From positions 282,906,001-282,970,000 of the forward strand of contig OZ024740.1 of the NCBI GenBank assembly GCA_964016885.1: a stretch of 64,000 nucleotides of DNA. Reading direction: 5' to 3'. The notes under the pieces were generated by a model. It was not told the origin of the DNA, did not search any database, and saw nothing but the letters and a program-made list of their open reading frames with translations. Position numbers and translations under genes: made by a program. Below are positions 1 to 64,000 of the stretch, one piece after another; the stretch's first letter is position 1, and the number at the start of each line of letters is the position of its first letter. This stretch comes from Eledone cirrhosa (Eukaryota).

Positions 1-3000
1 GTGGTGTAGGTTTGTGTATAGTAGGGTAGGATGGTGTACAGTGGTGTAGGTTTGTGTATAGTAGGGTAGGATGGTGTACAGTGGTGTAGGGTGGTGTATA
101 GTAGGGTAGGATGGTGTACAGTGGTGTAGGCTGGTGTATAGTAGGGTGGGATGGTGTACAGTGGTGTAGGGTGGTGTATAGTAGGGTAGGATGGTGTATA
201 GTGGTGTAGGTTTGTATATAGTAAGGTAGGATGGTGTACAGTGGTGTAGGTTTGTGTATAGTAGGGTAGGATGGTGTACAGTGGTGTAGGTTTGTGTATA
301 GTAGGGTAGGATGGTGTATAGTGGTGTAGGTTTGTATATAGTAAGGTAGGATGGTGTACAGTGGTGTAGGATTGTGTATAGTAAGGTAGGATGGTGTACA
401 GTGGTGTAGGTTTGTGTATAGTAGGGTGGGATGGTGTATAGTGGTGTAGGTTTGTGTATAGTAGGGTAGGATGGTGTACAGTGGTGTAGGTTTGTGTATA
501 GTAGGGTGGGATGGTGTATAGTGGTGTAGGTTTGTGTATAGTAGGGTAGGATGGTGTACAGTGGTGTAGGTTTGTGTATAGTAGGGTAGGATGGTGTACA
601 GTGGTGTAGGGTGGTGTATACTAGGGTAGGATGGTGTACAGTGGTGTAGGCTGGTGTATAGTAGGGTAGGATGGTGTACAGTGGTGTAGGCTGGTGTATA
701 GTAGGGTAGGATGGTGTACAGTGGTGTATGGTGGTGTATAGTAGGGTAGGATGGTGTATAGTGGTGTAGGTTTGTGTATAGTAGGGTAGGATGGTGTATA
801 GTGGTGTAGGTTTGTGTATAGTAGGGTAGGATGGTGTACAGTGGTGTAGATTTGTGTATAGTAGGGTAGGATGGTGTATAGTGGTGTAGGTTTGTGTATA
901 GTAGGGTAGGATGGTGTATAGTGGTGTAGGTTTGTGTATAGTAGGGTAGGATGGTGTACAGTGGTGTAGGTTTGTGTATAGTAGGGTAGGATGGTGTACA
1001 GTGGTGTAGATTTGTGTATAGTAGGGTAGGATGGTGTATAGTGGTGTAGGTTTGTGTATAGTAAGGTAGGATGGTGTACAGTGGTGTAGGTTTGTGTATA
1101 GTAGGGTAGGATGGTGTACAGAGGTGTAGGTTTGTGTATAGTAGGGTAGGATGGTGTACAGTGGTGTAGGTTTGTGTATAGTAGGGTAGGATGGTGTACA
1201 GTGGTGTAGGGTGGTGTATAGTAGGGTAGGATGGTGTACAGTGGTGTAGGCTGGTGTATAGTAGGGTAGGATAGTGTACAGTGGTGTAGGCTGGTGTATA
1301 GTAGGGTAGGATGGTGTACAGTGGTGTAGGCTGGTGTATAGTAAGGTAGGATGGTGTACAGTGGTGTAGGGTGGTGTATAGTAGGGTAGGATGGTGTACA
1401 GTGGTGTAGGTTTGTGTATAGTAGGGTAGGATGGTGTACAGTGGTGTAGGTTTGTGTATAGTAGGGCAGGATGGTGTACAGTGGTGTAGGTTTGTGTATA
1501 GTAGGGTAGGATGGTGTACAGTGGTGTAGGCTGGTGTATAGTAGGGTAGGATGGTGTACAGTGGTGTAGGGTGGTGTATAGTAGGGTAGGATGGTGTACA
1601 GTGGTGTAGGTTTGTGTATAGTAGGGCAGGATGGTGTACAGTGGTGTAGGTTTGTGTATAGTAGGGTAGGATGGTGTACAGTGGTGTAGGGTGGTGTATA
1701 GTAGGGTAGGATGGTGTACAGTGGTGTAGGTTTGTGTATAGTGGGGTAGGGTGGTGTACAGTGGTGTAGGGTGGTGTATAGTAGGGTAGGATGGTGTACA
1801 GTGGTGTAGGTTTGTGTATAGTAGGGTAGGATGGTGTACAGTGGTGTATGGTGGTGTATAGTAGGGTAGGATGGTGTACAGTGGTGTAGGTTTGTGTATA
1901 GTAGGGTAGGATGGTGTACAGTGGTGTAGGTTTGTGTATAGTAGGGTAGGATGGTGTATAGTGGTGTAGGTTTGTGTATAGTAGGGTAGGATGGTGTACA
2001 GTGGTGTAGGTTTGTGTATAGTAGGGTAGGATGGTGTTCAGTGGTGTAGGTTTGTGTATAGTAGGGTAGGATGGTGTACAGTGGTGTAGGCTGGTGTATA
2101 GTAGGGTAGGATGGTGTACAGTGGTGTAGGCTGGTGTATAGTAGGGTAGGATGGTGTATAGTGGTGTAGGTTTGTGTATAGTAGGGTAGGATGGTGTACA
2201 GTGGTGAAGGTTTGTGTATAGTAGGGTAGGATGGTGTACAGTGGTGTAGGTTTGTGTATAGTAGGGTAGGATGGTGTACAGTGGTGTAGGTTTGTGTATA
2301 GTAGGGTAGGATGGTGTTCAGTGGTGTAGGCTGGTGTATAGTAGGGTAGGATGGTGTACAGTGGTGTAGGTTTGTGTATAGTAGGGTAGGATGGTGTACA
2401 GTGGTGTAGGCTGGTGTATAGTAGGGTAGGATGGTGTACAGTGGTGTAGGCTGGTGTATAGTAGGGTAGGATGGTGTACAGTGGTGTAGGTTTGTGTATA
2501 GTAGGGTAGGATGGTGTACAGTGGTGTAGGCTGGTGTATAGTAGGGTAGGATGGTGTACAGTGGTGTAGGCTGGTGTATAGTAGGGTAGGATGGTGTACA
2601 GTGGTGTAGGTTTGTGTATAGTAGGGTAGGATGGTGTACAGTGGTGTAGGTTTGTGTATAGTAGGGTAGGATGGTGTAAAGTGGTGTAGGCTGGTGTATA
2701 GTAGGGTAGGATGGTGTACAGTGGTGTAGGCTGGTGTATAGTAGGGTAGCATGGTGTACAGTGGTGTAGGTTTGTGTATAGTAGGGTAGGATGGTGTATA
2801 GTGGTGTAGGTTTGTGTATAGTAGGGTAGGATGGTGTACAGTGGTGTAGGCTGGGGTATAGTAGGGTAGGATGGTGTACAGCGGTGTAGGTTTGTGTATA
2901 GTACGGTAGGATGGTGTACAGTGGTGTAGGCTGGGGTATAGTAGGGTAGGATGGTGTATAGTGGTGTAGGCTGGGGTATAGTAGGGTAGGATGGTGTACA

Positions 3001-6000
3001 GCGGTGTAGGTTTGTGTATAGTAGGGCAGGATGGTGTACAGTGGTGTAGGCTGGGGTATAGTAGGGTAGGATGGTGTATAGTGGTGTAGGTTTGTGTATA
3101 GTAGGGCAGGATGGTGTACAGTGGTGTAGGCTGGGGTATAGTAGGGTAGGATGGTGTATAGTGGTGTAGGTTTGTGTATAGTAGGGTAGGATGGTGTATA
3201 GTGGTGTAGGTTTGTGTATAGTAGGGTAGGATGGTGTACAGTGGTGTAGGTTTGTGTATAGTAGGGCAGGATGGTGTACAGTGGTGTAGGCTGGGGTATA
3301 GTAGGGTAGGATGGTGTACAGTGGTGTAGGATTGTGTATAGTAGGGCAGGATGGTGTACAGTGGTGTAGGCTGGGGTATAGTAGGGTAGGATGGTGTACA
3401 GTGGTGTAGGTTTGTGTATAGTAGGGTAGGATGGTGTACAGTGGTGTAGGTTTGTGTATAGTAGGGTAGGATGGTGTACAGTGGTGTAGGTTTGTGTATA
3501 GTAGGGTAGGATGGTGTACAGTGGTGTAGGTTTGTGTATAGTAGGGCAGGATGGTGTACAGTGGTGTAGGTTTGTGTATAGTAAGGTAGGATGGTGTACA
3601 GTGGTGTAGGTTTGTATATAGTAGGGTAGGATGGTGTACAGTGGTGTAGGTTTGTGTATAGTAGGGCAGGATGGTGTACAGTGGTGTATGCTGGGGTATA
3701 GTAGGGTAGGATGGTGTACAGTGGTGTAGGTTTGTGTATAGTAGGGTAGGATGGTGTACAGTGGTGTAGGTTTGTGTATAGTAGGGCAGGATGGTGTACA
3801 GTGGTGTATGCTGGGGTATAGTAGGGTAGGATGGTGTACAGTGGTGTAGGTTTGTGTATAGTAGGGTAGGATGGTGTACAGTGGTGTAGGTTTGTGTATA
3901 GTAGGGCAGGATGGTGTACAGTGGTGTATGCTGGGGTATAGTAGGGTAGGATGGTGTACAGTGGTGTAGGTTTGTGTATAGTAGGGTAGGATGGTGTACA
4001 GTGGTGTAGGTTTGTGTATAGTAGGGCAGGATGGTGTACAGTGGTGTAGGTTTGTGTATAGTAGGGCAGGATGGTGTACAGTGGTGTAGGCTGGTGTATA
4101 GTAGGGTAGGATGTGTACAGTGGTGTAGGTTTGTGTATAGTAGGGTAGGATGGTGTACAGTGGTGTAGGTTTGTGTATAGTAGGGTAGGATGGTGTACAG
4201 TGGTGTAGGTTTGTGTATAGTAGGGTAGGATGGTGTACAGTGGTGTAGGTTTGTGTATAGTAGGGTAGGATGGTGTACAGTGGTGTAGGTTTGTGTATAG
4301 TAGGGTAGGATGGTGTACAGTGGTGTAGGCTGGTGTATAGTAGGGTAGGATGGTGTTCAGTGGTGTAGGTTTGTGTATAGTAAGGTAGGATGGTGTACAG
4401 TGGTGTAGGTTTGTGTATAGTAGGGTAGGATGGTGTACAGTGGTGTAGGTTTGTGTATAGTAGGGTAGGATGGTGTACAGTGGTGTAGGTTTGTGTATAG
4501 TAGGGTAGGATGGTGTACAGTGGTGTAGGCTGGGGTATAGTAGGGTAGGATGGTGTACAGCGGTGTAGGTTTGTGTATAGTAGGGCAGGATGGTGTACAG
4601 TGGTGTAGGCTGGGGTATAGTAGGGTAGGATGGTGTGTACAGTGGTGTAGGTTGTGTATAGTAGGGTAGGATGGTGTACAGTGGTGGAGGTTTGTGTATA
4701 GTAGGGTAGGATGTGTACAGTGGTGTAGGTTTGTGTATAGTAGGGTAGGATGGTGTACAGTGCTGTAGGTTTGTGTATAGTAGGGTAGGATGGTGTACAG
4801 CGGTGTAGGTTTGTGTATAGTAGGGTAGGATGGTGTACAGTGGTGTAGGTTTGTGTATAGTAGGGTAGGATGGTGTACAGCGGTGTAGGTTTGTGTATAG
4901 TAGGGTAGGATGGTGTACAGTGGTGTAGGTTTGTGTATAGTAGGGTAGGATGGTGTATAGTGGTGTAGGTTTGTGTATAGTAGGGTAGGATGGTGTACAG
5001 TGGTGTAGGTTCGTGTATAGTAGGGTAGGATGGTGTATAGTGGTATAGGTTTGTGTATAGTAGGGTAGGATGGTGTACAGTGGTGTAGGTTCGTGTATAG
5101 TAGTGTAGGATGGTGTACAGTGGTGTAGGTTTGTGTATAGTAGGGTAGGATGGTGTACAGTGGTGTAGGTTTGTGTATAGTAGGGTAGGATGGTGTATAG
5201 TGGTGTATGTTTGTGTATAGTAGGGTAGAATGGTGTACAGTGGTGTAGGTTTGTGTATAGTAGGGTAGGATGGTGTACAGTGGTGTAGGTTTGTGTATAG
5301 TAGGGTAGGATGGTGTAAAGTGGTGTAGGTTTGTGTATAGTAGGGTAGGATGGTGTATAGTGGTGTAGGTTTGTGTATAGTAGGGTAGAATGGTGTACAG
5401 CGGTGTAGGTTTGTGTATAGTAGGGTAGGATGGTGTACAGTGGTGTAGGTTTGTGTATAGTAGGGTAGGATGGTGTAAAGTGGTGTAGGTTTGTGTATAG
5501 TAGGGTAGGATGGTGTATAGTGGTGTAGGTTTGTGTATAGTAGGGTAGAATGGTGTACAGTGGTGTAGGTTTGTGTATAGTAGGGTAGGATGGTGTACAG
5601 TGGTGTAGGTTTGTGTATAGTAGGGTAGGATGGTGTACAGTGGTGTAGGTTTGTGTATAGTAGGGTAGGATGGTGTACAGTGGTGTAGGTTTGTGTATAG
5701 TAGGGTAGGATGGTGTACAGCGGTGTAGGTTTGTGTATAGTAGGGTAGGATGGTGTACAGTGGTGTAGGTTTGTGTATAGTAGGGTAGGATGGTGTACAG
5801 CGGTGTAGGTTTGTGTATAGTAGTGTAGGATGGTGTACAGTGGTGTAGGTTTGTGTATAGTAGGGTAGGATGGTGTACAGTGGTGTAAGGTTCGTGTATA
5901 GTAGGGTAGGATGGTGTACAGTGGTGTAGGTTTGTGTATAGTAGGGTAGGATGGTGTACAGTGGTGTAGGTTTGTGTATAGTAGGGTAGGATGGTGTACA

Positions 6001-9000
6001 GTGGTGTAGGTTCGTGTATATTAGGGTAGGATGGTGTATAGTGGTGTAGGTTTGTGTATAGTAGGGTAGGATGGTGTACAGTGGTGTAGGTTTGTGTATA
6101 GTAGGGTAGGATGGTGTACAGTGGTGTAGGGTGGTGTATAGTAGGGTAGGATGGTGTACAGTGGTGTAGGCTGGTGTATAGTAGGGTGGGATGGTGTACA
6201 GTGGTGTAGGGTGGTGTATAGTAGGGTAGGATGGTGTATAGTGGTGTAGGTTTGTATATAGTAAGGTAGGATGGTGTACAGTGGTGTAGGTTTGTGTATA
6301 GTAGGGTAGGATGGTGTACAGTGGTGTAGGTTTGTGTATAGTAGGGTAGGATGGTGTATAGTGGTGTAGGTTTGTATATAGTAAGGTAGGATGGTGTACA
6401 GTGGTGTAGGATTGTGTATAGTAAGGTAGGATGGTGTACAGTGGTGTAGGTTTGTGTATAGTAGGGTGGGATGGTGTATAGTGGTGTAGGTTTGTGTATA
6501 GTAGGGTAGGATGGTGTACAGTGGTGTAGGTTTGTGTATAGTAGGGTGGGATGGTGTATAGTGGTGTAGGTTTGTGTATAGTAGGGTAGGATGGTGTACA
6601 GTGGTGTAGGTTTGTGTATAGTAGGGTAGGATGGTGTACAGTGGTGTAGGGTGGTGTATACTAGGGTAGGATGGTGTACAGTGGTGTAGGCTGGTGTATA
6701 GTAGGGTAGGATGGTGTACAGTGGTGTAGGCTGGTGTATAGTAGGGTAGGATGGTGTACAGTGGTGTATGGTGGTGTATAGTAGGGTAGGATGGTGTATA
6801 GTGGTGTAGGTTTGTGTATAGTAGGGTAGGATGGTGTATAGTGGTGTAGGTTTGTGTATAGTAGGGTAGGATGGTGTACAGTGGTGTAGATTTGTGTATA
6901 GTAGGGTAGGATGGTGTATAGTGGTGTAGGTTTGTGTATAGTAGGGTAGGATGGTGTATAGTGGTGTAGGTTTGTGTATAGTAGGGTAGGATGGTGTACA
7001 GTGGTGTAGGTTTGTGTATAGTAGGGTAGGATGGTGTACAGTGGTGTAGATTTGTGTATAGTAGGGTAGGATGGTGTATAGTGGTGTAGGTTTGTGTATA
7101 GTAAGGTAGGATGGTGTACAGTGGTGTAGGTTTGTGTATAGTAGGGTAGGATGGTGTACAGAGGTGTAGGTTTGTGTATAGTAGGGTAGGATGGTGTACA
7201 GTGGTGTAGGTTTGTGTATAGTAGGGTAGGATGGTGTACAGTGGTGTAGGGTGGTGTATAGTAGGGTAGGATGGTGTACAGTGGTGTAGGCTGGTGTATA
7301 GTAGGGTAGGATAGTGTACAGTGGTGTAGGCTGGTGTATAGTAGGGTAGGATGGTGTACAGTGGTGTAGGCTGGTGTATAGTAAGGTAGGATGGTGTACA
7401 GTGGTGTAGGGTGGTGTATAGTAGGGTAGGATGGTGTACAGTGGTGTAGGTTTGTGTATAGTAGGGTAGGATGGTGTACAGTGGTGTAGGTTTGTGTATA
7501 GTAGGGCAGGATGGTGTACAGTGGTGTAGGTTTGTGTATAGTAGGGTAGGATGGTGTACAGTGGTGTAGGCTGGTGTATAGTAGGGTAGGATGGTGTACA
7601 GTGGTGTAGGGTGGTGTATAGTAGGGTAGGATGGTGTACAGTGGTGTAGGTTTGTGTATAGTAGGGCAGGATGGTGTACAGTGGTGTAGGTTTGTGTATA
7701 GTAGGGTAGGATGGTGTACAGTGGTGTAGGGTGGTGTATAGTAGGGTAGGATGGTGTACAGTGGTGTAGGTTTGTGTATAGTGGGGTAGGATGGTGTACA
7801 GTGGTGTAGGGTGGTGTATAGTAGGGTAGGATGGTGTACAGTGGTGTAGGTTTGTGTATAGTAGGGTAGGATGGTGTACAGTGGTGTATGGTGGTGTATA
7901 GTAGGGTAGGATGGTGTACAGTGGTGTAGGTTTGTGTATAGTAGGGTAGGATGGTGTACAGTGGTGTAGGTTTGTGTATAGTAGGGTAGGATGGTGTATA
8001 GTGGTGTAGGTTTGTGTATAGTAGGGTAGGATGGTGTACAGTGGTGTAGGTTTGTGTATAGTAGGGTAGGATGGTGTTCAGTGGTGTAGGTTTGTGTATA
8101 GTAGGGTAGGATGGTGTACAGTGGTGTAGGCTGGTGTATAGTAGGGTAGGATGGTGTACAGTGGTGTAGGCTGGTGTATAGTAGGGTAGGATGGTGTACA
8201 GTGGTGTAGGCTGGTGTATAGTAGGGTAGGATGGTGTATAGTGGTGTAGGTTTGTGTATAGTAGGGTAGGATGGTGTACAGTGGTGAAGGTTTGTGTATA
8301 GTAGGGTAGGATGGTGTACAGTGGTGTAGGTTTGTGTATAGTAGGGTAGGATGGTGTACAGTGGTGTAGGTTTGTGTATAGTAGGGTAGGATGGTGTTCA
8401 GTGGTGTAGGCTGGTGTATAGTAGGGTAGGATGGTGTACAGTGGTGTAGGTTTGTGTATAGTAGGGTAGGATGGTGTACAGTGGTGTAGGCTGGTGTATA
8501 GTAGGGTAGGATGGTGTACAGTGGTGTAGGCTGGTGTATAGTAGTGTAGGATGGTGTACAGTGGTGTAGGTTTGTGTATAGTAGGGTAGGATGGTGTACA
8601 GTGGTGTAGGTTTGTGTATAGTAGGGTAGGATGGTGTAAAGTGGTGTAGGCTGGTGTATAGTAGGGTAGGATGGTGTACAGTGGTGTAGGCTGGTGTATA
8701 GTAGGGTAGGATGGTGTACAGTGGTGTAGGTTTGTGTATAGTAGGGTAGGATGGTGTATAGTGGTGTAGGTTTGTGTATAGTAGGGTAGGATGGTGTACA
8801 GTGGTGTAGGCTGGGGTATAGTAGGGTAGGATGGTGTACAGCGGTGTAGGTTTGTGTATAGTAGGGTAGGATGGTGTACAGTGGTGTAGGCTGGGGTATA
8901 GTAGGGTAGGATGGTGTATAGTGGTGTAGGCTGGGGTATAGTAGGGTAGGATGGTGTACAGCGGTGTAGGTTTGTGTATAGTAGGGCAGGATGGTGTACA

Positions 9001-12000
9001 GTGGTGTAGGCTGGGGTATAGTAGGGTAGGATGGTGTATAGTGGTGTAGGTTTGTGTATAGTAGGGCAGGATGGTGTACAGTGGTGTAGGCTGGGGTATA
9101 GTAGGGTAGGATGGTGTATAGTGGTGTAGGTTTGTGTATAGTAGGGTAGGATGGTGTATAGTGGTGTAGGTTTGTGTATAGTAGGGTAGGATGGTGTACA
9201 GTGGTGTAGGTTTGTGTATAGTAGGGCAGGATGGTGTACAGTGGTGTAGGCTGGGGTATAGTAGGGTAGGATGGTGTACAGTGGTGTAGGATTGTGTATA
9301 GTAGGGCAGGATGGTGTACAGTGGTGTAGGTTTGTGTATAGTAGGGTGGGATGGTGTATAGTGGTGTAGGTTTGTGTATAGTAGGGTAGGATGGTGTACA
9401 GTGGTGTAGGTTTGTGTATAGTAGGGTGGGATGGTGTATAGTGGTGTAGGTTTGTGTATAGTAGGGTAGGATGGTGTACAGTGGTGTAGGTTTGTGTATA
9501 GTAGGGTAGGATGGTGTACAGTGGTGTAGGGTGGTGTATACTAGGGTAGGATGGTGTACAGTGGTGTAGGCTGGTGTATAGTAGGGTAGGATGGTGTACA
9601 GTGGTGTAGGCTGGTGTATAGTAGGGTAGGATGGTGTACAGTGGTGTATGGTGGTGTATAGTAGGGTAGGATGGTGTATAGTGGTGTAGGTTTGTGTATA
9701 GTAGGGTAGGATGGTGTACAGTGGTGTAGGTTTGTGTATAGTAGGGCAGGATGGTGTACAGTGGTGTAGGTTTGTGTATAGTAGGGTAGGATGGTGTACA
9801 GTGGTGTAGGTTTGTGTATAGTAGGGCAGGATGGTGTACAGTGGTGTATGCTGGGGTATAGTAGGGTAGGATGGTGTACAGTGGTGTAGGTTTGTGTATA
9901 GTAGGGTAGGATGGTGTACAGTGGTGTAGGTTTGTGTATAGTAGGGCAGGATGGTGTACAGTGGTGTATGCTGGGGTATAGTAGGGTAGGATGGTGTACA
10001 GTGGTGTAGGTTTGTGTATAGTAGGGTAGGATGGTGTACAGTGGTGTAGGTTTGTGTATAGTAGGGCAGGATGGTGTACAGTGGTGTAGGTTTGTGTATA
10101 GTAGGGCAGGATGGTGTACAGTGGTGTAGGCTGGTGTATAGTAGGGTAGGATGGTGTACAGTGGTGTAGGTTTGTGTATAGTAGGGTAGGATGGTGTACA
10201 GTGGTGTAGGTTTGTGTATAGTAGGGTAGGATGGTGTACAGTGGTGTAGGTTTGTGTATAGTAGGGTAGGATGGTGTACAGTGGTGTAGGTTTGTGTATA
10301 GTAGGGTAGGATGGTGTACAGTGGTGTAGGTTTGTGTATAGTAGGGTAGGATGGTGTACAGTGGTGTAGGCTGGTGTATAGTAGGGTAGGATGGTGTTCA
10401 GTGGTGTAGGTTTGTGTATAGTAAGGTAGGATGGTGTACAGTGGTGTAGGTTTGTGTATAGTAGGGTAGGATGGTGTACAGTGGTGTAGGTTTGTGTATA
10501 GTAGGGTAGGATGGTGTACAGTGGTGTAGGTTTGTGTATAGTAGGGTAGGATGGTGTACAGTGGTGTAGGCTGGGGTATAGTAGGGTAGGATGGTGTACA
10601 GCGGTGTAGGTTTGTGTATAGTAGGGCAGGATGGTGTACAGTGGTGTAGGCTGGGGTATAGTAGGGTAGGATGGTGTACAGTGGTGTAGGTTTGTGTATA
10701 GTAGGGTAGGATGGTGTACAGTGGTGTAGGTTTGTGTATAGTAGGGTAGGATGGTGTACAGTGGTGTAGGTTTGTGTATAGTAGGGTAGGATGGTGTATA
10801 GTGCTGTAGGTTTGTGTATAGTAGGGTAGGATGGTGTACAGCGGTGTAGGTTTGTGTATAGTAGGGTAGGATGGTGTACAGTGGTGTAGGTTTGTGTATA
10901 GTAGGGTAGGATGGTGTACAGCGGTGTAGGTTTGTGTATAGTAGGGTAGGATGGTGTACAGTGGTGTAGGTTTGTGTATAGTAGGGTAGGATGGTGTATA
11001 GTGGTATAGGTTTGTGTATAGTAGGGTAGGATGGTGTACAGTGGTGTAGGTTCGTGTATAGTAGGGTAGGATGGTGTATAGTGGTATAGGTTTGTGTATA
11101 GTAGGGTAGGATGGTGTACAGTGGTGTAGGTTCGTGTATAGTAGTGTAGGATGGTGTACAGTGGTGTAGGTTTGTGTATAGTAGGGTAGGATGGTGTACA
11201 GTGGTGTAGGTTTGTGTATAGTAGGGTAGGATGGTGTATAGTGGTGTATGTTTGTGTATAGTAGGGTAGAATGGTGTACAGTGGTGTAGGTTTGTGTATA
11301 GTAGGGTAGGATGGTGTACAGTGGTGTAGGTTTGTGTATAGTAGGGTAGGATGGTGTAAAGTGGTGTAGGTTTGTGTATAGTAGGGTAGGATGGTGTATA
11401 GTGGTGTAGGTTTGTGTATAGTAGGGTAGAATGGTGTACAGCGGTGTAGGTTTGTGTATAGTAGGGTAGGATGGTGTACAGTGGTGTAGGTTTGTGTATA
11501 GTAGGGTAGGATGGTGTAAAGTGGTGTAGGTTTGTGTATAGTAGGGTAGGATGGTGTATAGTGGTGTAGGTTTGTGTATAGTAGGGTAGAATGGTGTACA
11601 GTGGTGTAGGTTTGTGTATAGTAGGGTAGGATGGTGTACAGTGGTGTAGGTTTGTGTATAGTAGGGTAGGATGGTGTACAGTGGTGTAGGTTTGTGTATA
11701 GTAGGGTAGGATGGTGTACAGTGGTGTAGGTTTGTGTATAGTAGGGTAGGATGGTGTACAGCGGTGTAGGTTTGTGTATAGTAGGGTAGGATGGTGTACA
11801 GTGGTGTAGGTTTGTGTATAGTAGGGTAGGATGGTGTACAGCGGTGTAGGTTTGTGTATAGTAGTGTAGGATGGTGTACAGTGGTGTAGGTTTGTGTATA
11901 GTAGGGTAGGATGGTGTACAGTGGTGTAGGTTCGTGTATAGTAGGGTAGGATGGTGTACAGTGGTGTAGGTTTGTGTATAGTAGGGTAGGATGGTGTACA

Positions 12001-15000
12001 GTGGTGTAGGTTTGTGTATAGTAGGGTAGGATGGTGTACAGTGGTGTAGGTTCGTGTATATTAGGGTAGGATGGTGTATAGTGGTGTAGGTTTGTGTATA
12101 GTAGGGTAGGATGGTGTACAGTGGTGTAGGTTTGTGTATAGTAGGGTAGGATGGTGTACAGTGGTGTAGGGTGGTGTATAGTAGGGTAGGATGGTGTACA
12201 GTGGTGTAGGCTGGTGTATAGTAGGGTGGGATGGTGTACAGTGGTGTAGGGTGGTGTATAGTAGGGTAGGATGGTGTATAGTGGTGTAGGTTTGTATATA
12301 GTAAGGTAGGATGGTGTACAGTGGTGTAGGTTTGTGTATAGTAGGGTAGGATGGTGTACAGTGGTGTAGGTTTGTGTATAGTAGGGTAGGATGGTGTATA
12401 GTGGTGTAGGTTTGTATATAGTAAGGTAGGATGGTGTACAGTGGTGTAGGATTGTGTATAGTAAGGTAGGATGGTGTACAGTGGTGTAGGTTTGTGTATA
12501 GTAGGGTGGGATGGTGTATAGTGGTGTAGGTTTGTGTATAGTAGGGTAGGATGGTGTACAGTGGTGTAGGTTTGTGTATAGTAGGGTGGGATGGTGTATA
12601 GTGGTGTAGGTTTGTGTATAGTAGGGTAGGATGGTGTACAGTGGTGTAGGTTTGTGTATAGTAGGGTAGGATGGTGTACAGTGGTGTAGGGTGGTGTATA
12701 CTAGGGTAGGATGGTGTACAGTGGTGTAGGCTGGTGTATAGTAGGGTAGGATGGTGTACAGTGGTGTAGGCTGGTGTATAGTAGGGTAGGATGGTGTACA
12801 GTGGTGTATGGTGGTGTATAGTAGGGTAGGATGGTGTATAGTGGTGTAGGTTTGTGTATAGTAGGGTAGGATGGTGTATAGTGGTGTAGGTTTGTGTATA
12901 GTAGGGTAGGATGGTGTACAGTGGTGTAGATTTGTGTATAGTAGGGTAGGATGGTGTATAGTGGTGTAGGTTTGTGTATAGTAGGGTAGGATGGTGTATA
13001 GTGGTGTAGGTTTGTGTATAGTAGGGTAGGATGGTGTACAGTGGTGTAGGTTTGTGTATAGTAGGGTAGGATGGTGTACAGTGGTGTAGATTTGTGTATA
13101 GTAGGGTAGGATGGTGTATAGTGGTGTAGGTTTGTGTATAGTAAGGTAGGATGGTGTACAGTGGTGTAGGTTTGTGTATAGTAGGGTAGGATGGTGTACA
13201 GAGGTGTAGGTTTGTGTATAGTAGGGTAGGATGGTGTACAGTGGTGTAGGTTTGTGTATAGTAGGGTAGGATGGTGTACAGTGGTGTAGGGTGGTGTATA
13301 GTAGGGTAGGATGGTGTACAGTGGTGTAGGCTGGTGTATAGTAGGGTAGGATAGTGTACAGTGGTGTAGGCTGGTGTATAGTAGGGTAGGATGGTGTACA
13401 GTGGTGTAGGCTGGTGTATAGTAAGGTAGGATGGTGTACAGTGGTGTAGGGTGGTGTATAGTAGGGTAGGATGGTGTACAGTGGTGTAGGTTTGTGTATA
13501 GTAGGGTAGGATGGTGTACAGTGGTGTAGGTTTGTGTATAGTAGGGCAGGATGGTGTACAGTGGTGTAGGTTTGTGTATAGTAGGGTAGGATGGTGTACA
13601 GTGGTGTAGGCTGGTGTATAGTAGGGTAGGATGGTGTACAGTGGTGTAGGGTGGTGTATAGTAGGGTAGGATGGTGTACAGTGGTGTAGGTTTGTGTATA
13701 GTAGGGCAGGATGGTGTACAGTGGTGTAGGTTTGTGTATAGTAGGGTAGGATGGTGTACAGTGGTGTAGGGTGGTGTATAGTAGGGTAGGATGGTGTACA
13801 GTGGTGTAGGTTTGTGTATAGTGGGGTAGGATGGTGTACAGTGGTGTAGGGTGGTGTATAGTAGGGTAGGATGGTGTACAGTGGTGTAGGTTTGTGTATA
13901 GTAGGGTAGGATGGTGTACAGTGGTGTATGGTGGTGTATAGTAGGGTAGGATGGTGTACAGTGGTGTAGGTTTGTGTATAGTAGGGTAGGATGGTGTACA
14001 GTGGTGTAGGTTTGTGTATAGTAGGGTAGGATGGTGTATAGTGGTGTAGGTTTGTGTATAGTAGGGTAGGATGGTGTACAGTGGTGTAGGTTTGTGTATA
14101 GTAGGGTAGGATGGTGTTCAGTGGTGTAGGTTTGTGTATAGTAGGGTAGGATGGTGTACAGTGGTGTAGGCTGGTGTATAGTAGGGTAGGATGGTGTACA
14201 GTGGTGTAGGCTGGTGTATAGTAGGGTAGGATGGTGTACAGTGGTGTAGGCTGGTGTATAGTAGGGTAGGATGGTGTATAGTGGTGTAGGTTTGTGTATA
14301 GTAGGGTAGGATGGTGTACAGTGGTGAAGGTTTGTGTATAGTAGGGTAGGATGGTGTACAGTGGTGTAGGTTTGTGTATAGTAGGGTAGGATGGTGTACA
14401 GTGGTGTAGGTTTGTGTATAGTAGGGTAGGATGGTGTTCAGTGGTGTAGGCTGGTGTATAGTAGGGTAGGATGGTGTACAGTGGTGTAGGTTTGTGTATA
14501 GTAGGGTAGGATGGTGTACAGTGGTGTAGGCTGGTGTATAGTAGGGTAGGATGGTGTACAGTGGTGTAGGCTGGTGTATAGTAGTGTAGGATGGTGTACA
14601 GTGGTGTAGGTTTGTGTATAGTAGGGTAGGATGGTGTACAGTGGTGTAGGTTTGTGTATAGTAGGGTAGGATGGTGTAAAGTGGTGTAGGCTGGTGTATA
14701 GTAGGGTAGGATGGTGTACAGTGGTGTAGGCTGGTGTATAGTAGGGTAGGATGGTGTACAGTGGTGTAGGTTTGTGTATAGTAGGGTAGGATGGTGTATA
14801 GTGGTGTAGGTTTGTGTATAGTAGGGTAGGATGGTGTACAGTGGTGTAGGCTGGGGTATAGTAGGGTAGGATGGTGTACAGCGGTGTAGGTTTGTGTATA
14901 GTAGGGTAGGATGGTGTACAGTGGTGTAGGCTGGGGTATAGTAGGGTAGGATGGTGTATAGTGGTGTAGGCTGGGGTATAGTAGGGTAGGATGGTGTACA

Positions 15001-18000
15001 GCGGTGTAGGTTTGTGTATAGTAGGGCAGGATGGTGTACAGTGGTGTAGGCTGGGGTATAGTAGGGTAGGATGGTGTATAGTGGTGTAGGTTTGTGTATA
15101 GTAGGGCAGGATGGTGTACAGTGGTGTAGGCTGGGGTATAGTAGGGTAGGATGGTGTATAGTGGTGTAGGTTTGTGTATAGTAGGGTAGGATGGTGTATA
15201 GTGGTGTAGGTTTGTGTATAGTAGGGTAGGATGGTGTACAGTGGTGTAGGTTTGTGTATAGTAGGGCAGGATGGTGTACAGTGGTGTAGGCTGGGGTATA
15301 GTAGGGTAGGATGGTGTACAGTGGTGTAGGATTGTGTATAGTAGGGCAGGATGGTGTACAGTGGTGTAGGCTGGGGTATAGTAGGGTAGGATGGTGTACA
15401 GTGGTGTAGGTTTGTGTATAGTAGGGTAGGATGGTGTACAGTGGTGTAGGTTTGTGTATAGTAGGGTAGGATGGTGTACAGTGGTGTAGGTTTGTGTATA
15501 GTAGGGTAGGATGGTGTACAGTGGTGTAGGTTTGTGTATAGTAGGGCAGGATGGTGTACAGTGGTGTAGGTTTGTGTATAGTAGGGCAGGATGGTGTACA
15601 GTGGTGTAGGCTGGGGTATAGTAGGGTAGGATGGTGTACAGTGGTGTAGGTTTGTGTATAGTAGGGTAGGATGGTGTACAGTGGTGTAGGTTTGTGTATA
15701 GTAGGGCAGGATGGTGTACAGTGGTGTAGGTTTGTGTATAGTAGGGCAGGATGGTGTACAGTGGTGTAGGCTGGTGTATAGTAGGGTAGGATGGTGTACA
15801 GTGGTGTAGGTTTGTGTATAGTAGGGTAGGATGGTGTACAGTGGTGTAGGTTTGTGTATAGTAGGGTAGGATGGTGTACAGTGGTGTAGGTTTGTGTATA
15901 GTAGGGTAGGATGGTGTACAGTGGTGTAGGTTTGTGTATAGTAGGGTAGGATGGTGTACAGTGGTGTAGGTTTGTGTATAGTAGGGTAGGATGGTGTACA
16001 GTGGTGTAGGCTGGTGTATAGTAGGGTAGGATGGTGTTCAGTGGTGTAGGTTTGTGTATAGTAAGGTAGGATGGTGTACAGTGGTGTAGGTTTGTGTATA
16101 GTAGGGTAGGATGGTGTACAGTGGTGTAGGTTTGTGTATAGTAGGGTAGGATGGTGTACAGTGGTGTAGGTTTGTGTATAGTAGGGTAGGATGGTGTACA
16201 GTGGTGTAGGCTGGGGTATAGTAGGGTAGGATGGTGTACAGCGGTGTAGGTTTGTGTATAGTAGGGCAGGATGGTGTACAGTGGTGTAGGCTGGGGTATA
16301 GTAGGGTAGGATGGTGTACAGTGGTGTAGGTTTGTGTATAGTAGGGTAGGATGGTGTACAGTGGTGTAGGTTTGTGTATAGTAGGGTAGGATGGTGTACA
16401 GTGGTGTAGGCTGGTGTATAGTAGGGTAGGATGGTGTACAGTGGTGTAGGTTTGTGTATAGTAGGGTAGGATGGTGTACAGTGGTGTAGGCTGGTGTATA
16501 GTAGGGTAGGATGGTGTACAGTGGTGTAGGTTTGTGTATAGTAGGGTAGGATGGTGTACAGTGGTGTAGGTTTGTGTATAGTAGGGTAGGATGGTGTACA
16601 GTGGTGTAGGTTTGTGTATAATAGGGTAGGATGGTGTACAGTGGTGTAGGTTTGTGTATAGTAGGGTAGGATGGTGTACAGTGGTGTAGGTTTGTGTATA
16701 GTAGGGTAGGATGGTGTACAGTGGTGTAGGTTTGTGTATAGTAGGGTAGGATGGTGTACAGTGGTGTAGGTTTGTGTATAGTAGGGTAGGATGGTGTACA
16801 GTGGTGTAGGTTTGTGTATAGTAGGGTAGGATGGTGTACAGTGGTGTAGGTTTGTGTATAGTAAGGTAGGATGGTGTACAGTGGTGTAGGGTGGTGTATA
16901 GTAGGGTAGGATGGTGTACAGTGGTGTAGGCTGGTGTATAGTAGGGTAGGATGGTGTACAGTGGTGTAGGTTTGTGTATAGTAAGGTAGGATGGTGTACA
17001 GTGGTGTAGGCTGGTGTATAGTAGGGTAGGATGGTGTACAGTGGTGTAGGTTTGTGTATAGTAAGGTAGGATTGTGTACAGTGGTGTAGGCTGGTGTATA
17101 GTAGGGTAGGATGGTGTACAGTGGTGTAGGTTTGTGTATAGTAGGGTAGGATGGTGTACAGTGGTGTAGGGTGGTGTATAGTAGGGTAGGATGGTGTACA
17201 GTGGTGTAGGTTTGTGTATAGTAGGGTAGGATGGTGTACAGTGGTGTAGGGTGGTGTATAGTAAGGTAGGATGGTGTACAGTGGTGTAGGTTTGTGTATA
17301 GTAAGGTAGGATGGTGTACAGTGGTGTAGGTTTGTGTATAGTAAGGTAGGATGGTGTATAGTGGTGTAGGTTTGTGTATAGTAGGGTAGGATGGTGTATA
17401 GTGGTGTAGGTTTGTGTATAGTAAGGTAGGATGGTGTACAGTGGTGTAGGTTTGTGTATAGTAAGGTAGGATGGTGTACAGTGGTGTAGGTTTGTGTATA
17501 GTAGGGTAGGATGGTGTACAGTGGTGTAGGTTTGTGTATAGTAGGGTAGGATGGCGTATAGTGGTGTAGGTTTGTGTATAGTAGGGTAGGATGGTGTATA
17601 GTGGTGTAGGTTTGTGTATAGTAGGGTAGGATGGCGTATAGTGGTGTAGGTTTGTGTATAGTAGGGTAGGATGGTGTACAGTGGTGTAGGTTTGTGTATA
17701 GTAGTGTAGGATGGTGTACAGTGGTGTAGGTTTGTGTACAGTAGGGTAGGATGGTGTACAGTGGTGTAGGTTTGTGTATAGTAAGGTAGGATGGTGTACA
17801 GTGGTGTAGGCTGGTGTATAGTAGGGTAGGATGGTGTATAGTGGTGTAGGTTTGTGTATAGTAGGGTAGGATGGTGTACAGTGGTGTAGGTTTGTATATA
17901 GTAGGGTAGGATGGTGTATAGTGGTGTAGGTTTGTGTATAGTAGGGTAGGATGGTGTACAGTGGTGTAAGTTTGTATATAGTAGGGTAGGATGGTGTATA

Positions 18001-18489
18001 GTGGTGTAGGTTTGTGTATAGTAGGGTAGGATGGTGTACAGTGGTGTAGGTTTGTGTACAGTAGGGTAGGATGGTGTACAGTGGTGTAGGTTTGTGTATA
18101 GTAAGGTAGGATGGTGTACAGTGGTGTAGGCTGGTGTATAGTAGGGTAGGATGGTGTATAGTGGTGTAGGTTTGTGTATAGTAGGGTAGGATGGTGTACA
18201 GTGGTGTAGGTTTGTGTATAGTAGGGTAGGATGGTGTACAGTGGTGTAGGTTTGTGTATAGTAGGGTAGGATGGTGTATAGTGGTGTAGGGTGGTGTATA
18301 GTAGGGTAGGATGGTGTACAGTGGTGTAGGTTTGTGTATAGTAGGGTAGGATGGTGTATAGTGGTGTAGGGTGGTGTATAGTAGGGTAGGATGGTGTACA
18401 GCGGTGTAGGTTTGTGTATAGTAGGGTAGGATGGTGTACAGTGGTGTAGGCTGGGGTATAGTAGGGTAGGATGGTGTATAGTGGTGTAG
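1..18489. repeat. 40-bp G/T-rich satellite array (consensus GTGGTGTAGGTTTGTGTATAGTAGGGTAGGATGGTGTACA), ~460 monomers, with ~6040-bp higher-order repeat
   Basis: Monomer read directly. Rare variants recur at 6040-bp spacing (ctaggg 621/6661/12701; gaggtg 1121/7161/13201; atagtg 1271/7311/13351). The array runs off the left edge of the window. Confidence 0.98.
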
Positions 18490-18566
18490 AAAGATATGAA
18501 ATAAAATGAGTTTAAAAATACCTGAAATTTGTAGCTAACTTTATTTTGGTGTAGAAATGATGATGC

Positions 18567-21140
18567 GGTGGTGGTGTTGTTTGTGGTTGGTTGTGGTGGT
18601 GGTGGCGGTGTTTGTCTTTGTTTGTGGTGGTGGTGGTGTTTGTGGTTGGTTGTGGTTGTGGTGGTGTTGTTTGTGGTTGGTTGTGATGGTGGTGGTGTTT
18701 GTGGTTGGTTGTGGTTGGTTGTGGTGTTGGTGGTGTTTGTGATTGGTGGTGGTGGTGGTGGTGGTGTTTGTCGTTGGTTGTGGTGGTGGTGTTTATGGTT
18801 GGTTGTGGTGGTGGTGGTGTTTGTGGTTGGTTGTTGTGGTGGTGGTCGTGTTTGTGGTTGGTTGTGGTGGTGTTGGTGTCTGTGGTTGGTTGTTGTGGTG
18901 GTGGTGTTTGTGGTTGGTTGTGGTGGTGGTGTTGTTTTTGGTTGGTTGTGGTGGTGGTGGTGTTTGTGGTTGGTTGTGGTGGTGGTGGTGGTGTCTGTCG
19001 TTGGTTGTGGTGGTGGTGGTGGTGGTGTTTGTGGTTGGTGGTGGTGGTGGTGTTTGTGGTTGGTTGTGGTGGTGGTGGTGGTGGTGGTGTTTGTGGTTGG
19101 TTGTGGTGGTGGTGGTGTTTGTGGTTGGTTGTGGTGGTGGTGGTGGTGTTTGTGGTCGTTTGTGGTGTTGGTGGTGTTTGTGGTTGATTGTGCTGGTGGT
19201 GCTGTTTGTGGTTGGTTGTGGTGGTGGTGGTGGTGTTAGTGGTTGGCTGTGGTGGTGGTGGTGGTGGTGGTGGTGTTTGTGGTTGGTTGTGGTGGTGGTG
19301 GTGTTTGTGGTTGGTTGTGGTGGTGGTGTTGTTTATTGTTGGTTGTGGTGGTGCCGGTGGTGGTGTTTGTAGTTGGTTGTGGTGGTGGTGGTGTTTGTGG
19401 TAGGTTGTGGTGGTGGTGGTGTTTGTGGTTGGTTGTGGTGGTGGTGGTGTTTGTGGTTGGTTGTGGTGGTGGTGTTGTTTGTGGTTGGTTGTGGTGGTGT
19501 TGTTTGTGGCTGGTTGTGATGGTGGTGGTGTTGTTTGTGGTTGGTTGTGGTGGTGGTGGTGTTGTTTGTGGTTGGTTGTGGTTGTGGTTGTGGTGGTGGT
19601 GGTGATTTTGGTTGGTTGTGGTGGTGGTGGAGTTTGTGGTTGGTTGTGGTGGTGGTGGTGGTGGTGTTTGTCGTTGGTTGCGGTGGTGATGGTGTTTGTG
19701 TTTGGTTGTGGTGGTGGTGGTGTTTGTGGTTGGTTGTGGTGGTGGTGATGTTTGTGGTTGGTTGTGGTGGTGGTGGTGGTGTTTGTCGTTGGTTGTGGTG
19801 GTGGTAGTGCTGTTTGTCGTTGGTTGTGGTGGTGGTGGTAGTGTTTGTCGTTGGTTGCGGTGGTGGTGGTGGTGTTTGTGGTTGGTTGTGGTGGTGGTGG
19901 TGGTGTTTGTGGTTGGTTGTGGTGGTGGTGTTGTTTATTGTTGGTTGTGGTGGTGGCGGTGGTGGTGTTTGTAGTTGGTTGTGGTGGTGGTGGTGTTTGT
20001 GGTAGGTTGTGGTGGTGGTGGTGTTTGTGGTTGGTTGTGGTGGTGGTGGTGTTTGTGGTTGGTTGTGGTGGTGGTGTTGTTTGTGGTTGGTTGTGGTGGT
20101 GTTGTTTGTGGCTGGTTGTGATGGTGGTGGTGTTGTTTGTGGTTGGTTGTGGTGGTGGTGGTGTTGTTTGTGGTTGGTTGTGGTTGTGGTTGTGGTGGTG
20201 GTGGTGATTTTGGTTGGTTGTGGTGGTGGTGGAGTTTGTGGTTGGTTGTGGTGGTGGTGGTGGTGGTGTTTGTCGTTGGTTGCGGTGGTGATGGTGTTTG
20301 TGTTTGGTTGTGGTGGTGGTGGTGTTTGTGGTTGGTTGTGGTGGTGGTGATGTTTGTGGTTGGTTGTGGTGGTGGTGGTGGTGTTTGTCGTTGGTTGTGG
20401 TGGTGGTAGTGTTGTTTGTCGTTGGTTGTGGTGGTGGTGGTATTGTTTGTCGTTGGTTGCGGTGGTGGTGGTGGTGTTTGTGGTTGGTTGTGGTGGTGGT
20501 GGTGGTGTTTGTGGTTGGTTGCGGTGGTGTTGGTGTTTGTGGTTGGATGTGGTGGTGGTGGTGGTGGTTGTCGTTGGTTGTGGTGATGGTGGTGCTGTTT
20601 GTCGTTTGTTGTGGTGGTGGTGGTGGTGGTGTTTGTGGTTGGATGTGGTGGTGGTGGTGGTGTTTGTCGTTGGTTGTGGTGATGGTGGTGGTGTTTGTCG
20701 TTGGTTGTGGTGGTGGTGGTGGTGGCGTTTGTGGTTGGATGTGGTGGTGTTGGTGGTGTTTGTGGTTGGATGTGGTGGTGATGGTGGTGGTGGTGTTTGT
20801 GTTCGGTTGTGGTGGTGGTGGTGGTGTCTGTCGATGGTTGTGGTTGTGGTGGTGGTGTTTGTCGTTGGTTGTGGTGGTGGTGGTGGTGTTTGTGTTTGGT
20901 CGTGGTGGTGGTGATGTTTGTGGTTGGTTGTGGTGGTGGTGGTGTTTGTGGTTGGTTGTGGTGGTGGTGGTGTTTGTGGTTGGTTGTGCTGGTTGTGATA
21001 GTGTTGTTTGTGGTGGCGGTGGTGGTGGTGGTGGTGGTGGTGGTGGCTTTAGTGGGCGTGTTGGTTGTGTTGATGGTGTTAGTGGGAGTTTTGGTTGTGA
21101 TGGTGGTGGTGGTGGTGGTGGTGGTGGTGGTGGTGGTGGT
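18567..21140. repeat. GGT/GTT-rich minisatellite (~27-35 bp unit TGTTTGTGGTTGGTTG(TGG)n) containing a 602-bp tandem duplication
   Basis: Unit visible by eye. Identical ORF translations 602 bp apart (19407/20009, 19535/20137). Confidence 0.92.
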
Positions 21141-21819
21141 GGAGTTGATGCAGGTACTGCTGCTTATAGTAGTATTAGTAGTGATGTTCTTCGTGTTTGT
21201 TAATGGTGGTGTTGCTGCGGGTGTTGGTGGTGTGATTGGTGAGGATGTTGGTAATAATGTTGTTGTTGGAAAGGGAAACGCTGGTGCTGTTGTTGGTGAA
21301 GGTGTTGGTGTTGATGCTGGCCTTAGTGGTGAGTGATATTGGAGCGTGTGTTTGTGCTGTTTATGATGGTGGTGGTAGTGATGGTGCGAACTGTAGTATT
21401 GTTGGTTTCAAAATGTGTTGTGGTAGAGTCCCGCACTGTTGTATATCTAACTTGGTGTTAGGGGGCGATTTTGCATGTATTCGCAGGACTGTAAGGATGG
21501 GACTTTGGTGTGGTAACGAACTGTGTCATTCAAACTTCAATAAGGTCTTTTATTTTTTTAGTATTTTTCTTTCGTTTAAAACTATGATCTGTGTACAAAC
21601 TTTTATGATGATAAGTAAGTTGCTTTTATGTTATTTGTAGTTTCCTGGTATTTGTGTTGATATTGGGAATATAGATAGTTTATGATGACTTTATGGTTTA
21701 TGTTAAGTGTTGTGGTTGATTGTATTTCATCTGCTCTGCTGTTCTGGTAAGAAGAGAAACTGTGGAATTGGTAGGTGCTACGTCAGGTTTGTTGTTATGA
21801 AAGCCGGGTTCTTTGGGAT

Positions 21820-22140
21820 GGCTTCTTAATGATTAGAGCATTGGGCTTCCAATCGTGAGGTGAGTTCCATTTTCGGACCGGGTGATGTGTTGTGTCCTTA
21901 AGCAAGATACATTATTTCACGTCACTCCAGTTTACTCAGCTGTAGAAATGAGCTGCGACGTCACTGGTGCCAAGCTGTATAGGCTATTGCCATTCCCTTG
22001 GACAACATTGGTGACGTGGAGAGGGTAGACTGGTATGCATGGGCAACTGCTGGCCTTCCACAATCACACACCTTGCCCGGACTTGTGCCTTGGAGGGAAC
22101 ATTTTAAGCTCCCTTGGTAATTCGTCACTGAAGGGGATCT
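21820..22140 (+). mobile_element. Diverged tRNA-derived SINE
   Basis: tRNA-like head, then TGTTGTGTCCTTAAGCAAGATACATTATTTCACG...CTCCAGTTTACTCAGCTG, a core shared with the SINE at 24923. Confidence 0.7.
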
Positions 22141-22418
22141 TTGATCTTTGATACAGAGTTAGAGTAACGTCTGGAGAATAATAAGAGAATTGGATTGAGA
22201 CGTCATCTGTGTATATCTTGAAAAACTGTGGGACGGTCATGTAGGTGCCGATTTAAAAGAGTGTGTTAGAAAATAGTGAATGTGGTGTACTTTTGTATAC
22301 CACATAAGCTCGTTAAACAAACCGATAACCAGAGTTTTGTGTTATTTCGTATGGAAATGCTGTACATTTGTATAGGCTGTGTTGTGTATTTGCAAAGGTT
22401 TGTTGATATTATTTACAC

Positions 22419-22748
22419 CAGAAGTCGGCAACTTCTTTGCCTCCACGGGCCGGATCGAGTATTAATGATGGATAGCGGGCCGGACGAAGGCCGTAAAAGA
22501 ATAATTATGGAAAATTACACAAGTTAAAATTCAACCACGAGTGTTGACTATACTTAAATATAATTTGTATTAACCACATATGAATGTTGCAATGAAAAAA
22601 CATCATGTAACAGCAGGCCTTTTATTGTATTCGAACGTCTCGTCTCTCATATTACAATAAACTTAAATTTTAAATAAACAAGTCATTGGGAATCAGTTCT
22701 CGCGGACCGGTCAAAATCCTTTCGTGGACCGTAGCTTGGCGACCCCTG
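22419..22748. mobile_element. hAT-superfamily (Charlie-like) non-autonomous MITE, 330 bp
   Basis: Imperfect TIRs CAGAAGTCGGCAA / TTGGCGACCCCTG, exact 8-bp TSD ATTTACAC (22411-22418 and 22749-22756), subterminal CGGGCCGGA motifs. Confidence 0.85.
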
Positions 22749-23159
22749 ATTTACACCATTACATCAATTTCTTATAAATATTTTGAGTAGTGTGAATTTT
22801 TGTGTGGGACTGTAGTATTGCATGTGTTGATTATGGGGGGGGGGAGCTGTAAATGGTGGTAGTATCGGTGTGAGTGTGTGTGTGAGTGTGTGTGTGTGCT
22901 TGTGTTTGTTTTGAAGTGGTGGGATTGAAAATAGTGTGGTGGGTGTTTGTAATGAAATTAAACAAATGATGGAGAGAAAACTAATTACTGACGGTGATGA
23001 AGGTTCTATTGGTGACGGCAGTGAGGGATGATGCTGTTGACGATGATGGGCCAACCAAACCGATCCTAATATTCTCCTCTTTACTGAGAGGATAAAATAA
23101 TACAGCGATGTCTTTGGATAATGATTCCCTCAATGACAATGAGAAATGTTCAATACTCT

Positions 23160-23281
23160 CACATGCACATATACATACAAACATACATACATACATAATA
23201 CATACATATATACATACACATATACATACATACATACACGTATACATACATATATATATATATACATATATATAATTTATG

Positions 23282-23321
<40 letters not shown>

Positions 23322-23417
23322 CATATTATATATATATATACACACATATATACACACATATACAACATACATACATAATACATACATATATACATACACA
23401 TATACATACATACACAT

Positions 23418-23464
<47 letters not shown>

Positions 23465-23483
23465 TATGTAATTTATGTATATA

Positions 23484-23514
<31 letters not shown>

Positions 23515-23655
23515 GTATGTACATATATATATACACACATATACATACAAACTTACATACATAATACATACATATATACACACACATATACATACATACA
23601 CATATACATACATACATACATACATATATACATATATACATATATATAATATATG

Positions 23656-23695
<40 letters not shown>

Positions 23696-23770
23696 TATAT
23701 ATATATATACACACAATCCTCCAACACACACACACATATATATATAGCCTCTGTGTGTGTGTGTGTGTGT
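23160..23770. repeat. Compound (TA)n/(TACA)n/(CA)n microsatellite with internal duplications
   Basis: Direct reading. Confidence 0.9.
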
Positions 23771-24286
23771 AGGTGTGTATGTATGGTATGTGTGTGCGAT
23801 ACAGAAAGATAATTAGCTTTTTTGTCATCTTGGATATTTTGAGTTTCAAGTTTCAATTAAGGAATCTTTGTTTAGGAGAGCATGGTTATATCAGAACATT
23901 TAGAATTATGTATATTGTTCTTTGCTGTGATGAAGGAGGGGGAGGGGGGATTACACGTGTAGAAAAAATAATATAAATTATTCAATTAATGAATGATATT
24001 AATTACCATATTACTCTATCAATGATATTTTTAAAAAAAACATAAACATATCAACAGGTTATTTACTGCAAATCATAATAATTTTACATTATGAAATATA
24101 TGAAAGGATTTATAAAAAATGCAAAACATAATGTTCACTAATAGAAAGCAATTGTATTTTTTTTAAATACCCACATAGTATGAATACATACAAACACACA
24201 TACAAAGCCATATATACATACAAATATACACACAAAGCCATATATATATGTATGTCAATATTTATTTATAAAACTGATCTATATAA

Positions 24287-24351
24287 TATTTTATCTGATG
24301 AAAGCACACCATAATTTAACTTGGTGCCCTTGAAAAATTTTTAATGAAATA
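24287..24351 (+). ncRNA. Type I hammerhead ribozyme motif
   Basis: Stem I TATTTTAT/ATGAAATA; CTGATGA at 24295; stem II AAG..CACCA/TGGTG..CTT; GAAA at 24332; short stem III; UUA site. Stem I is extended by TATTTATAAAAC/GTTTTATAAATA. Confidence 0.7.
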
Positions 24352-24390
24352 AATCTGGTTTTATAAATATAGTTTCCATTTGTTAATATC

Positions 24391-24454
<64 letters not shown>

Positions 24455-24521
24455 GGTGTCCCCATAAATTGTATACACACTTTGATTACCTCTACAAGCA
24501 ATATTTATTAGAATGTTGTAT

Positions 24522-24574
<53 letters not shown>

Positions 24575-24584
24575 TATAAATATA

Positions 24585-24688
24585 TAGGAACGAGTAGGAC
24601 CCCGACGGCTGAGCTCAAGCCGTCGAAACGGCTTGAGCTCAGCCGTCGGGGTCCTATTCGTTCCTATTACCCACTCTACTACCCTTCG

Positions 24689-24690
<2 letters not shown>
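24585..24690. repeat. Fold-back palindrome in (TA)n, built from the 3' half of a hammerhead-like motif (family C)
   Basis: GGAACGAGTAGGACCCCGACGGCTGAGCTCAAGCCGT-CGAA-ACGGCTTGAGCTCAGCCGTCGGGGTCCTATTCGTTCC; homologous to 41298-41490. Confidence 0.85.
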
Positions 24691-24743
<53 letters not shown>

Positions 24744-24749
24744 ACAAGC

Positions 24750-25665
24750 GTTGAGTGAGAGCGAACTTGAGCATTTTAAAGAAACATCAAAGTGGTTTGA
24801 TTATGAAAAGTATAAGTCGGGCATGTAAACCCTGAATTCGGAAAAAGTTTGTACAGCACAGCCAGTGGTACTCACATCCTCACCTGCAATATACCGTTAT
24901 TCCGTGCTTACTATTAACACCACACCGTGGAGGCACGTGGCATAGTGGTAAGAGGGTTGGACTTACGATCATAATGTCGTGGGCTAGATTCCTGGGTTGC
25001 GTGTTGTGTTCTTGAGCAAAACACTTAATTTCACGTTGCTCCAGTATACTCAGCTGAAAATGAGTACCAGCAATAGCTGGAGGTTTAACCCTGCGATGGA
25101 CTGGCGTCCTGTTCAGGGGGGAGTCTTGTACTCTCAGCCGCTTCACGCCATGAAACCGGGATAAGCACCGGCCAAATGAGCCTTCTGGCTTCAGACAGAC
25201 TTTAGACTATTAACACCAAAGCGAGACCGAAAACGTTTTCCGTTATATTAAATATCACATCACTGGCTGTAAATATAAACAATCTATTTTGAGCATCGTT
25301 GAGCGATTCAGGGTTTATATGTCCATCTTATAAGACTACTCGTATTTTTCATGGTCAAACAGTATTAATCTTTCAAATTTTTAACGATTTTAAAAATAGA
25401 TTACGTTCGTTTACTGCCGGAAATATAAGGCTTAATATGAGGGAAAATTTGTCGGTGTTACTTTGGTATAAATGGTAAACACGTCTTAACGGTATATTGC
25501 AGGTTTGGGCTCGATTTCGACGAGTGGAGGTATACAAAGTTTGTTTCCGTACTCACAGCTCACAGTATATATACCCAACATATGAGACTATTTTTCATGG
25601 TCAAACAACGTTGATGTTTCCTTAAAAAATTAAAATACAATTTATTTGGCTCTCATCTTGAACTT
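24750..25665. mobile_element. Diverged fold-back/MITE-like element interrupted by a SINE
   Basis: Inverted matches AAAGAAACATCAAAGTGGTTTGATTATGAAAA vs TTTTCATGGTCAAACAACGTTGATGTTTCCTT, and CCTGCAATATACCGTTA vs TAACGGTATATTGCAGG. Confidence 0.55.
24923..25205 (+). mobile_element. tRNA-derived SINE with conserved central domain, full length
   Basis: A-box-like TGGCATAGTGG head, central CCCTGCGATGGACTGGCGTCCTGTTCAGGGGGGAG, short-repeat tail, 13-bp TSD ACTATTAACACCA (24910-24922 and 25206-25218); second copy at 51874-52157. Confidence 0.9.
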
Positions 25666-27399
25666 TTGCAATTGGGATGAATTATAAACAAAATTTCCAA
25701 ACTGGCTCCACACAAAAATCTTTGGATATCGCTATCTTCTCTTGGTATCAGTTGCTGGACAATGACGCCTAAGCCATTTATTAACATAGTAATCTGTTTT
25801 CCCAAAGTAATTAGAGAAAGATGAAGTTTAATAAATATGAGATTGCTTACATGATTGATTAACAGACAGATCTCGTTTCTGTCATGATAAGTTCCGTACT
25901 AGTAAAGCCTCGGTCACAATCAAAGGAGATGCAGGCGATATTTTTTTTTTTAGCATCCGATTAAATGCTACAAATCCAGTGGAATATGTCACCTACTGCT
26001 GTGTAGAAATTCTCTTTCATTTTGAAAATATCAGTTTAAAACGTTTGGAAAGGGGCTGTATCAAGCTTTACAAATATCCCGTATAACTCAACTGGTCGCT
26101 TATCGACTTCTACAAGACTTAACTCAGGAATTATATTTCGTAGAAAGTTTGAAGTATCTAGTCGCGATCTTGTTGATTCATGAGAAAAAATTGGCGTGAA
26201 CAGCCGTTTTTATTTTCTTTTTGATATCGTTCATGATATTTATGACCAATCGATTGGGATTGATTAAAATTAACTTGATGTTATCTGTCAGTATAACGAA
26301 TGCAAATTCCATCTCCTAAATCGCACTTTCTCTTCTAATACATTTTTGCTCTTGCATTTTTTCATTGAATCTAAATATCGTAGGCTGTGGTGAATTATCT
26401 TGTCTGCATAAACTGTTGAAATAAGGAATGATCTCGGTATCAATACAGCCGGACAATGCAAGATCAAGCTACAGCAGGAATGATCTGCAACAATACAGAT
26501 TATTCCTAATCGCTTCTTCATTACTGGAAAAATAAAGATACTTCTTCTTCTTCTTCTTCTTCTTCTTCGCCCACTTATTTCCGAGAAGGTCGTGTAGGAA
26601 AAGTCCTCAAACAATCCTTCCAGTAGGACCTGTCAGAAGCAACCGTTTCCAACTATTCCGGCTGGATCTCCAAGCGAGACTAGCCAACCACATAAATATC
26701 ATCCAACCAGCCTGCTCGGTTGGTTTTACCTGTGAAATCTGTCCAAGGATTCTTTCCTTAAACAATCTAACCACATGCTCATAGTATGGGTATATTTTTG
26801 TGCATCTATCTCACGCCTCCAATAGGCTTGTTTTTAGTCTTCATCCGCCTGTTTCCTCTTGTGTCGGTAACAACCCATCATAGCACACTATCGTGGTGTG
26901 TGTTGCTAGTTCTCTTTTTATCCCACACTTTATCAACCTTAGTTTTGCCTCTCAATTCTCTCTTCACTATGTCAATAGCTTGCTAGTCAACATGCCCAGC
27001 AACTCTTACTCATATGCAGATGATACCCCTATCATGTGCTAGGCCACAGTGTTACTGAAGATCTCTCATGACCAACGCACATCCTTAATATTTCTGCTGT
27101 TCCTTACGTTGATATCATAGAATATATCCTGTTAGTTGGCATAAAGTTAATATGCATGTTCTACCTTATAGACATGTTGCCTCCCTCATCTATTATTATT
27201 ATTATTATTACTTCTATTATTATTGGTCGCCGAGAAGAGAAGGCGTACTTTTAGAGGCTCTGTGAGATTGTAAATTTAAGTTGTTTTCTTATTTATTGTA
27301 TTTGCTTTTTTCTGCAAAGGGTTCGTAGGATTCCCCTCTGTGCCCTGTAAAAGAGATACCTTATAATATTTAGGCCTTCCTTTATTTGTTTTTACTTAA

Positions 27400-29450
27400 T
27401 TCTTTTTAATGGACGAGACGTGATCACCCACCCCATCCCCGCCCCCAGCATTAAGTCTGCCCTCTCGAGACAGCGACTGAAAAGTTGAGAGGAGGGACAT
27501 CACCACAACAAGAAGCACCATTGTGAACATAGAAAAAGTAACAATTACAAACATAACATTCAACAACAAACTGAACAACACCAACAACAACATGACCAAC
27601 GAAAACGACAACTGCACCAAGAACAACACCTACACCAAGTGCAACAGCGAAAATAACAAAACCAACAACAAGAGCCTCTCGAATAAGAGTGAAAGCAGCA
27701 ACTACAACAACACCAACAACAACGACAACACCAACATAAACAACAATTTGACCAGTAACAGCAACACAGACAAGGACAAGAACTCTTACGTTGCTGCAGC
27801 AGCCAAAAAAGCCAGGCTTTAGCATGACCTTTACACAAAAATGAGAGAAAGTTCTCCCAGGCATGGAATCTGTAAGCTCATTAAACCAGAGCAAATCTGG
27901 GACAACTTAACTGTCTCGACAGAGGCTATAGCAGCGGTGGAGAAGAGAAGTGTGGTCTTTAGTTGCATCTTAGTTAAGACTAAAAAGTGACAAATACTCC
28001 CCCGGCAGAAGTCGAACTTGTACTGAGGTGCATCAGAGACGATACAGATACATAGCGAGAGGTTGACATCCGGCACCATCTCAGTGCTGTTTAATTCAGA
28101 AGCCCTCGCAATACTCAGTGACCCCTTGTGAACCAGCAAGGTCATTATGTTACCGTCCCACAAGAGAAAAAGAACTGGTAAAGTCCGCATTCCCAATATT
28201 ACACGGAGGGGGAGATATTTGGAACGCGTTCATGTCGCGTGACAGAAGATTCACTTCTGGTACGAATATCACCTGACTCCTACAAAGGGATTAGTGAGAG
28301 CTTTCCTCGGGATGTGGGAACTCCGAATATAAAACCCACTTCAAGTCTTTTAAAGTGGTTTCCAAAGGAAATCACACCAACCAGGTAGGTCAAACCACCC
28401 GACCTTCACAAGCTCCTGGGAAGTAAGTAAACCTTCCCTAGCTTGCCAGCATGGCCATCCTAAGAGTAGGATGTTTAAATGTCCTTGGCTTGCAGTCGTC
28501 TTGCAAGCTGGGTCACCTGCTGAACGACCTCAGGTCACTAAATATGGATGTGATTGTCGTCAGCAAGACCAGGATTTCCGACACCCGTGCACTAGCCTCC
28601 ATTTTCGATGATTAATAGATGTTCGCAACACTTAGTCGGTTGGGATTGGGAGGTGGAGTGGCAGTGTTGTTTAGAAAAGGCCTGGATCTCCAGGTAAGGT
28701 TGATCTTCCGTGACTCGGACGGTAAGTTGGTGGTCCTGGACGAGAAAACTAGCGAAGGCAGTGCCTTTAGATAGGTGCCCGTCTACGCTCCTACCGGGGC
28801 CGGACGGTCGGACTTCTTTAGGCACCTGGAAGCCTTCTGGGAATGTCTCACCCTTTACTGTTAGCGGGGGACTGGAACAGCATTTTAAACCCACACTTGG
28901 ATTTTATAGAAGTAGCTGATAGGAGCAGAGGTGTGCAAAAGCCTCAAGTACCTTATCAGCCAGTTCCAACTCTTTGATAGGTACCGACTAGATTTCCCTA
29001 ATACGCCAGTTTGGACCTGGACCAGTCGCTTAGATTCATCTACATCGTATATAGATAGATTTTTAATTAGGTCAATAGATAAGAATAGTATATGTTGTCC
29101 ACACTTTCAAACGGTCACCTATTCAGATCACAGGTTTGTGATCTGTATGGTCGACATAGATAAGACATGCCGGTTAGGACCTGGATACTGGAAGCTGAAC
29201 ATATCGTCTCCGGCACGTAAGGCTTACGAGGACAGGGTCAATGATTCTCCGATATCCTCAAAGCGTTCTACAGTAACTGGCAGCAGAAAGGGAGTATTCC
29301 CAGTTCTGTGAGCCAGGTTATAGTGACGCTGATAAAGAAAGACGAGAATAAGAGGATTATGTTTGATAATTTCAGGCCCATAACTCTGCTAATAATTTCT
29401 TTAAGATTTTGGTCAAGGTATTAACGAAGAGGTTGGCACTTGTCGAGGAT
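27400..29450 (+). mobile_element. Decayed Tx1/L1-clade non-LTR retrotransposon (ORF1 remnant, APE endonuclease, start of RT)
   Basis: ORF 28931: WTWTS...YIDRFLI...SDHRFV...GPGYWKLNIS (APE end motifs). Then VTLIKKD...NFRPITLL...KILVKVLTKRL (RT domain 0-1). Many stops and frameshifts. Confidence 0.85.
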
Positions 29451-29460
29451 TTATAAGGGG

Positions 29461-29548
29461 AGTCTGGATCTAGCTGTTGAAACGGCAAGAGCTTAGCCGT
29501 CGGAGTCCCGACTCTTAATATATCCATATTCTACTACCCCAAGTAGCG
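29461..29548 (+). repeat. Family C-related fragment carrying a hammerhead 3' half
   Basis: CTAGCTGTT-GAAAC-GGC..GCC-GTC-GGAGTC; homologous to 43373-43491. Confidence 0.6.
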
Positions 29549-29816
29549 AGTAATCCATCCTGATTTGCACACACACACACTTATATATATATAAGTGATC
29601 TGACGATTTGATCGGGTATGGGCTGTAATGTAATTAAGGTCGAGTGACGTAACTTCTAACGATCAGCGGCTTTTAGACTCACCTGATTAAAGAAACAATT
29701 GTTAATACTCTAAATAAACATTATTGTACAGCCGACCATGTTATTCTTCATTCTTTTACGTTGCCCCACCATTCGTGTTTGTTTACCTGTCTCTCTTTCT
29801 CCACCAAACTCTTTTT

Positions 29817-29919
29817 ATCACAATAACTTAATTTAGTTATTGTATCGCCCTAGCTTAAGGTATATGATCTGTAATGCGAAGAAATACCTATGATGGATAG
29901 TAGACCATTGATGACGGAT
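29817..29919 (+). ncRNA. Permuted pseudoknotted hammerhead-like motif, copy A1 (degenerate: C3U and helix mismatches)
   Basis: TCGC..CTAGCT..AGGTA-TA-TGATCTG..GCGA-A-GAAA-TACCT..GGATAG-TAGACCA-TTGATGA. Confidence 0.6.
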
Positions 29920-30385
29920 ATTCCTGGCTTCTATTTCTAATTCTTCATTCATTATATATATCCTATTTGCAACAACACAGCTGGCCATTTTTCATTCATA
30001 TATGCTTTCCCCTTCGCTGTGATCTGTCTATTTCTCTTCCCTTACTGCTATCCTCTTTCTCTCTTCCCCTTCCCTCTCCTTCTCCCTCTTACTTTCACTC
30101 ACCCCCTCTGCTAGTCACTCTCTCTCGGCTAGCCTCTTCCTCACACTTTCACTCATTCACTCTCTGCTACTCACCCTCTCTCTCACTCCATCGTCCCACA
30201 CCGTACGGGATTCTTTCCACGCTCACATCCGCAAGGCCAAGATGTGTCTTTGCCTTCTCGTCAATATTCGCAAGTTCTTATGTTCGAAATGAATCATTGA
30301 CTTGATTTTCTCATTTTTTCCTCTCTTTACGTTGCCTCACCATTCATGTTTGTTTACCTGTCTCTCTTTCTCCATCCAACTTTTT

Positions 30386-30488
30386 ATCCGAATAACTTAA
30401 TTTAGTTATTGTATTGCCCTAGCCGGATGTATATGGTCTGTAATGCGAAGAAATACCTATGATGGCTAGTAGACCACTGATGATGGAT
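30386..30488 (+). ncRNA. Permuted pseudoknotted hammerhead-like motif, copy A2
   Basis: ATCC-hairpin-TTGC-C-CTAGCC-GG-ATGTA-TA-TGGTCTG-TAAT-GCGA-A-GAAA-TACCT-ATGAT-GGCTAG-TAGACCA-CTGATGA-T-GGAT. Confidence 0.7.
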
Positions 30489-30524
30489 GGTCCTGGCTTC
30501 TATTTCTAATTCTTCATTTATTAT

Positions 30525-30616
30525 ATATATATATATATATATCCATGGATCTCGGGAATTTTACCCGCCCTAGATAGATATGTGTATATATATATATGTA
30601 TGTATATATATGTGTG

Positions 30617-30671
<55 letters not shown>

Positions 30672-30771
30672 ATGTGTATATATATATATATATGTGTATA
30701 TATATATATGTATATATATGTGTATGCATGTGTATATATATGTATATATATATATATGTGTATGTATGTGC

Positions 30772-30803
<32 letters not shown>

Positions 30804-30872
30804 GTGTATGTATGTATATATATATATGTATATATATATGTGTGTGTATTATTTATGTATGTATATATATAT
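30525..30872. repeat. (TA)n/(TG)n microsatellite
   Basis: Direct reading. Confidence 0.9.
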
Positions 30873-30900
30873 TTAGTCGCCAACGACCCCACCATGAGAA

Positions 30901-31655
30901 AGTTGTCATGGAAAGACCTAAACAAAGCAAGGAACTTATCAAGGCAACCAAGTTTCTGGAGAACCTTCAACAATGCATTTCTGTTTGACAGTATCGAAAG
31001 CTTTTGTCAGACCGACAAAAATCTGATACAGATCCAAACCTTATTCCATGCATTTCTCCTGGAGAAGATCATATCAGTAGTGCCGCATCCAGCACGAAAA
31101 GCAGATTCATTTTTAGGATGTCCAAAGTCACCCTCCTCACCAAGGTTTCTTGGTGAGGAAGGTGACTTTGGACATCCTGCAGGATTAAAAACAAAACCTG
31201 TCAAAGGGCAAAGGAGCTCTTAAGAGTCAATGGCCATCCAAAATCACCGGGAGAGATGACTCCTTAGCATTTGTCAAGGCAGAATTCTAGGAAAAGGAAA
31301 ACTCTGATATAACACCTACAACCCTGATGGTATCCAATGATGTTGACTTGTTCTTCTTTTTGGTAAATATCATCTTGGTTAAGAGAGGGGGACTGGCTTT
31401 CTGCAGCGCCTTTGCTCACTATAAAAGCTTCACGGCACAGGCATTGCTTTATATCTGGAGTCCTCTCTGCACTTGTCGTCACATGGTACCATGGGCCCAG
31501 CACTATGTGTCAATAATTGTCACAAGTGTAGTGTTTGTACCAGAGTTTTCAAGTCGCTGGCTGGACTAAAATGTCACACTCTTTCAGTGCATCGGTAGGA
31601 ATTCTCCTACATGGATATAAAGTAGTGGCCGTACTCGAAAACGAGTTGGCAGCCA

Positions 31656-31710
<55 letters not shown>

Positions 31711-32260
31711 TGTATGTATGTATATATTGTTTGGCAAGATAGGGGTATATCATTGCTTTCCGTCGTAGGAAAGATTTTAGTTAGAGTGCTTCTGGACCGT
31801 CTGCTGACACACATTGTGGATTGTGTTCTTCCTGAAAGTGAATCTGCTTTTCGTGCTGGATGCGGCACTACTGATATGATCTTCTCCAGGAGAAATGTAT
31901 GGAATAAGGTTTGGATCTGTATCAGATTTTTGTCGGTCTGACAAAAGCTTCCGATACTGTCAAACAGAAATGCATTGTTGAAGGTTCTCCAGAAACTTGG
32001 TTGCCTTGATAAGTTCCTTGCTTTGTTTAGGTCTTTCCATGACAACATGAAGGCTTGGGATAATGTCAGAGGTAACATGTCGGAGCCTATCTCAATAAAA
32101 ATTGGAGTGAAACAGGGGTATATACCAGCACCGATCATATACTGTTTTCCATATACTTTGCAATGGTTTTCTATATTGCATTCAGGAATTGCGAGCATGG
32201 TGTTTACATCCAATATCATATGACAGCATATTTAACATCAAGCGCTTTGCTGCAAAAACG
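30901..32260. mobile_element. Rearranged RTE (BovB-like) LINE fragments with an inverted duplication
   Basis: + strand RT fragment RGISLLSVVGKILVRVLLDRL...[19 protein letters not shown]...GVKQGYIPAP (31740-32160). Bases 30901-31109 are the reverse complement of 31839-32046. An upstream part of the element lies on the - strand at ~31180-31655. Confidence 0.85.
31115..31178. repeat. 64-bp near-perfect hairpin at the RTE inversion junction
   Basis: AGGATGTCCAAAGTCACCCTCCTCACCAAG-GTTT-CTTGGTGAGGAAGGTGACTTTGGACATCCT. Confidence 0.9.
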
Positions 32261-32795
32261 TGTTTCGTAAATCCTTTAAATTTGTTTTCATAAAATTTGA
32301 ATTTTAGAAATTAAACATAATTATAATACCTATTAACTTTTAAAACCTAAAATATTATTCATTACTCTGAAATAACTTAAATTAAATATTTTGAAATTTA
32401 ACTGCCAACTATATTAATTTAGATATGTGTTGCATATATGGAAATCTGTATATAAACTTGAATATAAATTACTCCCCTTTGTCTCTCTCTCTCTCTTTAA
32501 TCATCTTTCATCTGTTTTTTCAAGCTACCTACTAAATATATTATCACATCAGCTGTTTCTTCCTCTATGCTTTCCTTTCCCTCCTCTTTCTCCAGTAGTT
32601 TAAACAAATTTTTATAACTGTTATATTGATGCCATGTATTTTAAAACTGTATTACACGCACCCTCTCTATTGTTTGTATTATGTTATCTCATGTTCTCAA
32701 TATTAGGGTATAAATATTGAGTTTTGTCATAAGTTAATCACTACCATGACTGAATCTTAACCATCTACTATGTCAGAGTATGTCATGCATCATCT

Positions 32796-32862
32796 TATTT
32801 TATCTGATGAGGACGTACTGTTGAACTTAACTCAGTACCTCTGAACTATGTATAATAAAATA
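32796..32862 (+). ncRNA. Type I hammerhead motif, same family as 24287, probably inactivated (GAAA>GAAC)
   Basis: Stem I TATTTTAT/ATAAAATA perfect; CTGATGA at 32804; stem II GGA.GTACTG/CAGTAC.TCT; GAAC; TA before stem I. Confidence 0.6.
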
Positions 32863-33115
32863 TATATTTTGTTAATATTTTGAATTAATATTATATATAT
32901 ATATATATTATTGAGTAAAATGACAGGAGGCTGGACTGGTGAAATTCCTTAAAGATCGATTACAAAAACTATACACATTTCAATGACCGGGTTGTGTAGT
33001 ATCCCGGTGATATCAGGCGTTACGAAATTTATCTAATAAAGGAATAATATAATAATGGTAGACACAATCAGAGGGGCTGAAAAGTAGAGACAAATGCCCG
33101 AAAGCGACCAGAACC

Positions 33116-33182
<67 letters not shown>

Positions 33183-33209
33183 TACAAATATATATATATA
33201 TACATATAT

Positions 33210-33298
<89 letters not shown>

Positions 33299-33306
33299 TA
33301 TATATA

Positions 33307-34211
<905 letters not shown>

Positions 34212-34419
34212 ACACACATATATATGACAGTGTATGTATCGATGGGCCTGTTGATATGCCTACATTGATATTTATATAGTAACGTCTATTTAATTCGAAC
34301 ATTTCCCTTCTTTTGTGTTCCTATAGTCTAGTTGATAATGTCATCTCTGTAATAAGTATTTCTGCATAAATTAATCATAGATACGTTTATTGAAATCCTT
34401 TGTGATATTCACATGGATA

Positions 34420-34824
34420 CAGCTGCTACTGTTGTGTTTGCTACTACAGCTGTTGTTGTTTCTATTACTGTTGTGTTATCGCTATTCATGTTGTTGCTAA
34501 TGTTGTTGTTGTTGCTGCTGTTGCTGTTGTTGCTGCTGTTGCTCTTGCTGTTGTTGTTGTTGTTGTTGCAAAAGTTATTGCTCTTGTGCTATTATTCCTG
34601 TCGTTGATGTTGTTGCTATTGCTGTTATGCTATTTCTATTCCGCTTGTTTTTATTGCTTTTGTTGTTGTTATTGTTGTTGTTGTTGTTGTTGTTGTTGCT
34701 GCTGTTGCTCTTGCTGTTATTGTTTTTGTTGCTGTTGTTGCAAAGGTTATTGCTCTTGTGCTATTATTCCTGTCGTTGATGTTGTTGCTATTGCTGTTAT
34801 GCTATTTCTATTCCGCTTGTTTTT

Positions 34825-34856
<32 letters not shown>

Positions 34857-35035
34857 CTTTGCTAGTACTGCTACTACCTACAATAAAGGTTTGACATGCA
34901 GATTACTTGACTTAGTTGTTGGTGATATTGCTGTTGTTGTTGTTGCTATTTTTTGTAATATCTGTGTGTGTATAGTTGATGGTGTTGCTGTTAATGTTGT
35001 CGTATTGTTAATGTTATTGATGTTGTTGTTGATGT
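34420..35035. repeat. (GTT/GCT)n low-complexity region with an internal duplication
   Basis: GCAAA.GTTATTGCTCTTGTGCTATTATTCCTGTCG...CCGCTTGTTTTTATTG occurs twice, ~172 bp apart. Confidence 0.8.
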
Positions 35036-35289
35036 TATCAGAGTTGTTACTGGAGCTATACTTAGCTTGTCAAAAACAACTTCCAGCACAACACCTCAGA
35101 GAATTGCCTTTACATTCTTCAGGTTGCAAGGAAAGACTAATCGATTGATGCACATCTCCTTCTTACATGCCACCTCTTCACATCATTTCTCTGATAGATT
35201 TATCAACGTCTTTGATGTGAGAACTAGGGGAATACTGAAAAGAGGGCACTATCATGGATAAGATGATGATGGGGGGGGGGGAATAGTTT

Positions 35290-36210
35290 GAGGTGGTGGT
35301 GATTCAGGTGGTGGTGGTGCTGGTGGTGCTGGTGCTGGTAATAGTGGTGATATTGGTGGCGGTGTCGATGGTTGTGGCGATGATGTTAGTAACGGTGTTG
35401 ATGGTGGTTGTTGAGGTGGAGGATGAGGTGGAGGTGGAGGTGGAGGTGTTGGTGATGGAGGTGGTGGTGGTGGTGCTGGTAATAGTGGTGATGTTGGTGG
35501 TGGTGTCGATGGTTGTGGCGATGATGTTAGTAACGGTGTTGATGGTGGTTGTTGAGGTGGAGGATGAGGTGGAGGTGGAGGTGGTGGTGGTGGTGATGGA
35601 GGTGGTAATGCAGGTGGTGTTGATGGTGGTGCTGGTGCTGGTAATTGTGGTGATATTGGTGGTGGTCGTAGAAGAGGAGGTGGTGGTGGAGGTGGTGGTG
35701 ATGTAGGTGGTGGTGCTGGTGCTGGTAATAGTGGTGATGTTGGTGATGGTGTCGATGGTTGTGGCGATGATGTTAGTAACGGTGTTGATGGTGGTTGTTG
35801 GGGTGGAGGATGAGGTGGAGGTGGAGGTGGAGGTGGAGGTGGTGGTGATGGAGGTGGTAATGCAGGTGGTGTTGGTGATGTTGGTGGTAGTGCTGGTGCT
35901 GGTAATTGTGGTGATATTGGTGGTGGGGAGGATGAGGTGGAGGTGGTGGTGGTGGTGGTGGTGCTGGTAATAGTGGTGATATTGGTGGTGGTGTTGATGG
36001 TTGTGGTGGTAATAGTGGTGATATTGGTGGTGGTGTTGATGGTTGTGGTGCTGCTGGTGGAGGAGAAGGGGATGGGGATGGTGCAGAGGGGGGGGGGGGG
36101 GGAGTGGTGGTGCTGGTGTTGGTAATATAGTGGTGATATTGTTGGTGGTTTTGATGGTTGTGGTGATGATGTTAGTGTCGGTGTTGATGGTGATTGTGAT
36201 CATAGTGATG
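35290..36210. repeat. GGT-rich trinucleotide-derived minisatellite (three copies of a ~110-140 bp block)
   Basis: GTGTCGATGGTTGTGGCGATGATGTTAGTAACGGTGTTGATGG occurs three times. Confidence 0.8.
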
Positions 36211-36232
36211 GGTTATAATTGTTTCTACTTTT

Positions 36233-36407
36233 GGCACAAGGTCAGCAATTACCCCAGTACATTACTGGTATTTTATTTTATCGACCCCGTAAGGAGGAAA
36301 GGCAAAGTTAACCTCGGCGGGATTTGAACTCAGATTATAAAGGGAGGTAATTCTATGCAGGAAAGCATGGCGTCCGTCCCTCTGCCGATACTGCCAATCC
36401 ACCACCC
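36233..36407 (-). mobile_element. Abundant tRNA-derived SINE (type 3)
   Basis: ACTGGTA.TTTATTTTATCGACCCC..AAGGATGAAAGGCAAAG..AACCTCGGCGGGATTTGAACTCAGA; at least 8 copies in the window. Confidence 0.85.
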
Positions 36408-37136
36408 TCGTGATGGGTAATAATGATGATAATACTGATAACGATATTGATACTGATTACGATGATAGTGACGACGAATATGATGGTGATGATGATGATG
36501 AAAATGAGAAGGTGGAAGAGAACAATAGTGTTGATGATGACAATGATAATGAAAATGCTTATGATGATGACGATAACATATAAAGGACAGGACGATGGAA
36601 AATAAAAAAAAACTGAAGTGATGAAAATAGCAATCTGCTTTAATAAGAACAACAGGAATAAAGAGAGGACGATAAAAAATAAGAATATGGCAAAGATGTT
36701 TAATTGAAGAGAGCTGATGAGAGATGAGGATGATGATGAAGGTGAAAAGAAGTAAAGAACGAAAAGACCGAATCGATTAGAAAATAAGATAGTAGCCGCA
36801 GTGAAAATAACAAAAAAAAAAAAATAACAATAATAACAAAAATAGAAAATGAAGATGGAGAAAAAGAAACAGAAAAAAATAATAACAAACAAGAGAACTG
36901 AAGTAGATTTTACTGCTGCAACTACTGATGATGAGTTTTGTAATAAGGATGGTGGTAGTAGTGGTGGTGGTGGTGGTGGTTGGGGGTGGTTGGGGGTGAT
37001 CGTTGTGATGATATTGATGGTAATGATGATGACTATGATGATATTGATGGGCACATTGAATAACAACAGCAACAACCAACAATAATAACACCACTACTAC
37101 TACTACTACTACCACTACTACTACTACTACTACTAC

Positions 37137-37523
37137 CAGCAACTTGGGGAGAGGGGAAAATCGATTAAATCGACCCCAGTGCATTACTGGTGCTTTATCT
37201 TATCGACGCATTAAGGATGAAAGGCAAAGCCAACCTTGGTGAGATTTGAACTCAGAACGTAAACGGTCATAACTCTATGCTGCAAAGCATGGTGTCTGAC
37301 GCGCTACATATAATGGTTTCTTATATAGGCACAAGGCCAGTAATTTGGGGGGAGGGGAAAGTCGATTAAATCGACCCCAGTGCGTGACTGGTACTTTATT
37401 TTATCGACCCCATGAAGATGAAAGGCAAAGTTAACCTCGGCGGGATTTGAACTCAGACCGTAAAGGGACGTAACTATGCTGGAAAGCATGGCGCCCGACT
37501 CTCTACCGATACTGCCAATCCAC
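37137..37523 (-). mobile_element. Two adjacent type 3 SINE copies (37137-37303 and 37328-37523)
   Basis: Same consensus as 36233. Confidence 0.85.
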
Positions 37524-38119
37524 AATAATAATAATGATAATGTTTTCTGATTTTAATACAACGGCAAGGGTAGTTTAGTTATGTTGTTGATGAGAGAACT
37601 GGTTATAGCAAGATAGAATCTTTTAGCATTTATTATTTCAGTATTTTTCTGTTTACATAAAAAAAAATAAGCGAAAGCATTTTCCTTTTATGTTTTTTTA
37701 AAAATTCTACTAGACACTGTCGAGTTATTGTATTATATAAACGCCAATTTATACTGATGATATCTTCACATTGATCAGCCATTTTCTACTGGCTATATCA
37801 AAGAATTTACATAACGCTGTGAATGTGTCTGCCCCAATAATAATTATGATGGATCCTCCATCGGTTTCGACGATAAGCATACATCTGATCGATGCAGCTC
37901 AACACCCAGCTCACTAATTAACTGGTAAGTGGTTAAGTATTCCACAGATACGTTTAACAAATTATGTGACATGGCAGTCCAGTTGACTGTTATATAATTT
38001 CTCCATGATGGACTTTTCAGCCGGGAAAGACATAATATAATGTATACATATACATACATACACACACAAACGCACACACACACATACACACACACGCACG
38101 CACGCGCTCACGTATATGT

Positions 38120-38329
38120 GCAGTGGAGGATTGGCTCTAAAAATATTGGTTGCCAGGAGAAAGGGGGCCCACCTACATATAGAATGCTATCATTTAATTT
38201 TTATACTGAATAAATTACATTTTCGAAAAATACATAAGTGCAAACAAAACATTGCAATCAAATATTTGCGGGAAAATATCTTACCTTCTCCAATAACAAA
38301 TATTATCTATTTTGCCGAATCCAGAGACT
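38120..38329 (+). mobile_element. Left arm of a hAT-like non-autonomous DNA element (duplicated at 39048-39257)
   Basis: CAGTGG start; ~210-bp direct repeat with 39048; complementary right end ...GGCCAGTCAGCCACTG at 43277. Confidence 0.6.
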
Positions 38330-38341
38330 TTCAATGATGAC

Positions 38342-38798
38342 CAGAAGTCGACCCTAAATATTACTAATAGCTCTAGGAAAGCCATGGACGACACTACATC
38401 TTTTTAAATTTGATTTTTAAAGTAGGGTTATAACTATCAATTTTCAATATACTTTTGTAGCTGTCTCGGTGAGCTAGATGGAGGAATCATAGACAGTGGT
38501 GATCCTGGTCGGAAGTTCGATCCTGGTCGGGAGTAGGGTTCCCAGTAAACCTTCTCAGTTTTTTTCTATGGGTTGTAAAATAAAAACTGAAAAAGGTTAC
38601 AGTAACCTCTTGACCAAGATTTAAACCAAGGACAGAATCCCCACCGTCTCTAGAACCTACCGCTTGGCCACAGAGACGACTACGAAAGTCTTATGAAAAT
38701 TCATAATTATAAACCTATTTTCAAAATTCTCGAAACAAATGATGTGGTATCGGTAATGTTTTTCTTAATGTTATTGCTCCTACTTTAGGTCGACTTCT
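38342..38798. mobile_element. Diverged fold-back/MITE-like element
   Basis: Terminal inverted AGAAGTCGACC(C)TAAA / TTTAGGTCGACTTCT; internal inverted GTAGCTGTCTC / GAGACGACTAC and AACCTTCTCAGTT / AACTGAAAAAGGTT. Confidence 0.55.
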
Positions 38799-39047
38799 AA
38801 ATCATTTGGGTGTTCCATAAACTACATCCTCGTTTTGTTTCTCATCTATCTAGTCTACATTTTAACCTGTAATCCATGTTTCATTTCTGATCCACCTCAT
38901 TTCTCACCCCCCCCCCCTCTCTTTCTCTCTGTGATATCTGAATCTGCTATGATTTGGGCTTACCTTATTCCTATATATATATATTTTTGCATGTCAGATT
39001 CAAACTTACAATGATTGGCATTATATATATATATATATATATATATA

Positions 39048-39257
39048 CAGTGGCAGACTAGGTCTAAAAATATTGGTTGCCAGGAGAAAGGGAGCCCACC
39101 TACATATAGAACGCGATCATTTAATTTTTATAATGAACAAATAACATTTTCAAAATATACATAAGTGGAAATAAAACAGTGCAATCAAATTTTTGCGGGG
39201 AAAATATCTTACCATCTCCAATAAAAAGTATTATGTATTTTGCGAAATCCAGAGACT
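39048..39257 (+). mobile_element. Second left arm of the hAT-like element
   Basis: Direct repeat of 38120-38329. Confidence 0.6.
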
Positions 39258-39996
39258 GTCACACTCACTCAATATATATATATATATAGAGAGAGAGAGA
39301 GTACAAAGAAAATGAAAAATCAGTGATGCATCTGGACTTAATTTATTGCGTGTTACAATTGTTTCTCCGGCAGATAGCTCGAGACATGGTCCTTGTATGG
39401 ATCTGGCTGATTCTACTTCTGCAGGTTCTTTCAGACACGAGTATTTCGTTTGGAGCGAATTTTATCACTGGGTTGTTATCATAAAAAAAACACCCTAAAA
39501 AAACCCTACTTCCACTCTTGTCATGCCATGGGCTGTTTTTACTCCACGTCATCACAAGTTCTGGTCAGTATCTACTGCCACACGGGTCATCAGCCATTTT
39601 CCGTCCGACACATTTCGATGGAGTCATGCTGGATTCAGCAAGTCACACGTCTATTCACACTTCAGAGTAAGCACCCACACATACTAATATACAAACACAT
39701 ACACACGCACATGCAGACACCGACAGATTTATGCATACACACACGTACGCCTACATGCGCAGACACACCCACACCACATACATACATATATGTATATACA
39801 CACACACACTTTCTCCCTCACCTCCACGGACCCAGTCATACCCGCTTGTAGATACATATCGCCACAAGCCTTATGACGCCTGCTTAATTCGCTCCATGTA
39901 TCCGGGGGCATAAGCATGGCCTACTCAAACATACACATATATACATACATACGCGCGCACACATACATACGCCCAACCTTATATATATTTATATAT

Positions 39997-40194
39997 CTAT
40001 ACATACACACTCATACACACACATATATGCATACACACATACATACACATACATACATACATATACACACACACATGTATGTACATATATATATATACAT
40101 ACACATACATACATACATACACATATATATATATATACTCACACATACATACAAAATACGCATACGTACACAAACATTACATACACATGTACAT

Positions 40195-40237
<43 letters not shown>

Positions 40238-40323
40238 AAAAAACCACAACCTAACATGCATACGCACAGCCACATATATACACATACATATACCTACACA
40301 TATGCCGACATATATACATCTAC

Positions 40324-40354
<31 letters not shown>

Positions 40355-40577
40355 AATATATGTGTGTGTGTGTGTATGTATGTGTGTATGTAATGTTCGT
40401 GTACGTATGCGTATTTTGTATGTATGTGTGGGCATGTATGAGTATATATATATATATATAGATATGTGTATGTATGTGTATATATATATATATATGTACA
40501 TACAGGTGTGTGTATATGTATGTATGTGTATGTATGTGTGTATGCATATATGTGTGTGTATGAGTGTGTATATATAG
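39997..40577. repeat. Inverted duplication of a compound CA/TA microsatellite
   Basis: Unique core ACAAAATACGCATACGTACAC.AACATTAC (~40151) vs GTAATGTTCGTGTACGTATGCGTATTTTGT (~40390). Confidence 0.75.
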
Positions 40578-40635
40578 CCTAATTTGCATATCGAGTGAGT
40601 TAGTCGGCCGGGCGCACCGAAAACGATAAATGGAA

Positions 40636-41198
40636 AAAATGAAACGAAAATCCATTTCTCACACTTAGTACGGCTGTTACTTAAATATAAGTATGTATAC
40701 GTACATACATATATGTATACAGACGTAGAGTAGTATGTATATATATACATACATGCACATATATATATATATATGTACGTATGGGTTTACCGAACATTTA
40801 TTATAATGCAAATTAGGCTGCTCAGCCGTTAACATTCATAAGGAAAGTGTATACTTTCAGACGTTCAATCATCTGGCACGAAGGTATACGGTGCTGACGA
40901 TAGCTAATAAGCTTGAAACTAGTACATCGTTCCTTTGTCAGTGTTGAACAAAAGGGCAACGATGGTTGCTAAACACTGTACGGCTTAATTCGGGATGTTT
41001 GTTTACAAACAAACCGAACATTATAATAAATGTTCGGTAAACACATACATACACATATATATATATGTGTGTGCATGTATGTATATATATATAGATACTA
41101 CTGTACGTCTGTATAGATATATGTATGTACGTATACATACTTATATTTAAGTAAAAGCCGTACTAAGAGTGAGAAATGAAATTTCGTTTCATTTTTTT

Positions 41199-41201
<3 letters not shown>
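40636..41201. mobile_element. Non-coding element with ~175-bp inverted arms enclosing a minimal hammerhead (PLE pLTR-like)
   Basis: Arms 40636-40809 and ~41018-41201 are reverse complements; followed by (TA)n. Confidence 0.78.
40888..40930 (+). ncRNA. Minimal type I hammerhead ribozyme (Penelope-type, palindromic stem III)
   Basis: ACGGTG-CTGACGA-T-AGCT(AATA)AGCT-T-GAAAC-TA-GTA-CATCGT. Confidence 0.85.
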
Positions 41202-41237
<36 letters not shown>

Positions 41238-41238
<1 letters not shown>

Positions 41239-41490
41239 CGAAGGAAATGTGGTAAGGAACCAGGTGGACCATAACGCACCAAAGTACTCAATACTTAGGG
41301 TAGTAGAGTGGGTAATAGGAACCAGTAAGACCCCGACGGCTGAGCTCAAGCCGTTTCGACGGCTAATTCTGGTCTAGAATACATATATGCATACACACAT
41401 ACATACACATACATACATATACACACACTAGAATACAGAATTAGCCGTCGAAACGGCTTGAGCTCAGCCGTCGGGGTCTTACTGGTTCCT
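41238..41490. repeat. Family C fold-back element in (TA)n; arms carry a hammerhead 3' half
   Basis: AGGAACCAGTAAGACCCCGACGGCTGAGCTCAAGCCGTTTCGACGGCTAATTCTG and its exact reverse complement, separated by a CA/TA spacer. Confidence 0.85.
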
Positions 41491-41505
41491 ATATATATGT
41501 ATATA

Positions 41506-41553
<48 letters not shown>

Positions 41554-41597
41554 AATGATGGCTGCGCGTTGCAAATGGGGTGCATATGAAAAAGTAA

Positions 41598-41699
41598 GTC
41601 CTTCATCAGTGACCCTCCAACCGTCCCAGGCATTTCATCGCTTTAAGGGCCATATACCTCAGGTTGGTGCGAACAACGGCTAAAAAAAGTCGTTGGGAC
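41598..41699 (-). ncRNA. Permuted pseudoknotted hammerhead-like motif, copy B1 (best preserved)
   Basis: Minus strand: GTCC-CAACGACT(T6)AGCCGTTG-T-TCGC-A-CCAACC-TG-AGGTA-TA-TGGCCCT-TAAA-GCGA-T-GAAA-TGCCT-GGGAC-GGTTGG-AGGGTCA-CTGATGA-A-GGAC. Confidence 0.75.
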
Positions 41700-42303
41700 A
41701 CGTAAATAAAGGGGACGTTAGGGTAACAAACAAAATGGTTTAAGCAACGGAAAGTGAGAAGAAATAGACAAGTCCCAGATCTCTATGAATATAAACTCGG
41801 TGAAATCGTGAACAAGAGACAAAAGACCATCAAACCTGGTTGAAATATGAGCAAGGAAGGAATTTCGCACAGGTCTAACGGGGGGAAGAAGAAGAAGAAG
41901 AAGAAGAAGAAGAAGAAGAAGAAGAAGAAGAAGAAGAAGAAGAAGAAGAAGAAGAAGAAGAAGAAGGGGTCTCGTCTACGAATTCGGTAAACATAAGTTT
42001 TGTGAAGTCGCAGACGAAAGAGAGAGAGAGAAAAAAAATTTCATACCGGCTTGACCAAGAACGCGCGAGAAAAGAATTACACACAGGTCAAACGGGAAGG
42101 AAGAGAAGGAAAGAGGAGGAGGAGAGGTAGTGACAGAGAATGAGTGAGTGAAAGTTGAGGAGGAGGCTAACAGAGAGAGAGACTGCTAGAAAGGGTAATG
42201 ATACAAAGAACGAAACAGACGGTAGCAGCAGAAGAAAAATTATGTGTAAATATGATAATAATGATGGCTGCGCGTTGCAAATGGGGTGCATATGAAAAAG
42301 TAA

Positions 42304-42405
42304 GTCCTTCATCAGTGACCCTCCAACCGTCCCAGGCATTTCATCGCTTTAAGGGCCATATACCTCAGATTGGTGCGAACAACGGCTAAAAAAAGTCGTT
42401 GGGAC
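42304..42405 (-). ncRNA. Permuted hammerhead-like motif, copy B2
   Basis: Identical to B1 except CCAACC>CCAATC (G-U wobble retained). Confidence 0.73.
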
Positions 42406-42790
42406 ACGTAAATAAAGGGGACGTTAGGGTAACAAACAAAATGGTTTAAGCAACGGAAAGTGAGAAGAAATAGACAAGTCCCAGATCTCTATGAATATAA
42501 ACTCGGTGAAATCGTGAACAAGAGACAAAAGACCATCAAACCTGGTTGAAATATGAGCAAGGAAGGAATTTCGCACAGGTCTAACGGGGGGAAGAAGAAG
42601 AAGAAGAAGAAGAAGAAGAAGAAGAAGAAGAAGAAGAAGAAGAAGAAGAAGAAGAAGAAGAAGAAGAAGAAGAAGAAGAAGAAGAAGAAGAAGAAGAAGA
42701 AGAAGGGGTCTGGTCTACGAATTTGGTAAACATAAGTTTTGTGAAGTCGCAGACGTTTGTTTGTTACCCTAACGTCCCCTTTATTTACGT

Positions 42791-42892
42791 GTCCCAACGA
42801 CTTTTTTTAGCCGTTGTTCGCACCAACCTGAGGTATATGGCGCTTAAAGCGATGAAATGCCTGGGACGGTTGGAGGGTCACTGATGAAGGAC
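42791..42892 (+). ncRNA. Permuted hammerhead-like motif, copy B3 (in the inverted tail)
   Basis: Identical to B1 except TGGCCCT>TGGCGCT. Confidence 0.7.
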
Positions 42893-42898
42893 TTACTT

Positions 42899-42948
<50 letters not shown>

Positions 42949-43166
42949 TTGCTTGTGTGTCTGTGTCTATATATGTATGTTTCCATGCATGAATGAATAC
43001 ACTAAAAGTTAGATTTAGTAGAATGTACAACCATGATTCAAGCTACTTGTACTATCGTATATTTTGGTTTCTAGTAATTCCCTGGGGAATTGGTTAGCCA
43101 AATGCTTTGCTTGTCTCATTTATTTATTTTTTTTATTCTTTCTCTTAGATTTCAGGTATTTTTTTA

Positions 43167-43277
43167 AAATCCAGAGTGGCCCCTAAAATCCTACAGTGGG
43201 CCCTGCAATGCTACTGTGGGCTCTTGCAATGCTACCGTTGGCCTCCTGGGGCCCACTTGCCATTGGGCAAGCTATCC
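43167..43277 (+). mobile_element. Right arm of the hAT-like element
   Basis: Resumes at AATCCAGAG, where the left arms stop; ends CCAGTCAGCCACTG, inverted relative to CAGTGGCAGACTAG. Confidence 0.55.
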
Positions 43278-43372
43278 ACCTGGCCAGTCAGCCACTGCAT
43301 ATATGTGTATGTATGTTTATAAATCAGGATGGATTCATTTTGAAATTGGTTAGACCTTTAGTCAACGCAATA

Positions 43373-43491
43373 CTCGTTACTTGGCGTAGTAGCGTATGGT
43401 TATATTATAAAGAGTCGGGTCCCATACGGTTGAGCTCTTGCCGTTTCAATAGCTAGTTCCTGTCTCAGTCTGGAACTAGCTATTGAAACGG
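43373..43491 (-). repeat. Family C-related fragment ending in a 20-bp hairpin
   Basis: CCGTTTCAATAGCTAGTTCC-11 nt-GGAACTAGCTATTGAAACGG; homologous to 29461. Confidence 0.65.
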
Positions 43492-44368
43492 ATGACCTAA
43501 TTATTGAATTAGCTTACAAAGAGGCAGAGTATTTTACAGACACCAGTATTTTTTAATCTAATTCTCATGGGGTAACAGCGTGACACAATATATTTGAAAT
43601 ATGGGTAGAATCCATCTGACGGGTTTCCATATATTATCCATCTACTCAATTTTACTCACATGGCTTCATCCGACCCGTGGCTAAGCATTTCTCTTTCTTC
43701 CTCGTCCCTCTTCTCTTCAATTCTGTGATAGATTTATCAATGATAGAGAGGGGAAGAAAACGAAAGTGCAAGGTTGTCAAACAAAGTAATTTAGCTCGGC
43801 TGACAGTTATCGCTAAGAGATAAAATTTATGTTGACTTGTTTAATATACTTAAAATAATAGCTCAACAGGCAAATACTTTCTGATCAGCTGAAATTTTTC
43901 ATCGGTCAAAATTCCTTATTGGATTAAAACCCCTACACGAAAATCTATGGAAGCCGGCCAAATGAGTCACTACACATATATCACTGCAATTATAATTTTT
44001 CTAAATATTCATCTCATCTTCAGAGATCAAACATTTAAATATAATTATATCCACTGTATTTTGATTGGTTAAGTCTTTGGACGTCACTAAATGAATTATT
44101 CCAGGATATGATACATACTACTTGACAAGATTTAAAATAGGAACGTTTATGTCTAAACTAATGGTAGTGACCAACGTAGATTCATAATAGGAAACATTGT
44201 AAAAATAACTAACCTGCGGGATTTAGAGAAATAATATCACTCTTACTATTATTTTGCTTAGTTTATTGGTTTGTGAAGTGGTGGGGTTAGGCACTTGAAG
44301 ATCGGTAAGATCAACGGTGTTTGTGTTTCAGGATGATAATGAGGATGATAATAGCGGTTCCTAATTTA

Positions 44369-44568
44369 GGCACAAGGCCAACAGTGTTGGGGGAGGGGAA
44401 GGCGATAAAATCGACCCTAGTACATGACTGGTACTTTGTTTTATCGACCCCGTAAGGATGAAAAGCAAGCAAATTTAACCATGGCAGGATTTGAATTCAG
44501 AACATAAAGAGCCAGAACAAATACCGCTGAGCATCTGTCCAAGGCTCTAACCACTCTACCAGTCCGCT
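44369..44568 (-). mobile_element. Type 3 SINE
   Basis: Matches the window consensus. Confidence 0.8.
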
Positions 44569-45559
44569 AAGATAATAATGATAATTATGATCATGATGAT
44601 AGTGATGCTGCTGTTGCTAATTATGATGATATTGAGGCTAGTGGTGGGGATTGTAATTGTAGATGCTCGATGCGAACGCGATAGTAACATGAACACCAAG
44701 AACATGTTCATAATATCTTCACTATTACCATCATCATCCCCATTTATACTTCCTTGCATACAACCCACAACCCCTACGATCCCAAGCCAATACTACCTTT
44801 CTCCACCTCACCATGGTCATTACACCCTTACCAACAACATAATACCAGTACCACCACTAGAAACTCCACTGCGAGTGATACAACTAGTATCAGCATTATC
44901 ACTCGTAGCATTAACTTAAATAACTACCACCATCACAACTGCTAATGAAGCTGGCACTATAACTACCAACAATAAGCCCATCTACCAGTACCACCATCAC
45001 TAGCACTGTTTCCACCATCATAACCACCAGTGATACTACTAGCACTACACGTATCACCACAAACATCACCAGCAATAACACAACGGCCACTACCATAACA
45101 AAAACCATCACAATTATCGTTGGTGCAGACACTATAACCACCACCAATAACACCGCATTTGTAGCAGCAGCAACTCACCAGCGATATGTTAGGTAGGAAC
45201 GAAGAGAGAAGACATCATCCAAGAGACATGTAGTACAGTAGATTGGTTGATAGAACTCAAGAAATAACAATCTCATTGAAGCATTACTTGCTATGTATCG
45301 CAATCGCCATAGAAATCAAGACCAACAAAAAACAAACAAACAAACAATTAGTAGCATAACAAGAGATAAATGAAAGTATTGGTGAATTTATAAGCATTCC
45401 TAGTCTGGAATAAGTAAATTGCTTTAGTCACTTTAAATATAAGTAAATATATAGCATTGACGACACTTTTATGGTGCAGTGCTTAAATTTGATGAATTGA
45501 GAAACATTACTGTCCTCTGAACACACACATATAGGTACACATAGATACCACATACTCAC

Positions 45560-45581
45560 ACGCACACATATATGTATATAA

Positions 45582-45649
<68 letters not shown>

Positions 45650-45827
45650 ATATATATATATGTATGTATGTATACCTACCCCCCACTCTCCTGAGCGTAA
45701 AATTAATAAACATTTATTGTACTGCCTCTCTGTTTTGTCCCTGTTCAAATTTTTCCATTATATATATATATATATATATATATGTGTATATATATATGTA
45801 TGTATGTATATATATATATGTATATGC

Positions 45828-45860
<33 letters not shown>

Positions 45861-46036
45861 TATATATATATATATATATGCATGTGTGTGCGTGTATATA
45901 TAAATGAATACTCATATATATATCTATATTTATGTGTACATGTGTATGTTCTAAGCTGTGAGAAACGTAAACACAAAATGTATATACTTAAGCTTGTAAA
46001 CATGTCTTATCTACGTGTAATACACACTCACATGCA

Positions 46037-46125
<89 letters not shown>

Positions 46126-46142
46126 ACACACACACCCCACCC

Positions 46143-46174
<32 letters not shown>

Positions 46175-46226
46175 CATACACATACATACACACACATATG
46201 TATATATATGTATATATATATATATA
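45560..46226. repeat. (TA)n and (CA)n microsatellite cluster
   Basis: Direct reading. Confidence 0.9.
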
Positions 46227-46374
46227 GTCATGATTTGAGCCTATATTAAATATACTCTCTCCGGATTAATCTGATTAATATGTATGAAGCACGCATTTAA
46301 ATATTGTCACCTAGTTCTTGACTAAAGAAAAGCCATATAAAAATAACCACAACAATAACATTCACCAGCATCAA

Positions 46375-49160
46375 GCACACAAACAATAATTCCTTCTTTA
46401 TTGAACTCTAGTACCGAAAAGCAAGTGACAGTACAAATTGACAAAGACAATATGGATATACATATAATTAATTGTGTAAACAAAGAAAACAGTTAACAAA
46501 ACAACAATGAGTTAAAATAACAGAATTCCTCTATAAGGGGAGTGAGTATCATCCTGGTTAGAATAGGACTCCCCACAGATCCGAAACTACCCTAAATTGA
46601 CAATAGCAAACTTGGAAAATGTCACTTTCCATTCTAAACTCTCCAGCGTACAGGCGATTGCTCAGAATAGGCCCATACACTCGATTCAATCCCGCTACAT
46701 TCACACACATTTGAATAAATGTACTGGAGGCAATACTTCTTCTCCACTTCACCATCCTTTCCAAATGAAACTTGAAAAAGTCGATGAGGGCTTGGCTGAA
46801 GAGGAAAGTATATTTCAATCACGTTCTTCTGACAGCATTTCCTTGCCTGTAGAATATGTCGCAAACCGGCATTTCACCCTGGTAGCATTGTCAGGCCAGG
46901 GATTTCTGGAAATTACCCCAAAACCCGGACCGAAATTCTTATTTAACAGACTGGCTAGTTCTCGTGGACGTCTAAACACTCTCCCAAAACGTCGCCGCCC
47001 TCACCCATAACTACCCCTCTATAGAACGACAACTTAGAATTTCCCCTAACTGCATTGCCCGATTGGTAGAGTGCTGTGTGCGCCTAACAACATTCCTGAT
47101 GCTAGGCACCCAGTCTCGGTCTTCGTTTGACACACAGAGACGTGCTGCGGAAAGGCTTTTCTCACAATGGATGACATGTTTTGTGTATCATCAGCAAACG
47201 GGATTTCCAGTCATCCGCGCAAAGAGTATTGGCAGCAGATGTACCACCTAACCTGGACTGGGACAAGGCACGTCGAGACGGAAGCGACATTACGCATTCG
47301 TCACTTCCAACCGACTTTTCGGGGATAGATTCTCTCAGTCCATTTCTGTGGCGGAGTGAACATCATGCTTGTCAACTCGACAGAGTTCGATCACGAAGCC
47401 CTGCAACGACTCCAGTTTCCGCAGTAAAGGCTTGGGAATCGGCACGTACAAAAGTGAACGGAGGGGGCGTCATTGACGGATGGAGCACGTGCTCTGAATC
47501 GGTTCCGGAAAGTGACCATTTAGACTAACCACAGTATGTGCTGCAGTGCTTTGCACCGATTCAATTTCCGATGACAGGAACGAAACCGGCTGCTTTGAGT
47601 TTACACTTCAGATATCGATAATCGACCCTATCGAATGCCTTCGATTCATCTTAATTTATCAGAATCCTGATCTCTTTATGATGTATCACATGAGATAGAG
47701 GTTGTTATGTATAAAAATGGTCGGAAATGTTCACGTTCGTGCTTTCCCTACATGACCTTTGACGAAAAGCTCCAACCTTGTTGCTAACACATTGACCACT
47801 CTTAACCTCTGTGTTCATGACAGATATGGAGTGGAAATTATCGATAACTATCTCTACTATCCTCATCCTACTATCAGTGTTACTACACTACACCCCTACT
47901 TAGAGTGTTGGGAATACCCCCCCCCCCTCTTTATGTTGTTGTTTGGTCTAGTCAGCTTTAACGAAATCGGAGAACAAGCCAGAAATGTCTACGTAAAGGT
48001 ATTAAGGGAGATAATCGAAACCAGGTAATTTGAGCACCGTACAGTCGCTTAGGGCATCCCGTATCTAAGCTGCTGTTGTCAGTTTTTCGAAGCACTCTGC
48101 CAATATGCCCGTACCCACGTATGTCCCGAGAAAACTGCAAGGCTAGGGACTTCTGGACGTTATCGATGGTCCCTGGGCCTAAAGTTCTCCTGAAATGATT
48201 GACTAGTTGATTGTCGCTGAGGCCCAACGTTTCCCGTAGAACGTCGTCGCTTTTGCCCGCTAATAACCCTCGATAGATTTCCGAGGTGAAGTTTCCCCCG
48301 ATCGTACTGCCCAACTGACAGAAGGCTGTGATGTAATCACTGGATGAGATTTCTGTCTTCAAGTGCTCCTTCTACTTTGTTTGAACCAGGACTGCAGTAC
48401 CGTCAAGAAGATGAGCTGAGTAAACAAGTGTCTAGCGAACAGCACCAACAGTCAACAGTCACTGAAGAGGTCTTGACAGTGAATAGTTCAGTGGAATCTG
48501 TCCCTTCCACAAAAAGTGAAAGAGTAATCGTTTCAATGCAGTCAGACGTGAACCAGAACATAGCACGATGGTCAGGTGGTTGTAGATAAGGAACGCGATG
48601 TATGCGTTTGCCACCTCTGCCCGACCTTTCAGAGATTGCATCCTCTCGGCCAACTTTTGGGTGAGAGATGCAACCCTGCTCGTTTGCTCGTCCCAGCATT
48701 TGTCCATCTGGAGGTCCAGACCAAACCAGTCCCTTAAAAATTTAAGTTCAGCTCGACATCACTGTTAGATGGCATGGATCTGCCTCTCCAGGTGCCAAGC
48801 TGCAGGCTCACAGACATTTCGTGGTTAACCTTTGCTCCTGTTACCGCTTCGTACTCCTTGAGTGCGGTGCCGATCATCCCAAATTAATTGACACGTAGCT
48901 TTCACATCCTAGTTCCTGGGAGAGCCCCTCACTTTAATGTAGTAGTTACATACAATAAGGACGAGAGGGGACAGCCTTGTTGGACTGAGCGCATGTGGTT
49001 GTACAGTTTCTAGAGGTGACCATTCTCTCTAACCACAGTACAGATATCACTGTGCATTGCAGTCATCCAGCTTCTGTAAATGTCCAAATCCGACTACCTT
49101 GAGACCGATCTCTAGGTACCGAAGGCCGACTCAATCGAAAGATTTCGATTGATCTAACCT
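46375..49160 (-). mobile_element. Decayed, internally rearranged Tx1/L1-clade LINE
   Basis: Minus-strand RT remnants: QGCPLSSLLYV (~48950-48985), SLKGRAEVANAYIA..IY (ORF 48459), a second KAFDRVDY..L block at ~47620-47650, and a 3' end near 46400. Confidence 0.75.
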
Positions 49161-49731
49161 ACTCGTGGTATGTGTTTAAAAATAATAATATTAGTAGTAA
49201 TAGTTTCGAATGTATGTGCGTGTCTGCATGGCTGTCTGAATTATTAAAAAAAAAAAAAATACTGACACCACAACTGGCGAAGCGTCACACTACAGTGGTA
49301 TGTCGTGGATTAAACAACTTCAAAGTGTAGTCGTAGTTTCATTAAAATTATTTTCCTCGAGCTGATACTTTTAAACAATCTATCTATCGAGTATAAACGA
49401 AGAAAAGGAAACAGAAAACTACTTATTTACTAATATGGTTTTCATAAGATAAATGTCTTACCGTGTTTCAGCTAACGTCATCTCATTATCTTATCGCTCA
49501 ATGAGACGTGTTTGTCATTGTCAGTTTGTTAATGGAATGTCCGAAAGCTATTAATGAAATTAAGACTTGTATTTGTAAATCATACAAATTTACCAATTCT
49601 TATCTTTAGGATAGCAAATCTCAAAAATATTTGTCTTTGTCATTATTCGACAGTAACTTAATCTAGTTTAACATAGTGGTTTCACATGGGAAAATGTGTT
49701 TGTAGAAAAACTCTGATTAATGAAATATATA

Positions 49732-49972
49732 TATTAGGTTGTCTCACATGAAATGTCGTATTTTTAATAAGTTTTTTTATCAGCCATTTATAAGCTCGAT
49801 TATGTGTATGCTTGTGTTTAATCTTAACTATCTTTTATTCCAGACAATATTACCATTCAAAATCGCTACCCACAATCCTATGACATGTTGACTACTGAAC
49901 AATACCGAGTGGTTTTCTTGTACGAAGTCAAGCTGGGTCACTCGGCCTCAGAAGCCCTTCGAAACATTAAGT
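49732..49972 (+). mobile_element. mariner transposon 5' fragment (TIR plus start of transposase)
   Basis: TA-TTAGGTTG.. TIR-like start; translation VVFLYEVKLGHSASEALRNIK resembles the Hsmar1/Mos1-type N-terminal HTH. Confidence 0.7.
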
Positions 49973-49979
49973 ATATATA

Positions 49980-50125
49980 GGAGGCGCACTAGCAGAGTCG
50001 TTAGACGTATGCTGAAATTATTTGCGGTACTCTTTGTTCTGAGTTCAGATCCGTCCGAAGTAAACATTGTCTGCCATTCTTTTGAGGCTGATAAATGAAA
50101 TACCTGTTCAGTACTGGGGGCAATT
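49980..50125 (+). mobile_element. Diverged type 3-related SINE
   Basis: GCAGAGTCGTTAGA...GTTCTGAGTTCAGATCCG...GATAAATGAAATACCTGTTCAGTACTGGGG. Confidence 0.6.
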
Positions 50126-50787
50126 CATCTATCCATCTTTCACACATGCTCTTTCTTTCCGTCTCTGTTCTCCCTCTCTCTCCCTACTTGCCCTACGTCT
50201 CTCTCATCTACCTCCCCACTCTCCACATTCTTTCTGTCTCTCCCTTCCTTGTAAACCTCCCTTCACATTTATTTTTATTTCCCCCCCCCCCTTTTATCAT
50301 TTACTTTACCTATTCTATTTCTTTTTTATTCTTCCTTCGTCTTATAGTTCTACGATGTTTTACCGATTCTGCTAATCGACCGCTCTAAAGAATATATCAA
50401 TAATAACATTGGTCGGATTTATTCCGATTCCTTGTGATCTGAAATCAAATCATGCCAAGATAAATTTGCCTCCTATCATTCTCGAATCGATGAATAAAAT
50501 ATCAGTTTAGGGTGGTGACCTGACGCACTCATTAGAGCATCGGACAAGATACACTACGGTGTTTAATCTGGTACTTTGCGTACTGTTCGAATCCCACCAT
50601 GCATCACTTGGGGTGGGTGGAAGATATAATCCATTGCCCAGCTTAATACTGCCTCCTGACTCTTGAGTGTATTTAGTGAAGTCCACTATTTTGCAACTAT
50701 ACAAACCAAGTTCCCAGTTTGAGTATAATTTCCTCCTACATGATTCAGAAAACATGAAAGAGGTCATGGGCTCCTGACTTCGAGATA

Positions 50788-50827
<40 letters not shown>

Positions 50828-50914
50828 ATACTACTGTCACTACCGCCGCCACCACCACCACCCACACCACCACCACCATCACAACCACCACTATTGTTCA
50901 CAACTACACGATGC

Positions 50915-51620
50915 CCGTCGACCGCACCTGGCAGAAGAATGAGGTCTGGTATGTTATCAAGCTTTTCTGACTTGATGTGCAGAATGATCTTCGACCACTT
51001 CTTCTTCAGATTCATTTCCCTTCCAGGATTATGTCGCTTCACTCAAGTAAACACAGTCCAATATATCTACCTCTGATGGGATTCCGGTAACCCTGATGTT
51101 TACTGTCTTTTTCCTGAATATGAAGGGTAAACGTTGTATTAGGTGCTGCAATAGAGAACTATAGAATGCTTGAACACGACGAGCTTGGCTTTTAAAAATT
51201 ACTCCTTGTGACGCTAAACTCCGCCAGTTGCACACTGCGCATCAACATGTGATATCACTCTGCAGAAAGTTCGATCACCAGCAGCAGAGTTCAAAGAGCA
51301 AAGATCAAGTCGAGTCCATAAGTTGACATTGTCAAGCCATCGTTTTTGCTGCCGGCTTCTGCTACTCTTACCAGCCAACCTTCCTTACAGACATAACCTA
51401 CTCACACCACGAGTTGATCTTTTTATATGGCCGTATAGTTTGAGTACTCTTGACTTAACAGTTGTGTTATATGGTCTTGACTGTGTTAATTGGACGACAA
51501 GGTCAATTCAGAAGCTCTCTACATTCCAGAACCACAACATGAGACTTATGACTGGCAAACAACTCAGCGACTGTATTTGTATCAGTGAGCTGCTCAACAT
51601 TACAAAAACTTTAAAATAAG
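50915..51620. mobile_element. Decayed RTE-like LINE RT C-terminal fragments
   Basis: + strand VVLYGLDCVNWTTRSIQKLSTFQNHNMRLMTG (51455-51560); a similar thumb-region remnant on the - strand at 50915-51250. Confidence 0.5.
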
Positions 51621-51873
51621 TGATGTTGCCCCAAACTGCCTTGCCCTTGCGATATGTTTAATATCGAGCTAAACATTCTTGAAAGCCTTTTCAATATGCG
51701 AATGGGATGATGCATATGGCCCTCTCCTCCTGGTTGTGATATACCGGTAGATTATGTTCTTTTTAGCACTTGTTGCCAACATCTCGGACAAGATGTCTAC
51801 TTCGGCCAACGTCGTTTCAATGTTGATTAATTTAGCCGCTTGTGCCAAATAAGTCTTTATATATTATTTAAAA

Positions 51874-52157
51874 AAAGTCTAAAGTCTGCCTTAAGCCAGA
51901 AGGGTGATTTGGCCGGTGCTTATCCCGGTTACATGGCGTGAAGCGACTGAGAGTACAATACTCCCCACTGGATAGAACACCAGTCCATCACAGGGTTAAA
52001 CCTCCAGCTATTGCTGATACTCATTTTCAGCTGAGCATACTAGGGCAACGTGAAATGATGTGGTTTCCCAAAGAACACAACATGCAACCCAGGAATCGAA
52101 CCCACGACATTATGATCGCAAGTCCAACACTTTTACCACTAGGCCACGTGCCTCCAC
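51874..52157 (-). mobile_element. tRNA-derived SINE, second copy of the 24923 family
   Basis: Reverse complement of 24923-25205; the two spurious ORF translations are nearly identical. Confidence 0.9.
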
Positions 52158-52413
52158 TTATATGTTATACTCATTTCAAAAACATTTGCTGCTTTTGCAA
52201 TTGGAATTTTGTTATATTGTTCTTCTGTAGAGTTTATCTCGAACCGCCAATGCCCCCTGGTAGCACTCCAAAGTGACGGACCTTAGGAAATTGTCCATAG
52301 ACCCCCAACTCGAGTGTCCTCCGGAACAGACAAGTCAGTTCAACTTCGTTGACTCCCACAACCTCGCCGAGTGCGTCGTCACAATAATAATAATTATAAT
52401 GATTTCTAGTATA

Positions 52414-52520
52414 AGCACAAGGCCAGTAATTTTGGGGGAGGGCAAAGTCGATTAAATTGACCCCAGTATGTTACTGGTGCTTTATTTTATCGACCCCATA
52501 AGGATGAAAGGCAAAGCTAA
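52414..52520 (-). mobile_element. Truncated type 3 SINE
   Basis: Matches the window consensus. Confidence 0.75.
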
Positions 52521-52539
52521 ACAATAATAATTAGTGAGA

Positions 52540-52970
<431 letters not shown>

Positions 52971-53279
52971 TTTATAATCTATAATATATACATTTTATAT
53001 AACATCATACTGAAATACTGAAATCATCTAATCGCTCACGTCACTAGTGATAGCTGCAACAAAAGAATGACGTCAGTATTGTAAAGCTAATAAGTTACAG
53101 TTAGGGAACCGATCATTCATTGGAGCGAAGTATTTTATCTTCCATAAATAAATTCTGAGAGACAACGCTTTGGGTTTCCCTTTATGTAAATGATACAAGT
53201 TTTCAAAATTTTCATTTTAAACGAACACGTACATATACACTCGCACACCCTCAGAAACAAATACACACATGCATGCAAA

Positions 53280-53314
53280 CATGGGCACACAAATACAAAT
53301 ACACACACATACAT

Positions 53315-53394
<80 letters not shown>

Positions 53395-53480
53395 GTATAT
53401 ATACATATATATATTTATTATTTTATATATATACACATACATACAGAAATGTGTACACCACACACACATATACATATATA

Positions 53481-53511
<31 letters not shown>

Positions 53512-53764
53512 TCTATAATTTACATATATACACATACAAACACAAATATGTACACACACACACATATATATATATATGTGGATGTGTGTGCGTCTGTATG
53601 TGTGTAGTCATTTACTTACGTTGAAATATAAGTATATATATATATTAAAAAATAATTCACATACATACATCTACACAAAAGTCACCATGCGCATAATCTG
53701 TCGCTCTCACACAGTTTTGTTCATTCTCTTCCCCCTCTCTCTCTTTCTTTACACACACACACGC

Positions 53765-53863
<99 letters not shown>

Positions 53864-54087
53864 TATTATATGTTTGTATGTGTGTATATGAGAATGTCTG
53901 TAAAAAAAAAAGATCGAAACTAATCAAATTCCTATCAAATGAGTAAACACAGACAAAATATGATAGAAAAGTTTTGTAGCTGGATTGGTCCAGGCAGATT
54001 TATAATTTCCCCTGATAGAATAACAATAGTTTTAGCGTGTGTCTTTTCTGATATCATCTTCGTTTCTTCTTTCTAGCAGGACTGATT

Positions 54088-54175
<88 letters not shown>
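53280..54175. repeat. (TA)n/(CA)n/(GA)n microsatellite cluster
   Basis: Direct reading. Confidence 0.85.
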
Positions 54176-54178
<3 letters not shown>

Positions 54179-54181
54179 GAT

Positions 54182-54230
54182 ATTCTACAGGACTAGAACT
54201 GTTTCATTCTTTAGAAATCATCAGGAATCT
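54182..54230 (-). ncRNA. Type I hammerhead ribozyme motif
   Basis: Minus strand: AGATTC-CTGATGA-T-TTCT(AA)AGAA-T-GAAA-CAG..CTG-TA-GAAT. Confidence 0.78.
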
Positions 54231-54442
54231 GGCTTTCCATAATAGATGTTATGGTATTTATATCTTTTCAGGTGGTCGGAGAGGGTGGGCAGTGGGATGG
54301 GTGGAGGTCATTGGTTGAAAGTAAAGGGAATTCATTAAAAGCTAATTCTTTAAGGCTATAATTTATATTTAGAGTATATGTGTATATATATGTGTATTTC
54401 TGTAGATGTGTTTGTATATGTTTGTATATGTGTATATTTATT

Positions 54443-54484
<42 letters not shown>

Positions 54485-54519
54485 TATTGAAGTTTGCTTG
54501 AAGCATTGTGGAATAATAA

Positions 54520-56550
<2,031 letters not shown>

Positions 56551-56686
56551 AGAAAGTGACGTTTTTTTTACAAAATGAAAAATAACCGAGGTGTCCTACA
56601 CGAGTGAAAGTATAAAGAAAAAGAGATGAAATCGAAAATGTAACTGGAGTCTTATTTTTAAAAAAAATATATATATTTATTTGGTT

Positions 56687-56724
56687 CCTTTACCGGTTTC
56701 GCAGTTCTTCTGCTTTTCAAAAGG
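56687..56724 (-). ncRNA. Minimal hammerhead, U3-A8 core variant (left palindrome arm)
   Basis: Reverse complement of 56797-56834. Confidence 0.72.
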
Positions 56725-56796
56725 TGAGTTGAGATGGAGGGTCTGTGGTTTTTCTCACATCTGTGAGAAAAACCACAGACCCTCCATCTCAACTCA

Positions 56797-56834
56797 CCTT
56801 TTGAAAAGCAGAAGAACTGCGAAACCGGTAAAGG
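56797..56834 (+). ncRNA. Minimal hammerhead, U3-A8 core variant
   Basis: CCTT-TTGAAAA-GCAG(AAGAA)CTGC-GAAAC-CG-GTA-AAGG. Confidence 0.75.
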
Positions 56835-56903
56835 AACCAAATAAATATATATATTTAAAAAAAAAATAAGAATCCAGTTGCATTTTCGATTTCATCTATT
56901 TTT

Positions 56904-56989
<86 letters not shown>

Positions 56990-57825
56990 TATTGAAGTTT
57001 CCATTGAAAATTGAAAAAGTAATAGGAGTGAAGAGTGCTCTATGTAAGTACCAGAGCTAAATTTAATGTATAATAAACAATACAATATAATTACCTCATT
57101 ACCAGAGGTTTCCCGATAAGACGAATACAAAAAACCTCCTCATTCGTTCATCGGACAAGGCAATTTAAAACATAGTGAAATATTTGAAAACCTCCCCAAG
57201 AAAGGCAATAGTTTAACGGGCAAAAAAATATATAAATAAAAATAATGCAAGAGATATATTAAAAAATAAGGAAATATAGTTAGGGTATGTGTATAAATAA
57301 GTGTATATTCACTCACAAATGTACATATGTGTCTATGTACAAATGCATGTGTATAGTGAAAATGTGTGCGTAAGTACATATATGAGGGCAAGCATATCAG
57401 TTTATGTGTGACCACAAATACGTATATAATATATGTTGAAAAAGAAATTGTAAGATAATATAGTTAACATACATCCAGATTCAGGTATTAAGGAATGAAA
57501 TATATACACATACAAGTATGAAAGCATGCGTATAAACACACACACGCGCGCGATCACATATATGCGAATGATATACAGGGAAGGGAGTGTATTAATCAGA
57601 GGAGTGTCAGTCTGAGGCTCGATACATGTATAAAAATGAAACAATCTGAACTTGTTTATAGAATTATTTCTGCCTTTGTCACTCTAAATATAAATTATAG
57701 CCTTAAAGAATTAGCTTTTAATGAATTCCCTTTTCTTTCAACCAATGACCTCCACCCATCCCACTCCCCACACTCTCCTACCACCTGAAAAGATATAAAT
57801 ACCACAACATTTATTTTTGAAAGCC

Positions 57826-57876
57826 AGATTCCTGATGATATCTAAAGAATGAAACAGTTCTAGTCCTGTAGAATCT
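57826..57876 (+). ncRNA. Type I hammerhead ribozyme motif
   Basis: AGATTC-CTGATGA-TATCTAAAGAAT-GAAA-CAG(TTCTAGTC)CTG-TA-GAATCT; predicted cut after A57870. Confidence 0.78.
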
Positions 57877-57961
57877 CATCTATATTAAAACTTTTATACT
57901 CTGCTATGTATTGAGTACCTTACTTACTGTGGTTACCTCCGATTCAACCCGGAATAACTTA

Positions 57962-58252
<291 letters not shown>

Positions 58253-58679
58253 GCACAATGGTGATAGGAACGAAGCAAATCTCGTGATTCCTTCATGCAC
58301 ACGTATAGGAACAATTCATATCTCAGATGTTTAATATCAATGATAAAAGAAGAATTACCTAATAAATTATAAGTAAATATATAACTGAATTCTTTTAAAA
58401 TTTGCCTGAAAAACAAAATAAATTGGTCGACGGTTCTATTGGAGAAATAGAAGATACCATTATCGGTTATTTTTCGTAATTTAGAAAAATACTTATTACT
58501 ATCTACATTTTTACTACTTCGATATCGATAATTACTATCTTTCAACTTGATAAATCTACTGAATGAAACAAATGAATAAGCATGAACGTTAAGTACGTTT
58601 GAAGAGTTTGATATCGAAATAGCATTAGAACATAGGAAACCATTGCAACCCTCCCTTTATATTTAAGAATATATCGCAG

Positions 58680-58860
58680 TATCATTACATGGAGACTTCT
58701 GGTGTCCTTGGTCCTAGGGCTACCTTCATACTCACGACCATATGCGCTAAGCTGGCCAGCCGCAAGTGTGAACCTCGTGAGTTGGAATGGTTCTTCCAGT
58801 GTATCTTTCTTACCTTATTCCTGGGAAATGCCTTCTCCATCCTGTCCGCCGGGGCTGTGG
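58680..58860 (+). mobile_element. CRE-clade non-LTR retrotransposon 3' remnant (C-terminus of restriction-like endonuclease)
   Basis: METSGVLGPRATFIL....AKLA....EPRELEWFFQCIFLTLFLGNAFSIL resembles the ETxGxxGPxA...QRISxAIQRGNAxxxL motif. Confidence 0.65.
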
Positions 58861-59285
58861 GGAGGCCAGCACCTGGGACCCCATTTGCTCACCATACAGA
58901 GAGATGGGGAGGGTGAGAGAGATGGAGGCGATGACAGTGGGAGTGCAGCTCTTCCACGTTCGGACCATATCCTCGTGGTTGTGTTCATTATCCATAGAGT
59001 TCCTTCTCCGGAATCACCCTAGTAAAGAGGCATTGTTTATGTTCCCATTTTATATTTTGTCATATTTACTTTAAAATATGTTTAGTAATAATTAAAATAG
59101 CGCGTTACCGGAAGATACGCATAGACTTAATTTGACTCCATATATTCCAGGACTCAGGGTTAAAATTGTCATTTTATTGGAACGGTATATTAAATATATT
59201 AGCAGTTACTGATGTTAGCAACCAAATTACTTATTGAGCTATAAAGAGTCAACACGCATTTTAAACAATGTAGTCTTATATTATT

Positions 59286-59457
59286 GGTGGTGGATTGGCA
59301 GTATCGGTAGAGGGTCGGACGCCATGCTTTGCAATACAGTTACGTCCCTTTACGGACTGAGTTCAAAACCAGCCGAGGTTAAGTTTGCCTTTCATCCTTA
59401 CAGGGTCGATAAAATAAAGTACCAGTAATGTACTGGGTAATTACTGGCCTTGTGCCC
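59286..59457 (+). mobile_element. Type 3 SINE
   Basis: Reverse complement of the 36233 copy, with the same internal deletion. Confidence 0.85.
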
Positions 59458-60005
59458 AAAGTAGAAACAATTATTTTAAAATAGCTTATTAATATTAAGT
59501 CATTCAAGTTTTAGATGTAACTTTAAATTTCAATAATTGATTATTTTATCCGTATAAAATTATGTTATATTAATAAACTATTTGTCAATCTTAAGAAAAT
59601 TAAACAGATTCGTGTTCTAAAGAGAAACATTAATTCATATAGAATTTAAGCTAGGGAAGTCAAATGTAATGAGTATGACTTACTATATTTATATCATGAT
59701 AAAGATTTGTTTTAATGACAAAATCATCTACATTTTTCCTGCAAAGTGAGTTAAAAATTATCGAAATCGACTTAAATATATTACTGGGTATATAATTCAG
59801 TTTTGACTCCAATAGCTAAGTTTGATTTCTTCGAAGCAAGGAAACACTTTTTCCACTAGATTTATCTGTAATAGAATATTTAATACAATCACTATAAGAC
59901 TGTCCTACAATATTTAACTTAATATAGTTGAAATGATTGCATCTTAAAATCTAGCTAAATTAAGGGATGACATTCAAATTTGGACCTAATTGACCCTGCA
60001 GTGGT

Positions 60006-60612
60006 ACAGTAGAATCTCGCAGTACGAGTGCCTCATTGTACGAATAATTTGCTGCATGAGCCGAGACTCGTGCTAAATTTTATCTTGTGGTGCGAGTGGA
60101 AATCCGCAGTTCGAGCGAGTTTCATACAATTAATGATTTCTAGTATAGGTACAAGGCCAGTAATTTAGGGGGACGGGAAAGTTGATTAAATCGACCCCTG
60201 TACGTTACTAGTACTTTATTTTATTGACCCCGTAAGGATGAAAGGCAAAATTAACCTGAGCGGGATTTGAACTCAGACCGTAAAGGACGGTAACTCTATG
60301 CTGCAAAGCATGTTGTCCGACGCTCTACCAATTCTCCCAATCAACCACCCTCGAGTTTCATAAAATTAATAAAAACAGTTTACATATTTTTTTTTTTTTT
60401 GCATTCTCTTTTATAATTAACATTTTCCTTGTAACTGCACCATTTCTATTGTTTTTTTTTTAGAGCCATGAAAAATGATTTTTTGGTGTTTTGGGGCGGT
60501 TGGAACTGATTGTTTATATTTTAATTAATTTCAATGGGGAAAATTGATTTGTAAAGCAAGTAAAACGTAGAAAGAGCTCGGTCATAGAACGAATTAAACT
60601 CGTATAATTGAC
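60006..60612. mobile_element. Tigger/pogo-like MITE remnant interrupted by a SINE
   Basis: TA-CAGTAGAATCTCG start with repeated TACGAG/CTCGTA motifs; decayed right end. Confidence 0.5.
60135..60351 (-). mobile_element. Full-length type 3 SINE with TSD
   Basis: 19-bp TSD CGAGTTTCATA(C/A)AATTAAT at 60116-60134 and 60352-60370. Confidence 0.9.
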
Positions 60613-61482
60613 CACATAATTTTAACTGTTTATCTAAGAAGATAAACTATAAATATCTACTGAAGTATATAAAAGACTCATTGCAACTGCTTTTAAGCCT
60701 CTTCATTACCAGGATAATCATATGCTTAAAAATCCAGCTTGATGATCGCTACATTCTCTCCAGGATATTTATTTTCATTTCAAGGCAGCAGCATTCATTA
60801 ATATTGACAATGTAAGATTGCTAATACATGGACAAGGAGTAACACAGAAGTTGTGGAAATTTTATTCACTAAGAAATTTTGCTGAAAAAATTTTGAAAGA
60901 GTAACGTCCTATAAACAGAATAAAAAAAAAGACTTCTAAATTATCAGCCGGTACGTTTCCTGGAAATGAGTTCTGTGAACCGCTTCAAAAGTGTGTAAAG
61001 TTTTCCAATATCCTTTTATGGTTTATTTTTAATCCTTTGACATAACAAAGGAGTTGCACAGCATAGAGAGAGTAAAAGATAGAGAGAGAGAGTCAGAAGA
61101 GGAGAGAGAGAGGAGAGAGAGATAGTGAGTAGGAGAGAGAAGGAGATATATATAGAGAGAGATGTGTATATATGTATATATATATATGTATGTATGGTTT
61201 TATATATGTATGTGTGCACGTATGTATATATTTGTGCATGTATATATATATATTTATTTAATATAGTATTTACGTATCGAGAAAGAGAAAAAAAGGGGGG
61301 ATAGGTGATACATATAGTTATTTGCCAAGTAGCGTATGCCAAAGGTGCTCGATACTAGTGCCGGCAGTATTAAATATTCGAAGTGTTAATATTTAGTGGG
61401 CTAGAGAGTTAGCAGAGCGTAAACACGTGGGAAAGTAAAAAATCGGAGAATAGGCCGTTAAAACATGTTTATTTAAAATATC

Positions 61483-61519
61483 ACCTACGTACGTTTCGCC
61501 CAGTTGGGCTTCTCAAGGT
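61483..61519 (-). ncRNA. Minimal hammerhead, U3-A8 core variant, in the PLE 3' region
   Basis: Minus strand: ACC-TTGAGAA-GCCC(AACT)GGGC-GAAAC-GTAC-GTA-GGT; same strand as, and ~300 nt downstream of, the PLE ORF. Confidence 0.8.
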
Positions 61520-61813
61520 CATAAATAATCACAAGTGTTCCTTATATTGCTCGGAAAGGGTTTTGGGGGTTAAATCCACATCAAGGTTCTTTGCTCGCAA
61601 AAATATCTTCTTTTGATTTTGCAGCAGGTCAAGGGAGGTAACTCTGGCCGGTGTTAGGGCAGTCTTTCCCGGACAATTTTTTTTTTTTTTCTCTGCCGCA
61701 TCCGTTTGTCTGAGGCTGGGTCTGGTATGCAAGGATTGTTTCCTTGGTGTTATTTTGCAGCGCCTGCCCGCCGGGGTGTTAAGACTTGTTGCAGGGAGAT
61801 CCAGTGTACTATT

Positions 61814-63834
61814 TCACTCTTCATCCTTAACCCATCTGAAGAAGGATATTTTTAAGTGATGTGTACAACTTTTCGCTCTTTCAGCTCTGCTGTTGATGAG
61901 CTCGTGGGGTGCAGTTATGATGTGGTAGAGCTCCATGAGGCAAAGATCGCATTTCCTCTTGAAGTTGTACGGTGCAGCCCTGCCGACAATCTCCCAGTGC
62001 GTGGAGAAGCTGATGTTTAAGTCCTTTAGTGATGTAATGTAGTCCGCGAGCGAAGTGGGGTGCCTTAGTTTTCTATTTGTGAAAGAGTGGAGATGTGTTC
62101 GAAACCTAATTTTGAACGGGCCGGAGGTGGCCCCTATATATTGTTTAACGCTATTGTGGCTAGTAATAGTGCATCTATATATAACCCTATCAGTCAAGCA
62201 GTATCCTCTAAGGGGGCAGCGTCGTCTGTCGCGGCAGTTGCAATTTCTGTCGCGGTTCCGTCTATTTCCCACGGTAAGGCTATCATTGTTGCTGCCTACG
62301 TTGTTACCTACGCTACCGCAGCTGTCGTTAGCACAATTACAACCCACAGCACGCGGGGTGGTGCGATTGTTATTCCGCACGTCATGTTCTGCATGTTCCC
62401 CAGTCATTTCGCGGTTATTCTGGTTGCGACTGCGGATGCCGTTGCCAACACTATTGGATGCTGCCAGGGAGTTGTTAAGGCCGATATAGTTATTGTCAGG
62501 TGTAGTTGCGTCTGTGTCGAGGTGCTGTGTCTTGGTGATCTTACTGTGGTTCGTTGTTCCTATGATGTCTGCTACGTTAGGAGTAGTAGAGAAGGATATT
62601 TTTATATTGTTCCTATTAAGGATTTTTCTATACCTATGGTTGGGCGGGAAGTTCTTCTCTAAGGCTTCGAAGAACATCCGGGGTATGTTGGAGGCCACAC
62701 TCCGAGAGTAGGGGGGTGGGGTGGAACCATAGGACGTTACGGTGGCGATTACGTGTCCTTGTACTTTTGCTACGGGTGGTTTCATCTAAGTGACCGCTCT
62801 TATGTGTGTTAATGCGCAGTCGCCCGTTCGGTGCCCCTTTCACTTTATGCTCGGGTGCACTCTTTCTACCTCTTCCATGTTTATGTACACGAAGATGTTG
62901 GTTGGAAGGCGTTGGTAGTAGGCCGTCGCCTTTGTTGGTTTTGTAATAGGGGAATAGTTTGAGTAATCTACAGTGTTCACCGTCGCCGTGGACGTGATCT
63001 TTGATGTGGTTATCTATTCTATTATATCCGACTTTAACGAGGTCGCCGCGTGATCGGTTATAGGTATGGCTTACTATAACATTAATTTTATGAGGGGGGT
63101 GGTTTCTAGAGCTAGCGTTAGGGGTGCAGGAAATTCCTCGGTTAAAGCCGGCGCTTATCAGGGCCCTATTGTAGTAATCTGCCGCTTGGTTGAAGATATC
63201 CTCATTGGCGGATAGACTCGAGATTCTATGTGAGATACTATAGACTATGGAGTTGAGAGTCTGCTTAGGGTGGTTGGAGGCATAATTAATATAAGAGAGG
63301 CACTCTCCAGGCTTATGGTATGGCTTGTATAAGCCCGTACTCAACTCCAGGGTCACGTCCAGGAAGTTGACAACCCTGTGGTTGAGGTCCATAGTTACGG
63401 ATAGGCCGTATGACTTAAAGAACCTGTGTATATGTTTGTTAAGGTTCTCTATCCTACGGGGGCTATGGTTTCTAACGGTAAACAGGGCGTCGTCCCTATA
63501 TACACCTCCTTGTAGGGCCGGTATTTCTTCCCTAAGATTATGTAGGAGGTATATTCCGACCAGGTCAGTTGCTTGCGCTGAGTCACTGGACCCCATCGTG
63601 ACATCGAAGTTATCAGGACGGTTGGTTCTGGTCCAGTGGGAGTCTTAGAACTGGATAATGGTTCTACGTGCCGCTAGAATTATGTCTATTTCTTTTTTAG
63701 TGAGGCTAGTGTTAGATCTAGCTAAGATAAGTGCCTTATTTAAGAGTATGGGGGAGATAGAGGCGTAGTAACTATCTATATCAAACTGGATGAATTTCCG
63801 GGTGGCTTTATCCGGCAACTCGGTGAACCAATTA
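61814..63834 (-). pseudogene. Penelope-like element ORF (RT plus C-terminal GIY-YIG), 5'-truncated, with one stop and one frameshift; resembles Hydra-group PLEs
   Basis: RT motifs KFIQFDIDSYYASIS, TMGSSDSAQATDLVG, VYRDDAL, VNFLDVTL, YINYASNHP. Linker PPYSRSVASNI...KILNRNNIKISFS. Endonuclease CNCR...CPL.GYCL...VIYRCTI...YIGAT...FKIRF..H...CDLCLME...IN. Confidence 0.92.
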
Positions 63835-64000
63835 CGTAGAACCATTATCCAGTTCGAAAGCTCCCACTGGACCAGAACCAACCGTCCTGATAACTTCGAT
63901 GTCACGATGGGGTCCAGTGACTCAGCGCAAGAAACTGGCCTGGTCGGAATATACCTCCTACATAAGCTTAGGGAAGAAATACCGGCCCTACAAGGAGGTG
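63834..64000 (+). mobile_element. Inverted second copy of the PLE RT region (continues beyond the window)
   Basis: Reverse complement of ~63503-63669; reads TTC GAA AGC where the left copy has TTC TAA GAC. Confidence 0.9.

Follow-up and report, generated by a model that had tools for sequence, protein, structure and literature searches.

Metazoan retrozymes are defined by type I hammerhead ribozymes together with expressed RNA circles (Cervera and de la Pena 2020, PMC7229834; Li et al. 2026, bioRxiv 10.64898/2026.07.22.740005), and the main text of the preprint reports that eight of nine predicted Xenopus retrozyme dimers did not cut. Penelope-like elements (PLEs), including the Naiad clade, are described with partial tandem copies, an inverted 5′ copy, a 30–40-bp tail and an insertion bias for (TA)n; Naiads lack canonical hammerheads, but core or half-core words occur in some of them (Craig et al. 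2021, PMC8557442). In PAc, another PLE, the tail lies between two internal reverse-transcription start sites, and insertion in vitro did not depend on cutting by its hammerhead (Frangieh et al. 2024, PMC11167929).

According to the main text of Eckert et al. (2023, PMC10085705), type-SGC ribozymes were found in metatranscriptomes and none in the genomes of known organisms. Stem II is essential in these ribozymes, the CUGAnGA block is assumed to be continuous with stem II, and some monomeric examples have directly joined helices. The same text includes only two type-CSG sequences, both from metagenomes. A search of mostly open-access literature, using the main texts of Eckert et al. and of the preprint, returned no SGC-order hammerhead placed in an animal genome or in a Naiad.

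Here, we analysed an element at 41490-42946 of a 64,000-nt stretch of the Eledone cirrhosa genome (contig OZ024740.1, positions 282,906,001 to 282,970,000; from here: the window). We propose, with a probability of roughly 0.6, that the locus is one insertion of a young, high-copy, non-coding, PLE-ended tandem element, that a PLE reverse transcriptase-endonuclease acting in trans likely copied it into (TA)n, and that each unit carries a covarying fold in S-G-C order (site-GAAA-CUGAUGA) predicted to cut. The element itself belongs to a known kind of mobile DNA; the wiring of its ribozyme motif is unreported.

Anatomy of the locus

The element is flanked by (TA)n on both sides, at 41490-41539 and at 42903-42946. 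The left target run lies at the 3′ end of the element and grades into a short TAA expansion (together 41490-41545); the right one is a (TA)22 run. In a preliminary description, (TA)n and (TAA)n had both been listed as flanking tracts. The former is correct for either side, whereas the TAA stretch is an expansion of the element's own end, because other copies join (TA)n directly.

Across copies, one side of the element is fixed at two positions, and the other is ragged, frequently with an inversion. The minus strand of the window is therefore the sense strand, and the left end is the fixed 3′ end. The 3′-most unit in sense orientation, unit 1 (41546-42251, minus strand), is complete and 706 nt long. 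It contains a 38-nt tail (41546-41583, minus strand) between a long 3′ end near 41546 and a short 3′ end at 41584. Unit 2 (42252-42755, minus strand) is 5′-truncated; its 504 nt are made up of the first 471 positions of the unit and an additional 33 nt of GAA, with three substitutions relative to unit 1. The GAA/TTC microsatellite occupies 41885-41966 in unit 1 (27.3 repeats) and 42591-42705 in unit 2 (38.3 repeats), on the minus strand in both. The remaining 151 nt (42756-42906, plus strand) form an inverted arm, 99% complementary to 41584-41734, which stops at the short 3′ end without the tail. The first reading of about 1.7 head-to-tail copies of a 706-bp unit, followed by a 150-bp inverted copy that contains the ribozyme motif again, was therefore accurate, except that what had been called an inverted tail is a 5′-inverted copy when read on the sense strand. 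The unit had also rightly been called ORF-less: its longest ATG frames measure 83 codons (sense) and 63 codons (antisense), and neither has a Pfam match at E ≤ 0.1.

At 41316-41490 and 43410-43495 of the window there are small TA-associated palindromes that have GAAA and stem-III-like arms but a degenerate CUGA word; such elements often adjoin copies of the studied element (loci L017, L058 and L065). At its start, the window consists of a 40-bp satellite (1-18489; 462 copies, 95% matches), followed by a G/T-rich array of 28–31-bp repeats at 18567-21137.

A hammerhead-like core in permuted order

The first motif copy covers 41602-41695 on the minus strand. Read in sense direction, the hairpin P0 (41695-41674) is followed by an upstream stem II strand (41672-41669), stem IIIb (41667-41662), stem IIIa with U16.1 (41659-41654) and H17 (41653), the predicted cut falling between 41653 and 41652. 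Then come stem I (41652-41646), the 3′ strand of stem II (41641-41638) with position 11.1 at 41637, the GAAA block (41636-41633), the strands IIIa′ (41632-41628), IIIb′ (41622-41617) and I′ (41616-41610), and finally CUGAUGA (41609-41603) with position 10.1 at 41602. Copy 2 (42308-42401, minus strand; H17 at 42359, GAAA from 42342, CUGAUGA from 42315) has one stem IIIb pair turned into a wobble. In copy 3 (42795-42888, plus strand; H17 at 42837, GAAA from 42854, CUGAUGA from 42881) a substitution breaks stem I after four pairs.

When all six block orders were searched in the element, S-G-C was the only one matched, once in each of the three copies, and hammerheads of types I, II, III, CSG and GCS were not found. 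Canonical stem II amounts to 1 bp in these matches. A permuted hammerhead had been claimed for each unit; what stands is a hammerhead-like core in permuted order, present in 3/3 copies, but not a hammerhead of type I, II or III. An Rfam scan of the window gave 129 matches at E ≤ 1, none of them to a hammerhead or another ribozyme family. In shuffles with the two core words fixed, any S-G-C match arose in 66 of 5000 and the combination of stem III of at least 5 with stem I of at least 6 in one of 5000, compared with the observed values of 5 and 8. Single-strand folding of four windows of 120–140 nt (z of 0.12, −0.86, 0.11 and −1.28) was uninformative for a pseudoknot. The descriptor matched 240 times in 1.33 Mb of fetched loci and never on the reversed sequence; as these loci were picked for the motif, the count gives no genome rate.

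Further hammerhead-related sequences occur in the window. At 30375-30493 (plus strand), with a decayed partner near 29810-29915, there is a second S-G-C family with rewritten stems, arranged as a partial tandem ~570 nt apart that ends in (TA)n; the A-U type of pair 10.1-11.1 comes from this family. A canonical minimal type I hammerhead with CUGACGA, a short stem II and a palindromic stem III is found at 40880-40925 (plus strand), inside an element with inverted arms at 40634-40783 and 41048-41197.

Copy number and arrays in the genome

Searching the 3.0 Gb of the Eledone cirrhosa genome yielded 1,964 exact matches to a 24-mer around the motif core, and none for the reversed control. A genome-wide copy count had been called for, and by this measure the unit is not single-copy. 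A looser pattern for the wider lineage matched 8,559 times genome-wide (control 0). A first look with each half of the unit produced 2,252 and 2,105 candidates, the best 40 of each being scored; for the first half, the best 40 of 2,252 candidates were 99% identical. The copies are dispersed across many contigs. Youth of the insertion had been deduced from the different lengths of the GAA tracts. Youth is borne out by the 99% identity of the best 40 copies, but the argument from GAA length fails, as the tract ranges from 3 to 45 repeats across copies and reflects slippage. We regard the description of the element as a young, high-copy, non-coding tandem unit as supported.

Arrays range from fragments up to 9 and 11 units. 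The unit period was 630–772 nt in 37 of 38 measured spacings and 473 nt in the remaining one; two spacings of 2.9 kb, among the matches listed, were due to unrelated inserts. Each array holds one subfamily. Units within arrays differ by 1.4% (104 pairs) versus 4.4% between arrays (3,637 pairs), and in 6 of 31 arrays the units have a private variant in common that is absent from all other arrays; units inside one array also differ in length. Contigs of unrecorded kind from two of four listed sequencing runs, both of one study, contained only family variants and the head-to-tail joint that is present in DNA, and are therefore uninformative about expression. Two arrays have additional features. 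L240:1-2150 is made up of a 129-bp sub-repeat in ~16 copies, taken from the central part of a related unit; in that unit, two diverged versions of the sub-repeat flank the GAA tract. The 11-unit array at L348 consists of two interleaved haplotypes, which suggests a two-unit template or later unequal exchange.

Insertion ends and a proposed course of insertion

Among 114 motif copies in 67 separate insertions, 53 stop at the long end and 17 at the short one. None stops at any other position, and the remaining 44 run on into the next unit or elsewhere. The two fixed 3′ ends, 38 nt apart (41584 and 41546 in the window), lie ~68 and ~106 nt downstream of the predicted cut and 17 and ~56 nt past the core. 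Circularly permuted ends had been suggested as a check; the ends are fixed at two sites instead. The 5′ ends are ragged and often carry a 5′ inversion (in the window and, e.g., in L003, L030, L050, L061 and L083). Partial tandem copies with variable 5′ truncation, an inverted 5′-truncated copy beside the upstream unit, as at 42756-42906, and a tail of 30–40 bp at one end only are all PLE features, so that the earlier appeal to tandem and inverted copies as a PLE hallmark holds across the copies. The insertion bias for (TA)n and the lack of a canonical hammerhead, both features of the Naiad clade, were found as well. The element is very probably a non-autonomous element of PLE type.

A close parallel for the two ends is PAc Poseidon (PMC11167929), in which two fixed 3′ ends likewise bound a tail downstream of the ribozyme site and the target is also AT-rich. 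PAc differs in being autonomous and in having a type I motif, and its mechanism is applied here by analogy. By this analogy, the bounds of the 38-nt tail are likely two reverse-transcription start sites.

The preferred reading would entail the following course. The minus strand of a source array would be transcribed as read-through multimers. A PLE protein would bind near the 3′ structure and nick (TA)n, and reverse transcription might start internally at either tail end, as in PAc (PMC11167929). Truncation or strand switching would give the ragged and inverted 5′ side, and the hammerhead-type fold would likely trim the multimers. Most likely, the motif folds well only with the CUGAUGA block from the neighbouring unit, because IIIb′ runs straight into I′ without a spacer; it would then cut multimers and spare monomers and circles. 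Other PLE hammerheads act as dimers too, in another way (PMC4209133). A monomer fold is nevertheless conceivable, since directly joined helices are described for some monomeric SGC ribozymes (PMC10085705).

Is the template a circle?

Among the alternatives, the one that survives best is a true circular retrozyme: cleavage at every ribozyme would release the 706-nt monomer, which would be ligated and copied into tandems by rolling-circle reverse transcription. It accords with arrays of up to 9 and 11 units and with the common subfamily variants, sometimes private, of the units of one array; the predicted monomer also folds better than 20 shuffles (z −3.7). Moreover, the start sites lie just downstream of the cut, from where a cut linear monomer could not give long copies and a circle could. 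Given fixed ends ~68 and ~106 nt downstream of the cut, longer insertions need either an uncut multimer or a circle. The homogeneity of the arrays does not separate the two: it fits a circle or a homogeneous multimer, and the 1.4% divergence and the length differences within arrays fit later mutation or a multimer template equally. The predicted monomer is only partly paired and does not appear to be a rod-like, highly self-paired RNA, since long pyrimidine stretches are left open, which is a point against a circle.

Frequent use of a cut linear RNA as template should lead to an accumulation of 5′ ends at the cut. We counted ~39 true 5′ junctions by eye within 110 nt upstream of the core, from 130 rows after subtraction of internal indels and subfamily divergence. 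There was no pile-up at the predicted cut among them, a point against the circular retrozyme as well; they spread from 17 to 109 nt upstream of the core, one lying exactly at the predicted cut and five to six within 5 nt upstream of it. TATA microhomology could be the cause of these five to six. All in all, we consider the full circular retrozyme rather unlikely, and a circle as the usual template only a little less so.

The comparison with described retrozymes is similarly divided. As in the metazoan non-LTR retrozymes of PMC7229834 and of Li et al., there are non-coding tandem units with one hammerhead-type motif each, a GC content below 50% and a PLE relationship, and the unit is dispersed, multi-copy and without LTR. 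Its 706 nt fall within the 51–972-bp range given in the preprint but exceed the 170–400-nt circles of PMC7229834. Unlike in those retrozymes, the motif is not a type I hammerhead, the monomer does not appear to be highly self-paired, and its circles are hypothetical. Of the initial retrozyme-like reading, the young, high-copy, non-coding tandem remains. The type I hammerhead that defines metazoan retrozymes, circularly permuted ends and a pile-up of 5′ ends at the cut are absent. At most, the element works like a retrozyme.

Covariation and the wiring of stem II

For the covariation analysis, 14 related sequences were aligned; two of 16 rows, L225 and L212, were omitted since they were out of register in the alignment. 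Diverged relatives of the motif turned up beside GIY-YIG loci and by pattern search. In a six-helix model, 94.0% of 448 cells pair, with two-sided changes in 19 of 32 pairs. None of 500 shuffles scored as high and slid controls reached 29–49%; both controls lean in the model's favour, the structure having been derived from the same related sequences. Two-sided changes affect 6 of 7 pairs in stem I, 1 of 6 in stem IIIa and 5 of 6 in stem IIIb. In descriptor output, the same helices appear in the families L194/L212 and L225, which are unlike in sequence. GAAA, CUGAUGA and U16.1 are invariant in 14/14, in rows picked by a descriptor or pattern that requires them. The fold is very probably under selection.

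Stem II is wired in an unusual way. Canonical stem II is 38.8% paired in the 14 sequences. Pair 10.1-11.1 is kept in all of them, as UA, UG, CG or AU, and the next three positions pair in one, none and none of 14. Instead, the partner of the strand that precedes GAAA is a run of four bases located upstream of stem III, and this pairing is 98% complete in the 14 sequences. Upstream stem II is the weakest helix, with four pairs, two of them invariant, and one two-sided change in one sequence; an overlapping, wobble-rich register also scores. Both points, like the essential role of stem II in type-SGC ribozymes (PMC10085705), tell against the proposed reading.

Compared with the type-SGC ribozymes in the main text of PMC10085705 (HRIMA-1 and variants), the motif has the same order of blocks with an intact core, a short linker joining the stem I strand to the stem II strand, and covarying stems I and III. 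It differs in that stem II, apart from pair 10.1-11.1, is formed with a strand located upstream, in the additional hairpin P0 and the two-part stem III, and in the lack, by eye, of a clear helix between stems I and II, the candidate strand being used by stem IIIb. It is also chromosomal, in thousands of copies, and its cleavage is predicted.

These features bear on a second alternative, namely that the fold has lost its ability to cut and is kept as a signal that the PLE enzyme binds or that positions the template, with core words that persist for structural reasons or by recent descent. This would suit the absence of canonical stem II, the proximity of the fixed ends to the core (17 and ~56 nt) and the normal insertion of PAc hammerhead mutants (PMC11167929). 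However, the UH site, GAAA, CUGAUGA and the purine-rich 10.1-11.1 pair stay in register although the stems are rewritten, and H17 is always A or C in the 14 aligned sequences. We consider a non-cutting signal unlikely, and cleavage at the predicted site between 41653 and 41652 slightly more likely than not.

Relation to Naiads and the search for a coding partner

In the published Naiad consensus sequences (PMC8557442), the same layout can be recognized by eye at 7 of 19 listed CTGATGA places, corresponding to four independent types, with an upstream stem II of 6 bp. Three coral records account for some of these places; another is in part 12 and a further one in part 19, and the rest are in the two records that precede Naiad_Ovul and Naiad_Omin, the record names being assigned from file order. 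Nematode Naiad records in the supplement of the same article contain, by eye, complete type-CSG hammerheads that have stems I, II and III plus an extra joining helix. In type-CSG hammerheads (PMC10085705) the 5′ strand of stem II precedes the site and GAAA blocks in the same order as here; here, the CUGAUGA block comes last and lacks continuity with the greater part of stem II. The upstream stem II of the Naiad layout and the nematode C-S-G records suggest that the motif corresponds to a type-CSG hammerhead that was broken open directly behind position 10.1, its CUGAUGA block having shifted to the end. Naiad ancestry is probable on this by-eye reading of published consensus sequences.

The element is similar to the Naiad clade (PMC8557442) in its (TA)n target, partial tandems, inverted 5′ copy, 30–40-bp tail and lack of a canonical hammerhead, and in the layout that several consensus 3′ ends have by eye. 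Unlike Naiads, it has no ORF, and hence none combining an N-terminal GIY-YIG, a CxC linker and a C-terminal RT; moreover, no sequence link from the element to a Naiad ORF was found in this genome. Naiad-like matches in the Eledone cirrhosa genome numbered 32 among 43 candidates, all decayed, with open frames of 39–156 aa, and none of the matches listed had the motif at its ends. A codon pattern for Naiad motifs matched nine times versus three in the control; seven of the nine, among the matches listed, were Naiad-like and broken. As the Naiad copies are decayed, we do not assign the driver enzyme to Naiad.

A third possibility is that the unit is the pseudo-LTR of an intact coding PLE missed by the searches, with the tandems as by-products. 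The share of copies inspected was small (the best 40 of over 2,000 candidates scored), and the Naiad probes cover one lineage, which leaves some room for such an element. Against it, 30 of 30 position-ordered exact matches were flanked by the unit itself, (TA)n or unrelated DNA, and in every tandem seen the unit's own tail is followed by its own start. A search for an autonomous RT ORF attached to the unit, as proposed at the outset, agrees with the non-coding reading and speaks against a unit that is always just the UTR of a coding element: none of these 30 unbiased loci is joined to a coding region within 1.5 kb. For the GIY-YIG domain (PF01541), the best 150 of 10,595 candidates were scored and 30 loci plus 20 longer stretches examined; among the matches listed, the unit was the end of a GIY-YIG locus in 0 of these 50, and only chance lineage neighbours occurred. 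No Naiad frame lay upstream in 26 stretches beside related or other GAAA...CUGAUGA matches, among the matches listed. A pseudo-LTR is thus improbable. As a partner lead, a short tail word in common with window position 56280 was dropped, being present in 1 of 30 copies of that family.

An ordinary satellite or chance motif, for which the microsatellite-rich surroundings and the lack of an Rfam hammerhead match might speak, can be dismissed in view of the dispersed copies with fixed ends on many contigs, the single shuffle in 5000 matching the stems and the compensatory changes in the stems.

Implications of the element

Beyond the preferred reading, the motif might be an active hammerhead outside the six block orders of Eckert et al. 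(PMC10085705), opened within the catalytic core, and the hidden ribozyme of Naiad-type retroelements. It would assemble from two units, cut multimers and spare the circle, and represent a second class of animal retrozymes that has outlived its parent Naiad and rides another PLE clade. We put this forward as a speculation that is rather less likely than its opposite. It would matter since, in the literature covered, non-circularly permuted hammerheads have so far been known from environmental sequence only. A form that is broken beside its core and kept in thousands of chromosomal copies would broaden the rules that apply to the best-studied small ribozyme, and would explain why Naiads seemed to lack a ribozyme. 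In any case, the element lends itself to testing: compensatory variants occur naturally, the cut is predicted at a single bond, and a prediction separates monomer from tandem. A young family alongside dead Naiads raises the question of which enzyme moves the element.

Other PLEs in the genome and in the window

Long uninterrupted frames with Neptune-like RT and GIY-YIG were noticed at L121:1775-5062 (plus strand, 1096 aa) and in L122 (minus strand, 938 aa), which makes them candidates for a still working PLE enzyme; no end sequence common to the unit and the long Neptune-like RT frames (1096 aa, L121) was found. The regions downstream in L091-L118 belong to old Neptune-like families, with hammerhead-like motifs of a U3-A8 core ~430–560 nt after the endonuclease. 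Within the window, frameshifted RT and GIY-YIG frames, Hydra-clade-like by eye, are present at 61814-63644 (minus strand); after them, at about 61530-61480, comes a type I motif that has the U3-A8 core variant. The stretch 55198-56340 (plus strand) holds a GIY-YIG fragment (Pfam PF01541 at the cut-off) of a PLE family with 1,700 candidates, the best copies of which are 96–97% identical; this family shows a 5′ inversion and a hammerhead-like stretch near 56080-56120.
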